This document shows, one piece after another, positions 1-64,000 of a stretch of DNA of 64,000 nt. The DNA comes from a bacterium (GTDB lineage: Bacteria > Vulcanimicrobiota > Xenobia > Xenobiales > JADMJV01). The notes below the pieces were generated by a model. The model was not told where the DNA came from. It saw nothing but the letters and a program-made list of their open reading frames with translations, and did not search any database. The position numbers were made by a program, and so were the translations under genes. The stretch is from assembly GCA_030149525.1 (NCBI GenBank), contig JASBRJ010000206.1, forward strand, positions 20,460 through 84,459, read 5' to 3'. How positions within the stretch are numbered: position 1 is the stretch's first letter; every line of letters begins with the position of its first letter.

Positions 1-536
1 TCAGTCGATCCAAGAGACGGCCGTCGGGGAGATTCTGGGCGGGCAGAAAGGTGACATGGGAGACCTCAATGATCTGCGAGCTAGAGTTAGTGGTTGTCGG
101 TGAAGCGCCGGCGAGTTGAAGAAGAGCTTTTTTACTGAATCTTGACATAACCCAAGGCTACGCGGTGGGAGTGTTACCCTGAAGGAACCGGCCCGTAGGG
201 ATGTAACCAAAATGTTAACAGTTGGATGCGTTCGGTTGAGAAGCGACCATCACGGCAAGTTATCTCTCCCCAGGATGTTTCAAGAAGCGCAGACCTGTGG
301 ATAATAGAAAACCGAAGGTCTCGTTAGCGATTTCGCGCTTTGTCCAGCTTTTTCTTGACAAAGGCACGCCGACGTGGCAAAAGAAGGCTTGATCATACAG
401 GATATTTCCTGGCTTGAGCACAACATAGGCCGCAACGCTCAAGGGCTCGGCTTTGCCATGTGGTCAAGCTTTGAGACGTTATTACGGAAGAGGGTCCGAG
501 AAAAGGCCCTTAATTAAAGGAGAAGACACTAGTATT

Positions 537-2645
537 ATGTCTACTGAAGTTTCAGACGTAAACAAAGTACGCAACATCGGAATCTCGGCGCACATTGACT
601 CGGGAAAGACTACCCTCTCCGAGCGTATCCTTTTCTACACTGGAAAGATTCACAAAATTGAGGAAGTTCGTGGAAAGTCCGGCGTTGGCGCCAAGATGGA
701 CTCCATGGACCTTGAGCGCGAAAAAGGGATTACCATTCAGTCCGCCGCGACCTACTGTACCTGGGGAGATTACAACATCAACTTGATCGACACCCCCGGT
801 CACGTAGACTTCACCGTTGAAGTTGAGCGTGCACTACGCGTACTTGACGGAGCCGTGCTCGTGCTCTGTGCGGTTGCTGGTGTTCAATCTCAGTCGATCA
901 CCGTAGACCGCCAAATGAAGCGCTACGGCGTTCCGAAGGTTGCTTTCGTTAACAAAATGGACCGTGCCGGTGCCGACACGCACCGTGTTGTCAAGATGCT
1001 TCGTGAGAAGCTCTATCACAACGCCCACCCCGTGACCTTGCCTATCGGCTCGGGTGACGAGTTTGCCGGTATCATCGACTTGCAAACGATGGAAGCCGTC
1101 TACTTCGACGGTGAGAACGGCGAGAACATCCGTCGTGAAGCCATTCCTGATGATATGAAGGATGAAGCGCAGCAGTACAAAGAGTCTCTGCTGGAAGCTT
1201 TGGCCGACTTCGACGACGAACTGGCCGAGAAGTTTCTGGAAGGCGAAGAGGTTTCGCTGGACTTGCTCAAGCGAGTGCTGCGTAAAGCTACTCTCAGCTT
1301 GAAGTTCACTCCCGTCTTCTGTGGAAGTGCCTACAAGAATAAAGGCGTCCAGGTTCTGCTCGACGGTGTTATCGACTATCTTCCGACTCCGAAAGAGCGC
1401 GAAAATATCGGTCTTGACCAGAATGACGGCGAAAAAGAGATCGTTCTCGATACCGATCCTTCCAAGCCTTTCGTTGGACTGGCGTTCAAACTGGAAGACG
1501 GCCGCTTTGGTCAGTTGACCTATCTGCGCGTTTATCAGGGCAGCATTTCGAAGGGTGACTTCATTCACAACATCAACAATAAGAAGAAGGTTAAGGTTCC
1601 TCGTATTGTTCGAATGCACTCCAATGAAATGCACGACGTGGACACGGCGGTTGCCGGTGACATCGTAGCCCTGTTCGGTATCGACTGCGCTTCCGGCGAC
1701 ACTTTCACCGACGGCAACGTGGCCATCACGATGACTTCGATGCACGTACCTGCAGCGGTTATTTCCCTGGCTGTAGAGCCTAAGGAAAGAAGTTCCCAAC
1801 AGAACTTCTCCAAAGCTCTCAACCGCTTCTCTAAGGAAGACCCTACTTTCCGCGTCTGGCGGGATGAAGAGTCCGGCGAAACGCTGATTGCCGGTATGGG
1901 TGAGCTTCACCTCGAAGTCTACCTGGAGCGCATCAAGCGCGAGTACAATTGTGAAGTGACCGTGGGTCAGCCGCAGGTTGCCTATCGTGAAACCATCACG
2001 ACCCAGGCTGTTTTGGACTACACCCACAAGAAGCAAACTGGTGGTTCTGGTCAGTACGCTAAGATTCAGGGTCGCCTTGAGCCTCTGCCGGAAGATTCCG
2101 TTCAGGAATACGAATTCGTCTCCGAGGTTGTGGGCGGTTCCATCCCTAAGGAATACATCCCCGCCTGTGATAAGGGCTTCCAAGAGCAGCTCCAAAAAGG
2201 TCAGCTCATCGAAGCTCCTGTGGTTCGCGTCCGTTGTGTCGTTTCCGATGGTAACTTCCACCCGGTTGACTCCTCTGAAATGGCGTTCAGAACTTGTGCT
2301 AAGGCCGCGTTCCGTGAAGCTTACGAGAGAGCCAATCCGGTTATTCTCGAGCCGATCATGACCGTTGAGGTTTCGGCTCCCGATGAGTTTCAGGGTGCCG
2401 TCACCGGCGGTCTGAACCAGCGTCGTGGTGTCATCACCAACAGCGAGACCAACGAAGGCTACGTGACCGTCATGTGTCTGGTTCCGTTCGCTGAGATGTT
2501 CGGATACGCATCCACTCTGCGGTCTTCCACCCAGGGTAAAGGTGAGTTTACCATGGAGTTTGCTAAGTACGAGCCCGTACCGCGTCAAGCTCAAAATGAA
2601 ATGGTGGAGAAATTCAGAGAAGCGAAGCTGGCTGCTTCCAAGTAG
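537..2645 (+). CDS. fusA: Translation elongation factor G (EF-G)
   Basis: N-terminal GTPase P-loop [17 protein letters not shown] and NKMDR motifs, plus EF-G domains II-V. The start was taken at the internal Met (MSTEVSDV) preceded by AAAGGAG; the ORF-track start at 453 would add a non-conserved leader. Confidence 0.95.
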
Positions 2646-2669
2646 TCCTCTCTTCTCAACCACGAGAAA

Positions 2670-2700
2670 CTCCTCGGCTCTCAGGGTCGGGGAGTTTTTT
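2670..2700 (+). terminator. Rho-independent terminator downstream of fusA
   Basis: GC-rich imperfect hairpin (CTCCTCGGCT...GGGTCGGGGAG) followed immediately by TTTTTT, 25 nt after the fusA stop. Confidence 0.55.
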
Positions 2701-2723
2701 AATTTTCTTCGAAAGGTGTTCGA

Positions 2724-3101
2724 GTGTTAACCGATGCCGAGGCAAAACTTGCCGATTTTGAAAGCAAAGAATTTTTTACTCCGTTCGAACTGGAGCACAT
2801 TCTGCAAATTCCACTTTCCGACATAGTGGAGATCTTCGCCAAGGTGCCCAAAGTCGCCAAGCCAGCGGGATGCTTCAAAGGAGACGAGTCTCGAGATATG
2901 ATCAAAAAGTGGGCCCGGAAGAGAGTTTATGCCGACATCATTGCCCGCAATGCGGTGAATGCCGCCCCTGAGATTCGACGAGCCGAAGATAACGGAGAAC
3001 CTCTTCAGATCAAACTGAGAGATGTCACTCATGAGAAAGACTTTTCGGTGAGATTTCCCGGTGATCTGAAGAGATACTTGGACAGTCTTTCCAGCGGTTA
3101 G
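2724..3101 (+). CDS. Hypothetical protein (GTG start)
   Basis: 125-aa ORF downstream of the fusA terminator with a coding-like composition and no recognisable motif. A longer ORF runs antisense to it (2727..3167), so which strand is real is not certain. Confidence 0.4.
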   Translation: MLTDAEAKLADFESKEFFTPFELEHILQIPLSDIVEIFAKVPKVAKPAGCFKGDESRDMIKKWARKRVYADIIARNAVNAAPEIRRAEDNGEPLQIKLRDVTHEKDFSVRFPGDLKRYLDSLSSG

Positions 3102-4477
3102 GGCAGGTTTGTCCGGCCGTGTTCGGAGCCGTAGTAGAAGGACGCGTCTTTGGCAAGTTCTTCCCACTTTTTCCGATACAGCCAGGGATTCTCGTCTTTG
3201 ATCGGTTCTTTTTTCACCTGCTGAGTCCAGGCTTCGGTCAGACAGTCGGCCTCATCAAAACAAGCTTGTGAGAAAGCTCGTCTCTCATCGACACTTTTCT
3301 CCCGCACGCTCGCCGCTTTCTCTTGGAAGCGCGTTTCTAGAGCATCGCGGGCGTCTTTGAACACCGGTAGTCGGTGGGTGTAGTCTTTGAGAACTTCTCG
3401 GTGGAGTCTCTCATGCTGCCACCAGAGCGTACTTTGATTGAACTGGCCGGTGGGGAATTCACCTATGGAGGGGATCCCCGTGTCGAACCAGAGAGGTTTG
3501 AAGACGCTTGTACAGGGAGCGGAGGTTCCGCTGAGCCAGTGGGTTGGGTTGGTGCTAGTGAGGTGACTCACCATGGAGCCTGTGGTCTGGTCGGTACGAA
3601 TCGGCCCAAAGCCCGTGTGCATGCAGACGGAATTGCCGAAGAGGCCCCGAGCCGGTGAATAGCCGGCACCCGCACCGGGTCCGTGATCTCTTAGCATCGC
3701 CATGACACTTGCCACAGTGATCCGACCTTTCTGCTCGGATAGAAGCTGAGTCAGGCGATTTTGTCGACCATCACCTCGTCCGAAGAAGGTGTAGAGATAG
3801 CTTGGATAGAGCCCTTTACCTCCGTAGCTCTTTTTGAAATTGAACGGCTTGCCGGGCTTGTGCCAGCCTTGAGATTCAGCGAAGCTGATGGTGTCTTTGG
3901 AGATCATGTCGTAGGTGGTTGTGATGGTGAGGGTGTTGGAGGTGGCTCTCACATCTCGCACTTTTTCCGCTACCCAATGCTTGCCGGCTGTTTCCAATAT
4001 CCATACCTCATGGTGATCGGCTATGAGAAAGGAGTTATGGTAGTAGAACTGGGTTCGGAACCCGCAATTGCCACCTTGTCCGAAGGTTTCAAGCAAGTTC
4101 GTAATCACCTCAACTGCCTGGATGGAGTTCTCAGCCCGTTCCAGGGCCAACCGGAGGAAGTCCATACCGGTGAGTCCGGGCCCGGTTTCATAGGGCACTT
4201 TGGTGAAGACAGCCGTGTTTCCGATGGTCAAACCGTGTTCGTTGGTGCCCATTTCTGCTCCCCATAGCCAGCAAGGCCGGGCCAATACAACGGAGTAGGT
4301 GTGAGGCACTTGAGGGATGCTCACGTAAGTGCACCGGACCACCGAACCATCCGGATGATCGGCTGCGGGAACCTGCTCCAGGGCGTGGGCTTCATTGGGG
4401 GCCCGGTCGCTGTTCTTTCCAAAAATGACGACCCCGTCTTTGGTCGAGTTCCCCAGGGCTACAACGTTATTACACAT
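3098..4477 (-). CDS. C69-family dipeptidase (N-terminal Cys nucleophile hydrolase)
   Basis: The product begins Met-Cys (MCNNVVALGNSTKDGVVIFGKNSDR), the hallmark of Ntn-hydrolase C69 dipeptidases, and has typical length. The start was taken at the Met directly before the Cys. Confidence 0.75.
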   Translation of the reverse strand: MCNNVVALGNSTKDGVVIFGKNSDRAPNEAHALEQVPAADHPDGSVVRCTYVSIPQVPHTYSVVLARPCWLWGAEMGTNEHGLTIGNTAVFTKVPYETGPGLTGMDFLRLALERAENSIQAVEVITNLLETFGQGGNCGFRTQFYYHNSFLIADHHEVWILETAGKHWVAEKVRDVRATSNTLTITTTYDMISKDTISFAESQGWHKPGKPFNFKKSYGGKGLYPSYLYTFFGRGDGRQNRLTQLLSEQKGRITVASVMAMLRDHGPGAGAGYSPARGLFGNSVCMHTGFGPIRTDQTTGSMVSHLTSTNPTHWLSGTSAPCTSVFKPLWFDTGIPSIGEFPTGQFNQSTLWWQHERLHREVLKDYTHRLPVFKDARDALETRFQEKAASVREKSVDERRAFSQACFDEADCLTEAWTQQVKKEPIKDENPWLYRKKWEELAKDASFYYGSEHGRTNLP

Positions 4478-5942
4478 CTTTATCTCCAAACCAACCGGTC
4501 TCAGGTTGCAATTTCGTGGTCATAAAATCGATGGCTTCTCCCACCGTCTTGAGCTTGTGAATGTCGAACTCGGCTTTCATCAGGCGAGATAGTTCCGTAA
4601 GCTTTTCTTTCAAAGGCAGCTGTTCATCGAGTTTCTGGGCGGTTTCATAGCAAGCGATGAGGCCGAGAATGTCACGCTGAAGATGTAGGAGCGGCGCCTT
4701 ACGATGCTCGGGATGAGGGGCGTAGGGCAGCGGTCGAATTTCGGGTCTGTCCGTGCGAGGCGTCTCAAGAGCGAGTACCTGTCCGAGACCGTTGGCAGCA
4801 GCGTCGCGCCTGGTGAGCGACTGGAGGTCCCACTTTTGAGTGACCGTCTTGATTATAGATGTGTGGCAGAATTCGGTATGAACCACCTGTCCTTGAGGAA
4901 TCCAGGGAGACACCAGAATGGTGGGCACTCGAACTCCCAAGCGATCAAAGCAGAACCCTTCTTCTCCCGACCGGCACTCTGCATCGGGTGGTACGGTGGC
5001 AGGGGGCAGGACATGATCGTAACAGCCTCCGTGTTCGTCGAAGGTGATCACGAGAAGGATTTTCTCCCATGCTTTTCCGTTTCGAATGGACTGGTAGATC
5101 TCGTTGACGAGAATTTCAGCTGCAGACACACTTGAAGTGACCAGAAACTTCTTATCTAAAGGGGGATGGGCGTCGTTATGGTCAAGGAAGAAACGAGGCT
5201 CAATGAGGCTGAAGGGGGGGAGTTCGCCGGACGCGGCATCTTTGTGAAAGTCCCCCATTTTCTTGAAGCGGCTATGAGGCATTTGCCACAAGGTGGGCTG
5301 GACCAACCTGGTTAGGGGCATAATGTCTAGCTCATCGTAGTAGATATGCCAAGCAAGACCTGCTTCTTCCAATCGGTTGAAGATGGTGGGCGAGTCAGTG
5401 AGCAACCACTTCGGCTCCGGACTGTTGTTCACAAAACCTCTTGAAGTGGAAGCCACCGAGAAGCAACGGTTGCAAAGCGTTTGGGAGGGCACCGATGAGA
5501 ACCATCGGTCGCACACGGCGTAGTGGTGGGCAAGGCCGCTCAGAACCGGCAAGCTGTCCGGGGTGAAGGCGTTCATGATGACTTGATAGTCGTTTCGGTT
5601 TGGCGTCTTTCCGGAGTGAGTTTGCAAGACCTTGATGTAGTCTTCCACAAACCCTTCCATGGTGTCCCCGCGTAGTTGGCGGACCACATGCTCAAACTCT
5701 TCGCCGGGATCGGGGCTGGGCTCCGTCATCACCCTACCCTTTGCTGCGGGGATGCGGGTGCCGGTCAGAGGGTCGGGATTGCTGAGGTTTTTCCCGCTCA
5801 GGCCGTCGAAGGTCTGGCCCGATGGAGGTGACTGGAACGGCGGTGCGTTTTCTGGGTCGTAAAGCCACCCTAGAACATTGTCAAAGGACCGGTTTTCTAA
5901 CATGAGAACAACGATGCTCTCGATCTTGGTCAGATTGGACAA
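4470..5942 (-). CDS. Phosphoesterase-family protein (phospholipase C / acid phosphatase AcpA-like)
   Basis: The N-terminus IESIVVLMLENRSFDNVLG is the signature of the phosphoesterase (PLC/AcpA) family; the product is about 490 aa. Confidence 0.75.
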   Translation of the reverse strand: MSNLTKIESIVVLMLENRSFDNVLGWLYDPENAPPFQSPPSGQTFDGLSGKNLSNPDPLTGTRIPAAKGRVMTEPSPDPGEEFEHVVRQLRGDTMEGFVEDYIKVLQTHSGKTPNRNDYQVIMNAFTPDSLPVLSGLAHHYAVCDRWFSSVPSQTLCNRCFSVASTSRGFVNNSPEPKWLLTDSPTIFNRLEEAGLAWHIYYDELDIMPLTRLVQPTLWQMPHSRFKKMGDFHKDAASGELPPFSLIEPRFFLDHNDAHPPLDKKFLVTSSVSAAEILVNEIYQSIRNGKAWEKILLVITFDEHGGCYDHVLPPATVPPDAECRSGEEGFCFDRLGVRVPTILVSPWIPQGQVVHTEFCHTSIIKTVTQKWDLQSLTRRDAAANGLGQVLALETPRTDRPEIRPLPYAPHPEHRKAPLLHLQRDILGLIACYETAQKLDEQLPLKEKLTELSRLMKAEFDIHKLKTVGEAIDFMTTKLQPETGWFGDKDV

Positions 5943-6071
5943 TAAGGACCGCCTCCCGTTGTCTGATTTGTTGTGGGTGTCGAGAGCCCTTTCTGCGACG
6001 GCATCTCGTCAATCACGCCTTAATAATCCGGTATCAAAGGAGTCGCTACCTGGAACCTGAAGGCGAGAAGT

Positions 6072-7706
6072 ATGAATATTTTGATCGTATCCTCAGAAAT
6101 GACGCCGTTTGCTAAGACGGGAGGTTTGGCCGATGTGGTGGGAGCCCTTCCCGCAGCCCTTCAAGCCCAGGGACATACCGTTTGGGTTGTGATGCCGAAG
6201 TACGGGCGTATCGATACCTCCAAATTCGGAATCGAAGCCTATCACGGACCTATGGGCGTTTGGATGGGGGGCAACCAAGAGTGGTGCTCGGTTCATCGCA
6301 CCCTCCTCGATGATGTGCCGGTGCATTTTGTCGAGCATTCCGAGTTCTTCGACCGCTCCGGACTCTATAACGATCAGAACAACCAGGACTATCCCGACAA
6401 CCCCCGGCGATTCGGTTTTCTGTCAAAGGCTGCTCTCCAGTTGTGCGTCGATAAGGGGTTCAAACCGGACGTTGTTCACGCCAACGATTGGCAAACGGCG
6501 CTCTTGCCCGCCTATCTCAAGACCTGGGACTGGAAAGGCACGGTTCTGGAAGAGGCAGCCTCTCTTCTCACCATTCATAACATGGCCTATCAGGGGGTTT
6601 GTTCCAAGTCTCATTACGATTATCTGGGCCTGAGTTGGGAGAGTTTTCACAGCGGCGCCTTCGAGAGCTTGGGCTCGGTCAACATGCTCAAGGGCGGCAT
6701 CTTCTACGCCGATTGTGTGAACACGGTGAGCCCCACCTATGCCCGAGAAACTTGCACCGATCAGGGACACGGTCTGGAACCCAATCTTTCGGCCAAGGGC
6801 GACCGCTATTTTGGAATTCTCAACGGGGTCGACTACTCGGTTTGGAACCCGGTTACCGACCCGTATCTTCCCTACAATTACACTGCTGAGTTTCCCGCAG
6901 GGAAGGTTCTTTGCAAACAGGCAGTTCAGCGCACTTTCGGCCTCCGTCAAGACGATAATGTGGCTCTCTTGGGCACGGTCGGTCGGTTGGCGGACCAGAA
7001 AGGCCTGAATCTGCTGGCCGATGCTCTCGAGGGTTTGCTCAACACCATGCATGTTCAGGTGGTTTTATTGGGTAGTGGTGATAAGCATCTGGAGCACCGG
7101 TTTGGGGAGCTCGCTCACCGATATCAGGGCCGTTTCGGAACTTACTTCGGCTTCAGTGAGCGGTTGGCTCACCTCATCGAAGCAGGGAGTGACTTCTTCT
7201 TAATGCCCAGTCTGTTCGAGCCGTGCGGACTGAATCAACTCTATTCACTCCGTTACGGGACCTTACCCATTGTGCGCTCGGTGGGCGGTTTGAATGACAC
7301 GGTAGAAAACTATCAGGAAGACTCCGGTCTTGGGACCGGTTTTAAGTTCTACGACTTCAATCCCGATGCTCTCTACGGCACCATCGGTTGGGCTGTGAGC
7401 ACTTACTACGACAGACCTCATCACATCAAAAAGATGAGAGAGGCCGCCATGTCGCGCCGCTTCACCTGGGAGATGAGCGCGGTTCATTACCAGAAGGCTT
7501 ATCAGGTCGCCCAGAGTGTGCGGTCCGAGGAACTCGCAGAGCTTGAAGAGGCGGCGAAGGCGGCAGCCGAGGCGGAGGCTGAGAAAAAGGCTAAGGCGGA
7601 GAGCGAAAAGCAAAAGGCTGCCAAAAAGAAGCCTGCCAAAGAGTCCAGGAAGAAAAAAGCCAGGGGCAAGTCAAAATCTCAAGTCAAGAAGAAGGTTAAG
7701 GCCTAA
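6072..7706 (+). CDS. glgA: Glycogen synthase (ADP-glucose-type) with a Lys-rich C-terminal tail
   Basis: MNILIVSSEMTPFAKTGGLADVVGALP is the canonical GlgA N-terminus (KTGGL motif), with a GT-B fold through about residue 475. The last ~65 aa are low-complexity E/A/K-rich (KKAKAESEKQKAAKKKPAKESRKKKARGKSKSQVKKKVKA). Confidence 0.9.
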   Translation: MNILIVSSEMTPFAKTGGLADVVGALPAALQAQGHTVWVVMPKYGRIDTSKFGIEAYHGPMGVWMGGNQEWCSVHRTLLDDVPVHFVEHSEFFDRSGLYNDQNNQDYPDNPRRFGFLSKAALQLCVDKGFKPDVVHANDWQTALLPAYLKTWDWKGTVLEEAASLLTIHNMAYQGVCSKSHYDYLGLSWESFHSGAFESLGSVNMLKGGIFYADCVNTVSPTYARETCTDQGHGLEPNLSAKGDRYFGILNGVDYSVWNPVTDPYLPYNYTAEFPAGKVLCKQAVQRTFGLRQDDNVALLGTVGRLADQKGLNLLADALEGLLNTMHVQVVLLGSGDKHLEHRFGELAHRYQGRFGTYFGFSERLAHLIEAGSDFFLMPSLFEPCGLNQLYSLRYGTLPIVRSVGGLNDTVENYQEDSGLGTGFKFYDFNPDALYGTIGWAVSTYYDRPHHIKKMREAAMSRRFTWEMSAVHYQKAYQVAQSVRSEELAELEEAAKAAAEAEAEKKAKAESEKQKAAKKKPAKESRKKKARGKSKSQVKKKVKA

Positions 7707-8397
7707 CCGGGTTCTCAGGATTGAACCAGCGATAGGAGCGCTCTAATCCGCTACGGACCTCAGCTATGCAATCGGGTTTGAGTGTCCATTCGATGATGGT
7801 GATATCGGCCTCTGTTCGACGCCTCACCTCTGAGGGAACCTGTTCGGTGCGAAGCCTCTCCATCTGTTCACGGCAGCCCAGGCGATGTTCGGTGTGGAAT
7901 CTCTCGCTCACAAACATAACGATCTCATCAGGGTCCCAGGCCGGCTCAAAATCTCCCGGTGGATCCCAGTCTATCTCGGTGGCGGCGATGCCGAAATTTC
8001 TTCCTAAATAGGCGTCGCCGAAGACCGTAGGGAACTGTAGAGCTATTTCTGAGAAAGACTGAATCGTGGCCTCGGCGGTGCACTCAGAGTTGGGAAAAAA
8101 GTGATAAAGAAATCTCACCCAGTCTTCGCGCACGGTGAGAATGAGATGATGCTTTACATTGCTCTTACCGATCCTGCCGACCCCTAGAAATTCCGTGGTG
8201 ACACAACCTCGCGCGACTAATTGATCAGAGGTTTCCTCTGGTGTGCCGATGTCGGTGAAGCCTGAGCTATCGTCACCCATCTTCGCCAGAGGCGACCACC
8301 AACCATGTTGCTCGAGAAGGGTCAGAAGCCGGATGGGCCATCCGTCCGCCACAAGTGGAGGAGGACACCGAACGTCGGCTTCGAGAGTGAGCCTCAC
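7696..8397 (-). CDS. Hypothetical protein
   Basis: 233-aa ORF whose stop overlaps the subtilase gene start by 4 nt and whose start overlaps the glgA 3' end by 11 nt on the opposite strand. No recognisable motif. Confidence 0.45.
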   Translation of the reverse strand: MRLTLEADVRCPPPLVADGWPIRLLTLLEQHGWWSPLAKMGDDSSGFTDIGTPEETSDQLVARGCVTTEFLGVGRIGKSNVKHHLILTVREDWVRFLYHFFPNSECTAEATIQSFSEIALQFPTVFGDAYLGRNFGIAATEIDWDPPGDFEPAWDPDEIVMFVSERFHTEHRLGCREQMERLRTEQVPSEVRRRTEADITIIEWTLKPDCIAEVRSGLERSYRWFNPENPVRP

Positions 8398-10445
8398 TCC
8401 TTATCGGCCTGCCCGAACACTTGCAGGCTAGAGAGAGAAATTCCGTTCTTGGCCCGTCCGATGCGACTGTTCACACTGAATCTAAGCTGAACGGTTTTGC
8501 CTTCATAAGCGGAAAGATCCAGTCCGTGAGTCTTCCAACCGTCGGAGTTCTCGATTCGCTCCAACTGACTCCAACGTCTGCCGTCGGTGGTGACTTCCAG
8601 TTCGGCGGTGTTGGCAATGGCGAGATCGGCACTCATCTCAAACTGGAGAAACGGGTTCTCGTGTTTGCTCAAGTTGATACGAGGACTGGTGAGAGTGGAG
8701 GTGGACTTGGCGCGACTGCCGCGGGGCGGGGCGGAGGTGAAAACCTGTCCCTTGATGGGGTCTTTGAAGCTTCGAAAATCCCCGTCGATATCAAAGCTCG
8801 TTCTAGAACTGGTAAAGTCTTCGTTGAAGAGTAACTCCGCTTTGGGGAGAGTCACCTGCTCGGTGCTTACGAGAGGAGAGCGATTACCGGCGTTGTCCAC
8901 GGCTTGAACCGAGAAATATACCTGACGCTCCTTAAGGCTTGGAGTTTCCTGGATAGCGTAGCCGTGACGCTCGTTAAGCGCGTTCTCAGAGCCTGTCAGG
9001 AAAGGTTTTGCCTCTCGAAAGTTCTCTTCGGTGATCGGCTTTTCGCTCATCCGAATTTCAACAGTTGAGACCGGGGCTCCCTGATCGCCGTCGTCGCCGG
9101 GGGTCAGCCAGGAGAGAGCCGCGCCGCGGTAGTTGAGGTCCTCTATCTGAACCTGCTTGGGAGAGCCCGGAGCTATGGTGTCGTTCTCAAGCGATGCAGC
9201 GGCGTTCACGCGACCGTCGGAGACACTGATGTCGGTGAGATCATGAACTTTGTCCGAGCCGTAGATTATGCGATCTTTGATCTGTTGAGCGGTGGCGTCG
9301 GGGTATTGAGAAGCCACCAGGGCCGCTACACCCGAGACATGGGGGGTCGCCATGGAGGTTCCGCTGTAGGAGGCGTACTTACCGTTGGGAACGGTGGAGT
9401 AGATGTCTTTACCAGGTGCGGCTACGTCCACTTTGCTGGCGCCCCATTGTGAAAAAGCAGCGCGCTCGTCTCGGTGATCGGTGGCTGCCACCACGAGCAT
9501 GTTATCCACGTCGTAATTGGCGGGGTAGTAGTCGATGGCGTCGTTATCCACTTTGTCGTTGCCGGCGGCCACTACATGGAGGGCCTCACTTGCGGCAAAG
9601 GCCTCTTTCACCGCTTCATTGTAAGGGCCGCCGCCCCAACTGTTAGAGGTGATGTCGGCTCCCATTTTGTTGGCGTAGAGAAGGCCTCGCAGGATGGAGG
9701 CCGATGTGGACTCGCCCTCGTCGCTGAAGATCTTAACAGCCATCAGTTTTGCTTTGGGACTCACTCCCACCACTCCGATGCCGTTATCACCCACCGCACC
9801 GATGGTCCCCGCACAGTGAGTTCCGTGGGAGTGCCCGTCCATGGGATCACCGGTCTGGGCGAAAGCGTTGTAGCCATGAACATCGTCGACAACTCCGTTG
9901 CCGTCGTTGTCGATTCCGTCGCCGGGGATCTCGCCCGGGTTGGTCCACATGTTGGCTGCCAGATCGGGATGGGTGTAGTCGATTCCGGTGTCGATCACGG
10001 CGATGAGAGGACCGTTGGGAGAGTTGTCGCCCTGGGTGATCTGCCAGGCCTCAGGGGCGTTAATATCGGCGCCGGGTTTCCCGCCGGTTTGCCCTTCGTT
10101 GTGAAGGCCCCATAGCTTCGAGGTGAGATCATTAGGTAGAGCGGTTGGCTCGGTGGCTTGAAACTCAGGCAATCGGTACAGGTAGTTCGGTTCAGCGAAG
10201 GCGATGCGCTCGTCTTGCTTCATCTGAGCTAAAGCGTCGTTCACATCGACGCCCTGGGGAAGCTTCACCCGTACGATATCATGGGACTCGTTGGAATTCA
10301 GCGACGCTTCACTCAACTCGAATCGCTCGACAATATTTGAGCCATATTCGGAGAGAATATCGTCGCTCAGGGTATTGCCGGAGTTCTTGAGGCGGAGGAG
10401 GACTTCGCCGGGGACATACTTTGGAGTTCGGTTTGTAAGTTTCAT
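8394..10445 (-). CDS. Subtilisin-like serine peptidase (S8 family) with pro-domain and C-terminal beta-sandwich domains
   Basis: Catalytic triad motifs DTGID (Asp), HGTHCAGTIGA (His) and GTSMATPHVSGVAAL (Ser). An N-terminal I9-like propeptide and a ~250-aa C-terminal extension flank the protease domain. Confidence 0.85.
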   Translation of the reverse strand: MKLTNRTPKYVPGEVLLRLKNSGNTLSDDILSEYGSNIVERFELSEASLNSNESHDIVRVKLPQGVDVNDALAQMKQDERIAFAEPNYLYRLPEFQATEPTALPNDLTSKLWGLHNEGQTGGKPGADINAPEAWQITQGDNSPNGPLIAVIDTGIDYTHPDLAANMWTNPGEIPGDGIDNDGNGVVDDVHGYNAFAQTGDPMDGHSHGTHCAGTIGAVGDNGIGVVGVSPKAKLMAVKIFSDEGESTSASILRGLLYANKMGADITSNSWGGGPYNEAVKEAFAASEALHVVAAGNDKVDNDAIDYYPANYDVDNMLVVAATDHRDERAAFSQWGASKVDVAAPGKDIYSTVPNGKYASYSGTSMATPHVSGVAALVASQYPDATAQQIKDRIIYGSDKVHDLTDISVSDGRVNAAASLENDTIAPGSPKQVQIEDLNYRGAALSWLTPGDDGDQGAPVSTVEIRMSEKPITEENFREAKPFLTGSENALNERHGYAIQETPSLKERQVYFSVQAVDNAGNRSPLVSTEQVTLPKAELLFNEDFTSSRTSFDIDGDFRSFKDPIKGQVFTSAPPRGSRAKSTSTLTSPRINLSKHENPFLQFEMSADLAIANTAELEVTTDGRRWSQLERIENSDGWKTHGLDLSAYEGKTVQLRFSVNSRIGRAKNGISLSSLQVFGQADKE

Positions 10446-10495
10446 AGCGCCATCCAAGAATAGTCTCCGGGACGGCAACGTTTGAAAACCGTATG

Positions 10496-11140
10496 TTAAT
10501 CTTCTTCGGTTTTGGCGTTCTTGGCTTTCGACTTCTTGCGTCTCTTTTTGGGCTTTTCGTCTGTTGCTTCTGGTTCGGAATCTTCTTCTGGTTCGGTTTC
10601 GGGCTCTTCGTCCGGTTCGACGGCTTCAGTCTCTTTGTCGGCCTGGGGGTCCCCTGTCTCGGGCGATTCCTCTGCCTTGACTTCAGTCTCTGTCGCGTCG
10701 TCCGCACTCACCTCATCGGCGGCCACCTTGGCGATTTCGGGAGCCTCTTCCATCTCTAACTCCACCTCGCTACAGTAAGGACATTTGCGTCCGGGAGAGG
10801 GGAGCGGTCGGCCACAATTCTCACAGAACCTTGAGGGATACTCCTGGGGGTCGATGACCGGTTGGTGTTCTGCAATGACCGACTCAAGGGTCTTTTGAAG
10901 GTCGGCCTTGTTGATTTGGCCGTTCGACAAGAGCTGTTTGAGGAGCGCTCGGTTCAAGAGCATCGATTGGGCCAGATCTTGGGAAACCCTATTCAGTTCG
11001 CTGTGGAGGTAGGCGACTTCGGAGCGATTGGCCATCACTTGCTCAGCCATGGAGTCGTAGTGTTGATTGTATCGGGAGTGTACCTGGGCGTCGCCTCGTT
11101 CACGCCATTGACTGTCGAACAGCAAGCTGAAAATTTCCAT
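10496..11140 (-). CDS. Hypothetical zinc-ribbon protein with an acidic tail and a basic C-terminus
   Basis: Coiled-coil-like N-terminus, a CENCGRPLPSPGRKCPYC zinc ribbon (CxxC-x11-CxxC), an E/D/T-rich acidic stretch, then KKRRKKSKAKNAK at the end. Confidence 0.5.
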   Translation of the reverse strand: MEIFSLLFDSQWRERGDAQVHSRYNQHYDSMAEQVMANRSEVAYLHSELNRVSQDLAQSMLLNRALLKQLLSNGQINKADLQKTLESVIAEHQPVIDPQEYPSRFCENCGRPLPSPGRKCPYCSEVELEMEEAPEIAKVAADEVSADDATETEVKAEESPETGDPQADKETEAVEPDEEPETEPEEDSEPEATDEKPKKRRKKSKAKNAKTEED

Positions 11141-11187
11141 CTAGACACGTTCCCAAACGGGGTCTTGGAGTCCTGGAGTTGTGAGGA

Positions 11188-11574
11188 TTATCTGCAGCTA
11201 GTGTCGTCGCCGAGAACGGGGGCTGAAAAGAGAACCATGGGGCCAACTGTGGCAAACAGTGTCACGGCGACACCCGGATAAATCATGCTCTCAAAACTTG
11301 AGCCTTCCACCAGGGTCGAAACGACGGTTCCCAGCCCGGTCGCTACAAGAGCCAGGACGACGGCGCCGCCAGGTGGGAAAATTCTTTTCTTACTCTTAAG
11401 CGTGAAGTAGCCGATCACCGCGCCGACGAGGGCGCTGAAGAAGTTGACAGTGGCCACGGCCATAACGGCCACCACGTAGAGTTTTCCCATATCACAGGCC
11501 AGAGCCGGAGAGCCGGAGAGCAAAAGAAGTGCGAGGAGATAGAGAGTTTCTTCTTTGAGGAGGCGACGCTTCAT
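11188..11574 (-). CDS. Small integral membrane protein
   Basis: 128-aa product with three or four hydrophobic helices; unknown family. Confidence 0.5.
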   Translation of the reverse strand: MKRRLLKEETLYLLALLLLSGSPALACDMGKLYVVAVMAVATVNFFSALVGAVIGYFTLKSKKRIFPPGGAVVLALVATGLGTVVSTLVEGSSFESMIYPGVAVTLFATVGPMVLFSAPVLGDDTSCR

Positions 11575-11583
11575 ATGCTTGGA

Positions 11584-13539
11584 TTAAGAACAAACTGTAG
11601 GTTTTGGTACGTTTGAGGCTGTGCTGCTGCGTGAGAAGACGACTTTCCCGGCAAGAATCGTGAGAGCCACTTCCGCTTTATCCAGATTGTCTGCGGTTAA
11701 GACCACGAGATCGGCGAGTTGCCCCGGTTCGATGCTACCAACCCGATGCTCGGCGTGAACGGCTTCTGCACCCTTGCGGGTGAAAGCTTCAACTGCATCT
11801 TCGAGACTCAGGCTCTGATCGAGATAGGAGGGCGGGCACGGCTTTCGAGAGATGGCCTGACGCAGAGCTTCCAGGGTGTGGCAAGACGCGATGGGCCAAT
11901 CGCTACTGAAAGCCGGCAGGGCACCTTTTTGTTTGAGGCTTTGCCAGGGGAAGGCGTGGTCCCACATGTCTTGACTCACCTCGTCGTAGAACTCATCGGG
12001 GTAGGGGTTGTAGTGGAGCGGCTGCATCGAGGGCACGACGTTAAGCTGTTTGAAGCGTGGGATATCATCTGTCTGGCACAGCTCGATATGCTCGACCCGG
12101 TGACGGACTGTGTGACCCCGTTCGTTGTCGGTTCCGCGGTTCTTTCGACGGGCATGGGCGACAGCGTCAAGCATCTGTCCCACGGCCTTGTCTCCTATAG
12201 CGTGGGCGCGAACCTGAAGGGATAGGCTATCGGCAAGAGCCACCACTCTCTTCAATTCTTCTGAAGCAAAAACCGGATCAGAGTCGGCATCCGAGCGATA
12301 GGCCGTGCCCTGGCGAATGACGCCGTCGGTGAACAATTTCACCGCGTTCATGGTGAGCTTTTCGGCCAAGGTGGAATCCGTGGGCGCCTCTGGCAGGTCG
12401 AGATCGCGGTATGGTGTGAGGTGGCTCATGTTGCCCCGCGAGTAGAAGTTGGATGGAGGAGAATCGGTCTTCTTGTATCGGGGGGAGTCTTCAAAGGAGG
12501 CGAGAGTGTCGGCAAGCTCATCTCGTAGCTCCGTCCAACTCATCTTGCCTTCGCCGTAGGCGATGAGCTTATCACGAAGGGAAGCCGCCTGCTTGATATC
12601 GCCGAGCATGTATCGATCGGGAACGATGGAATAGCTGCTGTGAATTCTGAGCGACAGCTCGCCTCTTCTTTCTAGCTCTTGAGCCAGGTACACAAGTTCC
12701 ACATCTTCTTCGGGAAGGGCGAGTCCCATGTTATGGACGGTTGTGATTCCGAAGCTATTCAGGTGTCGAACGGCCGCTTTGAGGGTGGCAACTCTTTCCT
12801 TCGGCGACGTTGGGTATTTTTCTCGAAGAGCGCCGTCGATGAGAAAATAGCATTGGGGCTCCCTCAGTTCGCCGGTGGGGAAACCCTCGCTGTCGAGTTC
12901 GATGAGATCCTCCACCTTGAGTTCTGATAACTCTTCGGGCAGCGGTCTCAGGCATCGGAAGAGTTCGGAGTCTTCTAAAGCTTTGGTATTGACCCAAAGA
13001 GTGTGGAGATCGGGGGAGAGGATCACCAGGGGGCGGTCTTTCACCATCTTGTCCAGTTGATGTCGGGCCTCTTGAGTTTCCAGGACCCCCGGCTCCAGAT
13101 CGTAGACTCTTAAAACTTCGGTCTCGGGATGTTCCTCGGAAAAGTTCTTCACTTTGTAGGCTAGGGCTTTCACCGAATCTATGTCTTCCAGTTCCAGGGC
13201 TCTCAGTCGCTCGCCACCAGGCAGAAGATGGACATGACTGTCGCAGAACCCCGGGAGGAGGTAGGCTCCTTTGAGGTCGATGTCTGAATCCTGGAGCTTG
13301 GAAGAGTCGTGGGGTAGGACGGATTGGATAATCCCGCTCTCCATCTCCACATCGAACCGACCGTCTTTTTTCAAGAGACGACAGTTGCGGAGGCTCAGGC
13401 TCTCACCCTTCGGCCGGCATCTCTCGGAATACCAGTTCAGGACTTCAGGCTCCAACTTCTCCGGTTCTTCCAGGTCTCGGTTGTGTCTTTCGGCGTCGTG
13501 AGAGCGGGCAGTGCTGTGAGGGCGTAGATAAAGGTCCAT
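11584..13539 (-). CDS. Amidohydrolase-family metal-dependent hydrolase
   Basis: GFCDSHVHLL metal-binding HxH motif near the N-terminus, a TIM-barrel amidohydrolase length (651 aa), and conserved His/Asp later in the sequence. Confidence 0.75.
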   Translation of the reverse strand: MDLYLRPHSTARSHDAERHNRDLEEPEKLEPEVLNWYSERCRPKGESLSLRNCRLLKKDGRFDVEMESGIIQSVLPHDSSKLQDSDIDLKGAYLLPGFCDSHVHLLPGGERLRALELEDIDSVKALAYKVKNFSEEHPETEVLRVYDLEPGVLETQEARHQLDKMVKDRPLVILSPDLHTLWVNTKALEDSELFRCLRPLPEELSELKVEDLIELDSEGFPTGELREPQCYFLIDGALREKYPTSPKERVATLKAAVRHLNSFGITTVHNMGLALPEEDVELVYLAQELERRGELSLRIHSSYSIVPDRYMLGDIKQAASLRDKLIAYGEGKMSWTELRDELADTLASFEDSPRYKKTDSPPSNFYSRGNMSHLTPYRDLDLPEAPTDSTLAEKLTMNAVKLFTDGVIRQGTAYRSDADSDPVFASEELKRVVALADSLSLQVRAHAIGDKAVGQMLDAVAHARRKNRGTDNERGHTVRHRVEHIELCQTDDIPRFKQLNVVPSMQPLHYNPYPDEFYDEVSQDMWDHAFPWQSLKQKGALPAFSSDWPIASCHTLEALRQAISRKPCPPSYLDQSLSLEDAVEAFTRKGAEAVHAEHRVGSIEPGQLADLVVLTADNLDKAEVALTILAGKVVFSRSSTASNVPKPTVCS

Positions 13540-13680
13540 AGCCTCTTCGCTTAGTGGGAGGTCACGAGCGGCCTTTATACTTTGGTAGGTCTTGGGGGTG
13601 TCGAGTGGGGTGAGGGCACGTGTTTGACCGGTTGTCCTAGGGGAAAGGGCGTCTGCGAACAGAGTGAAATGCTTGAAGTC

Positions 13681-16644
13681 ATGCGTAAATTGACAATCCT
13701 CATTTTCCTTCTTCTGACTCTTTGCGTCTCAGGCCAAGAGCAACAGCCGCCGGAGTGGTATCTCCTGGTGCGAGAGGCTGTCAAGCTCAAGGGCTACGGC
13801 TTTCTGGACGATGCTCTGGCCAAGATGAAGGAAGCGGTCATTTCGGCCGAAGCCAGTGGAGACATCCGAGCTTACGGGGCTGCCATCAATAATCAGGCCG
13901 TGCTGCAGATGGAGGTGGGCGAGTACGCAGGGGCCGATGAGTCCTTAAGAATCGCCCAGGGGATCTACGAGCAGAACCTCGGACCAAATCATGAACATAC
14001 GGCCAAAGTTTACAAAAATCGAGGGCTCTGTCTTACCCAATTGGCGCGCTACCAAGAAGCGGAGTCGTTCACTAGGAAGGCTTTGGATGTCTACCTGGAG
14101 ATGGATGTGGCTCGAAATCAGTGGCAGACCCTGGAGTTGATGTCGGAGTTGGCCGAGATTCTCTATCACCAGGATCGTCTGGAGGAGGCTCGAGACCTTT
14201 TTAAGGAAGCTCTTGAGAAATTAGAGGCGGGCCCGTCTCTTGCCAGCGCGCAATCGGGATATGCGCAGGTCCTTGATGCTCTGGGAGACACGGATGGGGC
14301 GGAAAAGCTCATCGCGCTTGCTCAGGCCTATTGGGAAAACCATCCAGAGAAGCCGACCTCACTAGCCGGAGTCCTCAAGTCGAGGGCAAACTTGTTGCGC
14401 CAACGAGGTCAGGTCGCTCAGGCGGAGTCGCTTATGAAGAGAGCTCTTCAGGTGTATGATAAAGCTCTTCCTGGAAGGCCGGGTCGAGCCAAATATCTCA
14501 ACGATTTGGGCTTGCTCTACTCGGGCCTTCGGGACTACGAGAAGGCTGAGGATTTGGTAGCGGAGTCGGTGCGCATTCATGAGAAATGGATGGGCGCGGA
14601 GCATCCCGAGACGGCCACGACCCTTGGAGTGCTGGCGGGCATCTATTCTCAGATGGGGAGACTAGAAGACTCGGAGAAAATGTATCGACGAGCGCTGGCT
14701 ATCAACGAGAAAGTTTACGGAAAGAATCACACCGCAGTGGCCACGGACCTGAACAATCTGGGAGTTGTTCTCCTTAACGCTAAAAGAGCCAAGGAGGCCG
14801 TGCCTCTCTTGCAACGAGCTCTGTCTATTAAGAAGGCCTCGAAGTCGGAAGATCTCGCCACCATGACCGGTGTTCTCGGTAGTGCCTACCATGAGATGGG
14901 GGATTTGGGCAAGGCGAAAGAACTCTTTCTACAAGCTTTGGATATGGGAGATTCCGAGACCAGAGCCATCATGAACAACAACCTTTCTTACCTCTCCATT
15001 GATGAAGGGGATCCGGACGCTGCTTTGGGGTACGCCAAGAAAGCTTCGCAAGCTCAATTTGAGCAATTGAAAAAAGTCTTTTCTTTCACGTCCGAGAGGC
15101 AGCGGCTGGCTTTCAAAAAGGACCTCGTTCCTTACGGCCTGTTCGCCTCATTGAACCAGCCGGAAGCTCTGATGCAGGCCGCCCTGAGATTCAAAGGCGT
15201 TGTTCTCGATTCCATAGCTGAGGATTACCGTTTGGCAAGCCAGGGTGACGAAGAGCTCAAAGCCCGTTTGGGCCGCCTTCGAGATGTTAAACGTGAACTT
15301 ATGAAGCTCGATGTCTTGGCAAAACGTAGCCCGGAAGAGCAGGCGAAATTCAAGGAACTTCAACAACGTTTGGAGGAAGACCAAGCTTATCTTGCCCGTC
15401 GAGTAAGTCGTTTGGAGGAAGGCCGAGCCGCCTTTCGAGTCACTCCCAACCAGATCCAGGCAGCTTTACCAAAGGACTCCGTTCTGGTGGAATTTCTCTA
15501 TCACGGCTTTTACTTTGGTAAGAATAAGAGTGAGAAACGCTACGGTGCGCTTATCCTGGCAGCCGATGGGCCCGTTCAGTGGGTGGAGTTAGGAAGCGCT
15601 GCAGAGATCGAATCCCTTGTAGGTGACTACAGAATGGCCATGCGCGGAGGGAGTGCTTCATCTCGTGCCAGTCGTCCCTCCCAGCCGGGCGTGGCTAAGA
15701 GTCGAGGAGAGGAGCAATTGAAGAAAGCGTATGACAAGCTATGGCAGCCGATCGCCGACTTGCTTCCCCAGGGGACGAAGCGGGTGATCTTAAGCCCTGA
15801 CGGCGACCTTAACTTTGTCTCTTTTACAACGTTGCTCAGCTCCAACGATAAGTTTCTAGGCGAGTTGTTCGATATCTCCTACGTTTCTTCGGGCCGAGAT
15901 CTGCTCGCCTTTGGTTCGAATTCGAACACTGAGAAAAGCTCGTTTCTTCTTGGCGCCCCCGACTATCGGGTTGCCGATTCTCAACGGGAGGAGAAGGCCT
16001 ACGAGGTCACGCTTTCTCCTCTACCTGGGAGCGCACAGGAATGTCAAACACTTGAGGCGCTGCTAAAAGCCAAAGGTTTTCAACCCCGGCTGGTCACAGC
16101 TCAGAAGGCTCAAGAAGAGGAAGTCTCCAGGCTCCAGTCTCCTGAGATTGTCCATCTAGCAACTCACGGTTTTTTTCTGGATGAAAAGTTCGGTCATAAC
16201 CCCATGTTGAGAAGCGGCCTTGCCCTCTACGGTGCTGAAACAACGCTTGATGCTTGGCAAGACGGCAAGGTCCCCGAATCCGGGTCCGATGGAGTGCTCA
16301 CCGCGCTTGAGGTAACCGGTCTCAATCTCACGGGAACAAAGGTTGTGGTCCTCTCCGCCTGCGACACCGGTCTCGGCGAGAGCCAAAAAGGGGAAGGGGT
16401 CTTGGGTCTACGTCGTGGTTTCGTTCAGGCTGGCTGTCGAAATCTTGTCTTCACTCTATGGCCCGTCGCCGATCAGGAAACCGCAGAATTCATGGTGGAC
16501 TTTTACGACAGCCTGCCCGAAAAAGGGGCGGTATCGTCGCTCAACACCGTTCAAAGAGACTGGCTCGGCAAACTGAGAGAGCAGTATGGAAGCGTTATGG
16601 CGGCCAGATTGGCGGGGCCGTTTGTGATCTCTTCCAGGGAATAG
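13681..16644 (+). CDS. Secreted TPR-repeat protein with a C-terminal CHAT (caspase-like) protease domain
   Basis: Signal peptide MRKLTILIFLLLTLCVSGQ, then about 10 TPR units (repeated xYxxALxIxEKxxGxxHPxTA patterns). The C-terminus carries the CHAT His-Cys dyad: VHLATHGFF ... VVLSACDTGLGE. Confidence 0.85.
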   Translation: MRKLTILIFLLLTLCVSGQEQQPPEWYLLVREAVKLKGYGFLDDALAKMKEAVISAEASGDIRAYGAAINNQAVLQMEVGEYAGADESLRIAQGIYEQNLGPNHEHTAKVYKNRGLCLTQLARYQEAESFTRKALDVYLEMDVARNQWQTLELMSELAEILYHQDRLEEARDLFKEALEKLEAGPSLASAQSGYAQVLDALGDTDGAEKLIALAQAYWENHPEKPTSLAGVLKSRANLLRQRGQVAQAESLMKRALQVYDKALPGRPGRAKYLNDLGLLYSGLRDYEKAEDLVAESVRIHEKWMGAEHPETATTLGVLAGIYSQMGRLEDSEKMYRRALAINEKVYGKNHTAVATDLNNLGVVLLNAKRAKEAVPLLQRALSIKKASKSEDLATMTGVLGSAYHEMGDLGKAKELFLQALDMGDSETRAIMNNNLSYLSIDEGDPDAALGYAKKASQAQFEQLKKVFSFTSERQRLAFKKDLVPYGLFASLNQPEALMQAALRFKGVVLDSIAEDYRLASQGDEELKARLGRLRDVKRELMKLDVLAKRSPEEQAKFKELQQRLEEDQAYLARRVSRLEEGRAAFRVTPNQIQAALPKDSVLVEFLYHGFYFGKNKSEKRYGALILAADGPVQWVELGSAAEIESLVGDYRMAMRGGSASSRASRPSQPGVAKSRGEEQLKKAYDKLWQPIADLLPQGTKRVILSPDGDLNFVSFTTLLSSNDKFLGELFDISYVSSGRDLLAFGSNSNTEKSSFLLGAPDYRVADSQREEKAYEVTLSPLPGSAQECQTLEALLKAKGFQPRLVTAQKAQEEEVSRLQSPEIVHLATHGFFLDEKFGHNPMLRSGLALYGAETTLDAWQDGKVPESGSDGVLTALEVTGLNLTGTKVVVLSACDTGLGESQKGEGVLGLRRGFVQAGCRNLVFTLWPVADQETAEFMVDFYDSLPEKGAVSSLNTVQRDWLGKLREQYGSVMAARLAGPFVISSRE

Positions 16645-17443
16645 GTCAATAGCACCTCGGCCTTGGTAGGTGGTTTGTTCTACAATTTACGGGTGAACCG
16701 CAACCTCATCTGGTTTGTTTTTATGATGACGAGCCCAGCGATTGCCGATGGGGGGTTGTGTTCGTACGTCAAGCGGGGACGCGATTGACAAAACTTGTCC
16801 CTAGATCTTTGCCAGTGCATTGGCTCGTCTACGAACTCCGCAGCACCGGCACACCGAATCTCGGCGTCGAATTTCGTTGAAATGACCCGGCATTAGGCAC
16901 TCAATGCTCCTTGAGCTTCGGGCATCGACACAACGGATTTCATAGACGAGCCAACGCCCGACAGTTTGAAATGAATCAGGCGAGCGAAATCCGCACTGTC
17001 GAGGCTGTTGACTTAGTCTACTCTTCGAGCACCAGGTCCCGTCATGAGTCTTGTTCATTATTGTCCGCACAAAATCGTTCAATTGAATATTCACGAAAGC
17101 GGAGCGTTCCTACTGGACAATGCCTCAAAATTGCCCGACTTCGTGCGAACAAAATGCTTTGCGCCTCACTCGGTCCGCAAGCTTTGGCGCCACGAAGTCT
17201 AAATCAACAGCCTCTGTCATCCTACCTGTTATCGAAGATCAGGTACCCTGGCGCCAATTACGAGAACTTTGCAGATTTACAACTTCGTCTTTTTATAGGG
17301 GGTAAACCAGAGCAAGAATCAGCCTCCTTGATGTCACGACCGATGGAGATTACGACGCGTAATCCGACCAATCCCACCCGCATCGGGCTTTGTACGAGTT
17401 TTGCTCTCCACCGCTCCAGCCACAAACGGAGTGCTACCGAAGG

Positions 17444-18811
17444 TCATTCGAAGTCCAGCCAATAGGCTAGTTCCAGATCTACCTGCTGATCGAGGCGTCG
17501 ACGGTATTGGTCCAGGAACAATAGCGTTCCATCTGATTGTCGTTCGATTTTGAGTAGGCCGTCGTGAGTGTTCTTGTGGCAGGCTGAACAGAGGCCGAGA
17601 AGATTGTAGGGTGCCGTCTTGCCGCCTTCGGCAAAGCTCTCCAGGTGATGGATATGAAGCCAAATTTTATTGGGGCACCCCGGGGTGCTACAACACCAGG
17701 AGTCCCGTCGAAGGATTTCTGTTTTCTGGGATTTAGTAGTATGTCGGGAGTCTATATTGAAGCGGACTCGGGTGCTCGACCAGGGATTATTGAGTCGAAC
17801 ATATTGGATCCGGTCCGGGTCCATCTCGGAGAGAAAGTCTGTATCGAAATTGGCCAGTCCCAAGGCTTGGGAGAGAAGTTCGGCGGCGCGGGCTTTATGG
17901 ACCCGGCCCGGGTCCAAGTCACCGGAGTCGGCGAAGCTCAGAGTCGCGTCTTTACCGCCAGTCGCGAGTCGGGCTTCCTTAGTGCCGAGCAGACTGCCCT
18001 TGCAAGGGGCGGCTTCGGTCGAATCGACCCGGTCCGGGTCCAATTTTCCGTCTTGCTCACGCTCTATCAATCCAATCTCGGCGGCCAACTCCCGAGCCTC
18101 AGCCACTAGAGGAATCTGCCGCGCCCGCTCCGCCTGCAAATCCTTATCTGCCTCCTCCCGAACCTTGGCCAGAGCCTTTTCGTCCAAAGGCGCCTTTGCC
18201 AAAAGCGATACCAGCGCATCACCAATCACCTCGGCCTTGGTCACAAGTCTACCCCGGGCAATCGAGTAAGCGCGGGTTGCCTCTTCCAGCATTCTGTACG
18301 CTTGAGGGCTCAAAGGGCAGCGAAGAAGCGAGTTGTAGCCGTTGTCCTCCAAATCCACTTCTCCGGGAACGGCTCCAGGTGGAGTCTTACTGACCAGCAT
18401 CTGAATCTGCTGGTCGTTATATTTTTGAGCGAGTTGCAGCCATAACTCTTCTGTTTCCGGACTGGCCTTACGAACAATTTCTCTCAGCTTGCCCCAGGAA
18501 ATCCGCCCCTCTTCTGCCACCAAGGAAAGTTCCGGCAACCTCAGCAGTTCCCGTGCCACCCGCTTACAGTCGTTCGCCTCTTTCCTGTTCACCCCAAGCT
18601 TTGCTACCGCATAGTGTGTGGACGAACAACAGCCGAACTTCTTGAAGTCCTCGGTTTCTTCGATGGCCAGCAAACACCGACCGAGGGTCAGCTTGCATGC
18701 CGTCAGAGTTCCAACGGCACGTAAGGCAAGTGGATGTCGTACACGGTCTCCCATGGAAACAACAGTATCAATTCGAAATCGTCGGGGGTCGATGGCTGAG
18801 GCGCTGATCAT
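17444..18811 (-). CDS. DUF222-HNH endonuclease (REP13E12-like)
   Basis: The C-terminal HNH motif WCCSTPGCPNKIWLHIHHLESFAEGGKTAPYNLLGLCSACHKNTH carries its Zn ligands and catalytic His. The N-terminal ~300 aa has the DUF222-like RLPELSLVAEEGRISWGKLREI segment. Confidence 0.8.
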   Translation of the reverse strand: MISASAIDPRRFRIDTVVSMGDRVRHPLALRAVGTLTACKLTLGRCLLAIEETEDFKKFGCCSSTHYAVAKLGVNRKEANDCKRVARELLRLPELSLVAEEGRISWGKLREIVRKASPETEELWLQLAQKYNDQQIQMLVSKTPPGAVPGEVDLEDNGYNSLLRCPLSPQAYRMLEEATRAYSIARGRLVTKAEVIGDALVSLLAKAPLDEKALAKVREEADKDLQAERARQIPLVAEARELAAEIGLIEREQDGKLDPDRVDSTEAAPCKGSLLGTKEARLATGGKDATLSFADSGDLDPGRVHKARAAELLSQALGLANFDTDFLSEMDPDRIQYVRLNNPWSSTRVRFNIDSRHTTKSQKTEILRRDSWCCSTPGCPNKIWLHIHHLESFAEGGKTAPYNLLGLCSACHKNTHDGLLKIERQSDGTLLFLDQYRRRLDQQVDLELAYWLDFE

Positions 18812-19084
18812 ATCATGGCTCCCAAGAGGCGAATTTTCAGTCGTTATAGGCCGACAAAACAGGCCTCAAAAAAACTCGTTGCGTCAACCCTAAATCATTC
18901 AACGAAAGCCTGTTGGAACCTCGCAAAGAAACTTGTATTTAAGCCATTTTATGGGAGTTATTGAGGTGAGATTTAGACCCTGGGAAAAGAGGTTAGAGAC
19001 GCTCGGTCCATTTCGCTTTCAGAAATTCTTTGTCCGTCATAGCACTCTTTAACCGATTCGATGTCGCCCGCCCATAGACCCGTT

Positions 19085-20131
19085 TCAATTAAGCCGAAAC
19101 AGCCGGCCATCCAACACGAAAAGAACCCCATCTCGACCAAGGGCGAGGTTCGTCGGACGCGCATTGCCGAGCCCCAGGTGAAAAGTTGGCTCGCCACCTC
19201 GATCAAGTCGCACGACCCCACCCGGACAGGAGACGAAGGTTTGTCCGGTCGAGTCTGAGACGGCTTGCTCCAATCCAAACTTTGGGGAAACGTCGAGGGG
19301 AGTTTGCCAGAGCTCGCGGCCGTCGCGAGCTATTAGTGCGAGACTTCCCCGGCGAACCGCAAGCCATCCATCGATGTGCTCGGACAATGTGGCCGCGAAA
19401 GGCAAACGGAGAACCAAATTGCCGAACATGTCGAAGACGTGTGTCTGCTTTTCATTCTGGTCACTGTAGGCTATTTCACCAAAGCGATTGACTACGACCA
19501 GGGAGTCGGAATACTGGAGGTCCGGTCGCCTCCATTTGACCTTTCCGTCCTGGTTGCAGAGTGTCGGTCCAGAGAACGCGTAGCCGGCGATAGCGAGGTC
19601 ACCGTTGGCGAGTACTGCCGGTGGTAAGACATCGTATCCAAATGCGCCCAACTCACGGACTGCGTCGTCCTCGTCTACCCAAATCTGACCGTCGATTCCG
19701 CTAAAGAGGATTCGCCCGTCCGCTAGTGCTGGAGAAGGTCCGGAATCGTCGAGACCCGGTACGGGAAAATGCCAAGTCCTGGAGCACACTCCGGATAGCG
19801 AGAAAAGGTAGGAGGTTCTTCGTCCGTTGACCACTGCCCAGCCTCCTTTTAAGGCCGCCGGAGCCGAGCAGATTTCGTCGATCTGTCTCTTCCAGAGCAA
19901 GCGCCCCGATGCGTCCAGGCGAGCTAAGCTGCCGTTTCCAGCAACCAAGAGATGTCCGTCACAAGAAATAACCACGGAGCCGTCAAAGTCAATATCGGCG
20001 ACCGGACTGACACTTGTTGGATGAGACAATAAAAGGGGAGAGAGGGCTGAATTTCTTGGGTCTCGCCCTGTTCGAGGCCAATCGGACTCTTCGAGTTGGA
20101 AGTGGGCTGAGCCCTGGGTTTTAGAGGACAC
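19085..20131 (-). CDS. PQQ-like beta-propeller repeat protein (BamB-like fold)
   Basis: Repeated G-x-L/V-x-A-x-D-x-x-G-x-x-x-W blades (DASGRLLWKR, ARDGRELWQT and others). Confidence 0.55.
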   Translation of the reverse strand: MSSKTQGSAHFQLEESDWPRTGRDPRNSALSPLLLSHPTSVSPVADIDFDGSVVISCDGHLLVAGNGSLARLDASGRLLWKRQIDEICSAPAALKGGWAVVNGRRTSYLFSLSGVCSRTWHFPVPGLDDSGPSPALADGRILFSGIDGQIWVDEDDAVRELGAFGYDVLPPAVLANGDLAIAGYAFSGPTLCNQDGKVKWRRPDLQYSDSLVVVNRFGEIAYSDQNEKQTHVFDMFGNLVLRLPFAATLSEHIDGWLAVRRGSLALIARDGRELWQTPLDVSPKFGLEQAVSDSTGQTFVSCPGGVVRLDRGGEPTFHLGLGNARPTNLALGRDGVLFVLDGRLFRLN

Positions 20132-20256
20132 GAAATAGCTTCATTGCGATGCCTGAAGCTGGCAGTGAGAGATGCTACGAGGGTAACAGACTTCATAGCC
20201 TGCCGGCAAGCAACTAACCAAGCAGGTCCCCCACACCCAACCAAAAATCCCAAAAA

Positions 20257-20598
20257 ATGACCTGCATAGTCCTAAGCAAAACCCACCTGGGCACAGTCCC
20301 CACAGAAGACCTGGAATTCGGCCAGGAGATGCTCGACAAGTTTCTCCACACTATGGAGCGCCCGGAGCTACGACCTGATGTTATTTGTCTCTACACCGAC
20401 GGTGTGAAGCTTGCTTGTGAGGGGTCGCCCACTCTGCTTGGCCTGGAGCTATTGTCCGGGCTCGGGGTGAAGGTGCTTTTGTGCGGCTCTTGTGTGGAGA
20501 GGTTTGGTTTGCGCGATTCCATCAAAGTAGGCGAGATCGCCACGATGAAAGATATCGTGAGCGAGTTGGTCTCGGCCGACCGGGTTCTCTACCCATAA
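20257..20598 (+). CDS. DsrE/DsrF-like (YchN-fold) small protein
   Basis: 113-aa product with a LLCGSCVE Cys-containing loop and a DsrE-like length and hydrophobic pattern; the assignment is tentative. Confidence 0.45.
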   Translation: MTCIVLSKTHLGTVPTEDLEFGQEMLDKFLHTMERPELRPDVICLYTDGVKLACEGSPTLLGLELLSGLGVKVLLCGSCVERFGLRDSIKVGEIATMKDIVSELVSADRVLYP

Positions 20599-20602
20599 AC
20601 GG

Positions 20603-30595: not shown

Positions 30596-31064
30596 ATCCG
30601 TCCTTACGGATAATCACCATGAAATCAGGTACGTCTTCCCACTGAATCTCTTTGGCCGGGCGGTGAGTGTTGTCGTAGACCGTGGCGGGTCGCCAGTAGT
30701 AAAGATCGTTTCGGCGGTCCCAGAGCAAGAGACGCGGCGGCAGGTCGTTGGGTGACTCTTCGGTGTTGAAGTAGTGAAAGGCGTCCCAGGTTAAGAGAAG
30801 CCCATCGTAGGGTCCGGCCATTCCGTGACCGGGCTCGAACGCTTGAAGCTTCTCAGGAGGTGAGCCAACTCCGGCGGCGAGACCAACATGCTCGTCTTGT
30901 TTCAGTTGAAAAACGAAGGTGAAAGGGGAGCGCTGGAGGCTTATCGTGTCTCCCGGTTCGGGACGAATTCGCTTCTCCTTTTGCCAAATCGTCACCGGAA
31001 CCGGCTCGGCTAAAACCAGTTGAGAGCAGAGCAGCGCCAAAAGGCAAGCTATGAGAATTCTCAT
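30558..31064 (-). CDS. Small secreted protein
   Basis: Signal peptide MRILIACLLALLCSQLVLA. Its ATG overlaps the stop of the upstream methyltransferase gene (ATGA). Confidence 0.5.
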   Translation of the reverse strand: MRILIACLLALLCSQLVLAEPVPVTIWQKEKRIRPEPGDTISLQRSPFTFVFQLKQDEHVGLAAGVGSPPEKLQAFEPGHGMAGPYDGLLLTWDAFHYFNTEESPNDLPPRLLLWDRRNDLYYWRPATVYDNTHRPAKEIQWEDVPDFMVIIRKDGFEDTAFKIEWVD

Positions 31065-31810
31065 AGCCTGGTCCAGCAACTCGCTTGAGCCACGGACCAT
31101 TGAAATTTCCGGCCGTGCTCTCGAATCAGAAACGGCATATCCACCACATCGTCGAGAGAGAAGCTTGAGGAGAGAGCTTTCTTCAAGCTGTCCAAACTCC
31201 GAATAGCCTCCTGACCACGCATAAATCCCCCCAACCAGAAGCGGCGGGGTGTGTAGTCTTCCATCCAAGTGTAAGGAGATGTGAGGACCAGTTGCCCACC
31301 GGGGCTTACCAGCTCTTCTACCCGCTGAAGCACGGCTTGAGGGTAGGGCACTCGACACAGCAGATTGCAAGCCAGAACAATGTCGAAGTCGCCGAGGTCT
31401 CGTCGGAGATTAGTGGCGTCGCCGACCTCAAACTTCACCTTCTCCGGCCGAAATCGATCTTCCAGACGGTAGGAGAGTTCCTTGCGGAGCTCCCCTTCGT
31501 CGGCCACTGAAAAGCGAGCTTCTTTCTTTTGAGCCAATTCCTGAGCTTGAGAGATGAAGTTTTGAGAAAAGTCGATCCCGATCACTTCATCGCAAAAGAC
31601 GGACAACTCAAAACAAGCTCGGCCCACCGAGCAACCGATTTCCAGGGCGCGAGCCCCTTTCACCGGTTTCACCCGTTCGGTTACGCAGCGGGCCGGAAAC
31701 TCAAGCGCTTCGGCAGGCCCGAACTCCCAGGGGAGCACTTCCTCGGGCTTGCCGAAATGGAGGAGCAGATATTCCTCCAGGAGCTTGTCAGTTTCGTATA
31801 GGTTCGCCAT
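31061..31810 (-). CDS. Class I SAM-dependent methyltransferase
   Basis: Motif I ALEIGCSVGRACFEL and motif II DIVLACNLL. Confidence 0.75.
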   Translation of the reverse strand: MANLYETDKLLEEYLLLHFGKPEEVLPWEFGPAEALEFPARCVTERVKPVKGARALEIGCSVGRACFELSVFCDEVIGIDFSQNFISQAQELAQKKEARFSVADEGELRKELSYRLEDRFRPEKVKFEVGDATNLRRDLGDFDIVLACNLLCRVPYPQAVLQRVEELVSPGGQLVLTSPYTWMEDYTPRRFWLGGFMRGQEAIRSLDSLKKALSSSFSLDDVVDMPFLIREHGRKFQWSVAQASCWTRL

Positions 31811-32933
31811 AGACCACTTCTTTCAGGAAGTCACCGGCTCTGTAGGAGTGATACAGAATGTGAACCTTGCCGTCGCGGTAGAGTCGGACGGTCGGGGCAT
31901 CGATCTCCGGGGTCTTGTGAGGAGAGAAGAGAATATCGTCGTGGGTGGCGTTATTCTTGTCTTGGAACTTATCGGTGGTGATGTCTCCGCCCAGGTGATC
32001 GTTACGCCCGGTGGCCACATGGAAAGTGCCGAAGGCTTTCTCGTCTTGGATGTCGTGATTAGCGATGGGGTACAACTCGGTACCGAATCCCAGTTCACCC
32101 AGAAAGCCGGTGGCTTTGTCGGTTTTGACACGACGATCGAACTCTTCGATGGTCTTGGGGTTGCCTTCCACGAACTCGGCTTCCACAACGCGGGCACCTT
32201 TAACGGTGAGGAGACCGATGCTTCCGTCTTCGAACTTCATAGGGAAGTGACCCTCGCCGTTGGTGGGCACGTAGTACACTTCACCGGCGGGCAAGTTGGC
32301 AATATCAGGAGCAACCCGGCAGATGCCGTGGCTCTTTTGAGCAACTTGACCATCGAGTTCGATGCGCAGCTGATACTCTTTACCTTTGATCTTGAATTCG
32401 ATCTCGATAGCATCGGCTTCGGACATAGCCGCCCGAAGGCGCTCGGCCCGCTTGGAAACTTCCTCGTAGTCGACGGACAGACCGCTGTTGAGGATAATTT
32501 CGTTCAGACCGTGCAAGGTCGCACCTCGAAAGTTGTGGATCTTCGCACTGGCGGTGAGGGGGGCGGTGGCACTGTTGGTGCTGATGCAAAGCAAAATATC
32601 GTAATTGGGATAGATGTCTTTCTCAAAACTCAAAACCGTTCCATCAGGAGCGTAGGCTTTGTCTTCGAGGTCGAGATTGGAGCCTAGAGTTTCCTTGTAG
32701 CAGAAAAGCTCTCCGCCGGTCATACCAAGCTTCTCCATGACACCGTTTTTGAGTCCAAGGTAGAAATGCTCGTGGGCCATCTTTTGAATGCTGTTACCAT
32801 CCATCTCCAGATAGCGGAAATCTTTCACATCTTCAGGGTTCTTCAGGTCGATGAGAACGGCTACGCGCTCGCCTTTCTTCGGCTTGAAAACGGTATCCAG
32901 CAAGCGGTAGAGATCAAAAGGTGGGTATTCCAT
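31788..32933 (-). CDS. Aminopeptidase-like protein (M29 / AmpS-type, tentative)
   Basis: 381-aa product with NLPAGEVYYVP, FHVATGRND and HDDILF segments that resemble M29 metal-binding motifs. Its 3' end overlaps the methyltransferase start by 23 nt. Confidence 0.5.
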   Translation of the reverse strand: MEYPPFDLYRLLDTVFKPKKGERVAVLIDLKNPEDVKDFRYLEMDGNSIQKMAHEHFYLGLKNGVMEKLGMTGGELFCYKETLGSNLDLEDKAYAPDGTVLSFEKDIYPNYDILLCISTNSATAPLTASAKIHNFRGATLHGLNEIILNSGLSVDYEEVSKRAERLRAAMSEADAIEIEFKIKGKEYQLRIELDGQVAQKSHGICRVAPDIANLPAGEVYYVPTNGEGHFPMKFEDGSIGLLTVKGARVVEAEFVEGNPKTIEEFDRRVKTDKATGFLGELGFGTELYPIANHDIQDEKAFGTFHVATGRNDHLGGDITTDKFQDKNNATHDDILFSPHKTPEIDAPTVRLYRDGKVHILYHSYRAGDFLKEVVYGEPIRN

Positions 32934-33066
32934 AGTACACCATTCTTTCTGCGCCGAGCCCTGGGAGGCCGTGGTCCCCTCACCCCCGGTCGTTTGCGAC
33001 GCGTTGTGTTTTTTTTACCGAATATTATGCCTGTTATAACCGGGACTTAAACGGGAAATCGCATGG

Positions 33067-34245
33067 TTATCGGAGCAACCCCTTCAGGGTGATCAGGAAT
33101 TCCTCAATTTCGTCTTCGGTGTTGTAGTAGTGAAGCGAGGCGCGACACACCTCCTCAAGCTCTCGAGCTTCCATGTCAAGGCGGGCAGAACGGACGGTGC
33201 AGGTCCAGATGTTGATCTCTCGCTCAAAGAGCGCCTGTCGGAGCTCCGCCGGTTTCCAACCCTCCACGGTGAAGGTGACGATTCCACCTTGATTTCGGCC
33301 GATGTCGCGGACAGTGACACCCGGTAGCTCGTGCAACCCCTCGCGGGTTCGCCGGGCCAGCTCGACCAAACGCCGGGAAGACGCTTGCTCACCCACTTCC
33401 AGAGCGTATTCGGCCGCTCGACCCAAACCTAATTTGCCGGCCACAAAAAGTTCGTAGGTCTCAAACTTCTTGCCATCCTTTCGGACCTCGTACTTGTCTG
33501 ACTCGGTCCAGGTAGCGGCGTGGAGATCCAGAAACGGCGGTTCCAGTTTGGCCAGCCAATCGGAGCTGCAGTACAAAAAACCGACGCCGCGGGGGCCTCG
33601 TAAGTATTTTCGACTAGTAGCGGTGAGAGCGTCGCAGCCGAGTCGAGTGACGTCCAAAGGCACCTGTCCCACCGACTGACAGGCGTCGAGAAGATAAAAG
33701 GCAGGGTGCTCTTTGAGAAGTGCTCCTAACTCTTCAGCCGGTTGAATCAAGCCACTGTTGGTCGGGATGTGGTTGATCGCCACCAATCTCACCTTGGCGT
33801 CGAGATGGGCGAGCAAAGACTCAGGGCAAACCGCGCCCGTTTCGTCGTTTACTAGAACGACGATTTCGGCACCTGTGGCGCGGCAACGTTGGAGAAAGGC
33901 GATATAGTTGCTGGCATACTCGGACCGGCAGGTGAGAATCTTGTCGCCCGGCTCAAGGGGGATGGCGTAGAAGAGCATATCCCAGGCTCTGGTGGCGTTC
34001 TGAGTGACGGCCACCTCGTGGGGGGAACAGCCCACCAAGCGGGCCAGGCTGCTATAGACAGACTCCAACTCCCGGCTTTTGAGCGTTTCCGCTTCGTAAC
34101 CGCCCACCTCTTGTTCCAGGCGAAGGTAGTCTTGAACGACATCCACAACGGGCTGAGGCGAAAGGGCGGTACCTGCGTTGTTGAAGTGTATCCTTTTCAG
34201 GCAACCCGGGGTCTCTTTGCGTAGCTGTTCCAGGGTCTTTTTCAT
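33067..34245 (-). CDS. Class V aminotransferase-fold PLP enzyme (cysteine desulfurase / SufS-like)
   Basis: Fold-type I pattern with a conserved Lys region (TATSRKYLRGPRGVGFLY) and a C-terminal small domain. The start was taken at MKKTLEQL. Confidence 0.75.
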   Translation of the reverse strand: MKKTLEQLRKETPGCLKRIHFNNAGTALSPQPVVDVVQDYLRLEQEVGGYEAETLKSRELESVYSSLARLVGCSPHEVAVTQNATRAWDMLFYAIPLEPGDKILTCRSEYASNYIAFLQRCRATGAEIVVLVNDETGAVCPESLLAHLDAKVRLVAINHIPTNSGLIQPAEELGALLKEHPAFYLLDACQSVGQVPLDVTRLGCDALTATSRKYLRGPRGVGFLYCSSDWLAKLEPPFLDLHAATWTESDKYEVRKDGKKFETYELFVAGKLGLGRAAEYALEVGEQASSRRLVELARRTREGLHELPGVTVRDIGRNQGGIVTFTVEGWKPAELRQALFEREINIWTCTVRSARLDMEARELEEVCRASLHYYNTEDEIEEFLITLKGLLR

Positions 34246-34321
34246 CAATGCCTCGTCCTTTAAGTGTTTTAGAAATGTCCGTAGAGCGAGGAACCTTTGT
34301 CCATTGGTCAAAAGATTCCTC

Positions 34322-36082
34322 ATGAGTTCGTCTCAAGATGCTGACTCTCATGACCTGAGTCTCCCGGAGCTGGACGATGATTTCAATCTCCAATCGGGGC
34401 CGAGGATCGACTCGTCGGACGAGTTCCCTTTACCAAGTTTTGATTTGGATGAGGGGATCAGTCCTGATATTCTTTTCCCTATCGAGGACTTGCCGGAGAA
34501 GACATCGGAAGAGCTTCCCAAGCCCAAGCCAAAGGCCATACCGGACATCACGACTCCAAGTCTCGACGCCGACCATTTCGAGTTAGGTCTTGATGAATAC
34601 GACTTCGGTGAGCCGGAAGTTCGCAAGACGACGCCACTGGATGCGACTCAACGCATCACGCCTCCGTCTCCCCTCACCCCGCCACCGGCACCTGTCCAGA
34701 AAAATCTCACGCCCCATGTTCCTCCCAAGGCCCCAATCGAGTCTTCGGAGCTTGCGGACACTCTGGCCCGTTCTGAGGGGCCTTCTCAGCCTGTGCCCGA
34801 TTTTTCTCAGAAAGTAAAGCGCCAAGACCTGACCCCGCCGGGACCTCCCGCGACTTCTCTGGATGAAATTTTCTTCGATGATCAGCCGATATCAGCGCCG
34901 TCTCCTCAGCCCGCCGTCGAGAAGCCTCAGCTGCCCGTGACCCCCACCAGGGAGGTTTCTCAGCCCCAGCCTCCTTCGCCCATCAAGGTCGAGAAAATTG
35001 AAGAACCTGTTCCTCCCGCCCCTCCGCCGCCGAAATCCAAGGATGTTAGCCGGGCCGAGTGGGCGGAAGAAGTTCCCGTCGATCAGTTTGTTCGACAGGT
35101 CAAGATAAAACGCAAGGGTACCCCCGAGAAACCGAAATTTCGCCCCTGGATTCCGGCCGTGGGTGCGGCTCTGGTGGCTGTAGCTTTCTTCGGCTCGAAG
35201 CCCTTGTTCGCTGGAATGACAGGCTCCGATGACGTCAATGCCATGTTGGTGGTAGGCTCACTTCCCCAGGGGGAAGTCTTTCAAGGTGATGTGTCTCTCG
35301 GTACCGCTCCTTTGGCCCTCACCGGCGAGCAGATCGCCGCCGGAGACCTAGAGGTTCGCAAGCCTGGTTATGTGCCTGTGGCCGTGACGGCTGTTGGGGA
35401 GGACCAGAACAAGATCGAGAAGTTCTTTACAAAGCTTGAGGTGGCTCCGGTCGCACTTTCCTGGGATGGCTTGCCCAAGGGGTCAGTGCTCTGGTGGAAC
35501 GGTCAGAAGACAGCACCTTCGAAGCTGGGAAAAGTTGCTCCGGGGACTTACAAGGTCAAAGTCAAAGCACCCGACCGACCGGCCGTGAGTTTTGCTTTAG
35601 AGGTAGAACCGCGGGGGAAGGAATCGGGCCCCTTGTCCGTGCAGAACCGGATCACCGACGCACTGGCGAAACAGCCACAGCTGGAGGTGAGCCTGAAAAT
35701 GCCCGACGAGAAACTTACGGCGAAGAATCTTGCAGTGGCCGTGAAGAGTATCGACAAGGGGAGTTCCTTTAGCTCCTCTTTGAAAGTGTCGCATGATAAG
35801 AAGGGCAAGCTCGTCTTTCCTGGTCCAGGAAAATACAAGCTCAGCTTCTCAGGGGACGACACTTACAAACCGGTGTCTCAGACCGTGCAGCTTGCGGAGG
35901 GAGCGTCGGAGTCGGTGAGCCTGAGTCTGGTGAAACAACCGCCTCGACCAGTGGCGCGACCTGCCACCACCACGTCTCCCTCTTATCAGCCCTCCCGACC
36001 GACCTACAGGCCTTATCGTCCCACCTATCGACCGTCACGTCCCTCGGGCGGCGGAGGGCGGATCGCGCCTCCTTCGTTCTAG
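34322..36082 (+). CDS. Proline-rich single-pass membrane protein with a C-terminal beta-domain and PxYRP repeats
   Basis: Acidic N-terminus, a long P/A/S-rich linker, a TM helix (IPAVGAALVAVAFFG), a beta-rich region, and a terminal PSYQPSRPTYRPYRPTYRPSRPSGGGG repeat. Confidence 0.55.
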   Translation: MSSSQDADSHDLSLPELDDDFNLQSGPRIDSSDEFPLPSFDLDEGISPDILFPIEDLPEKTSEELPKPKPKAIPDITTPSLDADHFELGLDEYDFGEPEVRKTTPLDATQRITPPSPLTPPPAPVQKNLTPHVPPKAPIESSELADTLARSEGPSQPVPDFSQKVKRQDLTPPGPPATSLDEIFFDDQPISAPSPQPAVEKPQLPVTPTREVSQPQPPSPIKVEKIEEPVPPAPPPPKSKDVSRAEWAEEVPVDQFVRQVKIKRKGTPEKPKFRPWIPAVGAALVAVAFFGSKPLFAGMTGSDDVNAMLVVGSLPQGEVFQGDVSLGTAPLALTGEQIAAGDLEVRKPGYVPVAVTAVGEDQNKIEKFFTKLEVAPVALSWDGLPKGSVLWWNGQKTAPSKLGKVAPGTYKVKVKAPDRPAVSFALEVEPRGKESGPLSVQNRITDALAKQPQLEVSLKMPDEKLTAKNLAVAVKSIDKGSSFSSSLKVSHDKKGKLVFPGPGKYKLSFSGDDTYKPVSQTVQLAEGASESVSLSLVKQPPRPVARPATTTSPSYQPSRPTYRPYRPTYRPSRPSGGGGRIAPPSF

Positions 36083-36086
36083 CCTG

Positions 36087-36524
36087 CTAGGCCTCCGAGG
36101 ATTGCCACCAAAGGCCCTCGTCATCGCTATCGTCGCCGTCTTCGTGGACACGATAATCGCTGATATCACCATCTTTGTAACGCCATACATCGTCGACTCT
36201 GACGAACCGCGACAGTTCATGGTGAATGCGCGTTTGACCGAGTCGGTAGCGAGCCTTGAACTCCACGGTGCCCACCTGATCGTCGGGGCCACCCTCTCGG
36301 CATTCCAGAATATTGAGGCTCTCCCACTCGGGGGCCTCCCGATTGCGAACCTCGTCGGGGAGAGGATCGAGTTGGGTTTGTTCGATGTAGTCGAAGTTTC
36401 CGAGCCCGAAGGCAACGAAGCGAGAACGCATCAGTTCTTCGGCAGTGGACGGCACGGATCCGCCGTCTAGAAAGCGACCACAACACTCTTCAAAAGCTGT
36501 CTTTTTTCCACATTCGCACGACAC
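36087..36524 (-). CDS. YchJ-family (UPF0225) SEC-C motif protein
   Basis: N-terminal CECGKKTAFEECCGRF, a SEC-C-like Cys cluster characteristic of YchJ. Confidence 0.65.
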   Translation of the reverse strand: MSCECGKKTAFEECCGRFLDGGSVPSTAEELMRSRFVAFGLGNFDYIEQTQLDPLPDEVRNREAPEWESLNILECREGGPDDQVGTVEFKARYRLGQTRIHHELSRFVRVDDVWRYKDGDISDYRVHEDGDDSDDEGLWWQSSEA

Positions 36525-36630
36525 GAGGCTGCTCTTCGGTATTCAGACAAAGGAGCCTCCGTGATTTCCCTCTCTTTGCCCACCCTGAGGCCACCCTTGT
36601 AGCCTGAGGGACTACGACGAATGTTCTACT

Positions 36631-36660
36631 CTATTTTGAAAAAAAAAGTCCTCAAAATAG
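36631..36660. promoter_or_regulatory. Perfect 9-bp inverted repeat in a divergent promoter region
   Basis: CTATTTTGA-(12 nt A-rich loop)-TCAAAATAG inside an AT-rich 210-bp gap between the divergent ychJ-like and pilZ-like genes. A TATATAAT -10-like box lies at about 36696. Confidence 0.3.
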
Positions 36661-36733
36661 GAACTAGATCACTTTTGTGCAAGGGCGGTTTTCTATATAA
36701 TAAAAATATCAAAAAACAGAAAGGGTCCTAAAG

Positions 36734-37312
36734 ATGTTTTCTTTCCTGCAAAAGTTCTTTAAGAAAAAGGATCAAGTGCCTCAGGTTCAGGTGACGGGTT
36801 ACCGTGACGGGTTGTTGAGCTTCCGGTCCGAACGGGCCCTCAATCTGATCGAACAAGTTGTAGAAACTCCCACTCCGCTGGGGACCATGAAGACGAAACT
36901 CGATATTCAGTCCTACGACCCGGCGAATAAGGAATATCTAGCGAAGATCGAAGACGACGACAAGACGCTCGAAAGCTTGGACATCGACCTTTCCAAGATA
37001 GCTAGGGTCAAAAAAGTCTTGAGAGTGTCGTCACGAGATCTTCCCGCCTATATGGGACTAACTGAAGAGATCTCTTTGAGCGGTTTGCGCCTCTCCACTT
37101 CCGAGCCTCTTGAGACCGGACAACAACTAGAATTGACTATCGAATTCGACTGCAACAAAGTCGGTACCCGGAAAGTCAGAGCTACCGTGGAATGGAGCGC
37201 TCACAAAGGGGACGGAACTTGCCACTCAGGCCTTCGCTTCAACGACCTCGACTCTATCACTTTCCGAAAGCTTGCCCAGTACATTCAACTGCGACGACCT
37301 CGACCAGATTAA
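36734..37312 (+). CDS. PilZ-domain (c-di-GMP binding) protein
   Basis: RVSSR (RxxxR) followed about 20 aa later by EISLSGLRL (D/NxSxxG-like), embedded in a beta-barrel-like C-terminal half. Confidence 0.6.
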   Translation: MFSFLQKFFKKKDQVPQVQVTGYRDGLLSFRSERALNLIEQVVETPTPLGTMKTKLDIQSYDPANKEYLAKIEDDDKTLESLDIDLSKIARVKKVLRVSSRDLPAYMGLTEEISLSGLRLSTSEPLETGQQLELTIEFDCNKVGTRKVRATVEWSAHKGDGTCHSGLRFNDLDSITFRKLAQYIQLRRPRPD

Positions 37313-37358
37313 GTCTTCGAGGGGGATCAACCCACGCCCGTCGGCGATCGTCAGACGG

Positions 37359-37402
37359 CAAAAACAAAAAGGCCCGCTCCGAAAGGAGCGGGTCTTCTCT
37401 TT
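37359..37402. terminator. Bidirectional rho-independent terminator
   Basis: AAAAACAAAAA-GGCCCGCTCC-GAAA-GGAGCGGGTC-TTCTCTTT: a perfect 9-bp GC stem flanked by an A-tract and a T-tract, between convergent pilZ-like (+) and DUF883-like (-) genes. Confidence 0.65.
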
Positions 37403-37419
37403 ATCTGACCGAATGGGTG

Positions 37420-38571
37420 TTAGTTCATGGCCTGATAGATGAGGTAACCGGCACCTGCGGCGACCGCTGCCGTGACCGCTCCGGCCACAACCGGGTTCTC
37501 TTTGGCGTACTCCACCACAGCGTCGAAACCTCCACCGGCCTGGTCGATAGCTGTTCCGGCCAGTTGGGCCACCGTCTCGGGCACTCCAGCTTGGCTGAGC
37601 ACAACTCCGGTAGCGACGCCGGCACCGGCCACCATCGACGTGGCAAGAATCGGGTGATCGTAAGCCCAGGCGACCACATCGTTTTTCACTTCCACAGCGG
37701 AGCGTCCGGTGGCCTTCGCGTATTCTGCGATGCGCCCAGTCAGGGTTTTAGCCACTTCGGCTTGAACTTCTTTGTCGTTGGGGTTTTCCTTGAGCTTTTG
37801 CTCGAGTTCGTTGAAAGTCGCCTCCATAGCTTCGGCTCTTTCGCCGGTGGGCTTTTCGGGAACTTCCAGCATCGGTTTTACCAGATTTTGGTAGGCTAGG
37901 TAGCTGGCACCTCCCACGAGCAGTCCAATACCGATAGACTTCGCGGGATTTTCTTTGACCCAATTGACTACGTCGGAGGCGGTTTCGATGGCTGAGTCGG
38001 TGACCCCGAGTTGGTCGGCTCCGATTCCGATAGCCGTTCCGCCCGCGAAAGCGAGACTAGCGGCCAGATACGGATGCTTGCGGATGGCGCCGCGCATGGT
38101 CTCTACCAGTTCTTCACCTTTTTCGCCGGTGGCTTTGCTGTACTCGGCGATAGAGTTGATGAATCCTCCGGCGATCTCACCGTTGGACTGGTTGCCGTTC
38201 TCCTTCATGGACTTCGTCAAGGCGTCCAGTTGGCCGTGGAGAGCCTTCATCTCTTCGGTTTGGGCACCGGTAGAGGTTCCCGTTCCACTGTCCGGGACGC
38301 ATCCGGCGAGAGCTCCCACAGCCAGGACGCCTACCATTCCGGCGGTGAGCGCTCGTTGCCAACCAGAGAGTCCTTCCGCCTCCGGATTGCCGGTCAACTT
38401 CGTGGGCTCGGGCGCCTCTTTCGCGAAAACCGGCTTAGAGGGGAGTTCTGATGGGGCTTCCCCTTTGGTAAAAGATTCGGTGGGAGTCGCTGTCGCCTCT
38501 TCTTTTTTGGCTTGTACAGCGGCTTGTGAGCGAATAGGAGCCTTGAGTTGGAATTTCTGATTGACCTGCAT
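37420..38571 (-). CDS. Triple-repeat DUF883 (ElaB/YqjD/YgaM-like) protein
   Basis: Three copies of a ~60-aa unit ending in a glycine-rich hydrophobic anchor. The last is ENPVVAGAVTAAVAAGAGYLIYQAMN, matching the DUF883 C-terminal ENPxxAxGxAAGxG pattern. The N-terminus is disordered. Confidence 0.55.
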   Translation of the reverse strand: MQVNQKFQLKAPIRSQAAVQAKKEEATATPTESFTKGEAPSELPSKPVFAKEAPEPTKLTGNPEAEGLSGWQRALTAGMVGVLAVGALAGCVPDSGTGTSTGAQTEEMKALHGQLDALTKSMKENGNQSNGEIAGGFINSIAEYSKATGEKGEELVETMRGAIRKHPYLAASLAFAGGTAIGIGADQLGVTDSAIETASDVVNWVKENPAKSIGIGLLVGGASYLAYQNLVKPMLEVPEKPTGERAEAMEATFNELEQKLKENPNDKEVQAEVAKTLTGRIAEYAKATGRSAVEVKNDVVAWAYDHPILATSMVAGAGVATGVVLSQAGVPETVAQLAGTAIDQAGGGFDAVVEYAKENPVVAGAVTAAVAAGAGYLIYQAMN

Positions 38572-38696
38572 AATGAATCGTCTCCAATGGATTATGGCAT
38601 CAGGATACAGTAATCCACTGAAATTAATCTGAACAGACTATGAACACGCCGTTACGGAAGAAAAAGCCCGTCGTTAAGGGGTTTTTTAAGCTTTTT

Positions 38697-41600
38697 TTAA
38701 GCGTTCCGGGAGGCCTTCTCGGAGACCATGGGTTCCAAGATTTCTCGCAGGCCGAGCATCTGTTTGAGTGGGCCTTTTACCAATTCTCTCTCCATACGAG
38801 AGACTGACTCTCCGAAGAGAGAGAACGCTTCCAGCTTGAACTGCGTCTCCGGATCTTGCTGAGCAAGTTGCCTCCACTGAACGCCTCGGTGGAGGAGATC
38901 CATCTCTTCCAGGTGGTCGGCCCACACGCTGTCTATGGATTCAAGGAGTATGGGGCGAAGATTAGCGTCTGCCTGTCCTGGAAGCTTTTCCAGAGTTCTC
39001 ATGACTTTCCCCACATTCCGGCGAGCCAGATCTTGAACCTCGTATTCGAAGTCCTCCCGACTCATTTTCGTTCCAGCTTGTTTTTCGTCGTTCAACTGAA
39101 GAAAGGCGAGTTCGATGGGAACTTCCAGATCGTGTTGAGCTTGCTCGACGGCTTCTCGATATTCCCGGTAGGTGAACGACTTGGGCTTGGAGGGTAGATG
39201 AGAATTGACAGTGTCGATCAGGGCATTGGCGGTCATGGTTTCGAGACGGGTGGCCATCTCTTTGCCTCCCACCAAGATCTCGTTGCGAAGCGATTGATAA
39301 GTGTCGCGATGAATGTTCAGGACCTCGTCTTGCTTGTTGGAGCTCTCTCTAGCCTTGTAGTGCTCCATCTCTATCTCGCCTTGGATCTTGCCGATCACCG
39401 AGTCCACAACATCGCTTTCAATTCCCTGACCGGGCTTTAGAAAAAGACCGATGACCGAATCCAAATGGTTGGAGCCGATGACGCGGAAAAGATCGTCTTC
39501 CAGGCTGAGATAAAATTGACTGGTCCCAGGTGCCCCTTGACGACCCGACCGTCCGATCAGTTGGTCGTCGATTCGACGAGAGAAAGACCGCTCGGTTCCG
39601 TACACCTTCAGACCGTTGGTGGGGAAATCGGCACCGTCGAGGATAACCGTCTGGTCGTTCACCGCAGGTGAGACAACGTTGTCCACATCTTTGCTGTATC
39701 GGATCTGAACCGGCACATCGGAGGGGCCCTGCTGCTCGGAGCCGGGAACCACCGACGTGGGAATGCCGTCAAGCCAGGACTGAAGCCACTTCGCTTCCTT
39801 CTCTTTACTCACGGAGACGACGACGGACTTACCTTCGTTCAGGGCAGCCACCGTGCTCTGGGCCAGCTTTTGAAAATTGATCAGGTCGGGCTTAATGTTG
39901 GCACCTCGACCGGCAAGATTGGTGGCGACTGTGATGACACCGGAGCGACCGGCCTGGCTGATCATCTCGTTTTCGCCTTCTTTGTCGCCTCTCACTGTTT
40001 CTGCGTTCAAAATCTGAAGGCTCTCCCGGGGGACGCCTTTCTCCAATAAGAGTTTAGAGATCCACTCATTACTCTCCACCGAAAGAGTTCCCACAAGCAC
40101 GGGTCGTCCTTCTGAAAAATCTTGGAAAGCGGCCTCGGCGATCGCCTCAAACTTCTCATTGAGAGTGCGAAAAACAATATCGGGTTTATCTTCTCGAATG
40201 ACCGGCTTGTTGGTAGGCACCTGGACGACATCGAGTTCGTAGAGCTTGAGGAATTCATACTCCGAGGACTTGGCCGTCCCGCTCATTCCCGAAAGTCGAG
40301 GGTACTTCTTGAAGAGGTTGGGGTAGGTGATGGTTGCCGTGGTACGACTGTCCTCTTGAATCGGTAGCCCGTGCTTGGCTTCCAACGCTTGGTGAACGCC
40401 GTCGTTATAGCGTCTGCCTTCCGAGGTTCGGCCCTTATTCTGATCTACGATTTCCACTTTACCGGCAGTGATGGTGTAGTCTTTATCCACTTTGAAAAGG
40501 GCGTGGGCTTTCAAAGCGGCATAGAGAAACCGGCTCCGATGCGAGTTCTCGTCGTCAAAAAGGTTAAACCCTGGAAGTTTCTTCTCTAGATCGATTCGAG
40601 CCTTGGTTGCTTCAGAGTACTCTTTTCGGGCTTCCTCAAGCGTCGCTTCGTCCCACTCGGCTCCACGCCGGCGTGCCCACCACCCGGGTTTGGACTTCTT
40701 TACGGCGCGACTCTCATCGAACTCTCGCTGCTCCTGGGTGATCAGTCGGCTCAGTTTGTCTCGCTCGGCCAACTCTCTTTCGATTTCGGCTCGACGTTCA
40801 GGTGAAGGTCCGGCCTCAATCTCTCTGTGGAGCTGATTCTGTTGAAGTCTGTTCTCAACCCTCGCATAACCTGTTTCAGACAGCCATACAGTGTGTTTCT
40901 TCTTGTCAAAATAGTAGTCTGCGTCCGGCTTGAGGGAGCCGACGATCTGGTTGAATTCCCGGTAGTCCTGCTGATGAGCTTCTCCCTGACCGGAAATGAT
41001 GAGCGGACTACGAGCCTCGTCGATGAAAACTTCATCCACTTCGTCCACCAGGGCGAAGAAAGGCTCTCTTTGCAATTTCTGGACAGGGTTGGTTGCGGAG
41101 GTGTCTCTCAGATAATCGAATCCCAAAGCGCGGTCCGTGGTGTAGGTCACGTCGGCGGCGTAGCCCGCTCGCTTCTCGTCTTTCTTCATGTCTTCCAGGA
41201 CCGTTCCGACAGTGAGGCCGAGAAGATTGTAGGCCGGGGCCATGTCTTGGGCGTCTCGGGCGGCCAGGGTATCGTTGACCGTAACCAGGTGGGCACCCTT
41301 ACCGGCCAGGGCGTTCAAATACATGGGCAAAACGGCGGTAAGGGTTTTCCCTTCCCCGGTTTTCATCTCTGCGATGTGTCCGTCGTCCATGGCGAGAGCA
41401 CCAAGTATTTGGCAATCGTAGGGCCGCATTCCCACACTTTGAAAACACGCTTCCCGAGCTACCGCATAGGCTTCGTTGCGAATGTCGGCAAGGCTCTCAC
41501 CCGCCGCGAGTCGGGCTTTGAATTCAGCGGTCTTGGCTTGAAACTGCTCCGGCGTCTTGAGCTTCCGGGCCATGGACTCAAGCTTGTTGATCTCCTGGAG

Positions 41601-42077
41601 ATCACGACGAAAGGGATCGAGATTATCGGAGGTGAGAAGGTTGAGAAAGGCGTGCCCTAAGCGCCGGATGATCCCGGACTTGCGTCCCTGACTCAAGGGC
41701 GGCGAAGGAAGAACCCTGGGAGCTTGGCTTGCGGTTTCCGGTCCTTTACTCACCTCAGCAGCCATTTGAGCCAGGGTTTTTGGCGCCTCACTCACCGACT
41801 GGATGGCGGTTGTGGGCTCCTCCAGAACCACTTTCGGACCGTTCTGAAAATTGTTGGCTGGAGCCGACGGCTTCTTCACCGGCTCCGACGTCACCGGCTT
41901 AGGAAGACTCTCGGAACTCTTTTTCGGTGGCTCTACCCGCATCTCCGGGGTGAGGACAAGAACTTCATCGGAGGGAACGGAAGGTTCCGCTGCCCCGCGT
42001 ATTGACGGAACAGTCTGCGGGCCTACACGCTTGTGAGGCGCGCGGACTTCAGGCCTTTTTGACTGGATCGGTTCCAT
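38697..42077 (-). CDS. secA: Preprotein translocase ATPase SecA (with N-terminal extension)
   Basis: Walker A MKTGEGKTL, the DEVD box (LVDEVDEVFIDEA), the helicase motifs and the C-terminal scaffold are all present. The canonical SecA N-terminus aligns from about residue 135; the first ~130 aa are P/S/K-rich, and the region between ISG and KAHALF is about 60 aa longer than in E. coli. Confidence 0.9.
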   Translation of the reverse strand: MEPIQSKRPEVRAPHKRVGPQTVPSIRGAAEPSVPSDEVLVLTPEMRVEPPKKSSESLPKPVTSEPVKKPSAPANNFQNGPKVVLEEPTTAIQSVSEAPKTLAQMAAEVSKGPETASQAPRVLPSPPLSQGRKSGIIRRLGHAFLNLLTSDNLDPFRRDLQEINKLESMARKLKTPEQFQAKTAEFKARLAAGESLADIRNEAYAVAREACFQSVGMRPYDCQILGALAMDDGHIAEMKTGEGKTLTAVLPMYLNALAGKGAHLVTVNDTLAARDAQDMAPAYNLLGLTVGTVLEDMKKDEKRAGYAADVTYTTDRALGFDYLRDTSATNPVQKLQREPFFALVDEVDEVFIDEARSPLIISGQGEAHQQDYREFNQIVGSLKPDADYYFDKKKHTVWLSETGYARVENRLQQNQLHREIEAGPSPERRAEIERELAERDKLSRLITQEQREFDESRAVKKSKPGWWARRRGAEWDEATLEEARKEYSEATKARIDLEKKLPGFNLFDDENSHRSRFLYAALKAHALFKVDKDYTITAGKVEIVDQNKGRTSEGRRYNDGVHQALEAKHGLPIQEDSRTTATITYPNLFKKYPRLSGMSGTAKSSEYEFLKLYELDVVQVPTNKPVIREDKPDIVFRTLNEKFEAIAEAAFQDFSEGRPVLVGTLSVESNEWISKLLLEKGVPRESLQILNAETVRGDKEGENEMISQAGRSGVITVATNLAGRGANIKPDLINFQKLAQSTVAALNEGKSVVVSVSKEKEAKWLQSWLDGIPTSVVPGSEQQGPSDVPVQIRYSKDVDNVVSPAVNDQTVILDGADFPTNGLKVYGTERSFSRRIDDQLIGRSGRQGAPGTSQFYLSLEDDLFRVIGSNHLDSVIGLFLKPGQGIESDVVDSVIGKIQGEIEMEHYKARESSNKQDEVLNIHRDTYQSLRNEILVGGKEMATRLETMTANALIDTVNSHLPSKPKSFTYREYREAVEQAQHDLEVPIELAFLQLNDEKQAGTKMSREDFEYEVQDLARRNVGKVMRTLEKLPGQADANLRPILLESIDSVWADHLEEMDLLHRGVQWRQLAQQDPETQFKLEAFSLFGESVSRMERELVKGPLKQMLGLREILEPMVSEKASRNA

Positions 42078-42338
42078 GCCTTAAACGAATTGGCTAACCG
42101 GTTGCATGCGACCTCCGCCCAAGCGGGGAGTTGACGCAATGTTTACAAGGACTATCCGCTGATGCCGGCGCTGAGAATGGCAACATCCACATCGCTGAGA
42201 TGCTTGTTGTCGTCGACTAGTTGGTGAAAGAGGTCTATGTAGATCGTTCTTTTTATCACCTTTTAACCCTAACAGGGTACAGCAGCGAGTTTTTTGCCGG
42301 AATGTGACGGTCGCGTTAAAAATGGCTTTGTAAAGCCG

Positions 42339-42755
42339 TTAATCGCTCCAAGTTGTGGTGAATTTGCCGGTTCTTCGATCGTAGACCAGGGATTGTCGGA
42401 CTGCCGCTTCGGCATAGCCGACGAAGTCGTTCCAGTAGAAATAGAGCGTCTCACCTTCTTCGTCGTTGGAAATGTGGAGAACGGCCCGGTCTCTCACTTT
42501 GACCTTGTTGCCTTCGAAGGTGACGGGCCAGCGGTAAACCCTTTTCCAAGGCAAACCTTGGTAGACATCGAGGTAGGTCTGATCGTTGGTGTTGGAAAGA
42601 ACGCCATAGAAATAGACTTCTTTCTCGTCCTTGTAAACGGTGACCAGATCTCGATCGAGCACCTGAAGGGCCGGATCGTCTTTGGGAAGTTCTTCCCAGG
42701 CGTTGGCGTTGAGCGTAAGGAGCAGACAAAAGAGTGCGAGGAGTAGCTTTTTCAT
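42339..42755 (-). CDS. Small secreted protein
   Basis: Signal peptide MKKLLLALFCLLLTLNANA. The start was taken at this Met rather than the upstream ORF-track start. Confidence 0.5.
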   Translation of the reverse strand: MKKLLLALFCLLLTLNANAWEELPKDDPALQVLDRDLVTVYKDEKEVYFYGVLSNTNDQTYLDVYQGLPWKRVYRWPVTFEGNKVKVRDRAVLHISNDEEGETLYFYWNDFVGYAEAAVRQSLVYDRRTGKFTTTWSD

Positions 42756-42825
42756 GGAGCCGGTTTCGTGGTGTTTTTGGGTGGTCCCGCCTGAGCAAAA
42801 GCTTAAAGCAGCCCTAGCCCTCATT

Positions 42826-43668
42826 CTACCTATCGAATCGCCAAAGTTGCCGATTGGGTCGAAAGCCGCACAGTTGGGTGGCCACGTAAAACGATCTTTC
42901 GTTGGAAGCTGAGATCTCACCCACATAAAACTCGTAGCCTTTTTTCAGCAGGAGATTCTCGGCCGTGAGGACGAGAAATTGGGCAACCCCCTGACCCCAG
43001 TGGCTTTTTTGAACTCCGATATCCACCACCCAGGCCGTCCTTCGTTCGTCAAGCCTTAGAAGCAAGTAGCCTACGCGCTGCCGGCCACTGTCTTCAGCCA
43101 CGTAAAGCCGATACTCGGAACCCTCTGAATAGTCGAGCTTCAACAGAGACTGGGTCAGGATCCGGCTATAGGCGGAGAGTTCAGATTGTCGATGAGGGGG
43201 GAGAGTATGGGAGGCCACGGTGACGGCCAGCGCTGTGAGGAACGAGCGGTCGGATTCTTTGCCGCAGCGGAGTGTGAACGGATAATCAATGGATTGAGAA
43301 GACATGGGTTTACTCACGAAGCTTCTCAGGGGATAGAACCCGTGGCCTAGAAGAGTTTCACACCAGTCTCCCTCGGAGAAGAAAGCGGACGCCACCAGCG
43401 GCAACTCAGAAAGTTCACGCTTGGACTGCTCTAACAGAGCATCGACTTTACCCTCTGAGGCCCATAAGAGGGCGAGCGGCCTTTGAGTGTCGCGCTCAAG
43501 AGCGGTGGCGTCCCAGGCCAGAAAGCTGTCTTGTTCCTGAAAGAGTCTCGGTGCTTGACCCGATTCTAGATAGGCCAGTCTTTGGCTGCGACTATGCTCG
43601 AGATCCTCGGGGCGAAGACACTCTGGGAAGCTCGACTGGGATTCTACCCAAGCTTTGAGGTCAATCAA
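42826..43668 (-). CDS. GNAT-family N-acetyltransferase (C-terminal domain) with N-terminal extension
   Basis: The C-terminal 120 aa show the GNAT motif A pattern (VVDIGVQKSHWGQGVAQFLV). Confidence 0.55.
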   Translation of the reverse strand: MIDLKAWVESQSSFPECLRPEDLEHSRSQRLAYLESGQAPRLFQEQDSFLAWDATALERDTQRPLALLWASEGKVDALLEQSKRELSELPLVASAFFSEGDWCETLLGHGFYPLRSFVSKPMSSQSIDYPFTLRCGKESDRSFLTALAVTVASHTLPPHRQSELSAYSRILTQSLLKLDYSEGSEYRLYVAEDSGRQRVGYLLLRLDERRTAWVVDIGVQKSHWGQGVAQFLVLTAENLLLKKGYEFYVGEISASNERSFYVATQLCGFRPNRQLWRFDR

Positions 43669-44920
43669 CTTTCAACCCGCATTCGAAGAAGTGGGCGTAT
43701 AAAAACGGAAACCCGATGAGATCGGTGGTCGGATTGATGGGGCTCCCCAGATGACGGAAAGCTGCCAGATGTTGCACACGATACATGTTGTTGTAGACGT
43801 AGCGGCTGAAGTGGTTCTGCTGCTGTAGTATGTGGAGTCCAAGTTCATCGAGATCGGACCAGAATTTTTCCGGAGACTCCAGCAAACCCGGAAAAGTGGA
43901 AAGGAAGAGGCGGCTTTCGTCGTTCTTCTTGAGTGATGTTTTGGCGCATTCCAGAAAGAACCGCATCCCGTCGTCGGCGTAGGGTGGGTCGGTGGTCACG
44001 GCATCGTATTTGTCCTTCATCGAGTCGGGGACACCGTGGCGTAGATTATGCTCCAGAATCGTGAAGCGATTGTTTGACCTCTCCTTGAGGAAAGCTACTA
44101 GATCGGCGTCTAACTCGAGAATATCGACCTGAAGTGTGTCGGTCATCTCCACCAGAGCCAGGCCCACCAGGTCGTCGTCTCCCAAGACGAGAACTCTAGA
44201 GCCCGGCTTCAGGGCGTCTATGATTCGGCGGGCCCGAAGCTGAGTGGTTCTGGGAATGCAAAACTGTTGCTCGTATCGGAGCTTGAGAGCCGGTCGATCA
44301 AAAAAGAGTTTGACCAGATGGACATCGAGGTCTTCACTCTGGTCTTCCAGGTCGTGCTCTAGAAACGCCCGGCAGTGATCGAAGATGAAGTCGACCAGCC
44401 GAACCGGTTTGGTCATGAGTGGTCCCACATGCTCTGCCGGCCCCTGATAGGGCTGAGGCATAGAGTGCTCGCGGTAGAGTTTCTCCGTGCGTGCCAATCG
44501 ATTGAGCAGTTCCTCTCGGTCGGCGGCCGCCTCCAAGACCTCTCCGGTATGACTGGAAATATACTCCCGCATACTGAGGTCCATACGATGGACAAAGTCC
44601 GGCCAATCCTCCTCACCGGTGAGAACCAATCTGGCTCGATGAGCCCTTTCCAACCATTTGTCGCTAAGATCGGCATCGCCGTTCTGCAACGCCTGGAGCT
44701 TGTCCCAGGAATCTTCCTGAGCCAAAATGCGAGTGCCGAAGGCGAGGTTGATGAGAAGAACTTCCTGGGTTGTATTGCCGAACCGGGCGTCGAGATGGGG
44801 GCTGAGTCGGGGGACTTTGCTCATCTTGTTCGATTGCTTCTGGTCCTCCCAAGTCCCTTCCGCAGGTATCAGAATGGGAGACAAGAAGCCTGTTCTATGC
44901 TGCCACGCCAAGAGTCTCAT
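43661..44920 (-). CDS. DUF43-like putative aminopropyltransferase (branched-chain polyamine synthase BpsA-like)
   Basis: VLVLGDDDLVGLAL and TTDPPY motifs, as in DUF43 / bis-aminopropyl-spermidine synthases. The start is uncertain (TTG at 45022, ATG at 44920 or 44824). Confidence 0.5.
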   Translation of the reverse strand: MRLLAWQHRTGFLSPILIPAEGTWEDQKQSNKMSKVPRLSPHLDARFGNTTQEVLLINLAFGTRILAQEDSWDKLQALQNGDADLSDKWLERAHRARLVLTGEEDWPDFVHRMDLSMREYISSHTGEVLEAAADREELLNRLARTEKLYREHSMPQPYQGPAEHVGPLMTKPVRLVDFIFDHCRAFLEHDLEDQSEDLDVHLVKLFFDRPALKLRYEQQFCIPRTTQLRARRIIDALKPGSRVLVLGDDDLVGLALVEMTDTLQVDILELDADLVAFLKERSNNRFTILEHNLRHGVPDSMKDKYDAVTTDPPYADDGMRFFLECAKTSLKKNDESRLFLSTFPGLLESPEKFWSDLDELGLHILQQQNHFSRYVYNNMYRVQHLAAFRHLGSPINPTTDLIGFPFLYAHFFECGLKVD

Positions 44921-45007
44921 CACCCTCTCGACAAAGTCCGCTTCGGCCTCATGGTGGCCATAGGCGGAGAAGACCCGAAAGAGACCCTCGAAGTGATTGC
45001 TCAACAG

Positions 45008-46543
45008 ATGTCTACCGTGCAAAACGAACTGGCGGAGATTCCTAAAAGGGCACTGGAGCTAGGGCCTGACTTCGAGGCGAGTGCGGGGGATAAACTTCGC
45101 CGCTTGCTTGCCGTTTTTCAACGTTACTCCACCTGGTTGGACCGGACCAGAACGGCTCTCACCGGTGGTGATACAGCTTCGATGATGGAGTTGCACGAAG
45201 AGAGCCAAGATCTTCTCCCCACCATCACGGAGGCTCTGGACGCTTACAATAGAGCGTTTGCAAATTTCGGTCCGTTCCAAAGCGCGGTCACCAACTCTCT
45301 CCGGCGTGTGGCCGAGGGTATTGAAGCGGGCAGAGTCGTGCCCGCTACCTGGAGCCAGTATGCGGAGTTTTATCAGTCTGAGTTGAAATCCAAGTTGGAG
45401 AGTCTGATGCAGCTTGACCTTCCAGGCCGAACTCCCCTTCTGGAGGGTTATGCCGAAGCCCTGAAATTGGTATCGCAGATGGCCGCTGAGCCCCCTGCAG
45501 CCGCAGACAGCGTCAACAAGGCTCTCGACTTGCTGGATGCTTCTCTGGCTCCGGCCGAGATTTTGGAATCCGTCCTGGCCGAATCTCAAAAGGAGAAAGC
45601 TGCGAAGATACCGGCCACGGCAGCACTTCTCCATGTGGTGAAGAATGCTCGCGAGCTTTTGGGAGAAGAGCTCGTGCTGGCCGTTCTCGACGACTATAAC
45701 GAGACGGTCGAAGGCTACCTTGAGACCTTTGAAAGAGCTGTGGCCCGACCCACTCATTCCGATCTCATACGAGAGGAAATACCGCGCACGCTCGACACCA
45801 TCGACAGTCACTTTATGCTCATTGAGGAACTCAACGATGCTCTGGAGGCGGGAGAGACGACACTGGAAGAGCTTCTTCAGAAGATTCAACAGAGCGCGGA
45901 CCGTTTGGTGGAGTCCCGGGAGGTCTACGAGGTGGCGGCCCTTCACCATTCCTACAAAGCCTGTCCCTCTTGTTCAAGATCGAATCCGCCCGAGAACCTT
46001 TCTTGCGAGGCGTGTGGGGAACTGCTACCACGCGTGGATCGAACGGCGAGAACTCCCTCGTCCACTTTCAGTTTGATGTCGGGTCCGATTTCTGAGGAAA
46101 CGCAGCAAGCGGAGATGACGGAGAATGTGGCGCGACTTTTTCAGGCCTGCGACGACGTCCACGACAAAAAGATCGGGCGCGAGCAGTTCAAAGAGGAACT
46201 GAAGCGGGCGGCTGATTCCCTCGCCGATTTCGTAGAGGAATACGAGAATCAAGTGAATTTGGCTTTGGATGAGTCACTCTTTAGCCCCGAAGAATGGCAG
46301 AGTTGGAAAAGCCATCACCTGCCGCACCTGGAAGACCTGGCTATTAGCTATCATAGCGGGATCGAGGATCTTCGAAGCGGGTTGGTGAGTATGGAAGCCT
46401 ATCTCAAAGAGCCGGAGCGCGATCATCTGGTGGAGGGAGTCCGGCTTTACTGGCAAGGCATCCAGGCTATCCATCGCGGAAAACTCGCCATACAGACTCA
46501 CGCCAAGCTTCTAGACGACTTATTCAAAGAGTCCCAGAATTAG
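45008..46543 (+). CDS. Hypothetical alpha-helical protein with an internal zinc ribbon
   Basis: 511-aa helical, acidic product with CPSCSRSNPPENLSCEACG (CxxC-x11-CxxC). The start was taken at MSTVQNELAEI to avoid overlapping the divergent DUF43 gene. Confidence 0.5.
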   Translation: MSTVQNELAEIPKRALELGPDFEASAGDKLRRLLAVFQRYSTWLDRTRTALTGGDTASMMELHEESQDLLPTITEALDAYNRAFANFGPFQSAVTNSLRRVAEGIEAGRVVPATWSQYAEFYQSELKSKLESLMQLDLPGRTPLLEGYAEALKLVSQMAAEPPAAADSVNKALDLLDASLAPAEILESVLAESQKEKAAKIPATAALLHVVKNARELLGEELVLAVLDDYNETVEGYLETFERAVARPTHSDLIREEIPRTLDTIDSHFMLIEELNDALEAGETTLEELLQKIQQSADRLVESREVYEVAALHHSYKACPSCSRSNPPENLSCEACGELLPRVDRTARTPSSTFSLMSGPISEETQQAEMTENVARLFQACDDVHDKKIGREQFKEELKRAADSLADFVEEYENQVNLALDESLFSPEEWQSWKSHHLPHLEDLAISYHSGIEDLRSGLVSMEAYLKEPERDHLVEGVRLYWQGIQAIHRGKLAIQTHAKLLDDLFKESQN

Positions 46544-47775
46544 ATCCCCATGTTGGCAAAGGCTGCCACTCGTCCGTCCGGATCGATCTGGTGGAGTTTC
46601 CTGGCCTCGGCCATGGCTAGCCCCTCTTTACCCTGGCGCTTGTAGAGCCGAATCAAGGCGGTTCGTATCTTCAATCCGTAAATCGTATCTTCCGAGAGTC
46701 GCGCAGCTTTTCTCAGAGCTTTGATCGTCTTTTGCACGTCCCCATTGATCTCTCGGGCCTGGGCTTCCGTCCAACAAGGAGCGTAGGCCTTGCGGTCAAG
46801 CTTCTGAGCGGTCAGAGAGTGTTTTAAGGAATCCTCCGGGCGACCCAGTGAAAGCAGCAACTCAGCGCAGAGATTGTGCAAATACAGTTGGCCGTCCTGG
46901 GAGAGTCCTGGGAGGGAGAGTATCTCCTCCCACACCACCAGCGCTTCTTCATACCTCTTGAGGGCGTGAAGACTTGTTCCCTTGAGATAAAGTTCTTCCA
47001 CCCCGGGGTTTGCCAGGTCGTCAAGCTCCAATAGAGCGTCTTCGTATTGCCGGCAACGAACCCTGGCAGCCAATTTATCGAGAGGGCGCTCAAAATACTC
47101 CTCGGCTTCACTACGTATCACATCGTTTTCAAGCCACGGTTTGGCCAGTCGACGTTGCGCGTCGGGAGTAAAGCCGCCTTTCACCGAATAGGCCACCGTG
47201 GTAAGAAGGCTTGGAACGGAGCGGATGGCCCGGGCGAACATGTCAGACTCTTGCCAAACCGTTCCGTCGTCGTTAAGGAAGTAGTCCACATCAATGTCCA
47301 GTAGGACCGGCTCCTCGGGCAACTCAAGAGCCTCTAAAGGCCCCATCTCAAAAGGGATCCCCAAAAGCGTTCCATGGACGCGTCGACCCTCATAGCTGAG
47401 AGAGCGAAACTCCTGGGGTGACAGTTCGAACCATTCGTTGAGGTGATGTTTGGCCCAGGTGAGAAGGCCCGCTTCAGGGAGATCCGGAGGCAAGACCCAG
47501 GTGAGTTTTCCCACGATCCCTTCCTTTATGGCCGGATAAATGTAGTTTCCGCAATGCAGGCCCCCCCAGGGAAGATAACTGTTTCCCAAAGCACCCTGCT
47601 CAAGAACCTCTTGCGGCGTGCGGCAGTTCTTAATCAGGCGCAGACGCTCTTCGCTGAGTCCGGTACGACCTATGTCCAGGTGAGCATCCACATGCCAACA
47701 CCAGGCGTTCTGGACCCGGTGTGATTTCCAAGCGAAGTAGGCGTGGTAGTGCTCTTCCATCAGAATAACACTCAT
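46540..47775 (-). CDS. UPF0489-family domain fused to C-terminal TPR repeats
   Basis: N-terminus MEEHYHAYFAWK ... WHVDAHLD ... LLDIDVDYF (UPF0489 EDHHE / DSHPD / DIDLDFF pattern); TPR-like helices in the last ~150 aa. Confidence 0.55.
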   Translation of the reverse strand: MSVILMEEHYHAYFAWKSHRVQNAWCWHVDAHLDIGRTGLSEERLRLIKNCRTPQEVLEQGALGNSYLPWGGLHCGNYIYPAIKEGIVGKLTWVLPPDLPEAGLLTWAKHHLNEWFELSPQEFRSLSYEGRRVHGTLLGIPFEMGPLEALELPEEPVLLDIDVDYFLNDDGTVWQESDMFARAIRSVPSLLTTVAYSVKGGFTPDAQRRLAKPWLENDVIRSEAEEYFERPLDKLAARVRCRQYEDALLELDDLANPGVEELYLKGTSLHALKRYEEALVVWEEILSLPGLSQDGQLYLHNLCAELLLSLGRPEDSLKHSLTAQKLDRKAYAPCWTEAQAREINGDVQKTIKALRKAARLSEDTIYGLKIRTALIRLYKRQGKEGLAMAEARKLHQIDPDGRVAAFANMGI

Positions 47776-48374
47776 GCGTCCTCACCTCGTTTTCTCTTCC
47801 GCCGTCTGGCATGAATTCTAGCCAGTCTCCGGGCCACGGCTTTTCTCTGTTCACGCTCTTTCTCGGCCTCTTCCATGATTTGGCGAGCTTGCGGTGTACA
47901 GGCGCGAAAAAAACTGTAGCTTTCCAGCACGCAGTCGTATCGGCCGGCGGTGTTGATGAGGCGATTATCGGCTCGACATTCTCCCGACATGAAATGCACT
48001 CCCAGATCTCCTGTGAGAGTGGCGGCAGCCTCAAAGAGAAGGATACCGATGTTGTGTCCGGCGTAGCCGGGTACCACGGCAAAATCTTCTACACAGGTTT
48101 GGCGACGACCCAACTGATCGAGGTCGAACAGATTCAGCATGAGATAGCCCACCCGGAGGTTGTTTTTCTCACGATCTACGGCCACCAGAAATCGAAAGCT
48201 TCCTTCCTGAGCGAAACGCACCAACTCGGGGAACTCTTTTTCGATGAAGTCGGCGCATTCGCTGGGAGAGGAACGCGGTCCGCCTAACGTATGAATCGAC
48301 GCCTCAACCGCCAGTTCACGAATCCAATTCGTGTCCTCCGGTCCGGCGTCGATAACCTCAAATCTCTGACCCAT
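47772..48374 (-). CDS. GNAT-family acetyltransferase with a basic tail
   Basis: GNAT core (VGYLML ... VVPGYAGHNIGILL) and C-terminal RRLARIHARRRKRKRGEDA. Its start overlaps the upstream gene stop by 4 nt. Confidence 0.5.
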   Translation of the reverse strand: MGQRFEVIDAGPEDTNWIRELAVEASIHTLGGPRSSPSECADFIEKEFPELVRFAQEGSFRFLVAVDREKNNLRVGYLMLNLFDLDQLGRRQTCVEDFAVVPGYAGHNIGILLFEAAATLTGDLGVHFMSGECRADNRLINTAGRYDCVLESYSFFRACTPQARQIMEEAEKEREQRKAVARRLARIHARRRKRKRGEDA

Positions 48375-48407
48375 AGAGGGAGATGTTGAAGAGGCGGGGA
48401 TTTTTTC

Positions 48408-49103
48408 CTATACGAATACTCCGGCTTGAGCATAAAGACTTGCGCCCGCAATCATCCCACCGGCAGGGCTGGCTCCCGGGCCGAGCCCGATGCCCGCGCC
48501 AAAAGAGAGTCCCAGTCCGGCCTGGGCTCCGCCAAAGAGAGCCTGAGGTCCCAGACCCGCACCGGCTGCACGGATACCCGGGCTTCCAGCAGCCAGATTG
48601 ATACCCGCAGGCATCCCCCCAAGTCGAGGAACACCGAGTTGGGGGGCTCCTCCGATATTGATGTTGAGGCCGTTTCCTCGTCCGGCAGCGATCTGCGGTC
48701 CGCCCCCCACATTGATGTTCAAGCCACCGGGCGCACCTGCAGGTCCGCCGGCCCCTAAGTTGATGTTGACCCCGGGGCCGCCCATGCCGGGGGCTCCCAT
48801 TCCCGGCCCGCCCATCATAGCGGCGTTCATTCCTTGCTGACAGCAACCGCCCATGGGACATCCACATTTCTTGCCCATCATGGCCTGTTGGCTCATCTGA
48901 ACCATCTGATTCATCATACCCATCATGGTTCGCATCTGTTGCTGCTGCTGTTGAGCCTGCATCAACTGCTCTCGTTGCTGACGATTCATACGGGGAGCAC
49001 GAGGGCTCTTGGCACCTTCCGAGGCTCCCGCCGAACTGGCGATGCTACCTACTGTTCCAGCAATACTGCCGGCTGCGCTTGCGATTCCACCTAAAGCTCC
49101 CAT
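48408..49103 (-). CDS. Low-complexity Met/Gln/Cys/Gly-rich protein with GxNINxGG repeats
   Basis: Perfect Shine-Dalgarno GAGGAG 5 nt upstream of the ATG. N-terminal glycine zipper, polyQ, a Met-rich tract (MMGMMNQMVQMSQQAMMG), a Cys cluster KKCGCPMGGCCQQGM, then repeated GVNINLGAGG / GLNINVGGG / GLNINIGGA motifs. Confidence 0.55.
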   Translation of the reverse strand: MGALGGIASAAGSIAGTVGSIASSAGASEGAKSPRAPRMNRQQREQLMQAQQQQQQMRTMMGMMNQMVQMSQQAMMGKKCGCPMGGCCQQGMNAAMMGGPGMGAPGMGGPGVNINLGAGGPAGAPGGLNINVGGGPQIAAGRGNGLNINIGGAPQLGVPRLGGMPAGINLAAGSPGIRAAGAGLGPQALFGGAQAGLGLSFGAGIGLGPGASPAGGMIAGASLYAQAGVFV

Positions 49104-49164
49104 ATGAATTCTCCTCGTTAGTCTTGTGTTGATGAGAGTTTCTCACGAAGGGCAGACCTGAAGT

Positions 49165-49638
49165 ATGAAAACTGAACCAGCACATGTGAACCCGATAAGA
49201 ACTCCGTGTAACCAAGTTGTTAACGAGCGGTCAGGGGTTGAGAAGGAGCTTTCGGGCCGGCTTATGGAATCGGAACAGTCTATGACACTCCCCAGTGCTC
49301 AACATCAAGAGAAGTTTCAAGAAAAATCGGACCCGGCGATCTGTTGCCGGGCCTGCGGGCAACTTGTGACCAGACGAAACTGCAACGGTCCCGACACGGT
49401 GGACTCGGAACGCACCTTCCGCAATCCCGCCGGATACTCATTTCATGTGAAGGTTTTTGGTGAAGCCGAAGGATGCCGAGTGGTCGGAGAGGCTGTCAGT
49501 GAAGCGTCCTGGTTTCCCGATTATGCCTGGAGGTTGGCCCTTTGTCGGGAGTGTGACACCCATCTTGGTTGGAGGTTCGAGAAATCCGGCCACTCTGACT
49601 TCTGGGGCTTGATAGTGACCAGATTGACCGGTGTTTAA
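49165..49638 (+). CDS. Bacterial CULT-domain (cereblon-like) protein
   Basis: CRACGQ ... FRNPAGYSFHV ... WFPDYAWRLALCRECDTHLGWRFE ... FWGLI matches the CULT zinc-ribbon / tri-Trp pocket pattern. The true start may lie at an internal Met (49264 or 49285). Confidence 0.65.
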   Translation: MKTEPAHVNPIRTPCNQVVNERSGVEKELSGRLMESEQSMTLPSAQHQEKFQEKSDPAICCRACGQLVTRRNCNGPDTVDSERTFRNPAGYSFHVKVFGEAEGCRVVGEAVSEASWFPDYAWRLALCRECDTHLGWRFEKSGHSDFWGLIVTRLTGV

Positions 49639-50609
49639 TTCTTACCGAGTAGCACCCGTCGATTCTCTGAAAGAATGGTGCGACACATCTCGGGGTCGGG
49701 CTCGGAGTCTTCCACTCCCTCCTCAAACGTTCCACCCAAAACCAGCATGTCGGGCCGGGAGATGACATAGCCTGCACTGTGATCGATGATGAAGCTCTCT
49801 GATGCCGGTTCCAACAAGACAAGCTGGCCTCTTATCGGCCTCACTGCATGATCTTCAACAACACGACCGGCGCCCAGGCCCAGGCAATTGATAAAGAGGG
49901 TCTCGGGCAGTTCAAGGATTTGGTTCAAGTGGTGGAACTCGTATTCTCGAAAAGCACCGCCCCGTTCTTCAATGTCGCTTGCCAGTTGATGCAAAAATCT
50001 CGGGGTCTGGATGAGAAGGGTCTCGCTATATAGACATTCCCCGACGTATCCACTGATGGGCAATCGGGCCATGGTAGAGGGCTCCGGGGTAATCCCATCA
50101 GGGAAAGGATCGAGGGGGTGAGAACGATCGGGAGTTTCATACAGGGGAACTTTGGAGATGCCGTATCTCTTGGAGTCCAGGCTGAGGTAGGTGTTCCAGG
50201 TCTCACGCAACATGCGATCCCTCAGTTCGTCGTCTTCGAGGCCGAGATGGGTGGGTGCCCAAAGACCGCCGGCCACGTTCGAAGTGGTGTTGGGGGGAAA
50301 CTCCTTGCTGTAAACAGTTACAGGATGCCCTCGTTGAGAGAGGAGATGGGCCGAACAAAGTCCCATCACTCCGGAGCCTAGAACGCCCACAGGGAGTCCG
50401 GGGCTGAGGTGGTTTCCCAGAAGGTTCAGAACTTCCAGGCAAGAGCCCCAGCAAAGAGTGATCCCGCTGCCGCCGTGCCCATAGTTGTGAGCCACGATCT
50501 TTTGACCGAGATGCTCAACGGCCAGCCGGGGGCCACCCGCGCGATAAGGACGAAGGCCGGCAACCACCCCTCGGACACGCCCGTCATCAAGTTGGAGTTC
50601 AATCTCCAT
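49635..50609 (-). CDS. D-amino-acid-oxidase-like FAD flavoenzyme, apparently circularly permuted
   Basis: Residues ~35-60 (VAHNYGHGGSGITLCWGSCLEVLNLLG) match the normally C-terminal DAAO FAD-binding motif. Residues ~70-110 (VGVLGSGVMGLCSAHLL ... VYSKEFPPNTTSNVAGGLWAP) match the normally N-terminal GxGxxG Rossmann motif and the AAGLW segment. The ORF then ends where the C-terminal motif would normally follow. The start overlaps the upstream gene stop (TAATG). Confidence 0.65.
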   Translation of the reverse strand: MEIELQLDDGRVRGVVAGLRPYRAGGPRLAVEHLGQKIVAHNYGHGGSGITLCWGSCLEVLNLLGNHLSPGLPVGVLGSGVMGLCSAHLLSQRGHPVTVYSKEFPPNTTSNVAGGLWAPTHLGLEDDELRDRMLRETWNTYLSLDSKRYGISKVPLYETPDRSHPLDPFPDGITPEPSTMARLPISGYVGECLYSETLLIQTPRFLHQLASDIEERGGAFREYEFHHLNQILELPETLFINCLGLGAGRVVEDHAVRPIRGQLVLLEPASESFIIDHSAGYVISRPDMLVLGGTFEEGVEDSEPDPEMCRTILSENRRVLLGKN

Positions 50610-51691
50610 TAGGACTTCCAGCGAACCGACTTCAACCAGGGTAGACCGAGAGCACCCTTACCAAGCTCCAGCTCAAGATTCGTATTCTGGGCCCGACTGT
50701 TGAAGACGCTTCTAGACACTGCGATCTCCTCGGGAAGTTCAACAGCGTCGTCTTCACCGGCGGCGAGTCGCGCATGGTAGGTGTAGTAGCGACCGTTCTT
50801 GGTCTTGTGTTCCTTACTGTACATGCTGCGCACGGTTGCTTCCACCCTTATGCTCGGGCCCGTATCGAGTCCGATATTGATATCTTCAAGCAGCAGAATT
50901 CCCGCCACCGGGAGACTTAAAATCAGCAGCACGGCGCTTTCGATGATGATGCGATGGCCCCGAGACGACCCACTGAAGAGAGTCCGAATTACGCTGATAA
51001 GTGCTGCAAAAAGTCCCAGCCCCAGACCCAGTCCTAGCCAGACCTGTTGGCCCCAGTGAAGCAGGAGAGTTTCTCTTGTGGTCACCAGTTCCATAAACCC
51101 CATGAAGGCGTATCCGCTCACGGCGAAGAGGACGGCCTCGGTGATAAAAGCCTTGTAAAAGAAAGGTTCTTTATACATGGGCGTGGGCTCGTTTTTCATC
51201 CCTTTCATGCTTTCAGAGAGCTCAATCAGCCTCTTGAAATCGAGATCGGAGACGTCATCGCTACCCTTGGCAGTTATCCAAAGACGTTCGCCGTCACACT
51301 GAATCTCGTGGAAATCCTTGGAAAGAACTTGATGAACCTTATCTCTGGTCTGCTGGGAAAGAGAAAGATGATCGGCCAGCAACGGGTTGTCGGAAACAAC
51401 GTAGACGAGATCGTCGAATTTTCTGTCGCCTGTTTGGAGTTCGGTGGAAAGACCCCAGTCCTTAAAGCGTGTGTCCCAGGTCGATTCTCGAACAAATCGG
51501 AATTTGGGACCCGGATGATCGACTCCCACGCTTCGACCCGTGATTCGTCCTTTGTGCTTGCTGAGCGAAACATAACATGTCTTATCCCTGTAGTCTTTTT
51601 GAGACGCTCCACGGAACTTCTTCGCATTCAAACCGATGAGGAGACCGATGCCTGCTCCCAGCATTTTCAGGAAAAACCAAATAAGCCACAT
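50609..51691 (-). CDS. Multi-pass membrane protein of unknown function
   Basis: N-terminal TM helix, a ~150-aa soluble region, three more TM helices including a LGLGLGLGL tract, and a C-terminal soluble region. Confidence 0.5.
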   Translation of the reverse strand: MWLIWFFLKMLGAGIGLLIGLNAKKFRGASQKDYRDKTCYVSLSKHKGRITGRSVGVDHPGPKFRFVRESTWDTRFKDWGLSTELQTGDRKFDDLVYVVSDNPLLADHLSLSQQTRDKVHQVLSKDFHEIQCDGERLWITAKGSDDVSDLDFKRLIELSESMKGMKNEPTPMYKEPFFYKAFITEAVLFAVSGYAFMGFMELVTTRETLLLHWGQQVWLGLGLGLGLFAALISVIRTLFSGSSRGHRIIIESAVLLILSLPVAGILLLEDINIGLDTGPSIRVEATVRSMYSKEHKTKNGRYYTYHARLAAGEDDAVELPEEIAVSRSVFNSRAQNTNLELELGKGALGLPWLKSVRWKS

Positions 51692-51764
51692 AAAAGGAAG
51701 GTTCTTTTTCTTTTAGCGCAAGTCCTCTCGATGGGTTTTTCTCTATAGAGAAAGTCTCCGCAAG

Positions 51765-52403
51765 TCAGAGTTTTTTCAGCCGACGAATGGTCTCGGTGGC
51801 TGCCACTTGCCCTTTCAGGTTCCCCTCCACAGGTCGAGACTCCAGAGTCTGAATGGCGTAACGCCCGCCGTAGTGCTTCTCGATCTCTTGCCGACTGATA
51901 GAAAAAGGCGGCCCGTCCATGAGACTTTGGTCGTATTGGAAAGTGATGAGAAGCTGTGGGGCGGTGCCGGAAATTTCTACCAAATGGGCTGCATATTCAT
52001 GCCGTGTGCTCTCGGGGAGGGCCACCATGGCCGCTCTGTCGTAAACCGCTTGAACCCGGCCGAGCGTGTCGGAGTGGAGATGGAAGATGTTGCCCACGAA
52101 GAAATCCAGCCCCGGTGCGGCGTAATGCTTCATCCGTCCTCGGCTGGTGACCTCGGGCTCCACTTCGAGTTCCTGGAACAGTTCTTTGATGGCCGACTCA
52201 TTCAGTTCCGCTCCTGCCACGGCGCACCCTTGAGATCTCAGCCAGGCGATGTCTCTGGTCTTTCCGCAAAGAGGGAGAAAGACTCTGGCTCCGTCTGCCA
52301 GGTTGAGTGCGGAGAAATGCTCCACGAGCAGTGAGTTGGGTCGGCCCTCATGAAAGCCGATCTCTCGATTCTCCCATTTTTTATGCCAAAATTCAGGTTC
52401 CAT
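51765..52403 (-). CDS. tpm: Thiopurine S-methyltransferase
   Basis: FWHKKWENREIGFHEGRPNSLLVEHF ... RVFLPLCGKTRDIAWL, the canonical TPMT N-terminal signature. Confidence 0.85.
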   Translation of the reverse strand: MEPEFWHKKWENREIGFHEGRPNSLLVEHFSALNLADGARVFLPLCGKTRDIAWLRSQGCAVAGAELNESAIKELFQELEVEPEVTSRGRMKHYAAPGLDFFVGNIFHLHSDTLGRVQAVYDRAAMVALPESTRHEYAAHLVEISGTAPQLLITFQYDQSLMDGPPFSISRQEIEKHYGGRYAIQTLESRPVEGNLKGQVAATETIRRLKKL

Positions 52404-53200
52404 TAATCCTTACCCGCAGCGGCCTTTTCTGGTTGAGCTTTGCCGGCCAGGGGAGTCTCCTCAAAAGGTGTCCACCCGGTCTCAGGAAGCAGAATTTCCA
52501 ACCCGGTGAACTGTTCCTTGTAGCGAAGCTTCTTCGCCAGCGTGTTCATAAAGCCGATATAGAGGTGTGGCCAGTCACGCTGGGCACACATCTCAATCTC
52601 TTTGAGAAACGTGAAGACTCCAAGTCGGCGTCGAGGTACGGTGAGGTCGTAATAACAGTAGTGAGAGTAGATACCTCGTTCGCCGATGTCGATAGTGCTC
52701 ACAGCCAACAGACGGTCGCCTTGCCAGTAGGAGACCTCTTTGGTGTGACCCATCTGGTTGAGGTGCCAGGAATCATAAAATGCCAGTCTTTCACGGTCCG
52801 TTGTGAGGTGGTCGGTTTTGGTTTGGAACTGGGTCTTCACGAAGGTCTCAAAAAGCTCGAATTTTTTTGCGGTCATCTCCACCGGACCTATTCTCTGGAT
52901 CAGGTCTTTGTTGCGATTTCGAGTTCGTCTCATGGAACGGGTCCAACGGAACGATTTCAAAGCGATGCGGGCGGGATGACAGTATCGACATCCGTAGCAA
53001 GCGGGGAGGCAGTAGAGAGGGCCGAACCGGCCGCCACCAAGATGCATGAGTCGGTCGATGCTCTCATCGTGGAGAGCAAGCAGTGACCACTCCCGTCCGG
53101 GCAAGAAGTTACACGGATGATTGGGAAGCCGACAGGAGAGGGGAGGGTTATCGCGCCATCCGGGCTCGACGGCGTCCCATAGACCAAGAAGGTGACGCAC
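52403..53200 (-). CDS. bpt: Arginyl/leucyl-tRNA--protein transferase (Bpt/Ate1 family)
   Basis: RFGPLYCLPACYGCRYCHPARI Cys cluster, followed by an ATE_C-like GNAT-fold half (FYDSWHLNQMG). Confidence 0.65.
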   Translation of the reverse strand: MRHLLGLWDAVEPGWRDNPPLSCRLPNHPCNFLPGREWSLLALHDESIDRLMHLGGGRFGPLYCLPACYGCRYCHPARIALKSFRWTRSMRRTRNRNKDLIQRIGPVEMTAKKFELFETFVKTQFQTKTDHLTTDRERLAFYDSWHLNQMGHTKEVSYWQGDRLLAVSTIDIGERGIYSHYCYYDLTVPRRRLGVFTFLKEIEMCAQRDWPHLYIGFMNTLAKKLRYKEQFTGLEILLPETGWTPFEETPLAGKAQPEKAAAGKD

Positions 53201-53203
53201 CTG

Positions 53204-54010
53204 TTATACGGGGTCGGAAGCCACGCGGTTTCGGTAGAGCGTAGCTTTACTGCGATATCCGCGGTTGGTGGTGTCGAGAATGTTGCCCATGAGGTGCCAG
53301 TTCAGTCCAGCGTTAACTAGAGCGCCCACCAGCGGAATCATGGCCCCCATCTTCCGTTTCGCCAGTAGGGCGGCTATCTGTTTGGAAGCCACCGATAAAC
53401 CTCGACCGGAGATAGCTAGCGAGGCCTCCTCCACGAGATTGCGTTGCTGCTCCAGTTCTTTCTGGGTGAGTTCGTCCAGTTGGATCAATCGCTTTCTTCG
53501 GCTGGGCACATGGCCTATTCGAAGCAGTTCAAGAATGTAAAGTTGTTCGCGCTCCAGCCTCGGGTCGAATCCGTAGCTCATGGCCACTTCTCCCATGGTA
53601 CGGATGGCGTAGAGATAGAAAGCGGGCAGATCGGCAAACTGGCCTATAAATCCCATGGACCCCGTTACGGCACTTCCCATGACGGTTTTCTGGCGCACCT
53701 CGTTTCGAATCTGAGCCACATGTTCGTCTACAATTTCCAGACGCTCGTCGGTGAGGCCCAGGCTTCCGGTCGTGCTGACAGCTCGGGCTGAGGCCAAGCG
53801 GCTTTCCACAACATCGTCGTTGAAGGTGGTCATCATCTGCTCGATGGACTTCTTCAGCACTTCTTCAAGCTTTGTGGAGAGTTTTTCACTGAATCCCTTA
53901 GGCGCTTTTTTGAGGGCGGCTTGGATGGGAGCAGCCCCGGTTTGAAGCACCTGTGTCATAGGTGTGGCATCACCGTGATTCACCGGTTTCTCTTGCTCTT
54001 TTTCTGACAT
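53204..54010 (-). CDS. Hypothetical protein (EcsC-like, tentative)
   Basis: 268-aa product with amphipathic and hydrophobic helices (GSAVTGSMGFIGQFADLPAFYLYAIRTM) loosely resembling the EcsC family. Confidence 0.4.
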   Translation of the reverse strand: MSEKEQEKPVNHGDATPMTQVLQTGAAPIQAALKKAPKGFSEKLSTKLEEVLKKSIEQMMTTFNDDVVESRLASARAVSTTGSLGLTDERLEIVDEHVAQIRNEVRQKTVMGSAVTGSMGFIGQFADLPAFYLYAIRTMGEVAMSYGFDPRLEREQLYILELLRIGHVPSRRKRLIQLDELTQKELEQQRNLVEEASLAISGRGLSVASKQIAALLAKRKMGAMIPLVGALVNAGLNWHLMGNILDTTNRGYRSKATLYRNRVASDPV

Positions 54011-54088
54011 AGACTATCCTTCCGCGAAAACTGTGTTCATGTAAACACAGAGCGCTAGTATAGGCAAATTGTTTCGCTCTTGAGGTGA

Positions 54089-54976
54089 CTATTTTGCAAA
54101 GTAAGTGGAATTCACCTTGAGGAGTGTCGTTTCTGTTTGACCGCCGTCGTCGTCGTTGACGACCCAAAGGTCATGACCATCGAAGGCCAGACCTTCGATC
54201 TTCTCAGGAACCGTGATGCCTTCTTTCTTATAGACGGGGATCAGATCGACAAGAAGATCCTTTTTCAGGGGGGAGCTGAAGTTGGAGACATCCACGGTGT
54301 AGATACGCTTGTGAACGGCTCTTTCGCCTGCAAGCTTATCCCGTTCCAGGATGGCCAGTCGACCGTTCGGTGCATGGGTCAAGCCGCTTAGGAAGAGTTC
54401 GGGGCCAAGAGGGTAGAGGGCAAACTGCCAGGTTTCGGTCTGAGGATCATAACAGCCCAGGCGGGTAGAGTCCTCAGGGTCGTCCTGCCAACCTTTCTGG
54501 AAACCTACGAACACCTTGCCGTCTAAGACGGCGATGCCCTCGAGGCCATGTTTGGCCACCTTCTCATGAACTTCGTCGGGAAGAGTCACTTCGTCCACCT
54601 CTTCGGTCGACGGGTTGTACGAGACCAAACGGTTAGGGTGCTTTTTGCTTCCCTCTCCGACTAACCAGATTCGGCCGCCTTGAGACCACGCGACTCCCTC
54701 AATATCCAGGCGGCCCAGTTTCGTGAGGGTCCAGGAGTCGGTCATTCGGAAGGGGGTGGTTGTTGTGTCCAATCTCAGGAGCTGAGCCGGTTGGGTGATC
54801 TTGTCGGGAGCGGTGAACAGATACCCCGGGTGGGCGCCGTCGGCGGACAGGCCGGAGAGGGCTTCCCAGGGTAGGGTTTGCTCTTTTGCGATCTGACCCG
54901 GGCGGGGGGTCGTCGGCTGAGCCCAAAGGGAGGCGGCCAGAAGCAGCCCGGTCAGTGTGACGACCCTGCATCTCAT
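54089..54976 (-). CDS. Secreted phytase-like esterase domain protein
   Basis: Signal peptide MRCRVVTLTGLLLAASLWA, then repeated beta-propeller-like segments (LEGIAVLDGKVFV ... IEGLAFDGHDLWVVNDDDG). Confidence 0.55.
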   Translation of the reverse strand: MRCRVVTLTGLLLAASLWAQPTTPRPGQIAKEQTLPWEALSGLSADGAHPGYLFTAPDKITQPAQLLRLDTTTTPFRMTDSWTLTKLGRLDIEGVAWSQGGRIWLVGEGSKKHPNRLVSYNPSTEEVDEVTLPDEVHEKVAKHGLEGIAVLDGKVFVGFQKGWQDDPEDSTRLGCYDPQTETWQFALYPLGPELFLSGLTHAPNGRLAILERDKLAGERAVHKRIYTVDVSNFSSPLKKDLLVDLIPVYKKEGITVPEKIEGLAFDGHDLWVVNDDDGGQTETTLLKVNSTYFAK

Positions 54977-54981
54977 GGTGG

Positions 54982-55821
54982 CTAAAACGGCTGGGCGTAG
55001 CCTTCGCAACGATTGTGCCAACCGGCTCTCCACCGATTCTCGCCACGGGCCGGGGGAGAGTTTGAGATTCTTCGGTCCAAAGTTCGCTTGGCGGCGTTGG
55101 CGAACTCGCGGGCGGCGGATTGCCCCGAGGAAACCTCGTTCATCTCCAACAGGACTTGTTTCAGGCCCCAACCCTGACCGTTGTATCGCTCTTTAGGGTT
55201 GGTGCCTTCGCCTTTGAAGTTGACGTAGTCGATAAGGGCGTACACACCGTTGGTTGTGGTGGCCACTTTATTGTAGTTATCGGTCAATCGCTTAATTTCT
55301 TCGTCGGTGGAATTCTCTTTCATTTTTTCCAGAGCCGCTCTCGATCGCTGCATGATGAAGTCGGTCTGGAGGGTAACAGAGTGGGCCAACCAGTTGCGCA
55401 GGCTTTTGATCTCGGCGCCGTTATAGTCGGCATCGAAGCTCTGTTTCGAGTTCCAAGGACAGTTGCGTTGTCGAGCAAACTCCGGTGGGTTGGCCCCTCT
55501 CTCCACCGCATAACTGATCAGCTTATGGAAGCTCTCCTCGAACGGTCCGTTAAAATTCTTGGGGTACCAGATGAAGTGGCCTATGCCCAATGAGGGAAAC
55601 TCCTCGCCGGCGTTCCAGGAGGTGAGTCCAGCCACCCGGCCCCCGCACTCGTTTTGCCAGATCTTGCGACCGATTCTCATCTTCATGTCCTGGCTCAACT
55701 CAGGGAGAGCGTCTTCTGATTTGGCCACAGCCGTACCGACCGGTAAAGGCTCGGCTTCGGTCAGCTGAAAGGTGAAGAGAAGGCCGCACAGGCCCAGGGC
55801 TGTTAGGGTGAGTTTACTCAT
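54982..55821 (-). CDS. Secreted hypothetical protein
   Basis: Signal peptide MSKLTLTALGLCGLLFTFQLTEA; unknown family. Confidence 0.5.
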   Translation of the reverse strand: MSKLTLTALGLCGLLFTFQLTEAEPLPVGTAVAKSEDALPELSQDMKMRIGRKIWQNECGGRVAGLTSWNAGEEFPSLGIGHFIWYPKNFNGPFEESFHKLISYAVERGANPPEFARQRNCPWNSKQSFDADYNGAEIKSLRNWLAHSVTLQTDFIMQRSRAALEKMKENSTDEEIKRLTDNYNKVATTTNGVYALIDYVNFKGEGTNPKERYNGQGWGLKQVLLEMNEVSSGQSAAREFANAAKRTLDRRISNSPPARGENRWRAGWHNRCEGYAQPF

Positions 55822-55827
55822 AATGAA

Positions 55828-57324
55828 TCAGTTGTCTCTCTGGGATGAAAAACCTTCACTGCTTCCCAGAGCCGAAATAACGAAAGCAACGACCGTTCCG
55901 ATGACGATATTCCATGGCCAAGCAACAAGTTGATGATGGGCGACTGTGAAGACAACGATAGTGCTGATGACGGCAGCGGCCACGTTGGTGACCTCGCTTC
56001 CGCGAGTCTTGGTGAAGAGCGCCACTAGAAAGATGCCCAGCAGTCCGCCGTAGAAAAAAGTCATGACCCCAAGAGCCAGGCTCAAAAGATCGATCTCCGG
56101 ATGGGTGCGATTGTAGTAGGCCACTCCCAGGGCAACAGCGGCCACCGAAGTTCCAAAAAGGAGAGTGACGATTCGCGAGGCGATCAGTTCCTCACGAGGC
56201 GTCGTCTTCTTGATATCACGATAGAAATCTGAAATGAAGGTGGCTGTCATGGCGTTGAAGGCGGAGGACAGGCTCGACATGGCTGCGGCCAGGACTCCCG
56301 CTACAATAAGACCTATGATCCCTTTAGGAAGTTTCGCCAGAGCGTAGTAGAGGAGGTAGTGACCGTTTTTCCCATCCTTGGAGAGATGGGCTGCGGTGAC
56401 GGCCAGATCGGATTCCGGCGGTTGATGTTGCAGGTTCAAGAAGAGGAACAGACCTACCGTCATGAACAGGACGGTGACGGCCATCCCCACAAGTCCGCTC
56501 AACCAGGTGGATCGCCGGCTTCCTGCATCGTCTTTACAGGTGAGGAGGCGCTGAACCATGTCATGATCGGTGCCGTGGGTGGCCATGGTGAGGAAGAACC
56601 CACCGATTAGGGCGGTGAGAAGATGATAGGGGTCGGTGAGCGGATTTCCTTCGGTTTGGAACAGCACGAGTTTGCCGGCCTCGCTCAGTTCCTGTCCACA
56701 CTGCCCCAAAGAGAGCCCGGTGTCGGAGAAAAGGCTCGCCAGAAGGGCCAACCCGGCTCCAACCAGCACAACAGCTTGTAAGACGTCCGTCCAGATGACC
56801 GCCTTGATGCCACCGGCCGCGGTGTAGCAGATGGTGACGAAACAGAGGAGCAGAATCGACCAGGTGATCCCCATGCCGGTGGCAACCTCAATCGTGATAG
56901 CGGCCATAAAAAGTCTTGAACCATCGGCGAAGAGGCGTCCAAAGAGGAAAAGTCCCGCTGTGGTCTTTTGGGTGATTCTCCCAAAACGACGCTGGAGAAA
57001 CTCATAGACGGTGGTGACGCCCGCTTTATAGTAGACGCTGATGAAGTAGTGAGCCAGGACAAATCTGGCCAGAATGCTTCCGATACCGAACTGAAGGTAG
57101 GTCAGATTTCGACGATAACCCTGTTCCGGCGCACCTAGGAAAGTGGCGGCGCTGATTTCCGTGGCCACCAGTGACAATAGGGCCGCCCACCAGGGGATGG
57201 AGCGCCCACCCAAAAGAAAATCGTTGTTGGACTCCTGGCCTCGGCTCATCCAGGCTCCTACGCCTGCGATCACGACGAAGTAGAGAACGAGCACCGCCCA
57301 GTCGGTGGAACTTAACGGGGTCAA
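55828..57324 (-). CDS. Sodium:solute symporter (SSS family)
   Basis: DFLLGGRSIPWWAALLSLVATEISAATFLGAPEQGY N-terminal signature and about 13 TM helices. Confidence 0.85.
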   Translation of the reverse strand: MTPLSSTDWAVLVLYFVVIAGVGAWMSRGQESNNDFLLGGRSIPWWAALLSLVATEISAATFLGAPEQGYRRNLTYLQFGIGSILARFVLAHYFISVYYKAGVTTVYEFLQRRFGRITQKTTAGLFLFGRLFADGSRLFMAAITIEVATGMGITWSILLLCFVTICYTAAGGIKAVIWTDVLQAVVLVGAGLALLASLFSDTGLSLGQCGQELSEAGKLVLFQTEGNPLTDPYHLLTALIGGFFLTMATHGTDHDMVQRLLTCKDDAGSRRSTWLSGLVGMAVTVLFMTVGLFLFLNLQHQPPESDLAVTAAHLSKDGKNGHYLLYYALAKLPKGIIGLIVAGVLAAAMSSLSSAFNAMTATFISDFYRDIKKTTPREELIASRIVTLLFGTSVAAVALGVAYYNRTHPEIDLLSLALGVMTFFYGGLLGIFLVALFTKTRGSEVTNVAAAVISTIVVFTVAHHQLVAWPWNIVIGTVVAFVISALGSSEGFSSQRDN

Positions 57325-58208
57325 GGCTTGCGAAATCCTTGATATCGCCGCCAGCTTTGGAAGCCGATCTTTTCGTAAAACGACCCGATAGCGGTCCAGT
57401 CGACGACCGTCTCAACCACGCCTCGGGAGGCCAGGTAGTTGAGGGCTTGCTCAACGATCTTCTTGCCAAGACCCTGGCCGCGATAGGACTCTCGGACGCC
57501 CACCGGCCCGATTCCACCGTAGTTTTCGTATTGATGTCTGTGCCAGAACACACTTGGGCCGAGCAGGCGACTCCCTTTATGATAGCTGTGACAGAACGCT
57601 ATTGGAGCGCCCTCTTGCTCGATGATAAGAATATCCTCGTGGTCACCGGAGTGAAAACGAGCGGCCGTGTCCTCCGCCCACCGTTGAGAGAACTCTTCGC
57701 CCACCATGCCGACAACGGCGTCTCGCTCCTCGGGTCGACAGCTTCGGAACTCGGGCGGTCTTGAGTCGAGACTGATAAAGAGATCTTCGGCTTCATAGTC
57801 CGGCTCGAAGCCGTGATAGCGGAGAAAGGCACGGGCCTCGTCCCACTCTTCTCCCACCGGAAGACCTGGGAAAAAGTGGGCCGGGCCGCCACCGAATCGA
57901 ACGGGACCTGCCTTGAGCACATCTTCCAGGAGAAGGGAGCCAAGCTTGGTACGGCGTCTGTCCGGGGCCACTCCCATGGCGTCGATCACTGTTTGATTCT
58001 GCCAGCGGCGGGCGATGAGAAAGGCGCAAATTTCGCCTTTCTCAACGATAACCGAGCTTCGGTTGGTATGCCAGCTTCGATGTTCGAAGGTCAGTTGACG
58101 AATAAGGCGCTCGTCCATAGGGAAATCTGAGGGAAACCAAGCGTTCCAACAAGCGGTCATTTTCTCCACACTCTCCACCGTGGGAGAGGCAACGAATTTC
58201 TCGAACAT
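57321..58208 (-). CDS. GNAT-family acetyltransferase (tandem GNAT-like halves)
   Basis: C-terminal motif A GIGPVGVRESYRGQGLGKKIV. The start was taken at MFEKFV. Its stop overlaps the symporter start by 4 nt. Confidence 0.55.
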   Translation of the reverse strand: MFEKFVASPTVESVEKMTACWNAWFPSDFPMDERLIRQLTFEHRSWHTNRSSVIVEKGEICAFLIARRWQNQTVIDAMGVAPDRRRTKLGSLLLEDVLKAGPVRFGGGPAHFFPGLPVGEEWDEARAFLRYHGFEPDYEAEDLFISLDSRPPEFRSCRPEERDAVVGMVGEEFSQRWAEDTAARFHSGDHEDILIIEQEGAPIAFCHSYHKGSRLLGPSVFWHRHQYENYGGIGPVGVRESYRGQGLGKKIVEQALNYLASRGVVETVVDWTAIGSFYEKIGFQSWRRYQGFRKP

Positions 58209-58290
58209 GGGAGCTGATTTTCCATGCAACGGTGAGCAGCCTTTTTTGCCGGAAAGGTACACTCTGGACGGGTTTCGAAACGCCGCTGCG

Positions 58291-60090
58291 ATGAGTACTA
58301 GCCTGCAAGAAAAAACCGAAAAGCAAAGAGACATGCTGGCCCAGTGGGCCTTCGACACCCGACCTATTCTAGGCCGATTTCACATCTGGTTAGAGGACGT
58401 GGAAACGGAATGGACCAGGGGGCGTCCCGATCCGAACAAGCCGAGCGATATGTCTTTTGTGCCCGGAGGTCTGGAGCGACAGTTGGCCCTGACTTGTGCC
58501 GTCACTGCTCTAGGCACCCGACTTTTCGGTCGCTACGGTGAAGGCGAGGGTCTGGATAAGGCCGGGATAAACGCGGTCAAGAAAGACGCCGATGCCATTT
58601 CCGCCTATGCTATGTCGGAGGGGCTGTGGTATCTGACTCGTCATCTTCCCGAGAATCACGCGATTATGGTTTGCCTAGGGGAGGGCTTGATGCCCAAGGC
58701 CGGGGAAACGGAAGAGATGGGCAGCAATCCCAATCTGGGTTTCGGCCGCGTCTATGCAAGGCCCGAAGTCGCCAAATACCTGGACGGGAAGGTTTTGAAG
58801 TTGCTCAACGATCCCGCCTACGGTTGGAACGGTTTCTATCGCGATATCCAGAAGGCTGGTATCACGGTATGGGGAGCCGCCATCGACACGCTGGAGAACA
58901 CATCTCGTTTTGCCCTGGGTCGAGAAGAGGGCACTATGACCATCCTCCATGTTTTCGATCAACCGCTACATATCCTCAGGCCCTATGAGGGGTATATGGG
59001 AGCTTTAACTCTTCCTAAAGAGGTGGAAGAGCAGGCCGCCGCGGAGGCTATCCTCATCGACTATCGCACGCCGCGACGCCTTGTTTTGAAGGCGATCCAA
59101 GCAACCTACCCTGGAATCAAACCTGAAAACATCCATGTCTGGACCTTAGGCGGAAGCAGTCGAGTGAAGCGCCTTTCCGGTCTTTGGAAAGAGTGGCAAG
59201 ATGTGGGCGTGCATCTGGTGGAAAAAGGGTGGAAGCTCCCCGATGGAGGCGAGATTTTTACCGAGTCGGGAACCTATTCACCCACCCATTCCATCGGAAC
59301 ATGGGAGGACGAAAACGGTGAAACCCACCTCTTCCTCTGCGACGGCTACGCCGCCTCGGCCGAGGCTCTTCAGGCGGCAAGCCTGGCCCCCATTCTCGGC
59401 CTCCATACCTCTCTTTCGGTCTTTACCTCGAAATTTTCTCTGCCTTACGATAAAGAGCGTAAGGTGATGCTCCTCGATCCCGAGTCCGACGACTTCCATC
59501 GAAAGCTCAGCGAATTGATCGGAGAGGACGTCGATCAGGAGACCTGTGAACACTACCGGGAGATGATCGCAGAAGCGGCCGACGCCGGTATAAATCTGGA
59601 GAAAGCCACCCTCAATGCCGATGATTTTTTCCCTGAGAAAAAGTGGGGTGTTTTGGCTTTGGGAAGCTACATGGGATACGACCCGTACACCGCCACCGAA
59701 GGTGTGGTGAAGGTCGCCCAAGATACCTACCGAGTCACGGTGAGGCTCGTCTCCCGCAAGGTGGCTAAGCTCGTGACTCTGACTCTTCGACTCATGGAGG
59801 GTGAGGAAGAGAGCCGCACCATCTTCCAGCCGCTTCTCACCCGTTTCTTAGCCGGTGAGGATTTCCGCGATCGCCCGGTCAAGATCTCCGACTCCGGTCG
59901 AATCCGGAACGAACTGCAGACCCTCTGTGCCGAAGCGCTGGAGTTTCCCACAAGAGACAATATGCAAGTCCACTTCGACCGGATCCCCGACTCCATCTTC
60001 AGTCCATCGAAGCGGGACCGGCTCAAGGAGCTGTTGATTTGGTATAAAGAACGGCATCCGGTTTGGTTCTCTTGGTTGGAAGTGGTTTAG
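58291..60090 (+). CDS. Hypothetical protein (600 aa)
   Basis: Long ORF of coding-like composition. The first ~30 codons of the ORF-track version (58180) overlap the convergent GNAT gene, so an internal ATG was chosen; the start is uncertain. No recognisable motif. Confidence 0.45.
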   Translation: MSTSLQEKTEKQRDMLAQWAFDTRPILGRFHIWLEDVETEWTRGRPDPNKPSDMSFVPGGLERQLALTCAVTALGTRLFGRYGEGEGLDKAGINAVKKDADAISAYAMSEGLWYLTRHLPENHAIMVCLGEGLMPKAGETEEMGSNPNLGFGRVYARPEVAKYLDGKVLKLLNDPAYGWNGFYRDIQKAGITVWGAAIDTLENTSRFALGREEGTMTILHVFDQPLHILRPYEGYMGALTLPKEVEEQAAAEAILIDYRTPRRLVLKAIQATYPGIKPENIHVWTLGGSSRVKRLSGLWKEWQDVGVHLVEKGWKLPDGGEIFTESGTYSPTHSIGTWEDENGETHLFLCDGYAASAEALQAASLAPILGLHTSLSVFTSKFSLPYDKERKVMLLDPESDDFHRKLSELIGEDVDQETCEHYREMIAEAADAGINLEKATLNADDFFPEKKWGVLALGSYMGYDPYTATEGVVKVAQDTYRVTVRLVSRKVAKLVTLTLRLMEGEEESRTIFQPLLTRFLAGEDFRDRPVKISDSGRIRNELQTLCAEALEFPTRDNMQVHFDRIPDSIFSPSKRDRLKELLIWYKERHPVWFSWLEVV

Positions 60091-60131
60091 ACCCTCGAGG
60101 ACCCTCCAACCGTAGGACGAACTCTTAACCT

Positions 60132-62003
60132 GTGGACACCCTACTCGTTGCCGTTTTAAGTTTCTTCGGATTTATCGTCGCCTACCGCACTTACGGACGG
60201 TGGTTATCGGAGAAGGTTTTTCGGCTGGACGACGGGCGGCCTGTTCCTGCCGTTGAACTTCAGGATGGGGCCGATTTTGTTCCCACTAAGCGCTCGGTGG
60301 TGTTCGGTCACCACTTTACATCCATTGCCGGCACCGGGCCGATTGTCGGTCCGGCTATCGCGGTTTTTTGGGGCTGGCTTCCGGCTCTCTTATGGGTCGT
60401 CTTGGGCTCCATATTCATAGGGGCCGTCCACGATTTCGGAGCGTTGGTCGTCTCGCTACGCAATCAGGGAAAAACGGTGGGAGAGTTGTCGGGTAAGTAC
60501 ATCTCTCCCCGGGCCCGCTTTATTTTTCTGGTTATCCTGTTCTTTGCGCTCACCATTGTGCTGGGCGTCTTCGGGTTAGTTATCGCCATCATTTTTAGTC
60601 TTTATCCCGAGACGGTTCTGTCGGTCTGGCTGGAGGTCCCCATCGCCGTGGTGATCGGTTGGTGGGCCTATAAAAAGGGGGGGGATCTCCTCCTTCCGTC
60701 GCTCGTGGCTCTAGGGCTCATGTACGGCGCCATTTACGTGGGGTGCTACTACCTCCCCATCGATCTCACACAGTTGCTGGGAATCCCTCTCTTCAGCCAA
60801 AGTGTGGTGAACAGCGTGGTGATTTGGACAGCCGTTCTCTTTGTCTATTGTTCCATCGCCTCCGTACTGCCGGTCTGGGCTCTACTTCAGCCCCGCGACT
60901 ATATCAATAGCCATCAACTGGTAGTGGCCCTGGGTCTTCTGGTTCTCGGATTGACTGCGGCGGGAGTTACCGGTCAGGCTCAGTTGATGGAGACCGCTCC
61001 AGCGGTGGCGCAACAGATCCCCGCCGACGCCCCGCCTATCTTTCCGTTTCTGTTCGTCACTATCGCCTGCGGCGCGGTGAGTGGGTTTCACTGCCTCGTC
61101 TCCTCAGGAACCTCCAGCAAGCAGTTGGCCTGCGAGACCGATGCTCAATCGGTAGGCTACGGAGCTATGTTACTGGAGGGGGCCCTGGCCGTGATCGTTA
61201 TCCTTTGCTGCTGCTCCGGTCTGGGGATGGGTCAGTGGGACCGAGTGGTCGAGGGAAATCAATACTCCTACAAAGCCAGGGTGGACGAGTCGGGAGAACG
61301 CATCTTGGGAGCCAAAGCCTGGCAGACCCATTATGCGGCCGTGGTCAAGGTGAAAAACGAAGATGGAACGGTGACCGAAAAGGGAGGCTGGAGCAGCCAC
61401 AGTTTGGCCAAAAAGATAGGCGGTTTTGTTGAAGGGGGAGCCAACTTTCTCAGCACTCTGGGCCTTCCTATAAAGCTTTCTATAGCCATCATCGCGGTTC
61501 TGGTGGCAAGCTTTGCCGCCACAACCCTCGACACGGCTACGCGACTGCAGCGCTATGTCGTGACGGAGTTGGGCCGAACCGTCAATTTCACAGCCCTCGA
61601 GAACAAGTACGTTGCAACAGGTGTGGCAGTCGTGGCCGGACTTCTTGTGGCCATGGTCCCCGGCGCCAACGGTCCAGGAAGCGGCGGCCTGATCCTCTGG
61701 CCACTCTTCGGCGCGGTAAATCAGCTACTGGCCGGGCTTGCTTTCATGGTGGTGGCTTTCTTCCTCAAGAAAAACGAGAGGCCCGTCTTTTTTATGGTGC
61801 CTCCCGCTGTTTTGATGCTTGTCATGCCCGCCTGGGCCATGACCTGGCGTATGTTCAACGGTACCAGTGGCTGGCTTGCGACCGGCAACTACCTCTTACT
61901 CACCTTCGGTTCTGTCATCCTGGTCCTCCAGGCCCTTATGGTCTGGGAAGGTGTCCGGATAATGAGGAAGGTCACCCCTAAAAGTGAATCGATTTCGCGG
62001 TGA
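60132..62003 (+). CDS. cstA: Carbon starvation protein A family transporter
   Basis: GTG start. HHFTSIAGTGPIVGPAIAVFWGWLPALLWVVLGSIFIGAVHDFG is the CstA N-terminal signature. Confidence 0.9.
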   Translation: MDTLLVAVLSFFGFIVAYRTYGRWLSEKVFRLDDGRPVPAVELQDGADFVPTKRSVVFGHHFTSIAGTGPIVGPAIAVFWGWLPALLWVVLGSIFIGAVHDFGALVVSLRNQGKTVGELSGKYISPRARFIFLVILFFALTIVLGVFGLVIAIIFSLYPETVLSVWLEVPIAVVIGWWAYKKGGDLLLPSLVALGLMYGAIYVGCYYLPIDLTQLLGIPLFSQSVVNSVVIWTAVLFVYCSIASVLPVWALLQPRDYINSHQLVVALGLLVLGLTAAGVTGQAQLMETAPAVAQQIPADAPPIFPFLFVTIACGAVSGFHCLVSSGTSSKQLACETDAQSVGYGAMLLEGALAVIVILCCCSGLGMGQWDRVVEGNQYSYKARVDESGERILGAKAWQTHYAAVVKVKNEDGTVTEKGGWSSHSLAKKIGGFVEGGANFLSTLGLPIKLSIAIIAVLVASFAATTLDTATRLQRYVVTELGRTVNFTALENKYVATGVAVVAGLLVAMVPGANGPGSGGLILWPLFGAVNQLLAGLAFMVVAFFLKKNERPVFFMVPPAVLMLVMPAWAMTWRMFNGTSGWLATGNYLLLTFGSVILVLQALMVWEGVRIMRKVTPKSESISR

Positions 62004-62337
62004 TGGTTCCGTCCCACCCGCGTCCGCCGTTCAGTCGGAGAATGTCACCCTTTTTGACGGTGTTGAAGAAACCGTCGTAGGTGAGGATCTCATCCTTGAA
62101 GGTCTGCTTGGCAAGATAGGTCCGTTTGACAAACTTGGTGGTGGCTTTCACATAAAGCCAGTTCTGTCTCTTGTTGGGGTCGGCATCGGGAAGAGCCACG
62201 CCTAATCTCTGCTTGTGGGGCTGCATATCGACCACTCGGTATTCTCCTTTCACGGTGACCAGTTGGGCCTGTGACGCGCCGGAGCATGCCAGGACCAGAA
62301 GCGTCAGGAGAATTGTCTTCAAAATAGGTGCTTTCAT
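61978..62337 (-). CDS. Small secreted protein
   Basis: Signal peptide MKAPILKTILLTLLVLACSGASQA. Its 3' end overlaps the cstA 3' end by 26 nt (convergent). Confidence 0.5.
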   Translation of the reverse strand: MKAPILKTILLTLLVLACSGASQAQLVTVKGEYRVVDMQPHKQRLGVALPDADPNKRQNWLYVKATTKFVKRTYLAKQTFKDEILTYDGFFNTVKKGDILRLNGGRGWDGTITAKSIHF

Positions 62338-62406
62338 AAAACCTCCACGATCAATAAAACCCCTATTTTAAGTAGGGGTTGCGTATACCTTGGATGGGGG
62401 TGCTGT

Positions 62407-62853
62407 TTACTGAAGTTTTTCGGCGGCTGCCTGAACGGCTTCAGGGTGGCGAAGCATTTCCGAGAGCGACATTCCGGTGGCGGCTCGGAGGATACCGAGA
62501 TGTAAGTTGCCGGGAAGTCCTGCAGCAAAGTCCATGCCGTAGGTGTCTCTCAGGGTTTCGATGTGGGTATCGCCTCGTTTGGCACGGATACGACCGTCTT
62601 GATTTCTATGGCGACCGTTGAGCCCGGGCTCGTGGGTCACTTCGGGGTCGGCTTTCACCATTTGGGACAGACTCATGCCTCTCAGTTCGCGGAGAGTGGA
62701 TAGGTGAGTGTCTCCCCGCCTGTCGGAAATCTCACCATACTTGTCTTCCAGAGTGGATAGGTGAGTGTCGCCGCGCTTCTGGCGAAGCTGGCCATTGGTT
62801 TTATTTCTGCTCCGGATGCCTCGCATACCGGGCGCATCGTGTTGAATTCGCAT
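62407..62853 (-). CDS. RGD-repeat hypothetical protein
   Basis: Three copies of [KR]RGDTH[LI]xTL[ER][DE]xYG and two GMSLS[QE]M segments; the DNA shows matching ~24-nt direct repeats. Confidence 0.5.
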   Translation of the reverse strand: MRIQHDAPGMRGIRSRNKTNGQLRQKRGDTHLSTLEDKYGEISDRRGDTHLSTLRELRGMSLSQMVKADPEVTHEPGLNGRHRNQDGRIRAKRGDTHIETLRDTYGMDFAAGLPGNLHLGILRAATGMSLSEMLRHPEAVQAAAEKLQ

Positions 62854-62985
62854 AACGGACTCCTGCGTCGTTGAGTTGCCCCATTATGGCGTATATTCAC
62901 AAAGTCATGGTTGACAGCTGTTAGCGAAAGGAGAACAACATGTTAACGGACGGTTGAAATCTTTCGGTTCGGGAAATCAGAAAGT

Positions 62986-63810
62986 ATGAAATCGCTGCTT
63001 TACCTTAGCCTTCTTGCTTGTTTTGTGTCTCTTGCCTCGGCCGAGTCCGTCTCGCCCGACTATCAGAAGGAACTTGAGGCTTATCATCAGCGCCGCTTGG
63101 CCAAGTTGACTCACGAAGATGGATACTTAAGTTTGGTCGGCCTTCACTGGCTTTCAGACAAGCCACAAGAGATCGAGGAGATAGGAGTGGCCTGGCTCGA
63201 GGAGGGTAAGGTTCAGATCTTGCTGCGAGAAGGTCACACTTTTCAAGGGCAACCGGTGGACAATGTGACCTTAGGCCTGGATAAAAAAGAGGGTCAAGAT
63301 TTCGTGAGCAAGGGAAGTCGCAAGTTTTACGCTGTAAAAAGAGGGCCCTGGGTGGGATTGCGAGTGAAAGACTCACAAGCCCTCACTCGCACCGGCTTCC
63401 AACCAATTGAGCGGTTTGAACCGAGTCTGGAGTGGCGCCTCACGGGCCGTCTCGAGGCTGCTCACGAGTCGGTGGCCGTAGCCTCGGTGGTGGGTGTTGC
63501 CACTGAAGAGGAAAGCCCGGGCTTTGCCGTCTTCGAGAAGAACGGGGTACGGTGTCGGATGCGTCTCATCGGTGCTCCCGACGATCAACAGTTTTTTTTA
63601 GTGTTCAGTGACGCCAGCGCTGGAAAGTCCACCTACACGGCTTGTCGATTTTTGACCGTGGAACGAGGGGAGGGAGACAGTCTGATCATCGATTTCAACA
63701 AGAGTATCAACCCCGCCTGTGCCTTCACTCAATACGCAACCTGTCCGCTGCCCCCGGAAGAGAACGTACTGCCGTTTGCTGTCCTTGCCGGAGAGAAGAA
63801 ACCCCACTGA
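62986..63810 (+). CDS. DUF1684-family secreted protein
   Basis: Signal peptide, then YHQRRLAKLTHEDGYLSLVGLHWL and a C-terminal FNKSINPACAFTQYATCPLPPEENVLPFAVLAGEK (DUF1684 FNxAYNPxCA...CPxPP pattern). Confidence 0.75.
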   Translation: MKSLLYLSLLACFVSLASAESVSPDYQKELEAYHQRRLAKLTHEDGYLSLVGLHWLSDKPQEIEEIGVAWLEEGKVQILLREGHTFQGQPVDNVTLGLDKKEGQDFVSKGSRKFYAVKRGPWVGLRVKDSQALTRTGFQPIERFEPSLEWRLTGRLEAAHESVAVASVVGVATEEESPGFAVFEKNGVRCRMRLIGAPDDQQFFLVFSDASAGKSTYTACRFLTVERGEGDSLIIDFNKSINPACAFTQYATCPLPPEENVLPFAVLAGEKKPH

Positions 63811-64000
63811 TCAAAGCAAGGTTTAACGTTTCTATTACGATGACCGGATAGGCTCGCGCTCTATGAAAGCCCCAGCCTCCCCCCTAAACGCACGCCCTTT
63901 CGCCGAGTTCAGGCCGACCCACAGCCCACATCGGTTCACCCCCACGGTGACGGCCCGTCAACAAGCCCTCGAAGAGCTGCAGGACACAGAACATGTTCCC

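Follow-up and report, generated by a model that had tools for sequence, protein, structure and literature searches.

Free-standing HNH homing endonucleases of phages are solo genes that join a DNA-binding module to an HNH nuclease, and they are found in variable contexts with gene-conversion tracts around them. Repeated DNA of other kinds includes intergenic hairpin repeats such as ERIC/IRU, Correia elements and other MITEs, and REP/BIME. The phage phiRv1 integrates into REP13E12 repeats, and no mechanism is known by which DUF222-HNH genes move. The DUF222-HNH genes of Mycobacterium tuberculosis (REP13E12 or “13E12 repeat family”) have themselves been cited as a repeat class (PMC10589994, together with Gordon et al. 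1999). In this study, we analyzed a 64-kb stretch of DNA (hereafter the window, always meaning the whole stretch) containing a locus that we interpret, with a probability of roughly 60%, as two unrelated kinds of repeated DNA that adjoin each other between convergent host genes, that is, a selfish HNH gene and a hairpin repeat whose copies recombine. Among named relatives, Phycisphaerales MAGs are the closest, and the sequences come from marine samples (TARA and hydrothermal-vent metagenomes). We view the locus as exemplifying element types that are already known; it is of moderate interest and does not overturn current views.

The HNH gene (17444..18811, minus strand; 455 aa with an ATG start, from the ORF list and a Pfam HNH match) is convergent with a TPR-CHAT gene (13582..16644, plus strand), and the 799 bp between them (16645..17443) contain no supported ORF. 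The preliminary description had reported these roughly 800 bp next to the HNH ORF as free of any convincing ORF, and this was borne out: Two mechanical ORFs of 184 aa (16911..17465, plus strand) and 97 aa (16801..17094, minus strand) match nothing in Pfam, NCBIfam, or PHROGs, and a 5-bp insertion in strain L027 frameshifts the longer one. The long gaps of 275 bp and 126 bp that had been noted on the other side of the HNH gene measure 273 bp (18812..19084) and 125 bp (20132..20256), and the compositional difference claimed for the 799-bp stretch is real but mild, with a GC content of 0.511 (window mean 0.551) that falls within the lowest 4.6% for windows of 799 bp. A second copy of the HNH gene or of the 799-bp gap is absent from the window, which also lacks tRNAs and any Rfam family reaching the gathering score. 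In blastn searches, the gap matched nothing in the phage and plasmid collections. Directly downstream of the TPR-CHAT gene, its 3′ flank (16645..16809, no strand assigned) shows no identified feature and no Rfam match and is identical in 10/10 other strain contigs.

The protein encoded by the HNH gene is predicted to consist of a ParB-like HTH DNA-binding domain at the N-terminus (residues ~10–250), a variable, low-confidence linker with DPxRV repeats (residues ~250–355), and a zinc-binding HNH nuclease domain in its C-terminal part, with DNA binding and cleavage both being predicted activities. The C-terminal domain scores 26.1 bits against PF01844 (Pfam cutoff 21.4), a profile that is matched by 35/35 family members, and the invariant Cys/His/Asn columns are intact, including all invariant catalytic and zinc residues. 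The HNH half of the DUF222-HNH label that the gene had initially been given is thus sound, whereas DUF222 (PF02720) stays below the Pfam threshold with 15.9 bits against a cutoff of 24.4 and holds as a remote tie via intermediates. When tested directly across the family, DUF222 was detected at E<0.01 in 2/35 members only. A profile of the N-terminal domain matched 7198 clusters, and of 31 matches taken from the low end of the 150 listed (E ~1e-23 to 1e-30), 7 contained DUF222 (best E 4.4e-8) and 25 contained HNH. The N-terminal domain therefore seems to be only remotely related to DUF222, and the HNH gene appears to be a divergent relative of actinobacterial DUF222-HNH (REP13E12-type) genes. 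A ParB-like HTH tethered to an HNH nuclease, as predicted here, may offer a structural clue to DNA recognition by such genes. Since dN/dS is 0.11–0.14 (~0.12) and none of the invariant catalytic or zinc residues is missing, the gene is, to judge from its sequence, under purifying selection with its function probably retained. The DPxRV motifs of the linker are encoded by 3 copies of the palindromic 19-mer TGGAYCCGGYCCGGGTCCA (at 17805, 17898, and 18024; 17805..18042, minus strand), and its copy number differs between gene copies, with an extra unit of ~126 bp in L002. On the plus strand, this region shows folding z-scores of −4.3 and −3.7. The palindromic motif GGACCCGGNCCGGGTCC and the ends of the repeat unit are candidate DNA targets for the HNH protein.

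Comparison with copies elsewhere delimits a repeat unit of ~1.57 kb (17377..18950, minus strand) that comprises ~140 bp of upstream leader/promoter region and the HNH ORF to near the end of the ancestral reading frame. DNA homology extends over window positions 18924..17378 in the L002 copy (88–91% identity) and 18950..17377 in the L236 copy (95.7% identity) with unrelated flanks in both cases, placing the limits of the unit at 18924–18950 and 17377–17378. The L002 copy is preceded by deacetylase and Tricorn_N genes and followed by 108-aa and SMI1_KNR4 genes, and its contig comes from one sample together with the syntenic L001 at similar coverage (8.4x and 7.8x). The L236 copy, with a DSP phosphatase gene upstream, shares its sample with the syntenic L235. 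The additional copies that had been suspected elsewhere do exist: These contigs show the HNH gene with common boundaries in at least 3 genomic contexts within the same marine Phycisphaerales populations, counted across metagenome contigs rather than in a closed genome. No terminal repeats and no target duplication were detected for the unit. Several MAGs of other phyla contain 2–5 copies, including a tandem pair of HNH genes in one of them, and their homology does not extend beyond the gene and its immediate flanks (≤~300 bp). The “one-gene repeat” of REP13E12 type would in this way be extended beyond Actinobacteria to Planctomycetota and several candidate phyla. No neighbor genes of the family are conserved across 22 loci, and the suggested link to phages found no support, with no integrase or prophage genes in any locus examined and the family being absent from IMG/VR contigs. 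The HNH repeat fragments metagenome assemblies of this abundant marine lineage, as 14/20 contigs (7/10 anchored in the CHAT gene and 7/10 anchored in DsrE) end inside the HNH gene at 17683–18556.

At its downstream end, the HNH ORF in the window is split from the conserved C-terminal tail of the family by a 22-bp insertion directly after the TGA stop (17422..17443, minus strand). The out-of-frame remnant of this tail (17350..17421, minus strand; GWSGGEQNSYKARCGWDWSDYAS followed by a stop) was matched by tblastn, with 74% identity and an E-value of 8e-10, to residues 503–525 of the protein from L002 and fits the family consensus GWxGxExDSYxxRxGxxDW. The window copy has lost this conserved 23-residue tail to the insertion. 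When all ORFs from the fetched loci were compared with the gap by tblastn, this HNH tail was the sole match besides the near-identical strain L001. The 22-bp insertion is missing from the L002 copy, while the L236 copy and every syntenic strain have it, and the same allele in two contexts indicates that a defective form was copied or converted. The DNA common to copies ends ~67 bp beyond the stop codon, and these bases are the frameshifted tail of the HNH gene itself. The 800 bp are therefore not part of the repeat, contrary to what had been proposed, and the preliminary idea of a selfish element survives for the HNH gene, a dispersed, sharp-ended repeat with gene conversion, but not for the 800 bp outside of it.

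The copies furthermore show gene-conversion tracts and sequence exchange with each other. Over more than 400 bp, the window, L001, and L002 are 100% identical, while the window and L002 reach only 88–91% identity across the remainder of the unit, and at its 5′ end the copy in L001 resembles L002 rather than the window. Divergence between the window and L001 is 2.5% for the HNH gene and 14% for its upstream spacer compared with 0.5% for the CHAT gene, and dS between the window and L025 is twice as high for the HNH gene as for a neighboring gene. We propose that cleavage of a DNA site by the HNH protein would be followed by repair from a template bearing a copy, with the gene being copied or homogenized as a result, and that the gene may in this manner spread or persist as a selfish nuclease gene. 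Among more than 20 contigs, none shows an empty site, and the gene is present wherever a contig reaches the site; a search with the CHAT protein for intermediate relatives or an empty site likewise found nothing between 37% and 100% identity. This copy is consequently old and fixed rather than recently inserted, as had first been thought, and the mobility of the HNH gene is judged from the distribution of its copies rather than from observed movement.

Strong purifying selection and fixation would also fit a host gene family. The HNH genes might then be ordinary host paralogues (e.g., DNA repair or restriction-type nucleases with a ParB-like DNA-binding domain) that were duplicated a few times and homogenized by gene conversion and are neither selfish nor mobile, an interpretation with which the low dN/dS (0.11–0.14), the occupied site in every contig that reaches it, the lack of terminal repeats and of a transposase or integrase nearby, and the absence of the family from viral contigs all agree. 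We nevertheless consider it rather unlikely, as it fits poorly with sharp common boundaries that include ~140 bp of non-coding upstream DNA in otherwise unrelated contexts, with a patchy phyletic spread involving 2–5 copies per MAG and a tandem pair, with the lack of conserved neighbors, and with a truncated allele carrying the same 22-bp insertion in two contexts.

Taken as a selfish gene, the HNH unit compares well with REP13E12: Both are dispersed repeats of ~1.4–1.6 kb with essentially a single ORF, a C-terminal HNH and a helical N-terminal domain (here linked to DUF222 through intermediates), several copies per genome, and no terminal inverted repeats. Unlike REP13E12, it belongs to Planctomycetota rather than Actinobacteria (with Phycisphaerales MAGs as closest named relatives), its DUF222 stays below the Pfam threshold, its linker has variable DPxRV repeats, and there is no sign of use for prophage attachment (no integrase nearby and no member of the family in IMG/VR). 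With phage free-standing HNH homing endonucleases it shares the solo gene, the DNA-binding module joined to HNH, the variable contexts, and the gene-conversion tracts, but it is not located in a phage, intron, or intein, this copy is fixed, and no cognate empty allele was found in the contigs that reach the site. The design of cleavage and homing tests for such repeats could profit from a second lineage this distant, in which gene-conversion tracts are clear and the ends of the unit are defined.

The remainder of the gap is filled by hairpin repeats and gene remnants that the preliminary description had not foreseen. Next to the HNH tail lies a spacer (17215..17349, minus strand) that is common to the 95% strain L025, where it is covered by a gene call that continues into unrelated DNA. 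The reading frame of this call has a TAA at 17277–17279 in the window, and the sequence changes there near the end of the adjoining hairpin H1; homology to L025 stops between 17224 and 17213, and a search with the L025 junction peptide gave no candidate. H1 (17001..17214, minus strand; 214 nt with ~66 stem pairs) is bounded by a perfect 16-bp terminal inverted repeat, GAGGCTGTTGAYTTAG, at 17001–17016 and 17199–17214, and has a folding energy of −88.2 kcal/mol on the minus strand compared with −64.6 on the plus strand. A second hairpin, H2 (16810..16963, minus strand; 154 nt with a basal stem of ~30 bp), folds with −76.8 kcal/mol on the minus and −53.2 on the plus strand (12 and 2 G.U pairs, respectively), and the 200-nt window 16800–16999 reaches a z-score of −4.5 on the minus strand. 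Both hairpins are 18–24 kcal/mol more stable on the minus strand. For 16780–17260 as a whole, the minus strand folds with −189 kcal/mol (z −6.2; 24 G.U pairs and 1 A.C mismatch) and the plus strand with −147.5 kcal/mol (z −3.0; 8 G.U pairs). The basal stem of H2 has a 2-nt mismatch in all strains except the window, and no homologue of H2 was found elsewhere.

H1 has homologues in unrelated metagenome contigs at other intergenic sites, a 160-nt version in L057 and its 5′ half in L120 and L073, and none of these 3 has an HNH gene nearby. Scanning metagenomes and viruses with the 16-nt terminal repeat mostly returned chance single matches, and L057 (which keeps the repeat with 1 mismatch), L120, and L073 alone showed extended homology. 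Between the window and L057, H1 has 9 compensatory pairs in a covariation comparison of 2 effectively independent sequences, with 5/55 predicted pairs broken or gapped in one of 3 sequences. Strain L027 carries a chimeric variant with a 5′ half (in minus-strand reading) resembling the L057 type, which points to a second, short-type copy of H1 in this species; the 64-kb window itself contains one copy. Both L025 and L027 have structural junctions at, or close to, 17214|17215, where H1 has its outer end. If copies of H1 recombine with each other, as we infer, this would be why strain-specific arrangements change at its end.

By analogy, H1 is to be placed among dispersed intergenic hairpin repeats like ERIC, Correia, or MITE elements. 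It resembles these as an imperfect palindrome of 160–214 bp with 16-bp terminal inverted repeats in an extragenic position between convergent genes, with diverged copies at other intergenic sites and an association with rearrangement breakpoints. It differs from them in its apparently low copy number (one per 64 kb), its strong strand bias of stability, and inconsistent target-site duplications, as the flanking direct repeats (GACA on both sides in the window and ATGTAT in L057) differ in length and could be due to chance. In contrast to MITE or REP elements, neither a parent transposase nor a RAYT gene was seen, and H1 is much longer than REP elements. The strand bias suggests that H1 and H2 may act as single strands, most simply as 3′-end RNA stem-loops (terminator or stabilizer) between convergent genes. 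They could even form an undescribed strand-specific hairpin class of marine Planctomycetota, either small structured RNAs or mobile elements of single-stranded DNA, with ends that are preferred sites of rearrangement; this is distinctly unlikely, yet if true it would account for the structural differences of 2 strains at the outer end of H1. As repeats, H1 and H2 are a small new data point for intergenic repeats and strain-level rearrangement in Planctomycetota.

It is very unlikely that the 800 bp are instead the decayed pseudogene of a vertically inherited gene. While ~70 bp are indeed the frameshifted tail of the HNH ORF, and the frame of the L025 gene call through 17215–17349 is cut short by a stop here, this explains only ~230 of the 799 bp. 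The other ~570 bp show no significant protein similarity (to ORFs from fetched loci besides L001 or in Pfam, NCBIfam, and PHROGs), consist largely of 2 hairpins whose stability is strand-specific and for which a homologue exists elsewhere, and are 100% identical across strains from different samples.

HNH is the domain by which the protein resembles IscB, the sole NCBIfam match (NF040563, HNH region only, 31.3 bits against a cutoff of 175) and the best match among solved structures, and as in IscB/omega RNA (HEARO) a structured non-coding region adjoins the gene; unlike IscB, it has no RuvC or PLMP domains, its structured region is not common to other copies, and there is no Rfam match. That the 475 nt from 17258 to 16784 (minus strand) are a single ncRNA gene serving the HNH protein as guide or scaffold is therefore scarcely credible and largely refuted by lack of co-occurrence, since this very stable fold with its strong G.U strand bias does lie immediately 3′ of the ORF on the same strand, but L002 and L236 have nothing in common beyond 17377, no comparable hairpins follow HNH genes in 11 loci scanned (L002–L012), the H1 homologues lack an HNH gene, and neither HEARO nor omega RNA is matched in Rfam. 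The Rfam scan that had been suggested for the 800-bp region gave no credible match at all, with chance-level miRNA/snoRNA matches (E≥0.11) for the gap and the L057 element.

For H1, as a long hairpin interrupted by internal loops, 6S-RNA-like and Y-RNA-like interpretations were considered; these were dropped in view of missing Rfam support, inconsistent neighbor genes, and multi-copy chimeric behavior, as was an integron attC site, with no integrase gene seen. The L057 copy of H1 is located 17 nt upstream of rtcB.

The 455-aa HNH ORF (17444..18811, minus strand) and the convergent TPR-CHAT gene (13582..16644, plus strand; 1020 aa) are separated by a gap of 799 bp, and gaps of 273 bp and 125 bp lie on the opposite side of the HNH gene. 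A preliminary description had accurately recorded the gene and its gaps (with 275 and 126 bp for the latter two) as well as the deviating composition of the 799-bp gap, whose GC content of 0.511 places it among the lowest 4.6% of windows of its size, at an average of 0.55 for the whole window. Its label of a DUF222-HNH endonuclease holds for the HNH part, since the ORF passes the Pfam HNH model with 26.1 bits, but is less firm for DUF222, where the score remains below threshold (15.9 vs 24.4 bits). Every invariant Cys/His/Asn position of the zinc-binding HNH motif is present, and the overall architecture is ParB-like plus HNH. A profile of the N-terminal domain matched 7198 representative clusters at E<=1e-3, and a domain scan of 31 of the lowest-ranked among the 150 hits listed found HNH in 25 and bona fide DUF222 in 7 (best E 4.4e-8). 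Judged by these profile matches, the family appears to belong to the DUF222-HNH superfamily as a divergent branch, one that escapes the Pfam model. Three of the same 31 homologues (P0339, P0343, and P0356) also carry RuvB_N and AAA domains, which suggests that the HTH(-HNH) module has been fused to, or inserted into, RuvB-like ATPases.

The linker of the protein (around residues 250-355) is a low-confidence region with repeated DPxRV motifs encoded by a near-perfect palindromic 19-mer (GGACCCGGNCCGGGTCC) at 17805-17823, 17898-17916, and 18024-18042. The copy number of this 19-mer varies between gene copies, with an extra unit of around 126 bp in L002, a metagenome contig that carries the gene in another genomic context. 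The antisense (plus) strand of the DPxRV region is unusually structured (z -4.3). Between HNH copies, dN/dS is 0.11-0.14, which marks the gene as functional and under purifying selection.

Although the 64-kb window holds no second copy of the HNH gene, further copies were found elsewhere. Two contigs from the same sample (ERZ23796855) at similar coverage differ in context: L001 (7.8x) is syntenic with the window, to which it is 97.7% identical, whereas L002 (8.4x) carries an 88%-identical HNH gene between quite different neighbors. Upstream, these are a gene of the histone-deacetylase family and one that matches Tricorn_N faintly, and downstream a 108-aa gene and a SMI1_KNR4 gene. A third context is found in L236, which has a DSP-type phosphatase gene upstream and comes from one and the same sample as the syntenic contig L235. 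The DNA common to the window, L002, and L236 copies extends from 18924-18950 to 17377-17378 and is sharply delimited at both ends, so that the repeated unit consists of the ORF and around 140 bp upstream of it (approximately 1.57 kb, minus strand); no terminal repeats were found at its ends. Assemblies tend to break at the gene: among contigs anchored in the CHAT gene, 7 of 10 end inside the HNH gene, as do 7 of 10 anchored in the DsrE-like gene, with all of these ends between 17683 and 18556. Among GTDB representative genomes, MAGs of Xenobia, Vulcanimicrobiota, and others carry 2-5 copies of the family each, with a tandem pair in one of them, and homology in these multi-copy MAGs does not reach beyond the gene and the sequence directly flanking it (up to around 300 bp). 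No conserved neighbor genes were seen at the loci of the family, and IMG/VR yielded no family member. MAGs labeled Phycisphaerales hold the closest named relatives of both the HNH and CHAT proteins, and near-identical contigs were recovered from metagenomes of marine, TARA, and hydrothermal-vent origin.

Some copies adjoin genes typical of polymorphic-toxin/immunity neighborhoods (L002 5165-5922 and L236 153-668): in L002, the start of the 108-aa ORF overlaps the HNH stop codon by one base (the last), and the SMI1_KNR4/SUKH gene comes next, and the upstream phosphatase of L236 matches Pfam Tc-R-P; the window copy adjoins a TPR-CHAT protease gene. Upstream of its HNH copy, L002 also has around 1 kb of ORF-free DNA with two tandem arrays of 63-nt period (2533-2866 and 3146-3342; 5.3 and 3.1 copies) that are absent at the window locus.

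Exchange of sequence between HNH copies is evident in the alignments. A mid-unit tract of more than 400 bp is identical in the window, L001, and L002, while the remainder of the unit is 88-91% identical between window and L002, and at its 5' end the L001 copy agrees with L002 and not with the window. Window and L001 diverge by 2.5% in the HNH gene and by 14% in its upstream spacer compared to 0.5% in the CHAT gene, and dS between the window and strain L025 is twofold higher in the HNH gene (0.164) than in a neighboring gene (0.084). Multiple contexts, sharp unit ends, and exchange between copies support in substance the earlier proposal of a selfish HNH repeat. Mechanistically, the HTH domain might bind a specific DNA site at which the protein would nick or cut, and recombinational repair could then copy or homogenize the gene, resulting in a homing-like persistence.

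The window copy itself is an old one with slight damage. Comparison with L002 and the family consensus shows an insertion of 22 bp immediately past the stop codon (17422-17443), which severs a conserved C-terminal tail that persists out of frame at 17350-17421. This insertion is shared by all syntenic strains and by the L236 copy in its different context. A recent insertion is not borne out, as the gene is present in all contigs that extend into the site, whichever side they come from; with no empty site found among them, mobility of the unit is inferred and not observed.

Contrary to the initial idea that the 800 bp form part of the HNH element, only the approximately 95 bp nearest the HNH gene (17350-17443; the insertion and the severed tail) belong to the unit. 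The adjacent stretch 17215-17349 is common to the window and the 95%-identical L025, where a gene call runs through this region and on into unrelated DNA of coding appearance. In the window, the same frame is interrupted by a TAA (17277-17279), and similarity to L025 is lost between 17224 and 17213. Two mechanical ORFs in the gap (184 and 97 aa) had no match in Pfam, NCBIfam, or PHROGs, and the former is frameshifted in a close strain. Two long hairpins make up most of the remaining gap: H1 (17001-17214), with around 66 stem pairs and a perfect terminal inverted repeat of 16 bp, and H2 (16810-16963), with a basal stem of around 30 bp. In the nine strains other than L025 and L027, the gap is invariant apart from two bases in the H2 stem, which differ only in the window.

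A neutral DNA palindrome is disfavored by the strand asymmetry of folding, which speaks for selection acting on the minus strand in single-stranded form (RNA or ssDNA). The minus strand of 16780-17260 folds at -189 kcal/mol (z -6.2; 24 G.U pairs and one A.C mismatch) compared to -147.5 kcal/mol for the plus strand (z -3.0; 8 G.U pairs), each hairpin folded singly is more stable on the minus strand by 18-24 kcal/mol, and a sliding scan of 15400-19700 revealed this region as the only strongly structured one on that strand. Searches of Rfam, phages, and plasmids gave no match to the gap, and neither a tRNA nor any Rfam family at gathering score was detected in the 64-kb window. Acting single-stranded, H1 and H2 would most simply be 3' stem-loops between convergent genes.

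Scanning with the H1 terminal repeat returned mostly chance matches plus three real relatives on metagenome contigs (L057, L120, and L073; contig GC around 0.56), all intergenic and all on contigs lacking the HNH gene. The 160-nt L057 homologue has the same strand preference (-77 vs -59 kcal/mol), while L120 and L073 have homologues of the H1 5' half. Nine compensatory pair changes distinguish window and L057; of the 55 predicted pairs, 5 show a break or gap in one of the three sequences compared, and an arm segment of around 20 nt is present or absent jointly with its partner. In L057, the homologue (411-569) lies 17 nt upstream of the RtcB RNA-ligase gene (rtcB, 586-1977) in the same orientation, an adjacency that could be chance or a leader element; a receiver-domain regulator gene is nearby on the opposite strand.

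Strain L027 has 98% identity over the CHAT gene and full identity from 16600 to 17080, shows L057-type indels in the 5' half of H1 (17085-17214, minus-strand reading), and continues past an intact H1 terminal repeat into unrelated genes. Recombination between two H1 copies is the simplest reading of this variant. Beyond the junction (L027 8602-11028) lie three genes of 147, 111, and 464 aa without Pfam match above threshold, the last two overlapping by 4 nt, followed by Uma2, bestrophin, and protein kinase genes. In two lineages, L025 and L027, the arrangement changes at the outer H1 end or at most around 10 nt from it. Judging from these comparisons, H1 appears to be a dispersed element that marks rearrangements, for which its copies may supply the homology.

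Overall, the HNH gene and the H1/H2 locus are known kinds of element. An IscB-type system was rejected because the IscB match (31 of 175 bits) covers only the HNH domain and no associated RNA is common to the HNH copies. The HNH gene behaves like mycobacterial REP13E12, a remote relative, but differs in failing the direct Pfam DUF222 test, in its host from another phylum, and in that no evidence of phage attachment was found. H1 resembles ERIC, Correia, and MITE-type hairpin repeats, and there is a small chance that H1/H2 form an undescribed class of hairpin elements.

Elsewhere, L025 has two extra called genes, one on each side of the DsrE-like gene (7187-7480, 97 aa; 7947-8492, 181 aa) and unaligned in the window, which indicates further small-scale variation in gene content near the locus. 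In the window, a gap of around 435 bp between large ORFs (2660-3100) contains several inverted repeats, begins on the left with a strong hairpin of terminator-like form, and has a plus-strand fold of z -2.9. Two 46-nt direct repeats of 78% identity (AGAGTGGATAGGTGAGTGTC...) are located at window positions 62693-62795, 57 nt apart from start to start.

Follow-up and report, generated by a model that had tools for sequence, protein, structure and literature searches.

To our knowledge, peptide arginases have so far been described solely in natural-product clusters of the RiPP type, in which the precursors are short. Their signature motifs are EEH(N/H)EAF, DXHXD and LDIDLDYFSC (PMC12703449), and every characterised bacterial enzyme of the family PF12640 acts on peptide-bound Arg, free arginine not being taken by OspR (PMC10028609, PMC12703449). 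In the selidamide pathways a PF12640 arginase makes ornithine (Orn), which a GNAT enzyme then acylates, the modified site lying directly after a Gly-Gly junction (PMC8784127, PMC13647313); in the pathways KspA/KspR/KspN and PhaA/PhaR/PhaN, the conversion of Arg to Orn must come before GNAT acylation (Hubrich et al. 2022, PMC8784127).

The same trio of putative ribosomal substrate, PF12640-type peptide arginase and GNAT is encoded at the locus described here, which lies in a window of 64 kb (the whole stretch of DNA that was analysed) and contains the gene termed X (Table 1). Genes for X and the arginase-like enzyme Arg-TPR are adjacent and in the same direction in 14 of 14 loci (Arg-TPR identity 43-100%), and in 12 of the 14 a gene for a GNAT-like protein, the type of maturase encoded with precursor and arginase in selidamide clusters, stands between them, being missing in L015 and L018. 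The invariant GGG(G)-x-R-x-P-R of X is reminiscent, and only that, of the selidamide Gly-Gly junction. However, X has no NHLP or Nif11 leader according to Pfam and NCBIfam, and the X cluster lacks both the LanM and the protease/exporter of known selidamide clusters, the syntenic genes and the +/-8 kb around X containing neither LanM nor a C39 protease/exporter. In place of a short core peptide there is a Gly-rich disordered protein of 126-231 aa in the different family members, the arginase carries a fused TPR domain, and the conserved partners additionally include a BpsA_C-like transferase and a Zn-ribbon protein. The RxPRM type of X is not among the described arginase precursor types, which are NHLP, N11P, SCIFF, SCCRRSCN, DD(I/V)LF and MGXRRSSE (PMC10028609, PMC12703449); the FlmR/OhkR family, with its orphan 'DD(I/V)LF' precursors, is likewise accompanied by a precursor type with no assigned product.

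Table 1. Features of the X locus, with positions counted from the first nucleotide of the window.
Feature	Position	Strand	Evidence or remark
Gene X, glycine-rich low-complexity protein, 231 aa	48408..49103 (stop codon included)	-	ATG start; ORF list, codon selection, homolog family
Shine-Dalgarno (SD) sequence GAGGAG	49116-49111	-	7-nt spacer (AATTCAT) to ATG of X
Sigma-70-like promoter match TTCACA-17-CATACT	49162..49190	-	Weak; 9/12 consensus match only
X residues 1-34, Gly/Ala/Ser/Ile small-residue N-segment (MGALGGIASAAGSIAGTVGSIASSAG...)	49002..49103	-	Kept in L001 and L012, changes mostly synonymous
X residues 35-39, R-A-P-R-M, candidate modification site	48987..49001	-	Sole block invariant across the family
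X residues 41-76, Gln/Met-rich helix with QQQQQQ and MxxM clusters	48876..48983	-	AF2 helix 41-76, pLDDT ~75
X residues 80-88, Cys cluster CGCPMGGCC	48840..48866	-	Seen in sequence
X residues 111-151, three G-x-N-I-N-x-G repeats in Gly/Pro/Ala linkers	48651..48773	-	AF2 short strands, low confidence
X residues 152-231, Gly/Ala/Pro-rich disordered tail, degenerate GINL, hydrophobic C-terminus ..AGVFV	48411..48650	-	pLDDT <40
Antisense His/Leu-rich ORF, 86 aa	48834..49094	+	Mirrors Met/Gln codons of X; judged spurious
GNAT1, 200-aa GNAT-fold acyltransferase, basic C-terminal tail	47772..48374	-	Pfam Acetyltransf_1 22.3 bits vs 20.7 cutoff
Arg-TPR, 411 aa, peptide-arginase-like (PF12640/UPF0489) domain fused to TPR domain	46540..47775	-	
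ZnR, ~650-720-aa helical protein, one invariant CxxC...CxxC zinc ribbon	44375..46543	+	Convergent with Arg-TPR; syntenic in most loci
BpsA_C-like class-I transferase (aminopropyl- or methyltransferase fold)	43661..45022	-	Start codon uncertain; Pfam BpsA_C E 3e-18; PDB 5xnc BpsA E 3e-10
GNAT2, 280-aa acetyltransferase, C-terminal half paralogous to GNAT1	42826..43668	-	

Arg-TPR combines a peptide-arginase fold, its metal site complete, with a TPR domain. It contains the three signature motifs as MEEHYHAYF, HVDAHLD and LLDIDVDYFLN, the cores of which are invariant in 47 homologs, and the Mn ligands of OspR (PDB 8brp), His12, Asp39, His41, Asp43, Asp165 and Asp167, correspond in an HMM alignment to H9, D30, H32, D34, D162 and D164, all invariant in alignment A6, while Glu11 of OspR corresponds to E8, invariant in alignment A2. 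The AF2 model has a pLDDT of 95, and the fold is the alpha-beta-alpha fold of arginases, with OspR and not a conventional arginase as the best structural match. Although Arg-TPR shares the three motifs and all Mn ligands with OspR, the two are just 23% identical and OspR lacks the TPR solenoid that follows the catalytic domain of Arg-TPR on its C-terminal side; in every Arg-TPR homolog the catalytic domain is joined to a TPR domain of the peptide-binding type. Arg-TPR falls below the curated cutoffs (29 vs 350 bits for NCBIfam pept_arginase, 14.8 vs 27 bits for Pfam PF12640) and, because these scores are so far under them, is regarded as a divergent branch that could have a different substrate. 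Precomputed PF12640 matches do exist for some of the more distant TPR-fused relatives.

Regarding the coding status of X, the comparison with orthologs shows that it is a real gene, conserved among uncultured Eremiobacterota. Differences from the ortholog in L001 (66% amino acid identity) number 42/31/136 at codon positions 1/2/3, and those from the independent, diverged ortholog in L008 number 29/28/97; against diverged orthologs pN is ~0.17 and pS ~0.77 (saturated). The X frame has no stops in any of these three sequences, and each other frame is stopped in at least one of them. The frame exactly antisense to X, that of the His/Leu-rich ORF, has a dN/dS of ~1.7-1.8 and stops in orthologs. 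The strain variants of X in L004-L006 are all synonymous and were left out as selection evidence because the exact-protein look-up that retrieved them admits synonymous changes only. A chance open frame in GC-rich, repeat-like DNA that is never translated might have been suspected from the extreme composition of X, from a first database search that gave just two homologs and from the lack of a confident AF2 fold, but divergence is biased to third positions with saturated synonymous sites and a pN of 0.17, all orthologs keep this frame open and have every other one interrupted, the SD is conserved before orthologs and the operon position is kept in 14 loci. The likelihood of such a chance frame is vanishingly small, and the codon-position and dN/dS comparison has effectively refuted it already. 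An earlier sequence-only reading of the same DNA had proposed a real 231-aa minus-strand gene exactly filling the gap between its neighbours, with a spurious His/Leu ORF opposite, and had named frame conservation with synonymous-site variation in relatives as a check. Codon-position divergence in orthologs bears out the gene, the antisense dN/dS and stops support the dismissal of the opposite ORF, the check returned a conserved frame with third-position-biased change, and the coordinates confirm the gap, which is bounded by a divergent 157-aa gene (start 49165) on one side and the next gene (ATG 48374) on the other.

The N-terminal 38 codons of X carry substitutions of 5/1/19 over codon positions 1/2/3 relative to orthologs, and because this stretch is itself under purifying selection, the upstream ATG is taken as the true start. 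Several gene callers place the ortholog start at Met39. This residue was considered as the start of X for its invariance and rejected, given the 5/1/19 bias upstream of it, the SD before the upstream ATG and the presence of Cys at this position in one member; many X-family members are thus mis-started at the invariant Met of RxPRM, and their gene calls need correction. The SD that had been read as GAGGAG with a 5-nt spacer is present, the spacer being 7 nt instead. A GGAGG-type SD is kept before every X ortholog and distant analog, which makes plausible the strong translation signals implied by the earlier impression of a strongly expressed gene. The GNAT1 gene follows X after a spacer of 33 nt and has no SD, and its stop overlaps the start of Arg-TPR (ATGA), with translational coupling to the next gene.

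The X protein consists of 25% Gly, 16% Ala, 9% Gln and 9% Met with just two acidic residues, and the AF2 model of the whole protein has a pLDDT of 44. Its N-segment reaches a best 19-residue Kyte-Doolittle mean of 1.34, borderline for a TM helix, as are the maxima of 1.2-1.65 for a membrane span in the N-segments of the family, and AF2 gives a weak helix at residues 8-22. Where the sequence-only reading saw a glycine zipper, residues 1-34 are a small-residue segment with G12xxxG16xxG19 and no canonical GxxxGxxxG register. The other features that this reading listed, polyQ, MxxM clusters, CGCPxGGCC and GxNINxGG repeats, were all recovered: QQQQQQ occupies residues 51-56, five overlapping MxxM motifs span residues 57-70, and the G-x-N-I-N-x-G units start at residues 111, 127 and 145, with the degenerate GINL at 167. 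A tandem-repeat scan of the DNA of X found short imperfect repeats only, and the NINL units are therefore not recent duplications. That X could not be placed in any family also holds for Pfam, NCBIfam and PADLOC, where nothing exceeded threshold and sub-threshold matches were compositional only (Med3, CopL); Pfam gave no match for eight further X-family members or analogs either.

The X family comprises ~40 unannotated sequences and is confined to MAGs of Vulcanimicrobiota/Eremiobacterota (class Xenobia) and metagenomes. Its sole invariant block, GGG(G)-x-R-x-P-R-M, lies between a short Gly/Ala/Ile N-segment and a hypervariable Gly-rich body. All 14 sequences of alignment A4 have R35, P37, R38 and M39, RxPR[M/C] is retained by further members outside this alignment, and in L019-L021 the entire protein has just three Arg, two of them being those of the block. 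Only some of the family have the Met-rich tract and polyQ (L015, L017 and L018-L022 do not), and members have 3-7 Cys in the central region at variable positions; some distant analogs have no Cys. The number and type of repeats are hypervariable among orthologs, with ten GGGF units in L017 and GNSF repeats in L019-L021, and the C-termini end in tails of the type G[IV][NS][LMF]x[FVAI]. This combination of a variable body and an invariant two-arginine block is precursor-like.

The best-conserved members of the neighbourhood are the BpsA_C-like genes (54-76% identity), which are co-located in most Xenobia and distant loci. The true start of ZnR is probably near 44591, and in profile searches of PDB and Pfam this protein matched only generic helical bundles and zinc ribbons, with no catalytic domain detected. 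In PDB, GNAT1 comes closest to generic acetyltransferases (E of at least 0.008), and an ortholog of GNAT2 was found only in the lineage of the window and in L001. Membership in a defence system was considered and rejected, the sole PADLOC match being that of the BpsA_C-like gene to the methyltransferase-like mad2. That X is locked to a peptide-arginase-like/TPR enzyme and to a GNAT suggests that the locus is organised around post-translational modification. Neither this linkage nor the invariant R-x-P-R-M had been noticed in the sequence-only reading.

The module also recurs in distant lineages beside analogous Arg-headed Gly-rich proteins. Sets of Arg-TPR, GNAT, ZnR and BpsA_C homologs (~30% identity) lie beside other proteins of 155-213 aa in 8 further loci; these proteins contain 22-39% Gly, are almost acid-free and have most of their Arg in the N-terminal third (GxVVRGVG repeats), and in the distant systems the ZnR homolog directly follows the Gly-rich gene. 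Their matches to the X-family HMM were not significant, homology to X being undetectable, and they are therefore treated as analogs or unrecognisably diverged proteins and not as family members. The same filter found no such Gly-rich protein in ~45 loci with a generic UPF0489 domain only, and X alone in the 64-kb window. In four high-GC loci (L024, L038-L040) the enzyme is present with no detectable Gly-rich gene within ~4 kb, and L023 and L029 have tight Arg-TPR/GNAT/BpsA_C operons with the Gly-rich gene not inside the operon. P0149/L028 (Acidobacteria) was rejected as a relative, being a TPR+PqqD protein in a radical-SAM cluster with TPR-only similarity.

Because X neighbours an enzyme related to converters of peptide arginine to ornithine, it is most likely remodelled chemically after translation and not a metal binder. 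The best explanation, with about an even chance of being correct, is that X is a dedicated ribosomal protein substrate of a conserved module for Arg-to-Orn conversion and N-acylation; from genomic context we infer the modification of X, and with it the role as substrate, the modified residues, the acyl group and the cellular role. X would be translated efficiently from its strong SD, the enzyme genes behind it having no SD or being translationally coupled, and the product would be a Gly-rich protein that is mostly disordered and nearly free of acidic residues, with a short N-segment of small residues and a single Gln/Met-rich helix. The TPR domain of the 411-aa enzyme would dock X, and the binuclear-Mn peptide-arginase domain would hydrolyse the guanidinium of Arg35 and/or Arg38 in GGG-x-R-x-P-R-M to give ornithine and urea. 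The co-transcribed GNAT would then N-acylate the free amine with an acetyl or fatty acyl group, by analogy with selidamides at the ornithine delta-amine, or alternatively act on the Gly2/Ala2 N-terminus of X. As a net effect, positive charge beside the hydrophobic N-segment would be removed or replaced, which may alter membrane anchoring or the self-association of the Gly-rich body; the BpsA_C-like transferase (amine alkylation) and the Zn-ribbon protein (scaffold or chaperone) are further probable partners. Against this substrate model, the usual RiPP hallmarks (NHLP/Nif11 leader, LanM, C39 protease/exporter) are absent from the syntenic block, and X is far larger than typical precursors. A ureohydrolase fold, an aminopropyltransferase-like protein and acetyltransferases together would also fit small-molecule polyamine metabolism.

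Such a polyamine pathway would have the ureohydrolase act on agmatine or aminopropylagmatine, together with a BpsA-like aminopropyltransferase and acetyltransferases, leaving X unmodified, as a co-regulated protein of structural or disordered type (a polyamine-responsive or -binding scaffold, for instance) or as a mere syntenic neighbour. It fits the conservation of the BpsA_C-like neighbours, whose closest solved relative is a branched-chain polyamine synthase, the presence of arginine-biosynthesis genes (ArgC- and OTCase-type) less than 6 kb away in L001, and the loci in which the Gly-rich gene lies outside the operon (L023, L029) or the enzyme has no Gly-rich neighbour (L024, L038-L040). 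However, known agmatinases and aminopropylagmatinases belong to PF00491 and not PF12640, the characterised bacterial enzymes of the latter all act on peptide-bound Arg, OspR refusing free arginine (PMC10028609, PMC12703449), and Arg-TPR is structurally nearest OspR and always fused to a TPR of the peptide-binding type. The Gly-rich Arg-headed protein, moreover, accompanies the enzyme set across lineages despite unrecognisable sequence, which would be difficult to account for if the two had no direct functional tie, and the polyamine pathway is considered unlikely, at roughly one chance in five.

Class II microcins and glycine-rich bacteriocins (microcin E492, colicin V) share with X the richness in Gly and Ala, few charged residues, Cys pairs and small-xxx-small N-terminal segments. 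X might accordingly be the precursor of a secreted, membrane-active product of this kind, with the N-segment as a leader cut off at GGG(G) and the new PRxPR N-terminus converted by Arg-TPR and GNAT to an (acyl-)ornithine head, in effect a giant selidamide-like lipopeptide. The scarcity of acidic residues, the Cys cluster and the hydrophobic C-terminus resemble class II microcins, the Gly-Gly-then-Arg layout parallels KspA, which is acylated at core position 1 (PMC8784127, PMC13647313), and the lineage has BGC-rich marine Eremiobacterota among its relatives (PMC9259500). Yet no similarity to class II microcins was detected with Pfam or NCBIfam, X is two to three times longer and lacks the double-glycine leader consensus, and the conserved block contains no C39 peptidase, ABC exporter or immunity gene. 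The N-segment is under purifying selection as a small-residue segment and does not show the charged/hydrophobic pattern seen in double-glycine leaders, the low-complexity products would have a length of 100-200 aa, and in distant analogs the Arg lie at the extreme N-terminus with no leader-like segment ahead; such a product is improbable, at about one chance in eight. Binding or buffering of a soft metal (Cu(I)/Ag(I) or similar) through the Met-rich helix and Cys cluster, as the sequence-only reading had suggested, is very improbable. CopL-type Met/His-rich metal-binding proteins share with X a Met-rich tract adjoining Cys, MxxM clusters and CGCPxGGCC occur in X and close orthologs, 3-7 central Cys are kept in all X-family members, and there is a weak CopL-family match (E 0.047), but this match scores 14.3 bits against a 40-bit cutoff, half of the family has no Met-rich tract, Cys positions are not conserved, the conserved neighbourhood contains no metal transporter, chaperone or regulator, and the invariant element, RxPRM, is neither a thiolate nor a thioether motif.

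Returning to X as a modification substrate, eukaryotic FG/RGG-type proteins under arginine deimination or methylation offer an analogy only: the X family has GGGF, GNSF, NINL and polyQ tracts with predicted disorder, and is likewise linked to a type of enzyme, here putative, that removes the arginine guanidinium charge. There is, however, no homology to X, the chemistry would be Arg-to-Orn (ureohydrolase) and not citrullination, and in this bacterial context condensates are purely analogical. More tentatively, and as a possibility we would not favour over its negation, the locus may be one instance of a phylogenetically scattered five-gene system, in which a Gly-rich Arg-headed low-complexity protein is joined by four partners (TPR-fused peptide arginase, GNAT, BpsA-like aminopropyl/methyl-transferase and helical Zn-ribbon protein) and which remodels a full-length disordered structural protein instead of a small RiPP product. 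Conversion of Arg to Orn, then acylation and possibly aminopropylation of the new amine, could yield a lipid- or polyamine-tailed protein controlling membrane anchoring or self-assembly and, if true, this would be a bacterial counterpart of charge editing in low-complexity proteins or of silaffin-like polyamine modification.

The present case differs in having an arginase homolog permanently fused to a TPR domain and locked to a disordered protein in which an arginine pair is the sole invariant feature, together with the GNAT, BpsA-like transferase and Zn-ribbon partners, an arrangement found again in distant lineages beside Gly-rich proteins that look unrelated. If the chemistry is real, Arg-to-Orn editing would be extended from small peptides to proteins, with a new substrate class and a new recognition mode in which TPR docking takes the place of leader binding, and "hypothetical" low-complexity proteins of an uncultured BGC-rich phylum would gain a testable function.

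X lies where the sequence-only reading had placed it, and the following features were all found: QQQQQQ (residues 51-56), overlapping MxxM motifs (57-70), CGCPMGGCC (80-88) and three G-x-N-I-N-x-G units (at 111, 127 and 145; degenerate GINL at 167), in a protein with 25% Gly and just two acidic residues. The SD sequence GAGGAG precedes its ATG as reported, with a spacer of 7 nt rather than 5. Two homologs came out of an initial search of 5.8 billion proteins, and their contigs (L001 and L008) served as diverged DNA for an unbiased strand test; strain variants (L004-L006), synonymous by construction of the look-up, were left out of the selection test. Differences at codon positions 1/2/3 were 42/31/136 against L001 and 29/28/97 against L008, with pN ~0.17 and saturated pS (~0.77), and the frame of X has no stops in the three sequences, each of the other five being stopped in at least one. 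Third-position bias, saturated pS and the only stop-free frame identify the coding strand as the one proposed earlier, and in both related genomes its frame stays open with synonymous-site divergence. For the His/Leu frame, which is exactly antisense, dN/dS is ~1.7-1.8, and its ORF is spurious, as had been judged; a chance ORF is excluded as a reading of X. Several gene callers place ortholog starts at the equivalent of Met39, a start ruled out by the 38 conserved upstream codons (position bias 5/1/19) and by the SD before the upstream ATG in every ortholog, which establish the 231-aa reading as correct. Nine public X-family calls (P0001, P0005, P0011, P0012, P0014, P0017, P0019, P0024, P0026) take the invariant RxPRM Met as their start, which removes the conserved N-segment along with one invariant arginine or both, a systematic mis-annotation.

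Regarding its relatives, X matches no curated family, as the sequence-only reading had anticipated, and is a member of no described one. Scanned exhaustively with HMMER, 1.84 billion cluster representatives contained only six relatives, and a 14-sequence profile gave 26 matches among the 8000 best word-sharing candidates scored in a larger database, all named "hypothetical protein" and, where an organism is given, assigned to Candidatus Eremiobacterota. A genome scan anchored on Arg-TPR, the 411-aa arginase-like enzyme encoded nearby, yielded 10 MAG loci, all with an X-like ORF in the same position; six bear a Vulcanimicrobiota or Ca. Xenobia label. The remaining four, labelled 'uncultured Burkholderiales' (L013, L018, L022) or 'Selenomonadaceae' (L015), carry the same syntenic module and are probably taxonomic mislabels of MAGs. 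In the family alignment (A4), an N-segment of 20-34 Gly/Ala/Ile/Val/Leu/Ser residues terminating in GGG(G) is followed by an invariant R-x-P-R-M (Cys replaces Met in one further member), a helix rich in Gln, Asn and Met, a central region whose 3-7 Cys vary in position and a short C-terminal G-[IV]-[NS]-[LMF]-x-[FVAI]. The Gly-rich body is hypervariable and of low complexity (NINL repeats in the window, GGGF x10 in L017, GNSF repeats in L019-L021), and acidic residues are nearly absent across the family. The AF2 model of X (overall pLDDT 44) has a helix at 41-76 (pLDDT ~75) and a weak one at 8-22, the rest being disordered.

X adjoins Arg-TPR in all 14 loci containing both, with a GNAT gene between them in 12 (missing in L015 and L018), followed in most loci by a convergent gene, whose ~550-720-aa helical product has a single invariant zinc ribbon, and by a BpsA_C-like transferase gene. 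In the window, the 200-aa GNAT1 (Pfam Acetyltransf_1, above cutoff) starts 33 nt after X and its stop overlaps the Arg-TPR start (ATGA). Since X has an SD whereas GNAT1 lacks any SD-like purine run and is coupled to Arg-TPR, these translation signals suggest that X is made in excess of its enzymes. Between the X homolog and GNAT1 of L008 lies a terminator-like hairpin (AAAACCCCCU...AGGGGGUUUU; dG -22.5 kcal/mol, z -2.5), missed by a simple terminator scan and not seen in the window's spacer; in the L008 lineage this hairpin may limit how much transcription continues into the enzyme genes.

Several further genes were observed around X. In more distant Xenobia loci a conserved ~221-249-aa gene (NYHRYLFQWHCRKFFRFRR...YTLYFP) of unassigned function lies directly upstream, with no Pfam match and no homolog within the window. 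The 157-aa protein encoded divergently from X has two CxxC pairs and a weak Yippee/Mis18-like match (E 0.008), and is replaced in L001 by a 4HBT thioesterase. An arginyl/leucyl-tRNA-protein transferase (ATE_N+ATE_C) and a thiopurine S-methyltransferase-family gene lie ~3-4 kb upstream; neither is among the genes called around the L001 homolog, and the closeness of a protein-arginylation enzyme to an arginine-editing module may be coincidence. A 360-aa protein with a GLGLGLGL stretch inside hydrophobic segments has no Pfam or NCBIfam match.

Positions of X and associated features (window coordinates unless a locus is named)
Feature	Position	Strand	Remark
X	48408..49103	-	231 aa ORF
SD region of X	49104-49116
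Antisense His/Leu ORF	48834..49094	+	mirrors Met/Gln codons of X
X-GNAT1 spacer	48375-48407
GNAT1/Arg-TPR overlap	47772-47775
157-aa gene	49165-49638	+
360-aa gene	50609-51691	-
Thiopurine S-methyltransferase-family gene	51765-52403	-
Arginyl/leucyl-tRNA-protein transferase	52403-53200	-
682-aa gene	27582-29630	+
Hairpin, L008	~530-568		X-homolog stop to GNAT1 start
~221-249-aa gene	L009 1742-2407; L011 3547-4290; L016-L022 (e.g. L020 4043-4792)
L027 homolog of 682-aa gene	9516-11528
L027 toxin-antitoxin pair	4055-4715	-
L028 TPR+PqqD gene	6001-7629

Arg-TPR joins a TPR solenoid to a divergent domain of the peptide-arginase fold. This assignment follows from a match of its N-half to the peptide-arginase model of NCBIfam (E 7e-7, well short of the cutoff), a best profile match among PDB sequences to the peptide arginase OspR (8brp, E 2.9e-4), the three signature motifs of PF12640, conservation of all six OspR Mn ligands (H9, D30, H32, D34, D162, D164) and of Glu11 (as E8) (PMC10028609, PMC12703449), and a very confident AF2 model from a deep alignment (pLDDT 95, pTM 0.92). 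None of the six ligands varies among 47 homologs, nor does E8 among the four in alignment A2. The characterised bacterial PF12640 enzymes all turn peptide-bound Arg into Orn; free arginine is not a substrate of OspR (PMC10028609, PMC12703449). Selidamide biosynthesis requires the arginase to act first, after which a GNAT attaches a fatty acyl group to the side chain of the Orn, a residue at core position 1 or 2 right behind the Gly-Gly leader junction (PMC8784127, PMC13647313). The X locus resembles these systems in the hypervariable body of X, its invariant arginine pair just behind a Gly run and the GNAT and arginase genes immediately downstream. It lacks the NHLP/Nif11 leader, LanM and C39 protease/exporter of usual RiPPs, X is much bigger than known precursors, and its RxPRM type is absent from the precursor types catalogued for peptide arginases (PMC12703449). 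The searchable literature yielded no TPR-fused arginase and no arginase associated with BpsA_C-like and Zn-ribbon genes.

Distant TPR-fused relatives of Arg-TPR (~30% identity) were traced to contigs and 59 metagenomic loci. In eight (L023, L026, L027, L032, L034, L035, L037, L078) the enzyme gene adjoins one for a 155-213-aa, nearly acid-free protein with 22-39% Gly, each with a strong SD and an Arg-rich N-terminus (GxVVRGVG-type repeats) and most with a C-terminal Cys cluster, none detectably homologous to X. Homologs of GNAT1, the Zn-ribbon protein or BpsA_C accompany the enzyme in six of these; the contigs of L037 and L078 end within the enzyme gene, leaving further partners out of view. 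Under the same composition filter, X was the sole ORF to pass in the 64-kb window and ~45 loci with a generic UPF0489 domain only had no such ORF. No Gly-rich neighbour occurred within ~4 kb in four high-GC loci (L024, L038-L040), and four contigs were too short to show one. Separately, a 682-aa window protein shares 36% identity over 563 aa with the product of an L027 gene directly following the Arg-TPR/GNAT set, both with weak, sub-threshold Peptidase_Mx (zinc metallopeptidase-like) matches, and may be a remote accessory of the module. L027 also has a PIN-domain toxin and small upstream gene inserted between the Zn-ribbon and BpsA_C-like genes. A TPR+PqqD protein amid three radical-SAM genes and a ScmC-like gene in L028 (Acidobacteria MAG GCA_001767435.1), surroundings that look like a RiPP-like cluster, was rejected as a module member, its similarity being confined to the TPR.

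The best-supported explanation, held at about even chances, makes X the protein on which the Arg-TPR/GNAT module acts. Its main rival, to which we give perhaps one chance in a handful, is that the ureohydrolase-fold enzyme, aminopropyltransferase-like enzyme and acetyltransferases serve to make or alter polyamines, with X no more than co-regulated, against which stand the assignment of Arg-TPR to PF12640 rather than PF00491, its TPR fusion and the persistent Gly-rich partner. Maturation of X into a microcin-like secreted product is improbable, and the soft-metal binding of which its Met and Cys tracts had reminded the sequence-only reading is less probable still.

The sequences show that the gene is real, how its family is conserved, that it is linked to the enzyme genes, which fold and metal site Arg-TPR has, and that the module recurs; X as substrate, the modified residues, the acyl group and the role in the cell are inferred. 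If X is the substrate, the TPR domain would dock it, the arginase domain would convert Arg35 and/or Arg38 to ornithine, and the GNAT would transfer an acyl group to an amine, which would be that of the Orn side chain or of the Gly2 N-terminus; further steps may come from the BpsA-like and Zn-ribbon proteins. It is tentatively possible that the module stands for something more unusual, in which a low-complexity protein of full length undergoes Arg-to-Orn editing and then further decoration of amines. The proposed arginase and GNAT steps would shift charge and hydrophobicity beside the small-residue N-segment of X, and would therefore alter the anchoring or self-association of its disordered Gly-rich body.

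What the first reader, a model, noticed from the sequence alone, without database searches (positions are those of the whole stretch)
49165..49638. Bacterial cereblon-like CULT domain protein
The product carries the full CULT signature: CxxC ... FxNPxG ... WFP-Y-W ... CxxC-x2-LGWxF, closely paralleling the Magnetospirillum cereblon isoform (MsCI4). CULT is a ligand-binding domain, which in the eukaryotic CRBN substrate receptor binds thalidomide. Bacterial copies are uncommon and their physiological ligands are unknown. The gene converges on the permuted DAAO-like oxidase and is flanked on the other side by the Met/Cys/Gln-rich protein.
Basis: partly seen in the sequence, partly recalled or inferred. 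Interest (0 to 1): 0.5.

Follow-up and report, generated by a model that had tools for sequence, protein, structure and literature searches.

The report
Stand-alone bacterial cereblon-like CULT protein
This gene from a marine Phycisphaerales (Planctomycetota) bacterium encodes a small zinc-stabilised protein with the same ligand-binding cage as the thalidomide-binding domain of human cereblon; it is a clear new member of a known family whose bacterial role is still unknown.

Summary
The observation and the interpretation both hold. The ORF at 49165-49638 (+) is real and encodes a single-domain CULT (cereblon-like) protein. Sequence and profile searches of the PDB return only cereblon: MsCI4 at 7e-22 (single sequence) and 3e-34 (profile), and CRBN at about 1e-18 to 1e-20. 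MsrB (0.011), Yippee-like 5 (0.061) and Mss4 (0.35) are at noise level. An AlphaFold model (pLDDT 84) matches MsCI4 and CRBN structures at TM 0.81-0.89. Both CxxC zinc pairs, the N-P-x-G hairpin, all three cage Trp and the fourth aromatic (Phe, as in human CRBN) are present.

Two corrections. First, the start is over-called. A sister strain has an in-frame TAA upstream of M40 and homologs are 117-123 aa, so the gene is 49282-49638 (118 aa). In seven relatives CULT converges directly on an ATE/Bpt-family aminoacyl-tRNA-protein transferase gene (N-degron pathway). That pairing is confined to one closely related clade and is absent from 86 loci in other phyla.

The likely mechanism is binding of a cyclic imide, lactam or uracil-type ligand. 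The physiological ligand is unresolved. This is a new member of a known kind and of modest interest.

The parts
49282..49638 (+). CULT (cereblon-like) gene with corrected start: 118 aa, MTLPSAQHQ...VTRLTGV, stop TAA at 49636-49638
   Evidence: A sister strain has an in-frame TAA upstream of this ATG. Homologs are 117-123 aa. PDB hits are to cereblon only. AF2 pLDDT is 84 and Foldseek TM to MsCI4 is 0.81-0.89. dN/dS is 0.14.
49165..49281 (+). Over-called N-terminal extension (39 codons), most likely 5' leader or intergenic DNA rather than coding
   Evidence: This frame is interrupted by TAA in L071-L073. It has no counterpart in any close homolog.
49345..49356 (+). First zinc motif, C22-R-A-C25 (118-aa numbering); equals MsCI4 C24/C27 and human C323/C326
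   Evidence: Invariant in 25/25 subfamily members and 148/148 family representatives. Alignment to MsCI4 and hCRBN.
49414..49449 (+). Inserted beta-hairpin ('sensor loop') T45-F-R-N48-P49-A-G51-Y-S-F-H-V56; N48 equals MsCI4 N50 and human N351
   Evidence: N, P and G are invariant. The whole 12-mer is nearly invariant within this subfamily but variable in the wider family.
49510..49530 (+). Cage strand W77-F-P-D-Y81-A-W83; W77 and W83 equal MsCI4 W79 and W85 and human W380 and W386; Y81 equals human Y384
   Evidence: W77 is present in 148/148 and W83 in 147/148 family representatives.
49543..49578 (+). Second zinc motif plus third cage Trp: C88-R-E-C91-D-T-H-L-G-W97-R-F99; equals MsCI4 C90/C93/W99/Y101 and human C391/C394/W400/F402
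   Evidence: Position 99 is Phe in 86 and Tyr in 62 family representatives.
49504..49506 (+). Ala75 at the pocket-entrance position (human H378, MsCI4 F77), an unusually small residue
   Evidence: Among 148 family representatives this column is F 73, H 27, W 22, Y 13, D 8. It is A, D or H in most members of this subfamily.
49635..50609 (-). Context only: circularly permuted DAAO/DDO-like FAD oxidase, convergent with CULT and sharing TTAA at the stops. It is the first gene of a three-gene insertion (DAO, a 360-aa membrane protein, TPMT; 49635-52403).
   Evidence: Pfam DAO 2.5e-31. Permutation shown. Absent next to CULT in seven relatives.
52403..53200 (-). Context: ATE_N+ATE_C aminoacyl-tRNA-protein transferase (Ate1/Bpt family). 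It is the ancestral convergent neighbour of CULT in this clade.
   Evidence: Pfam ATE_C 6.5e-22 and ATE_N 4e-7. It lies directly adjacent to or overlapping CULT in L059, L060, L061, L064, L067, L074 and L076.
48408..49103 (-). Context only: divergent Met/Gln/Gly-rich low-complexity 231-aa ORF, the last gene of a ~6.3 kb upstream insertion (42826-49103)
   Evidence: It has no homolog beside CULT in the relatives, where SecA, a 139-aa gene or a GST-like gene lies upstream instead.

Best explanation
The gene encodes a 118-aa cytoplasmic, single-domain CULT protein with a beta-tent fold. The fold is held together by one structural zinc ion bound by C22, C25, C88 and C91. Three tryptophans (W77, W83, W97) and F99 form an aromatic cage beside the N48 hairpin. 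By homology with MsCI4 and human CRBN, this cage should accept a five- or six-membered cyclic imide, lactam or uracil-type ring. Candidates are glutarimide or succinimide, including C-terminal cyclic imides formed from Asn or Gln on damaged proteins, and uridine. The ring would hydrogen-bond to the backbone around residues 75-77 and stack between the indoles. The protein has no catalytic residues and no effector domain, so it most likely acts as a reader or adaptor and not as an enzyme.

Shown here: family membership, fold, conservation of every zinc and cage residue, purifying selection, the corrected start, and the gene context. Inferred: zinc binding, ligand class and reader role. My preferred but weakly supported physiological reading is recognition of a terminal cyclic-imide or lactam mark on proteins or peptides, because the extended hairpin surface is nearly invariant and, in this clade, the gene sits against an N-degron transferase gene.
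For: Family: phmmer gives MsCI4 7e-22 and human CRBN about 1e-13. The profile gives MsCI4 3e-34 and CRBN about 1e-18 to 1e-20, with the next families at E >= 0.007.

Fold: AF2 pLDDT 84 and pTM 0.73, all-beta. The 50 best Foldseek PDB matches listed are all cereblon, with TMt 0.81-0.89 for stand-alone cereblon domains and rmsd about 2 A.

Residues: a mapping with only one 1-residue gap near the C-terminal end places all four Cys, N48, W77, W83, W97 and F99 on the MsCI4 and hCRBN zinc and cage residues. These positions are invariant in 25 subfamily members and in 147-148 of 148 family representatives.

Selection: dN/dS is 0.14.

Ligand chemistry of the family, from the literature: MsCI4 binds thalidomide and uridine at low micromolar affinity in the same cage (PMC4449219). 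C-terminal cyclic imides bind cereblon (cited in PMC13001092). Lactams and other chemotypes also occupy the pocket (bioRxiv 10.64898/2026.08.28.747849).

Reader rather than small-metabolite pocket: the 12-residue hairpin TFRNPAGYSFHV is nearly invariant in the subfamily. In seven relatives the gene abuts or overlaps an ATE/Bpt-family transferase gene.

Location: the polar N-terminus (MTLPSAQHQEKFQEKSD) has no signal peptide or membrane segment. This is read directly from the sequence.
Against: No binding, zinc or partner data exist for this protein, and no bacterial CULT protein has a known physiological role; the literature searches found none.

The ATE linkage is convergent rather than operonic. 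It is confined to one clade whose flanking genes are 67-88% identical, so it may be plain inherited synteny. It is absent from 86 CULT loci in other lineages. It is also broken in this very window by a three-gene insertion.

Position 75 is Ala, where most family members have F, H, W or Y. The pocket entrance, and hence ligand preference, may therefore differ from MsCI4 and CRBN.

The AF2 coordinates could not be inspected, so cage geometry was not measured.
Confidence: 0.6

Rival explanations
1. It is a small-metabolite binder or sensor. The cage would bind a free, widespread metabolite such as uridine, uracil, dihydrouracil or another lactam. The protein would buffer, sense or hand over that metabolite, with no link to protein termini.
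For: MsCI4 binds uridine and deoxyuridine at low micromolar affinity (PMC4449219; PDB 4v31 is the top structural match). Lupas et al. argued for a widespread small ligand because the cage is so similar in bacteria and animals (PMC4287342). There is no conserved partner gene across phyla. In three relatives a GST-like gene overlaps the CULT start in operon fashion, which hints at small-molecule chemistry.
Against: No biological context for uridine recognition could be established even for MsCI4 (PMC4449219). The near-invariant hairpin surface outside the cage suggests a larger ligand or partner. The GST-like gene is missing from this window and from four of the seven relatives.
Confidence: 0.3
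2. CULT works together with its immediate neighbours in this window, the circularly permuted DAAO-like oxidase and/or the Met/Gln-rich protein. For example, it might bind a substrate or product of the oxidase.
For: Physical adjacency, with stop codons overlapping the DAO-like gene (TTAA) and a shared divergent intergenic region with the Met/Gln-rich gene. The same arrangement is found in sister strains.
Against: The orientation is convergent, so this is not an operon. Both neighbours belong to insertions found only in the window's immediate clade. Seven relatives with ATE 67-83% identical lack DAO, TM360, TPMT and the Met/Gln-rich gene next to CULT. None of these genes lies near CULT in the other 86 loci from other lineages.
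Confidence: 0.04
3. It is not CULT proper but another beta-tent family, such as a Yippee/Mis18-like protein, an MsrB-like methionine sulfoxide reductase or an Mss4-like protein.
For: The only Pfam hit is Yippee-Mis18, at E = 0.007-0.008 and 17 bits. These families share the fold and the two CxxC motifs (PMC4287342).
Against: The hit is below Pfam's cut-off and covers only 37 residues. MsCI4 itself behaves the same way in Pfam, at 21.8 bits. The profile search puts cereblon 16 or more orders of magnitude ahead of MsrB (0.011), YPEL5 (0.061) and Mss4 (0.35). The 50 best structural matches listed are all cereblon. The tri-Trp cage that defines CULT is complete.
Confidence: 0.01
4. The full 157-aa ORF is the real product, with a functional 39-residue N-terminal extension specific to this strain.
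For: The frame is open from ATG 49165 in this strain, and public gene callers produced a 157-aa product on 10 contigs.
Against: A sister strain has a TAA in this frame, with several further non-synonymous changes upstream. No homolog aligns to the extension. Gene callers gave 118 aa on 23 or more contigs and 124 aa on others.
Confidence: 0.07

Closest known systems
MsCI4 (MGR_0879), the single-domain CULT protein of Magnetospirillum gryphiswaldense (PDB 4V2Y and more than 60 others)
   Same: Stand-alone architecture of about 120 aa with a disordered N-terminal tail. About 43-45% identity over 97 residues with a single 1-residue gap. The same two CxxC zinc motifs, N-P-A-G hairpin and tri-Trp cage. 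The predicted fold superposes at TM 0.81-0.89.
   Different: The fourth cage residue is Phe (as in human F402), not Tyr101. The pocket-entrance residue is Ala, not Phe77. The hairpin is TFRNPAGYSFHV instead of VVFNPAGMIFRV. The host is a marine Phycisphaerales (Planctomycetota), not an alphaproteobacterium.
Thalidomide-binding (CULT) domain of human cereblon, CRBN residues 318-442
   Same: About 31% identity. The zinc cysteines (C323, C326, C391, C394), N351, Y384, W380, W386, W400 and F402 are all matched, and the WFPxYAW strand is nearly identical. Structural matches have TMq about 0.75-0.78.
   Different: There is no Lon-like N-terminal domain, no DDB1-binding region and no ubiquitin system in the host, so it cannot act as an E3 substrate receptor. 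H353 and H378 are both replaced by Ala, and the C-terminal tail is absent.
Yippee/Mis18, MsrB and Mss4 (other beta-tent fold families)
   Same: Beta-tent fold with two CxxC zinc knuckles, and weak sequence similarity around the second CxxC.
   Different: E-values are 0.011-0.35, against 1e-18 to 1e-34 for cereblon. These families do not have the tri-Trp cage (PMC4287342).

Membership tests
CULT domain family (cereblon-like; Lupas et al. 2015) | Significant sequence similarity to cereblon CULT domains, clearly above other beta-tent families | tested here: met
   phmmer gives MsCI4 7e-22 and CRBN about 1e-13. The profile gives 3e-34 and about 1e-18 to 1e-20, against MsrB 0.011, YPEL5 0.061 and Mss4 0.35.
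CULT domain family (cereblon-like; Lupas et al. 2015) | Two CxxC motifs forming the structural Zn(Cys)4 site | tested here: met
   C22, C25, C88 and C91 align to MsCI4 C24, C27, C90 and C93 and to hCRBN C323, C326, C391 and C394. They are invariant in all homologs. This is shown at sequence level only.
CULT domain family (cereblon-like; Lupas et al. 2015) | Three invariant tryptophans forming the aromatic cage, plus a fourth aromatic residue (F/Y) | tested here: met
   W77, W83, W97 and F99 match W79, W85, W99 and Y101 of MsCI4 and W380, W386, W400 and F402 of hCRBN. They are conserved in 147-148 of 148 representatives.
CULT domain family (cereblon-like; Lupas et al. 2015) | [quoted passage not shown] | tested here: met
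   N48-P49-A50-G51 is present. N is invariant, and P and G are near-invariant.
CULT domain family (cereblon-like; Lupas et al. 2015) | Beta-tent fold superposable on solved CULT structures | tested here: met
   AF2 model with pLDDT 84. Foldseek gives TMt 0.81-0.89 and rmsd 1.7-2.4 A to MsCI4, and the 50 best matches listed are all cereblon. This rests on a predicted structure, not an experimental one.
CULT domain family (cereblon-like; Lupas et al. 2015) | Actual binding of zinc and of glutarimide, uridine or cyclic-imide ligands in the cage | not testable with these tools
   This needs purified protein, for example a MANT-uracil FRET displacement assay, thermal shift, ITC or crystal soaking.
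CULT domain family (cereblon-like; Lupas et al. 2015) | Match to a curated CULT-specific profile (e.g. the PROSITE CULT profile) | not testable with these tools
   Pfam-A and NCBIfam hold no CULT-specific model. Pfam catches hCRBN with PF03226 (45 bits) but misses MsCI4 (21.8 bits) and this protein (17 bits).
Bacterial single-domain CULT group (Lupas group I) | The protein consists entirely of the CULT domain, with no Lon, DDB1-binding or signal sequence | tested here: met
   The protein is 118 aa. Residues 20-118 align to the domain, and the first ~19 residues are polar with low pLDDT. No other Pfam domain is found.
Cereblon proper (CRL4 substrate receptor) | N-terminal Lon-like domain and DDB1-binding helices preceding the CULT domain | tested here: not met
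   The corrected protein has only a 19-residue tail before the domain. The over-called 39-codon extension is non-coding in a sister strain. The gene is therefore not a cereblon orthologue in the functional sense.
Yippee/Mis18 (PF03226) | Score at or above the Pfam gathering threshold | tested here: not met
   17 bits against a cut-off of 26.6, covering 37 residues only. YPEL5 scores E = 0.061 in the profile search.
MsrB (methionine-R-sulfoxide reductase) | Significant similarity to MsrB | tested here: not met
   The best MsrB chain scores E = 0.011 over 17 residues around the second CxxC only. There is no MsrB hit in Pfam or NCBIfam.

The most novel reading that the evidence does not exclude
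In this Phycisphaerales clade the CULT protein may be a bacterial reader of terminal protein-damage marks, such as C-terminal aspartimide or glutarimide or a related lactam. It would work in the same proteolytic quality-control circuit as the neighbouring ATE/Bpt-family N-degron transferase. That would make it a prokaryotic, ubiquitin-independent forerunner of the cereblon cyclic-imide degron pathway. The evidence does not exclude this. CULT and ATE are convergent and overlap at their 3' ends in seven relatives. The hairpin surface next to the cage is nearly invariant. The protein also has no enzymatic or effector features of its own.
Probability: 0.1. Interest if true: 0.75.

Novelty: new member of a known kind. 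Interest (0 to 1): 0.3.

Why it matters
Cereblon's CULT domain is the entry point for thalidomide-type drugs and for most clinical protein degraders, yet the function of the bacterial single-domain CULT proteins is still unknown. This locus adds three things.

- It is a well-supported member from Planctomycetota (marine Phycisphaerales). Together with the Vulcanimicrobiota, Melainabacteria, Acidimicrobiia and Burkholderiales relatives found here, this widens the distribution well beyond the mostly deltaproteobacterial set described in 2015.
- It defines a subfamily with a human-like Phe in the cage, a small Ala/Asp residue at the pocket entrance, and an almost invariant TFRNPAGYSFHV hairpin. 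These are sequence features that could change ligand preference.
- It shows that across phyla there is no conserved partner gene. The only recurrent neighbours are clade-restricted: an ATE/Bpt-type N-degron transferase, and in some relatives a GST-like gene. These are hypotheses, not evidence of function.

In practical terms, the public 157-aa gene model should be shortened to 118 aa before anyone expresses the protein.

Tried and rejected
- NCBIfam scan: no hit for the CULT protein.
- Rfam scan of the whole window for taxonomic markers or leaders: nothing found.
- tblastn of eleven window genes (the CULT gene plus ten of its neighbours: DAO, TM360, TPMT, ATE, EcsC, Met/Gln-rich, GNAT, UPF0489/TPR, ORF722, BpsA_C) against 52 reference-genome CULT loci: only the CULT gene itself was found.
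- De novo clustering of flanking ORFs in those 52 loci: only local synteny within Obscuribacterales, for example a Ser/Thr-kinase-like gene in about 10 loci. No universal partner.
- HMMs built from the clade's ATE and GST-like proteins: no hits near 56 distant loci, no GST-like gene anywhere in the 64-kb window, and only the same clade (L076, L077) among 32 metagenome loci.
- Promoter and terminator scan of 48900-49900: only weak consensus matches, none positioned convincingly for the CULT gene. Sigma-70 patterns may not apply to Planctomycetes.
- Literature searches for a physiological role of bacterial cereblon or MsCI4: only structural and pharmacological uses of MsCI4 were found.
- A functional link to the DAO-like oxidase was considered and rejected on comparative grounds (see rival explanations).

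Full report
**Observation**

An ORF of 157 codons runs from 49165 to 49638 on the + strand. The identical protein is encoded on 11 independent marine metagenome contigs, including Tara Oceans assemblies, always with the same neighbours. Members of the 90%-identity cluster of the window's SecA carry the NCBI name 'Phycisphaerales bacterium'. The organism is therefore a marine member of the Planctomycetota. Rfam found no RNA genes in the window.

**Start codon**

The 157-aa model is too long, for three reasons.
- The nearest homologs are 117-123 aa and their N-termini align with M40 of the ORF.
- Within the same 90% cluster the protein was called at 118 aa on more than 23 contigs and at 124 aa on others.
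- In sister-strain contigs that are 97% identical at the DNA level, the extended frame reads ATG GAA TCG TAA immediately upstream of M40.

The conserved gene is 49282-49638 (118 aa). Between the window and the sister strain, dN/dS over these 118 codons is 0.14, with 15 synonymous and 8 non-synonymous differences, so the gene is under purifying selection.

**Family assignment**

- A single-sequence search of all PDB chains returns only cereblon at E < 0.04. The bacterial MsCI4 scores 7e-22 to 4e-19 over residues 59-155, with about 45% identity and one 1-residue gap. Vertebrate CRBN scores about 1e-13.
- A profile of 24 family members gives MsCI4 3e-34 and CRBN about 1e-18 to 1e-20. The next hits are a zinc finger (0.007), MsrB (0.011), Yippee-like 5 (0.061) and Mss4 (0.35).
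- An AlphaFold2 model built on that alignment has mean pLDDT 84 and pTM 0.73. It is all-beta, and only the first ~19 residues and the loop at 31-40 have low confidence.
- The 50 best Foldseek matches listed from the PDB are all MsCI4 or CRBN. For stand-alone cereblon domains TMt is 0.81-0.89, and rmsd is about 2 A at 39-44% identity to MsCI4.

The only Pfam hit is a sub-threshold Yippee-Mis18 match (17 bits, cut-off 26.6). This reflects the library and not the protein. Pfam has no CULT model. It captures human CRBN's domain with PF03226 at 45 bits, and scores MsCI4 itself at only 21.8 bits. NCBIfam has no matching model.

**Residue mapping**

MsCI4 residues were taken from the HMMER alignment. 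Correspondences are given as 118-aa numbering / MsCI4 / human:

| This protein | MsCI4 | Human CRBN |
|---|---|---|
| C22 | C24 | C323 |
| C25 | C27 | C326 |
| N48 | N50 | N351 |
| A50 | A52 | H353 |
| A75 | F77 | H378 |
| W77 | W79 | W380 |
| Y81 | Y83 | Y384 |
| W83 | W85 | W386 |
| C88 | C90 | C391 |
| C91 | C93 | C394 |
| W97 | W99 | W400 |
| F99 | Y101 | F402 |

The zinc site and the tri-Trp cage are complete.

The fourth cage residue is Phe as in human CRBN, not the Tyr described as an MsCI4-specific feature (bioRxiv 10.64898/2026.08.28.747849). Across 148 single-domain family representatives the four Cys, N48, W77 and W97 are invariant. W83 is present in 147 of 148, and position 99 is F in 86 and Y in 62.

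Two features set this subfamily apart.
- Position 75 is Ala (Ala or Asp in the close clade), whereas the family at large has F 73, H 27, W 22, Y 13.
- The hairpin TFRNPAGYSFHV is almost invariant within the subfamily but variable outside it.

**How common is the family?**

An exhaustive profile search of 1.84 billion cluster representatives finds 3,038 proteins at E <= 1e-3, 1,951 at E <= 1e-10 and 339 at E <= 1e-30. All but two of the 150 best hits listed are single-domain proteins of 120-240 aa. A motif-based scan of one genome per GTDB species found 52 loci, in Vulcanimicrobiota, Melainabacteria/Obscuribacterales, Burkholderiales, Acidimicrobiia/Actinomycetota and a deltaproteobacterium. 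The family is rare per genome but much more widely spread than the mainly deltaproteobacterial set described in 2015 (PMC4287342).

**Gene context**

Both observations are correct. The oxidase really is circularly permuted: residues 17-65 align to residues 284-335 of D-aspartate oxidase, and residues 73-315 align to residues 14-266.

Neither gene is a conserved partner.
- Ten genes neighbouring the CULT gene were searched by tblastn, and none occurs within 6 kb of CULT in the 52 reference-genome loci.
- De novo clustering of flanking ORFs finds no partner shared across lineages.

The closer relatives are more informative. On seven distinct contigs (CULT 52-66% identical) the order is SecA(-), sometimes a GST-like gene(+) overlapping the CULT start, CULT(+), then an ATE_N/ATE_C aminoacyl-tRNA-protein transferase gene(-). 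The transferase gene abuts CULT or overlaps its 3' end by up to 42 nt. EcsC(-) and a phytase-like gene(-) follow in the contigs long enough to show them, except L064, where a Tricorn/PD40-like gene follows ATE instead.

The window has the same backbone with two insertions.
- About 6.3 kb upstream (42826-49103), ending with the Met/Gln-rich gene.
- DAO, TM360 and TPMT (49635-52403), lying between CULT and ATE (52403-53200).

Sister strains share both insertions. The closest relative without them still has ATE 83% and EcsC 87% identical. The insertions are therefore recent.

**Is the CULT-ATE pairing functional?**

ATE/Bpt-family enzymes add Arg or Leu to N-terminal Asp or Glu in N-degron pathways (PMC9351520). 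Cereblon reads C-terminal cyclic imides as degrons in eukaryotes (cited in PMC13001092). The juxtaposition is therefore suggestive.

The evidence for a functional link is weak, however.
- The genes are convergent, not co-transcribed.
- All seven contexts come from one clade whose ATE and EcsC genes are 67-88% and 71-98% identical to the window's, so they are not independent observations.
- HMMs for ATE and the GST-like protein find nothing near 86 CULT loci from other lineages.
- The adjacency has been broken in the window itself.

I treat the pairing as a hypothesis with a probability of about 0.1. One further point: CULT diverges faster (52-66% identity) than its flanking genes, and the differences are concentrated in the N-terminal tail and the 31-42 loop.

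**Mechanism**

Shown here: a stand-alone CULT domain with an intact zinc site and aromatic cage, under purifying selection, with no signal peptide or other domain.

Inferred from the family's well-studied biochemistry: the cage should bind a cyclic imide, lactam or uracil ring. MsCI4 binds thalidomide and uridine at low micromolar affinity and folds its binding site around the ligand (PMC4449219). The protein most likely acts as a binding module and not as an enzyme.

Unresolved: whether the natural ligand is a free metabolite or a mark on a protein terminus. No paper in the searchable library reports a physiological function for any bacterial CULT protein.

**Verdict**

This is a new member of a known family. 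Its subfamily-specific pocket-entrance and hairpin features may be worth a biochemist's attention, but nothing here is categorically new. Interest is 0.3.

Noticed in passing
window 49635-50609 (-): The DAAO/DDO-like FAD oxidase is a genuine circular permutant. Residues 17-65, which include the HNYGHGG motif, align to the C-terminal residues 284-335 of D-aspartate oxidase 6rkf. Residues 73-315 align to residues 14-266.
   Followed up: partly
window 42826-49103 and 49635-52403: The CULT gene sits between two lineage-specific insertions. Upstream are GNAT, BpsA_C, a 651/722-aa ORF, a UPF0489/TPR protein with a weak peptide-arginase hit, a second GNAT, and the Met/Gln/Gly-rich ORF. Downstream are DAO, a 360-aa membrane protein and TPMT. 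Relatives have SecA, CULT and ATE contiguous, in most cases followed by EcsC, so this spot looks like a hotspot for gene gain.
   Followed up: partly
window 52403-53200 (-): The ATE/Bpt-family transferase is full length: 265 aa from GTG at 53200, with ATE_N plus ATE_C, matching the 264-274 aa relatives. Public gene calls on identical contigs truncate it to 157 aa (ATE_C only).
   Followed up: partly
L060 5273-6004, L061 1062-1811, L067 944-1675: In three relatives a GST-like gene (GST_N_3, Tom37, GST_C_6) lies immediately upstream of CULT with a 4-nt start/stop overlap, which is an operon-like arrangement. No homolog exists anywhere in this 64-kb window.
   Followed up: partly
window 48408-49103 (-): The 231-aa ORF is extreme low complexity: poly-Gln, Met-rich, Gly/Ala/Asn repeats such as GLNINVGG, and a short CGCPMGGCC patch. 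It has no family match. Its length varies between sister strains (186, 233 or 257 aa as called).
   Followed up: no
proteins P0072 (1737 aa) and P0073 (1022 aa): These are the first and third hits of the family profile search. They look like eukaryotic cereblon with a Lon-like N-terminus, but carry 22 and 4 CULT-like stretches respectively. They are either tandem CULT arrays or assembly or gene-model artefacts.
   Followed up: no
window 49330-49353 (- strand): A GC-rich hairpin followed by a T-run on the minus strand lies inside the CULT coding region (the DPAICCRACG codons), about 280 nt downstream of the DAO stop. It could terminate the convergent transcript, but the count of such sites is close to the shuffle expectation.
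   Followed up: no
L059-L076 compared with the window: On the same contigs the CULT protein diverges faster (52-66% identity) than the flanking ATE (67-88%) and EcsC (71-98%) proteins. Its zinc and cage residues stay invariant.
   Followed up: partly
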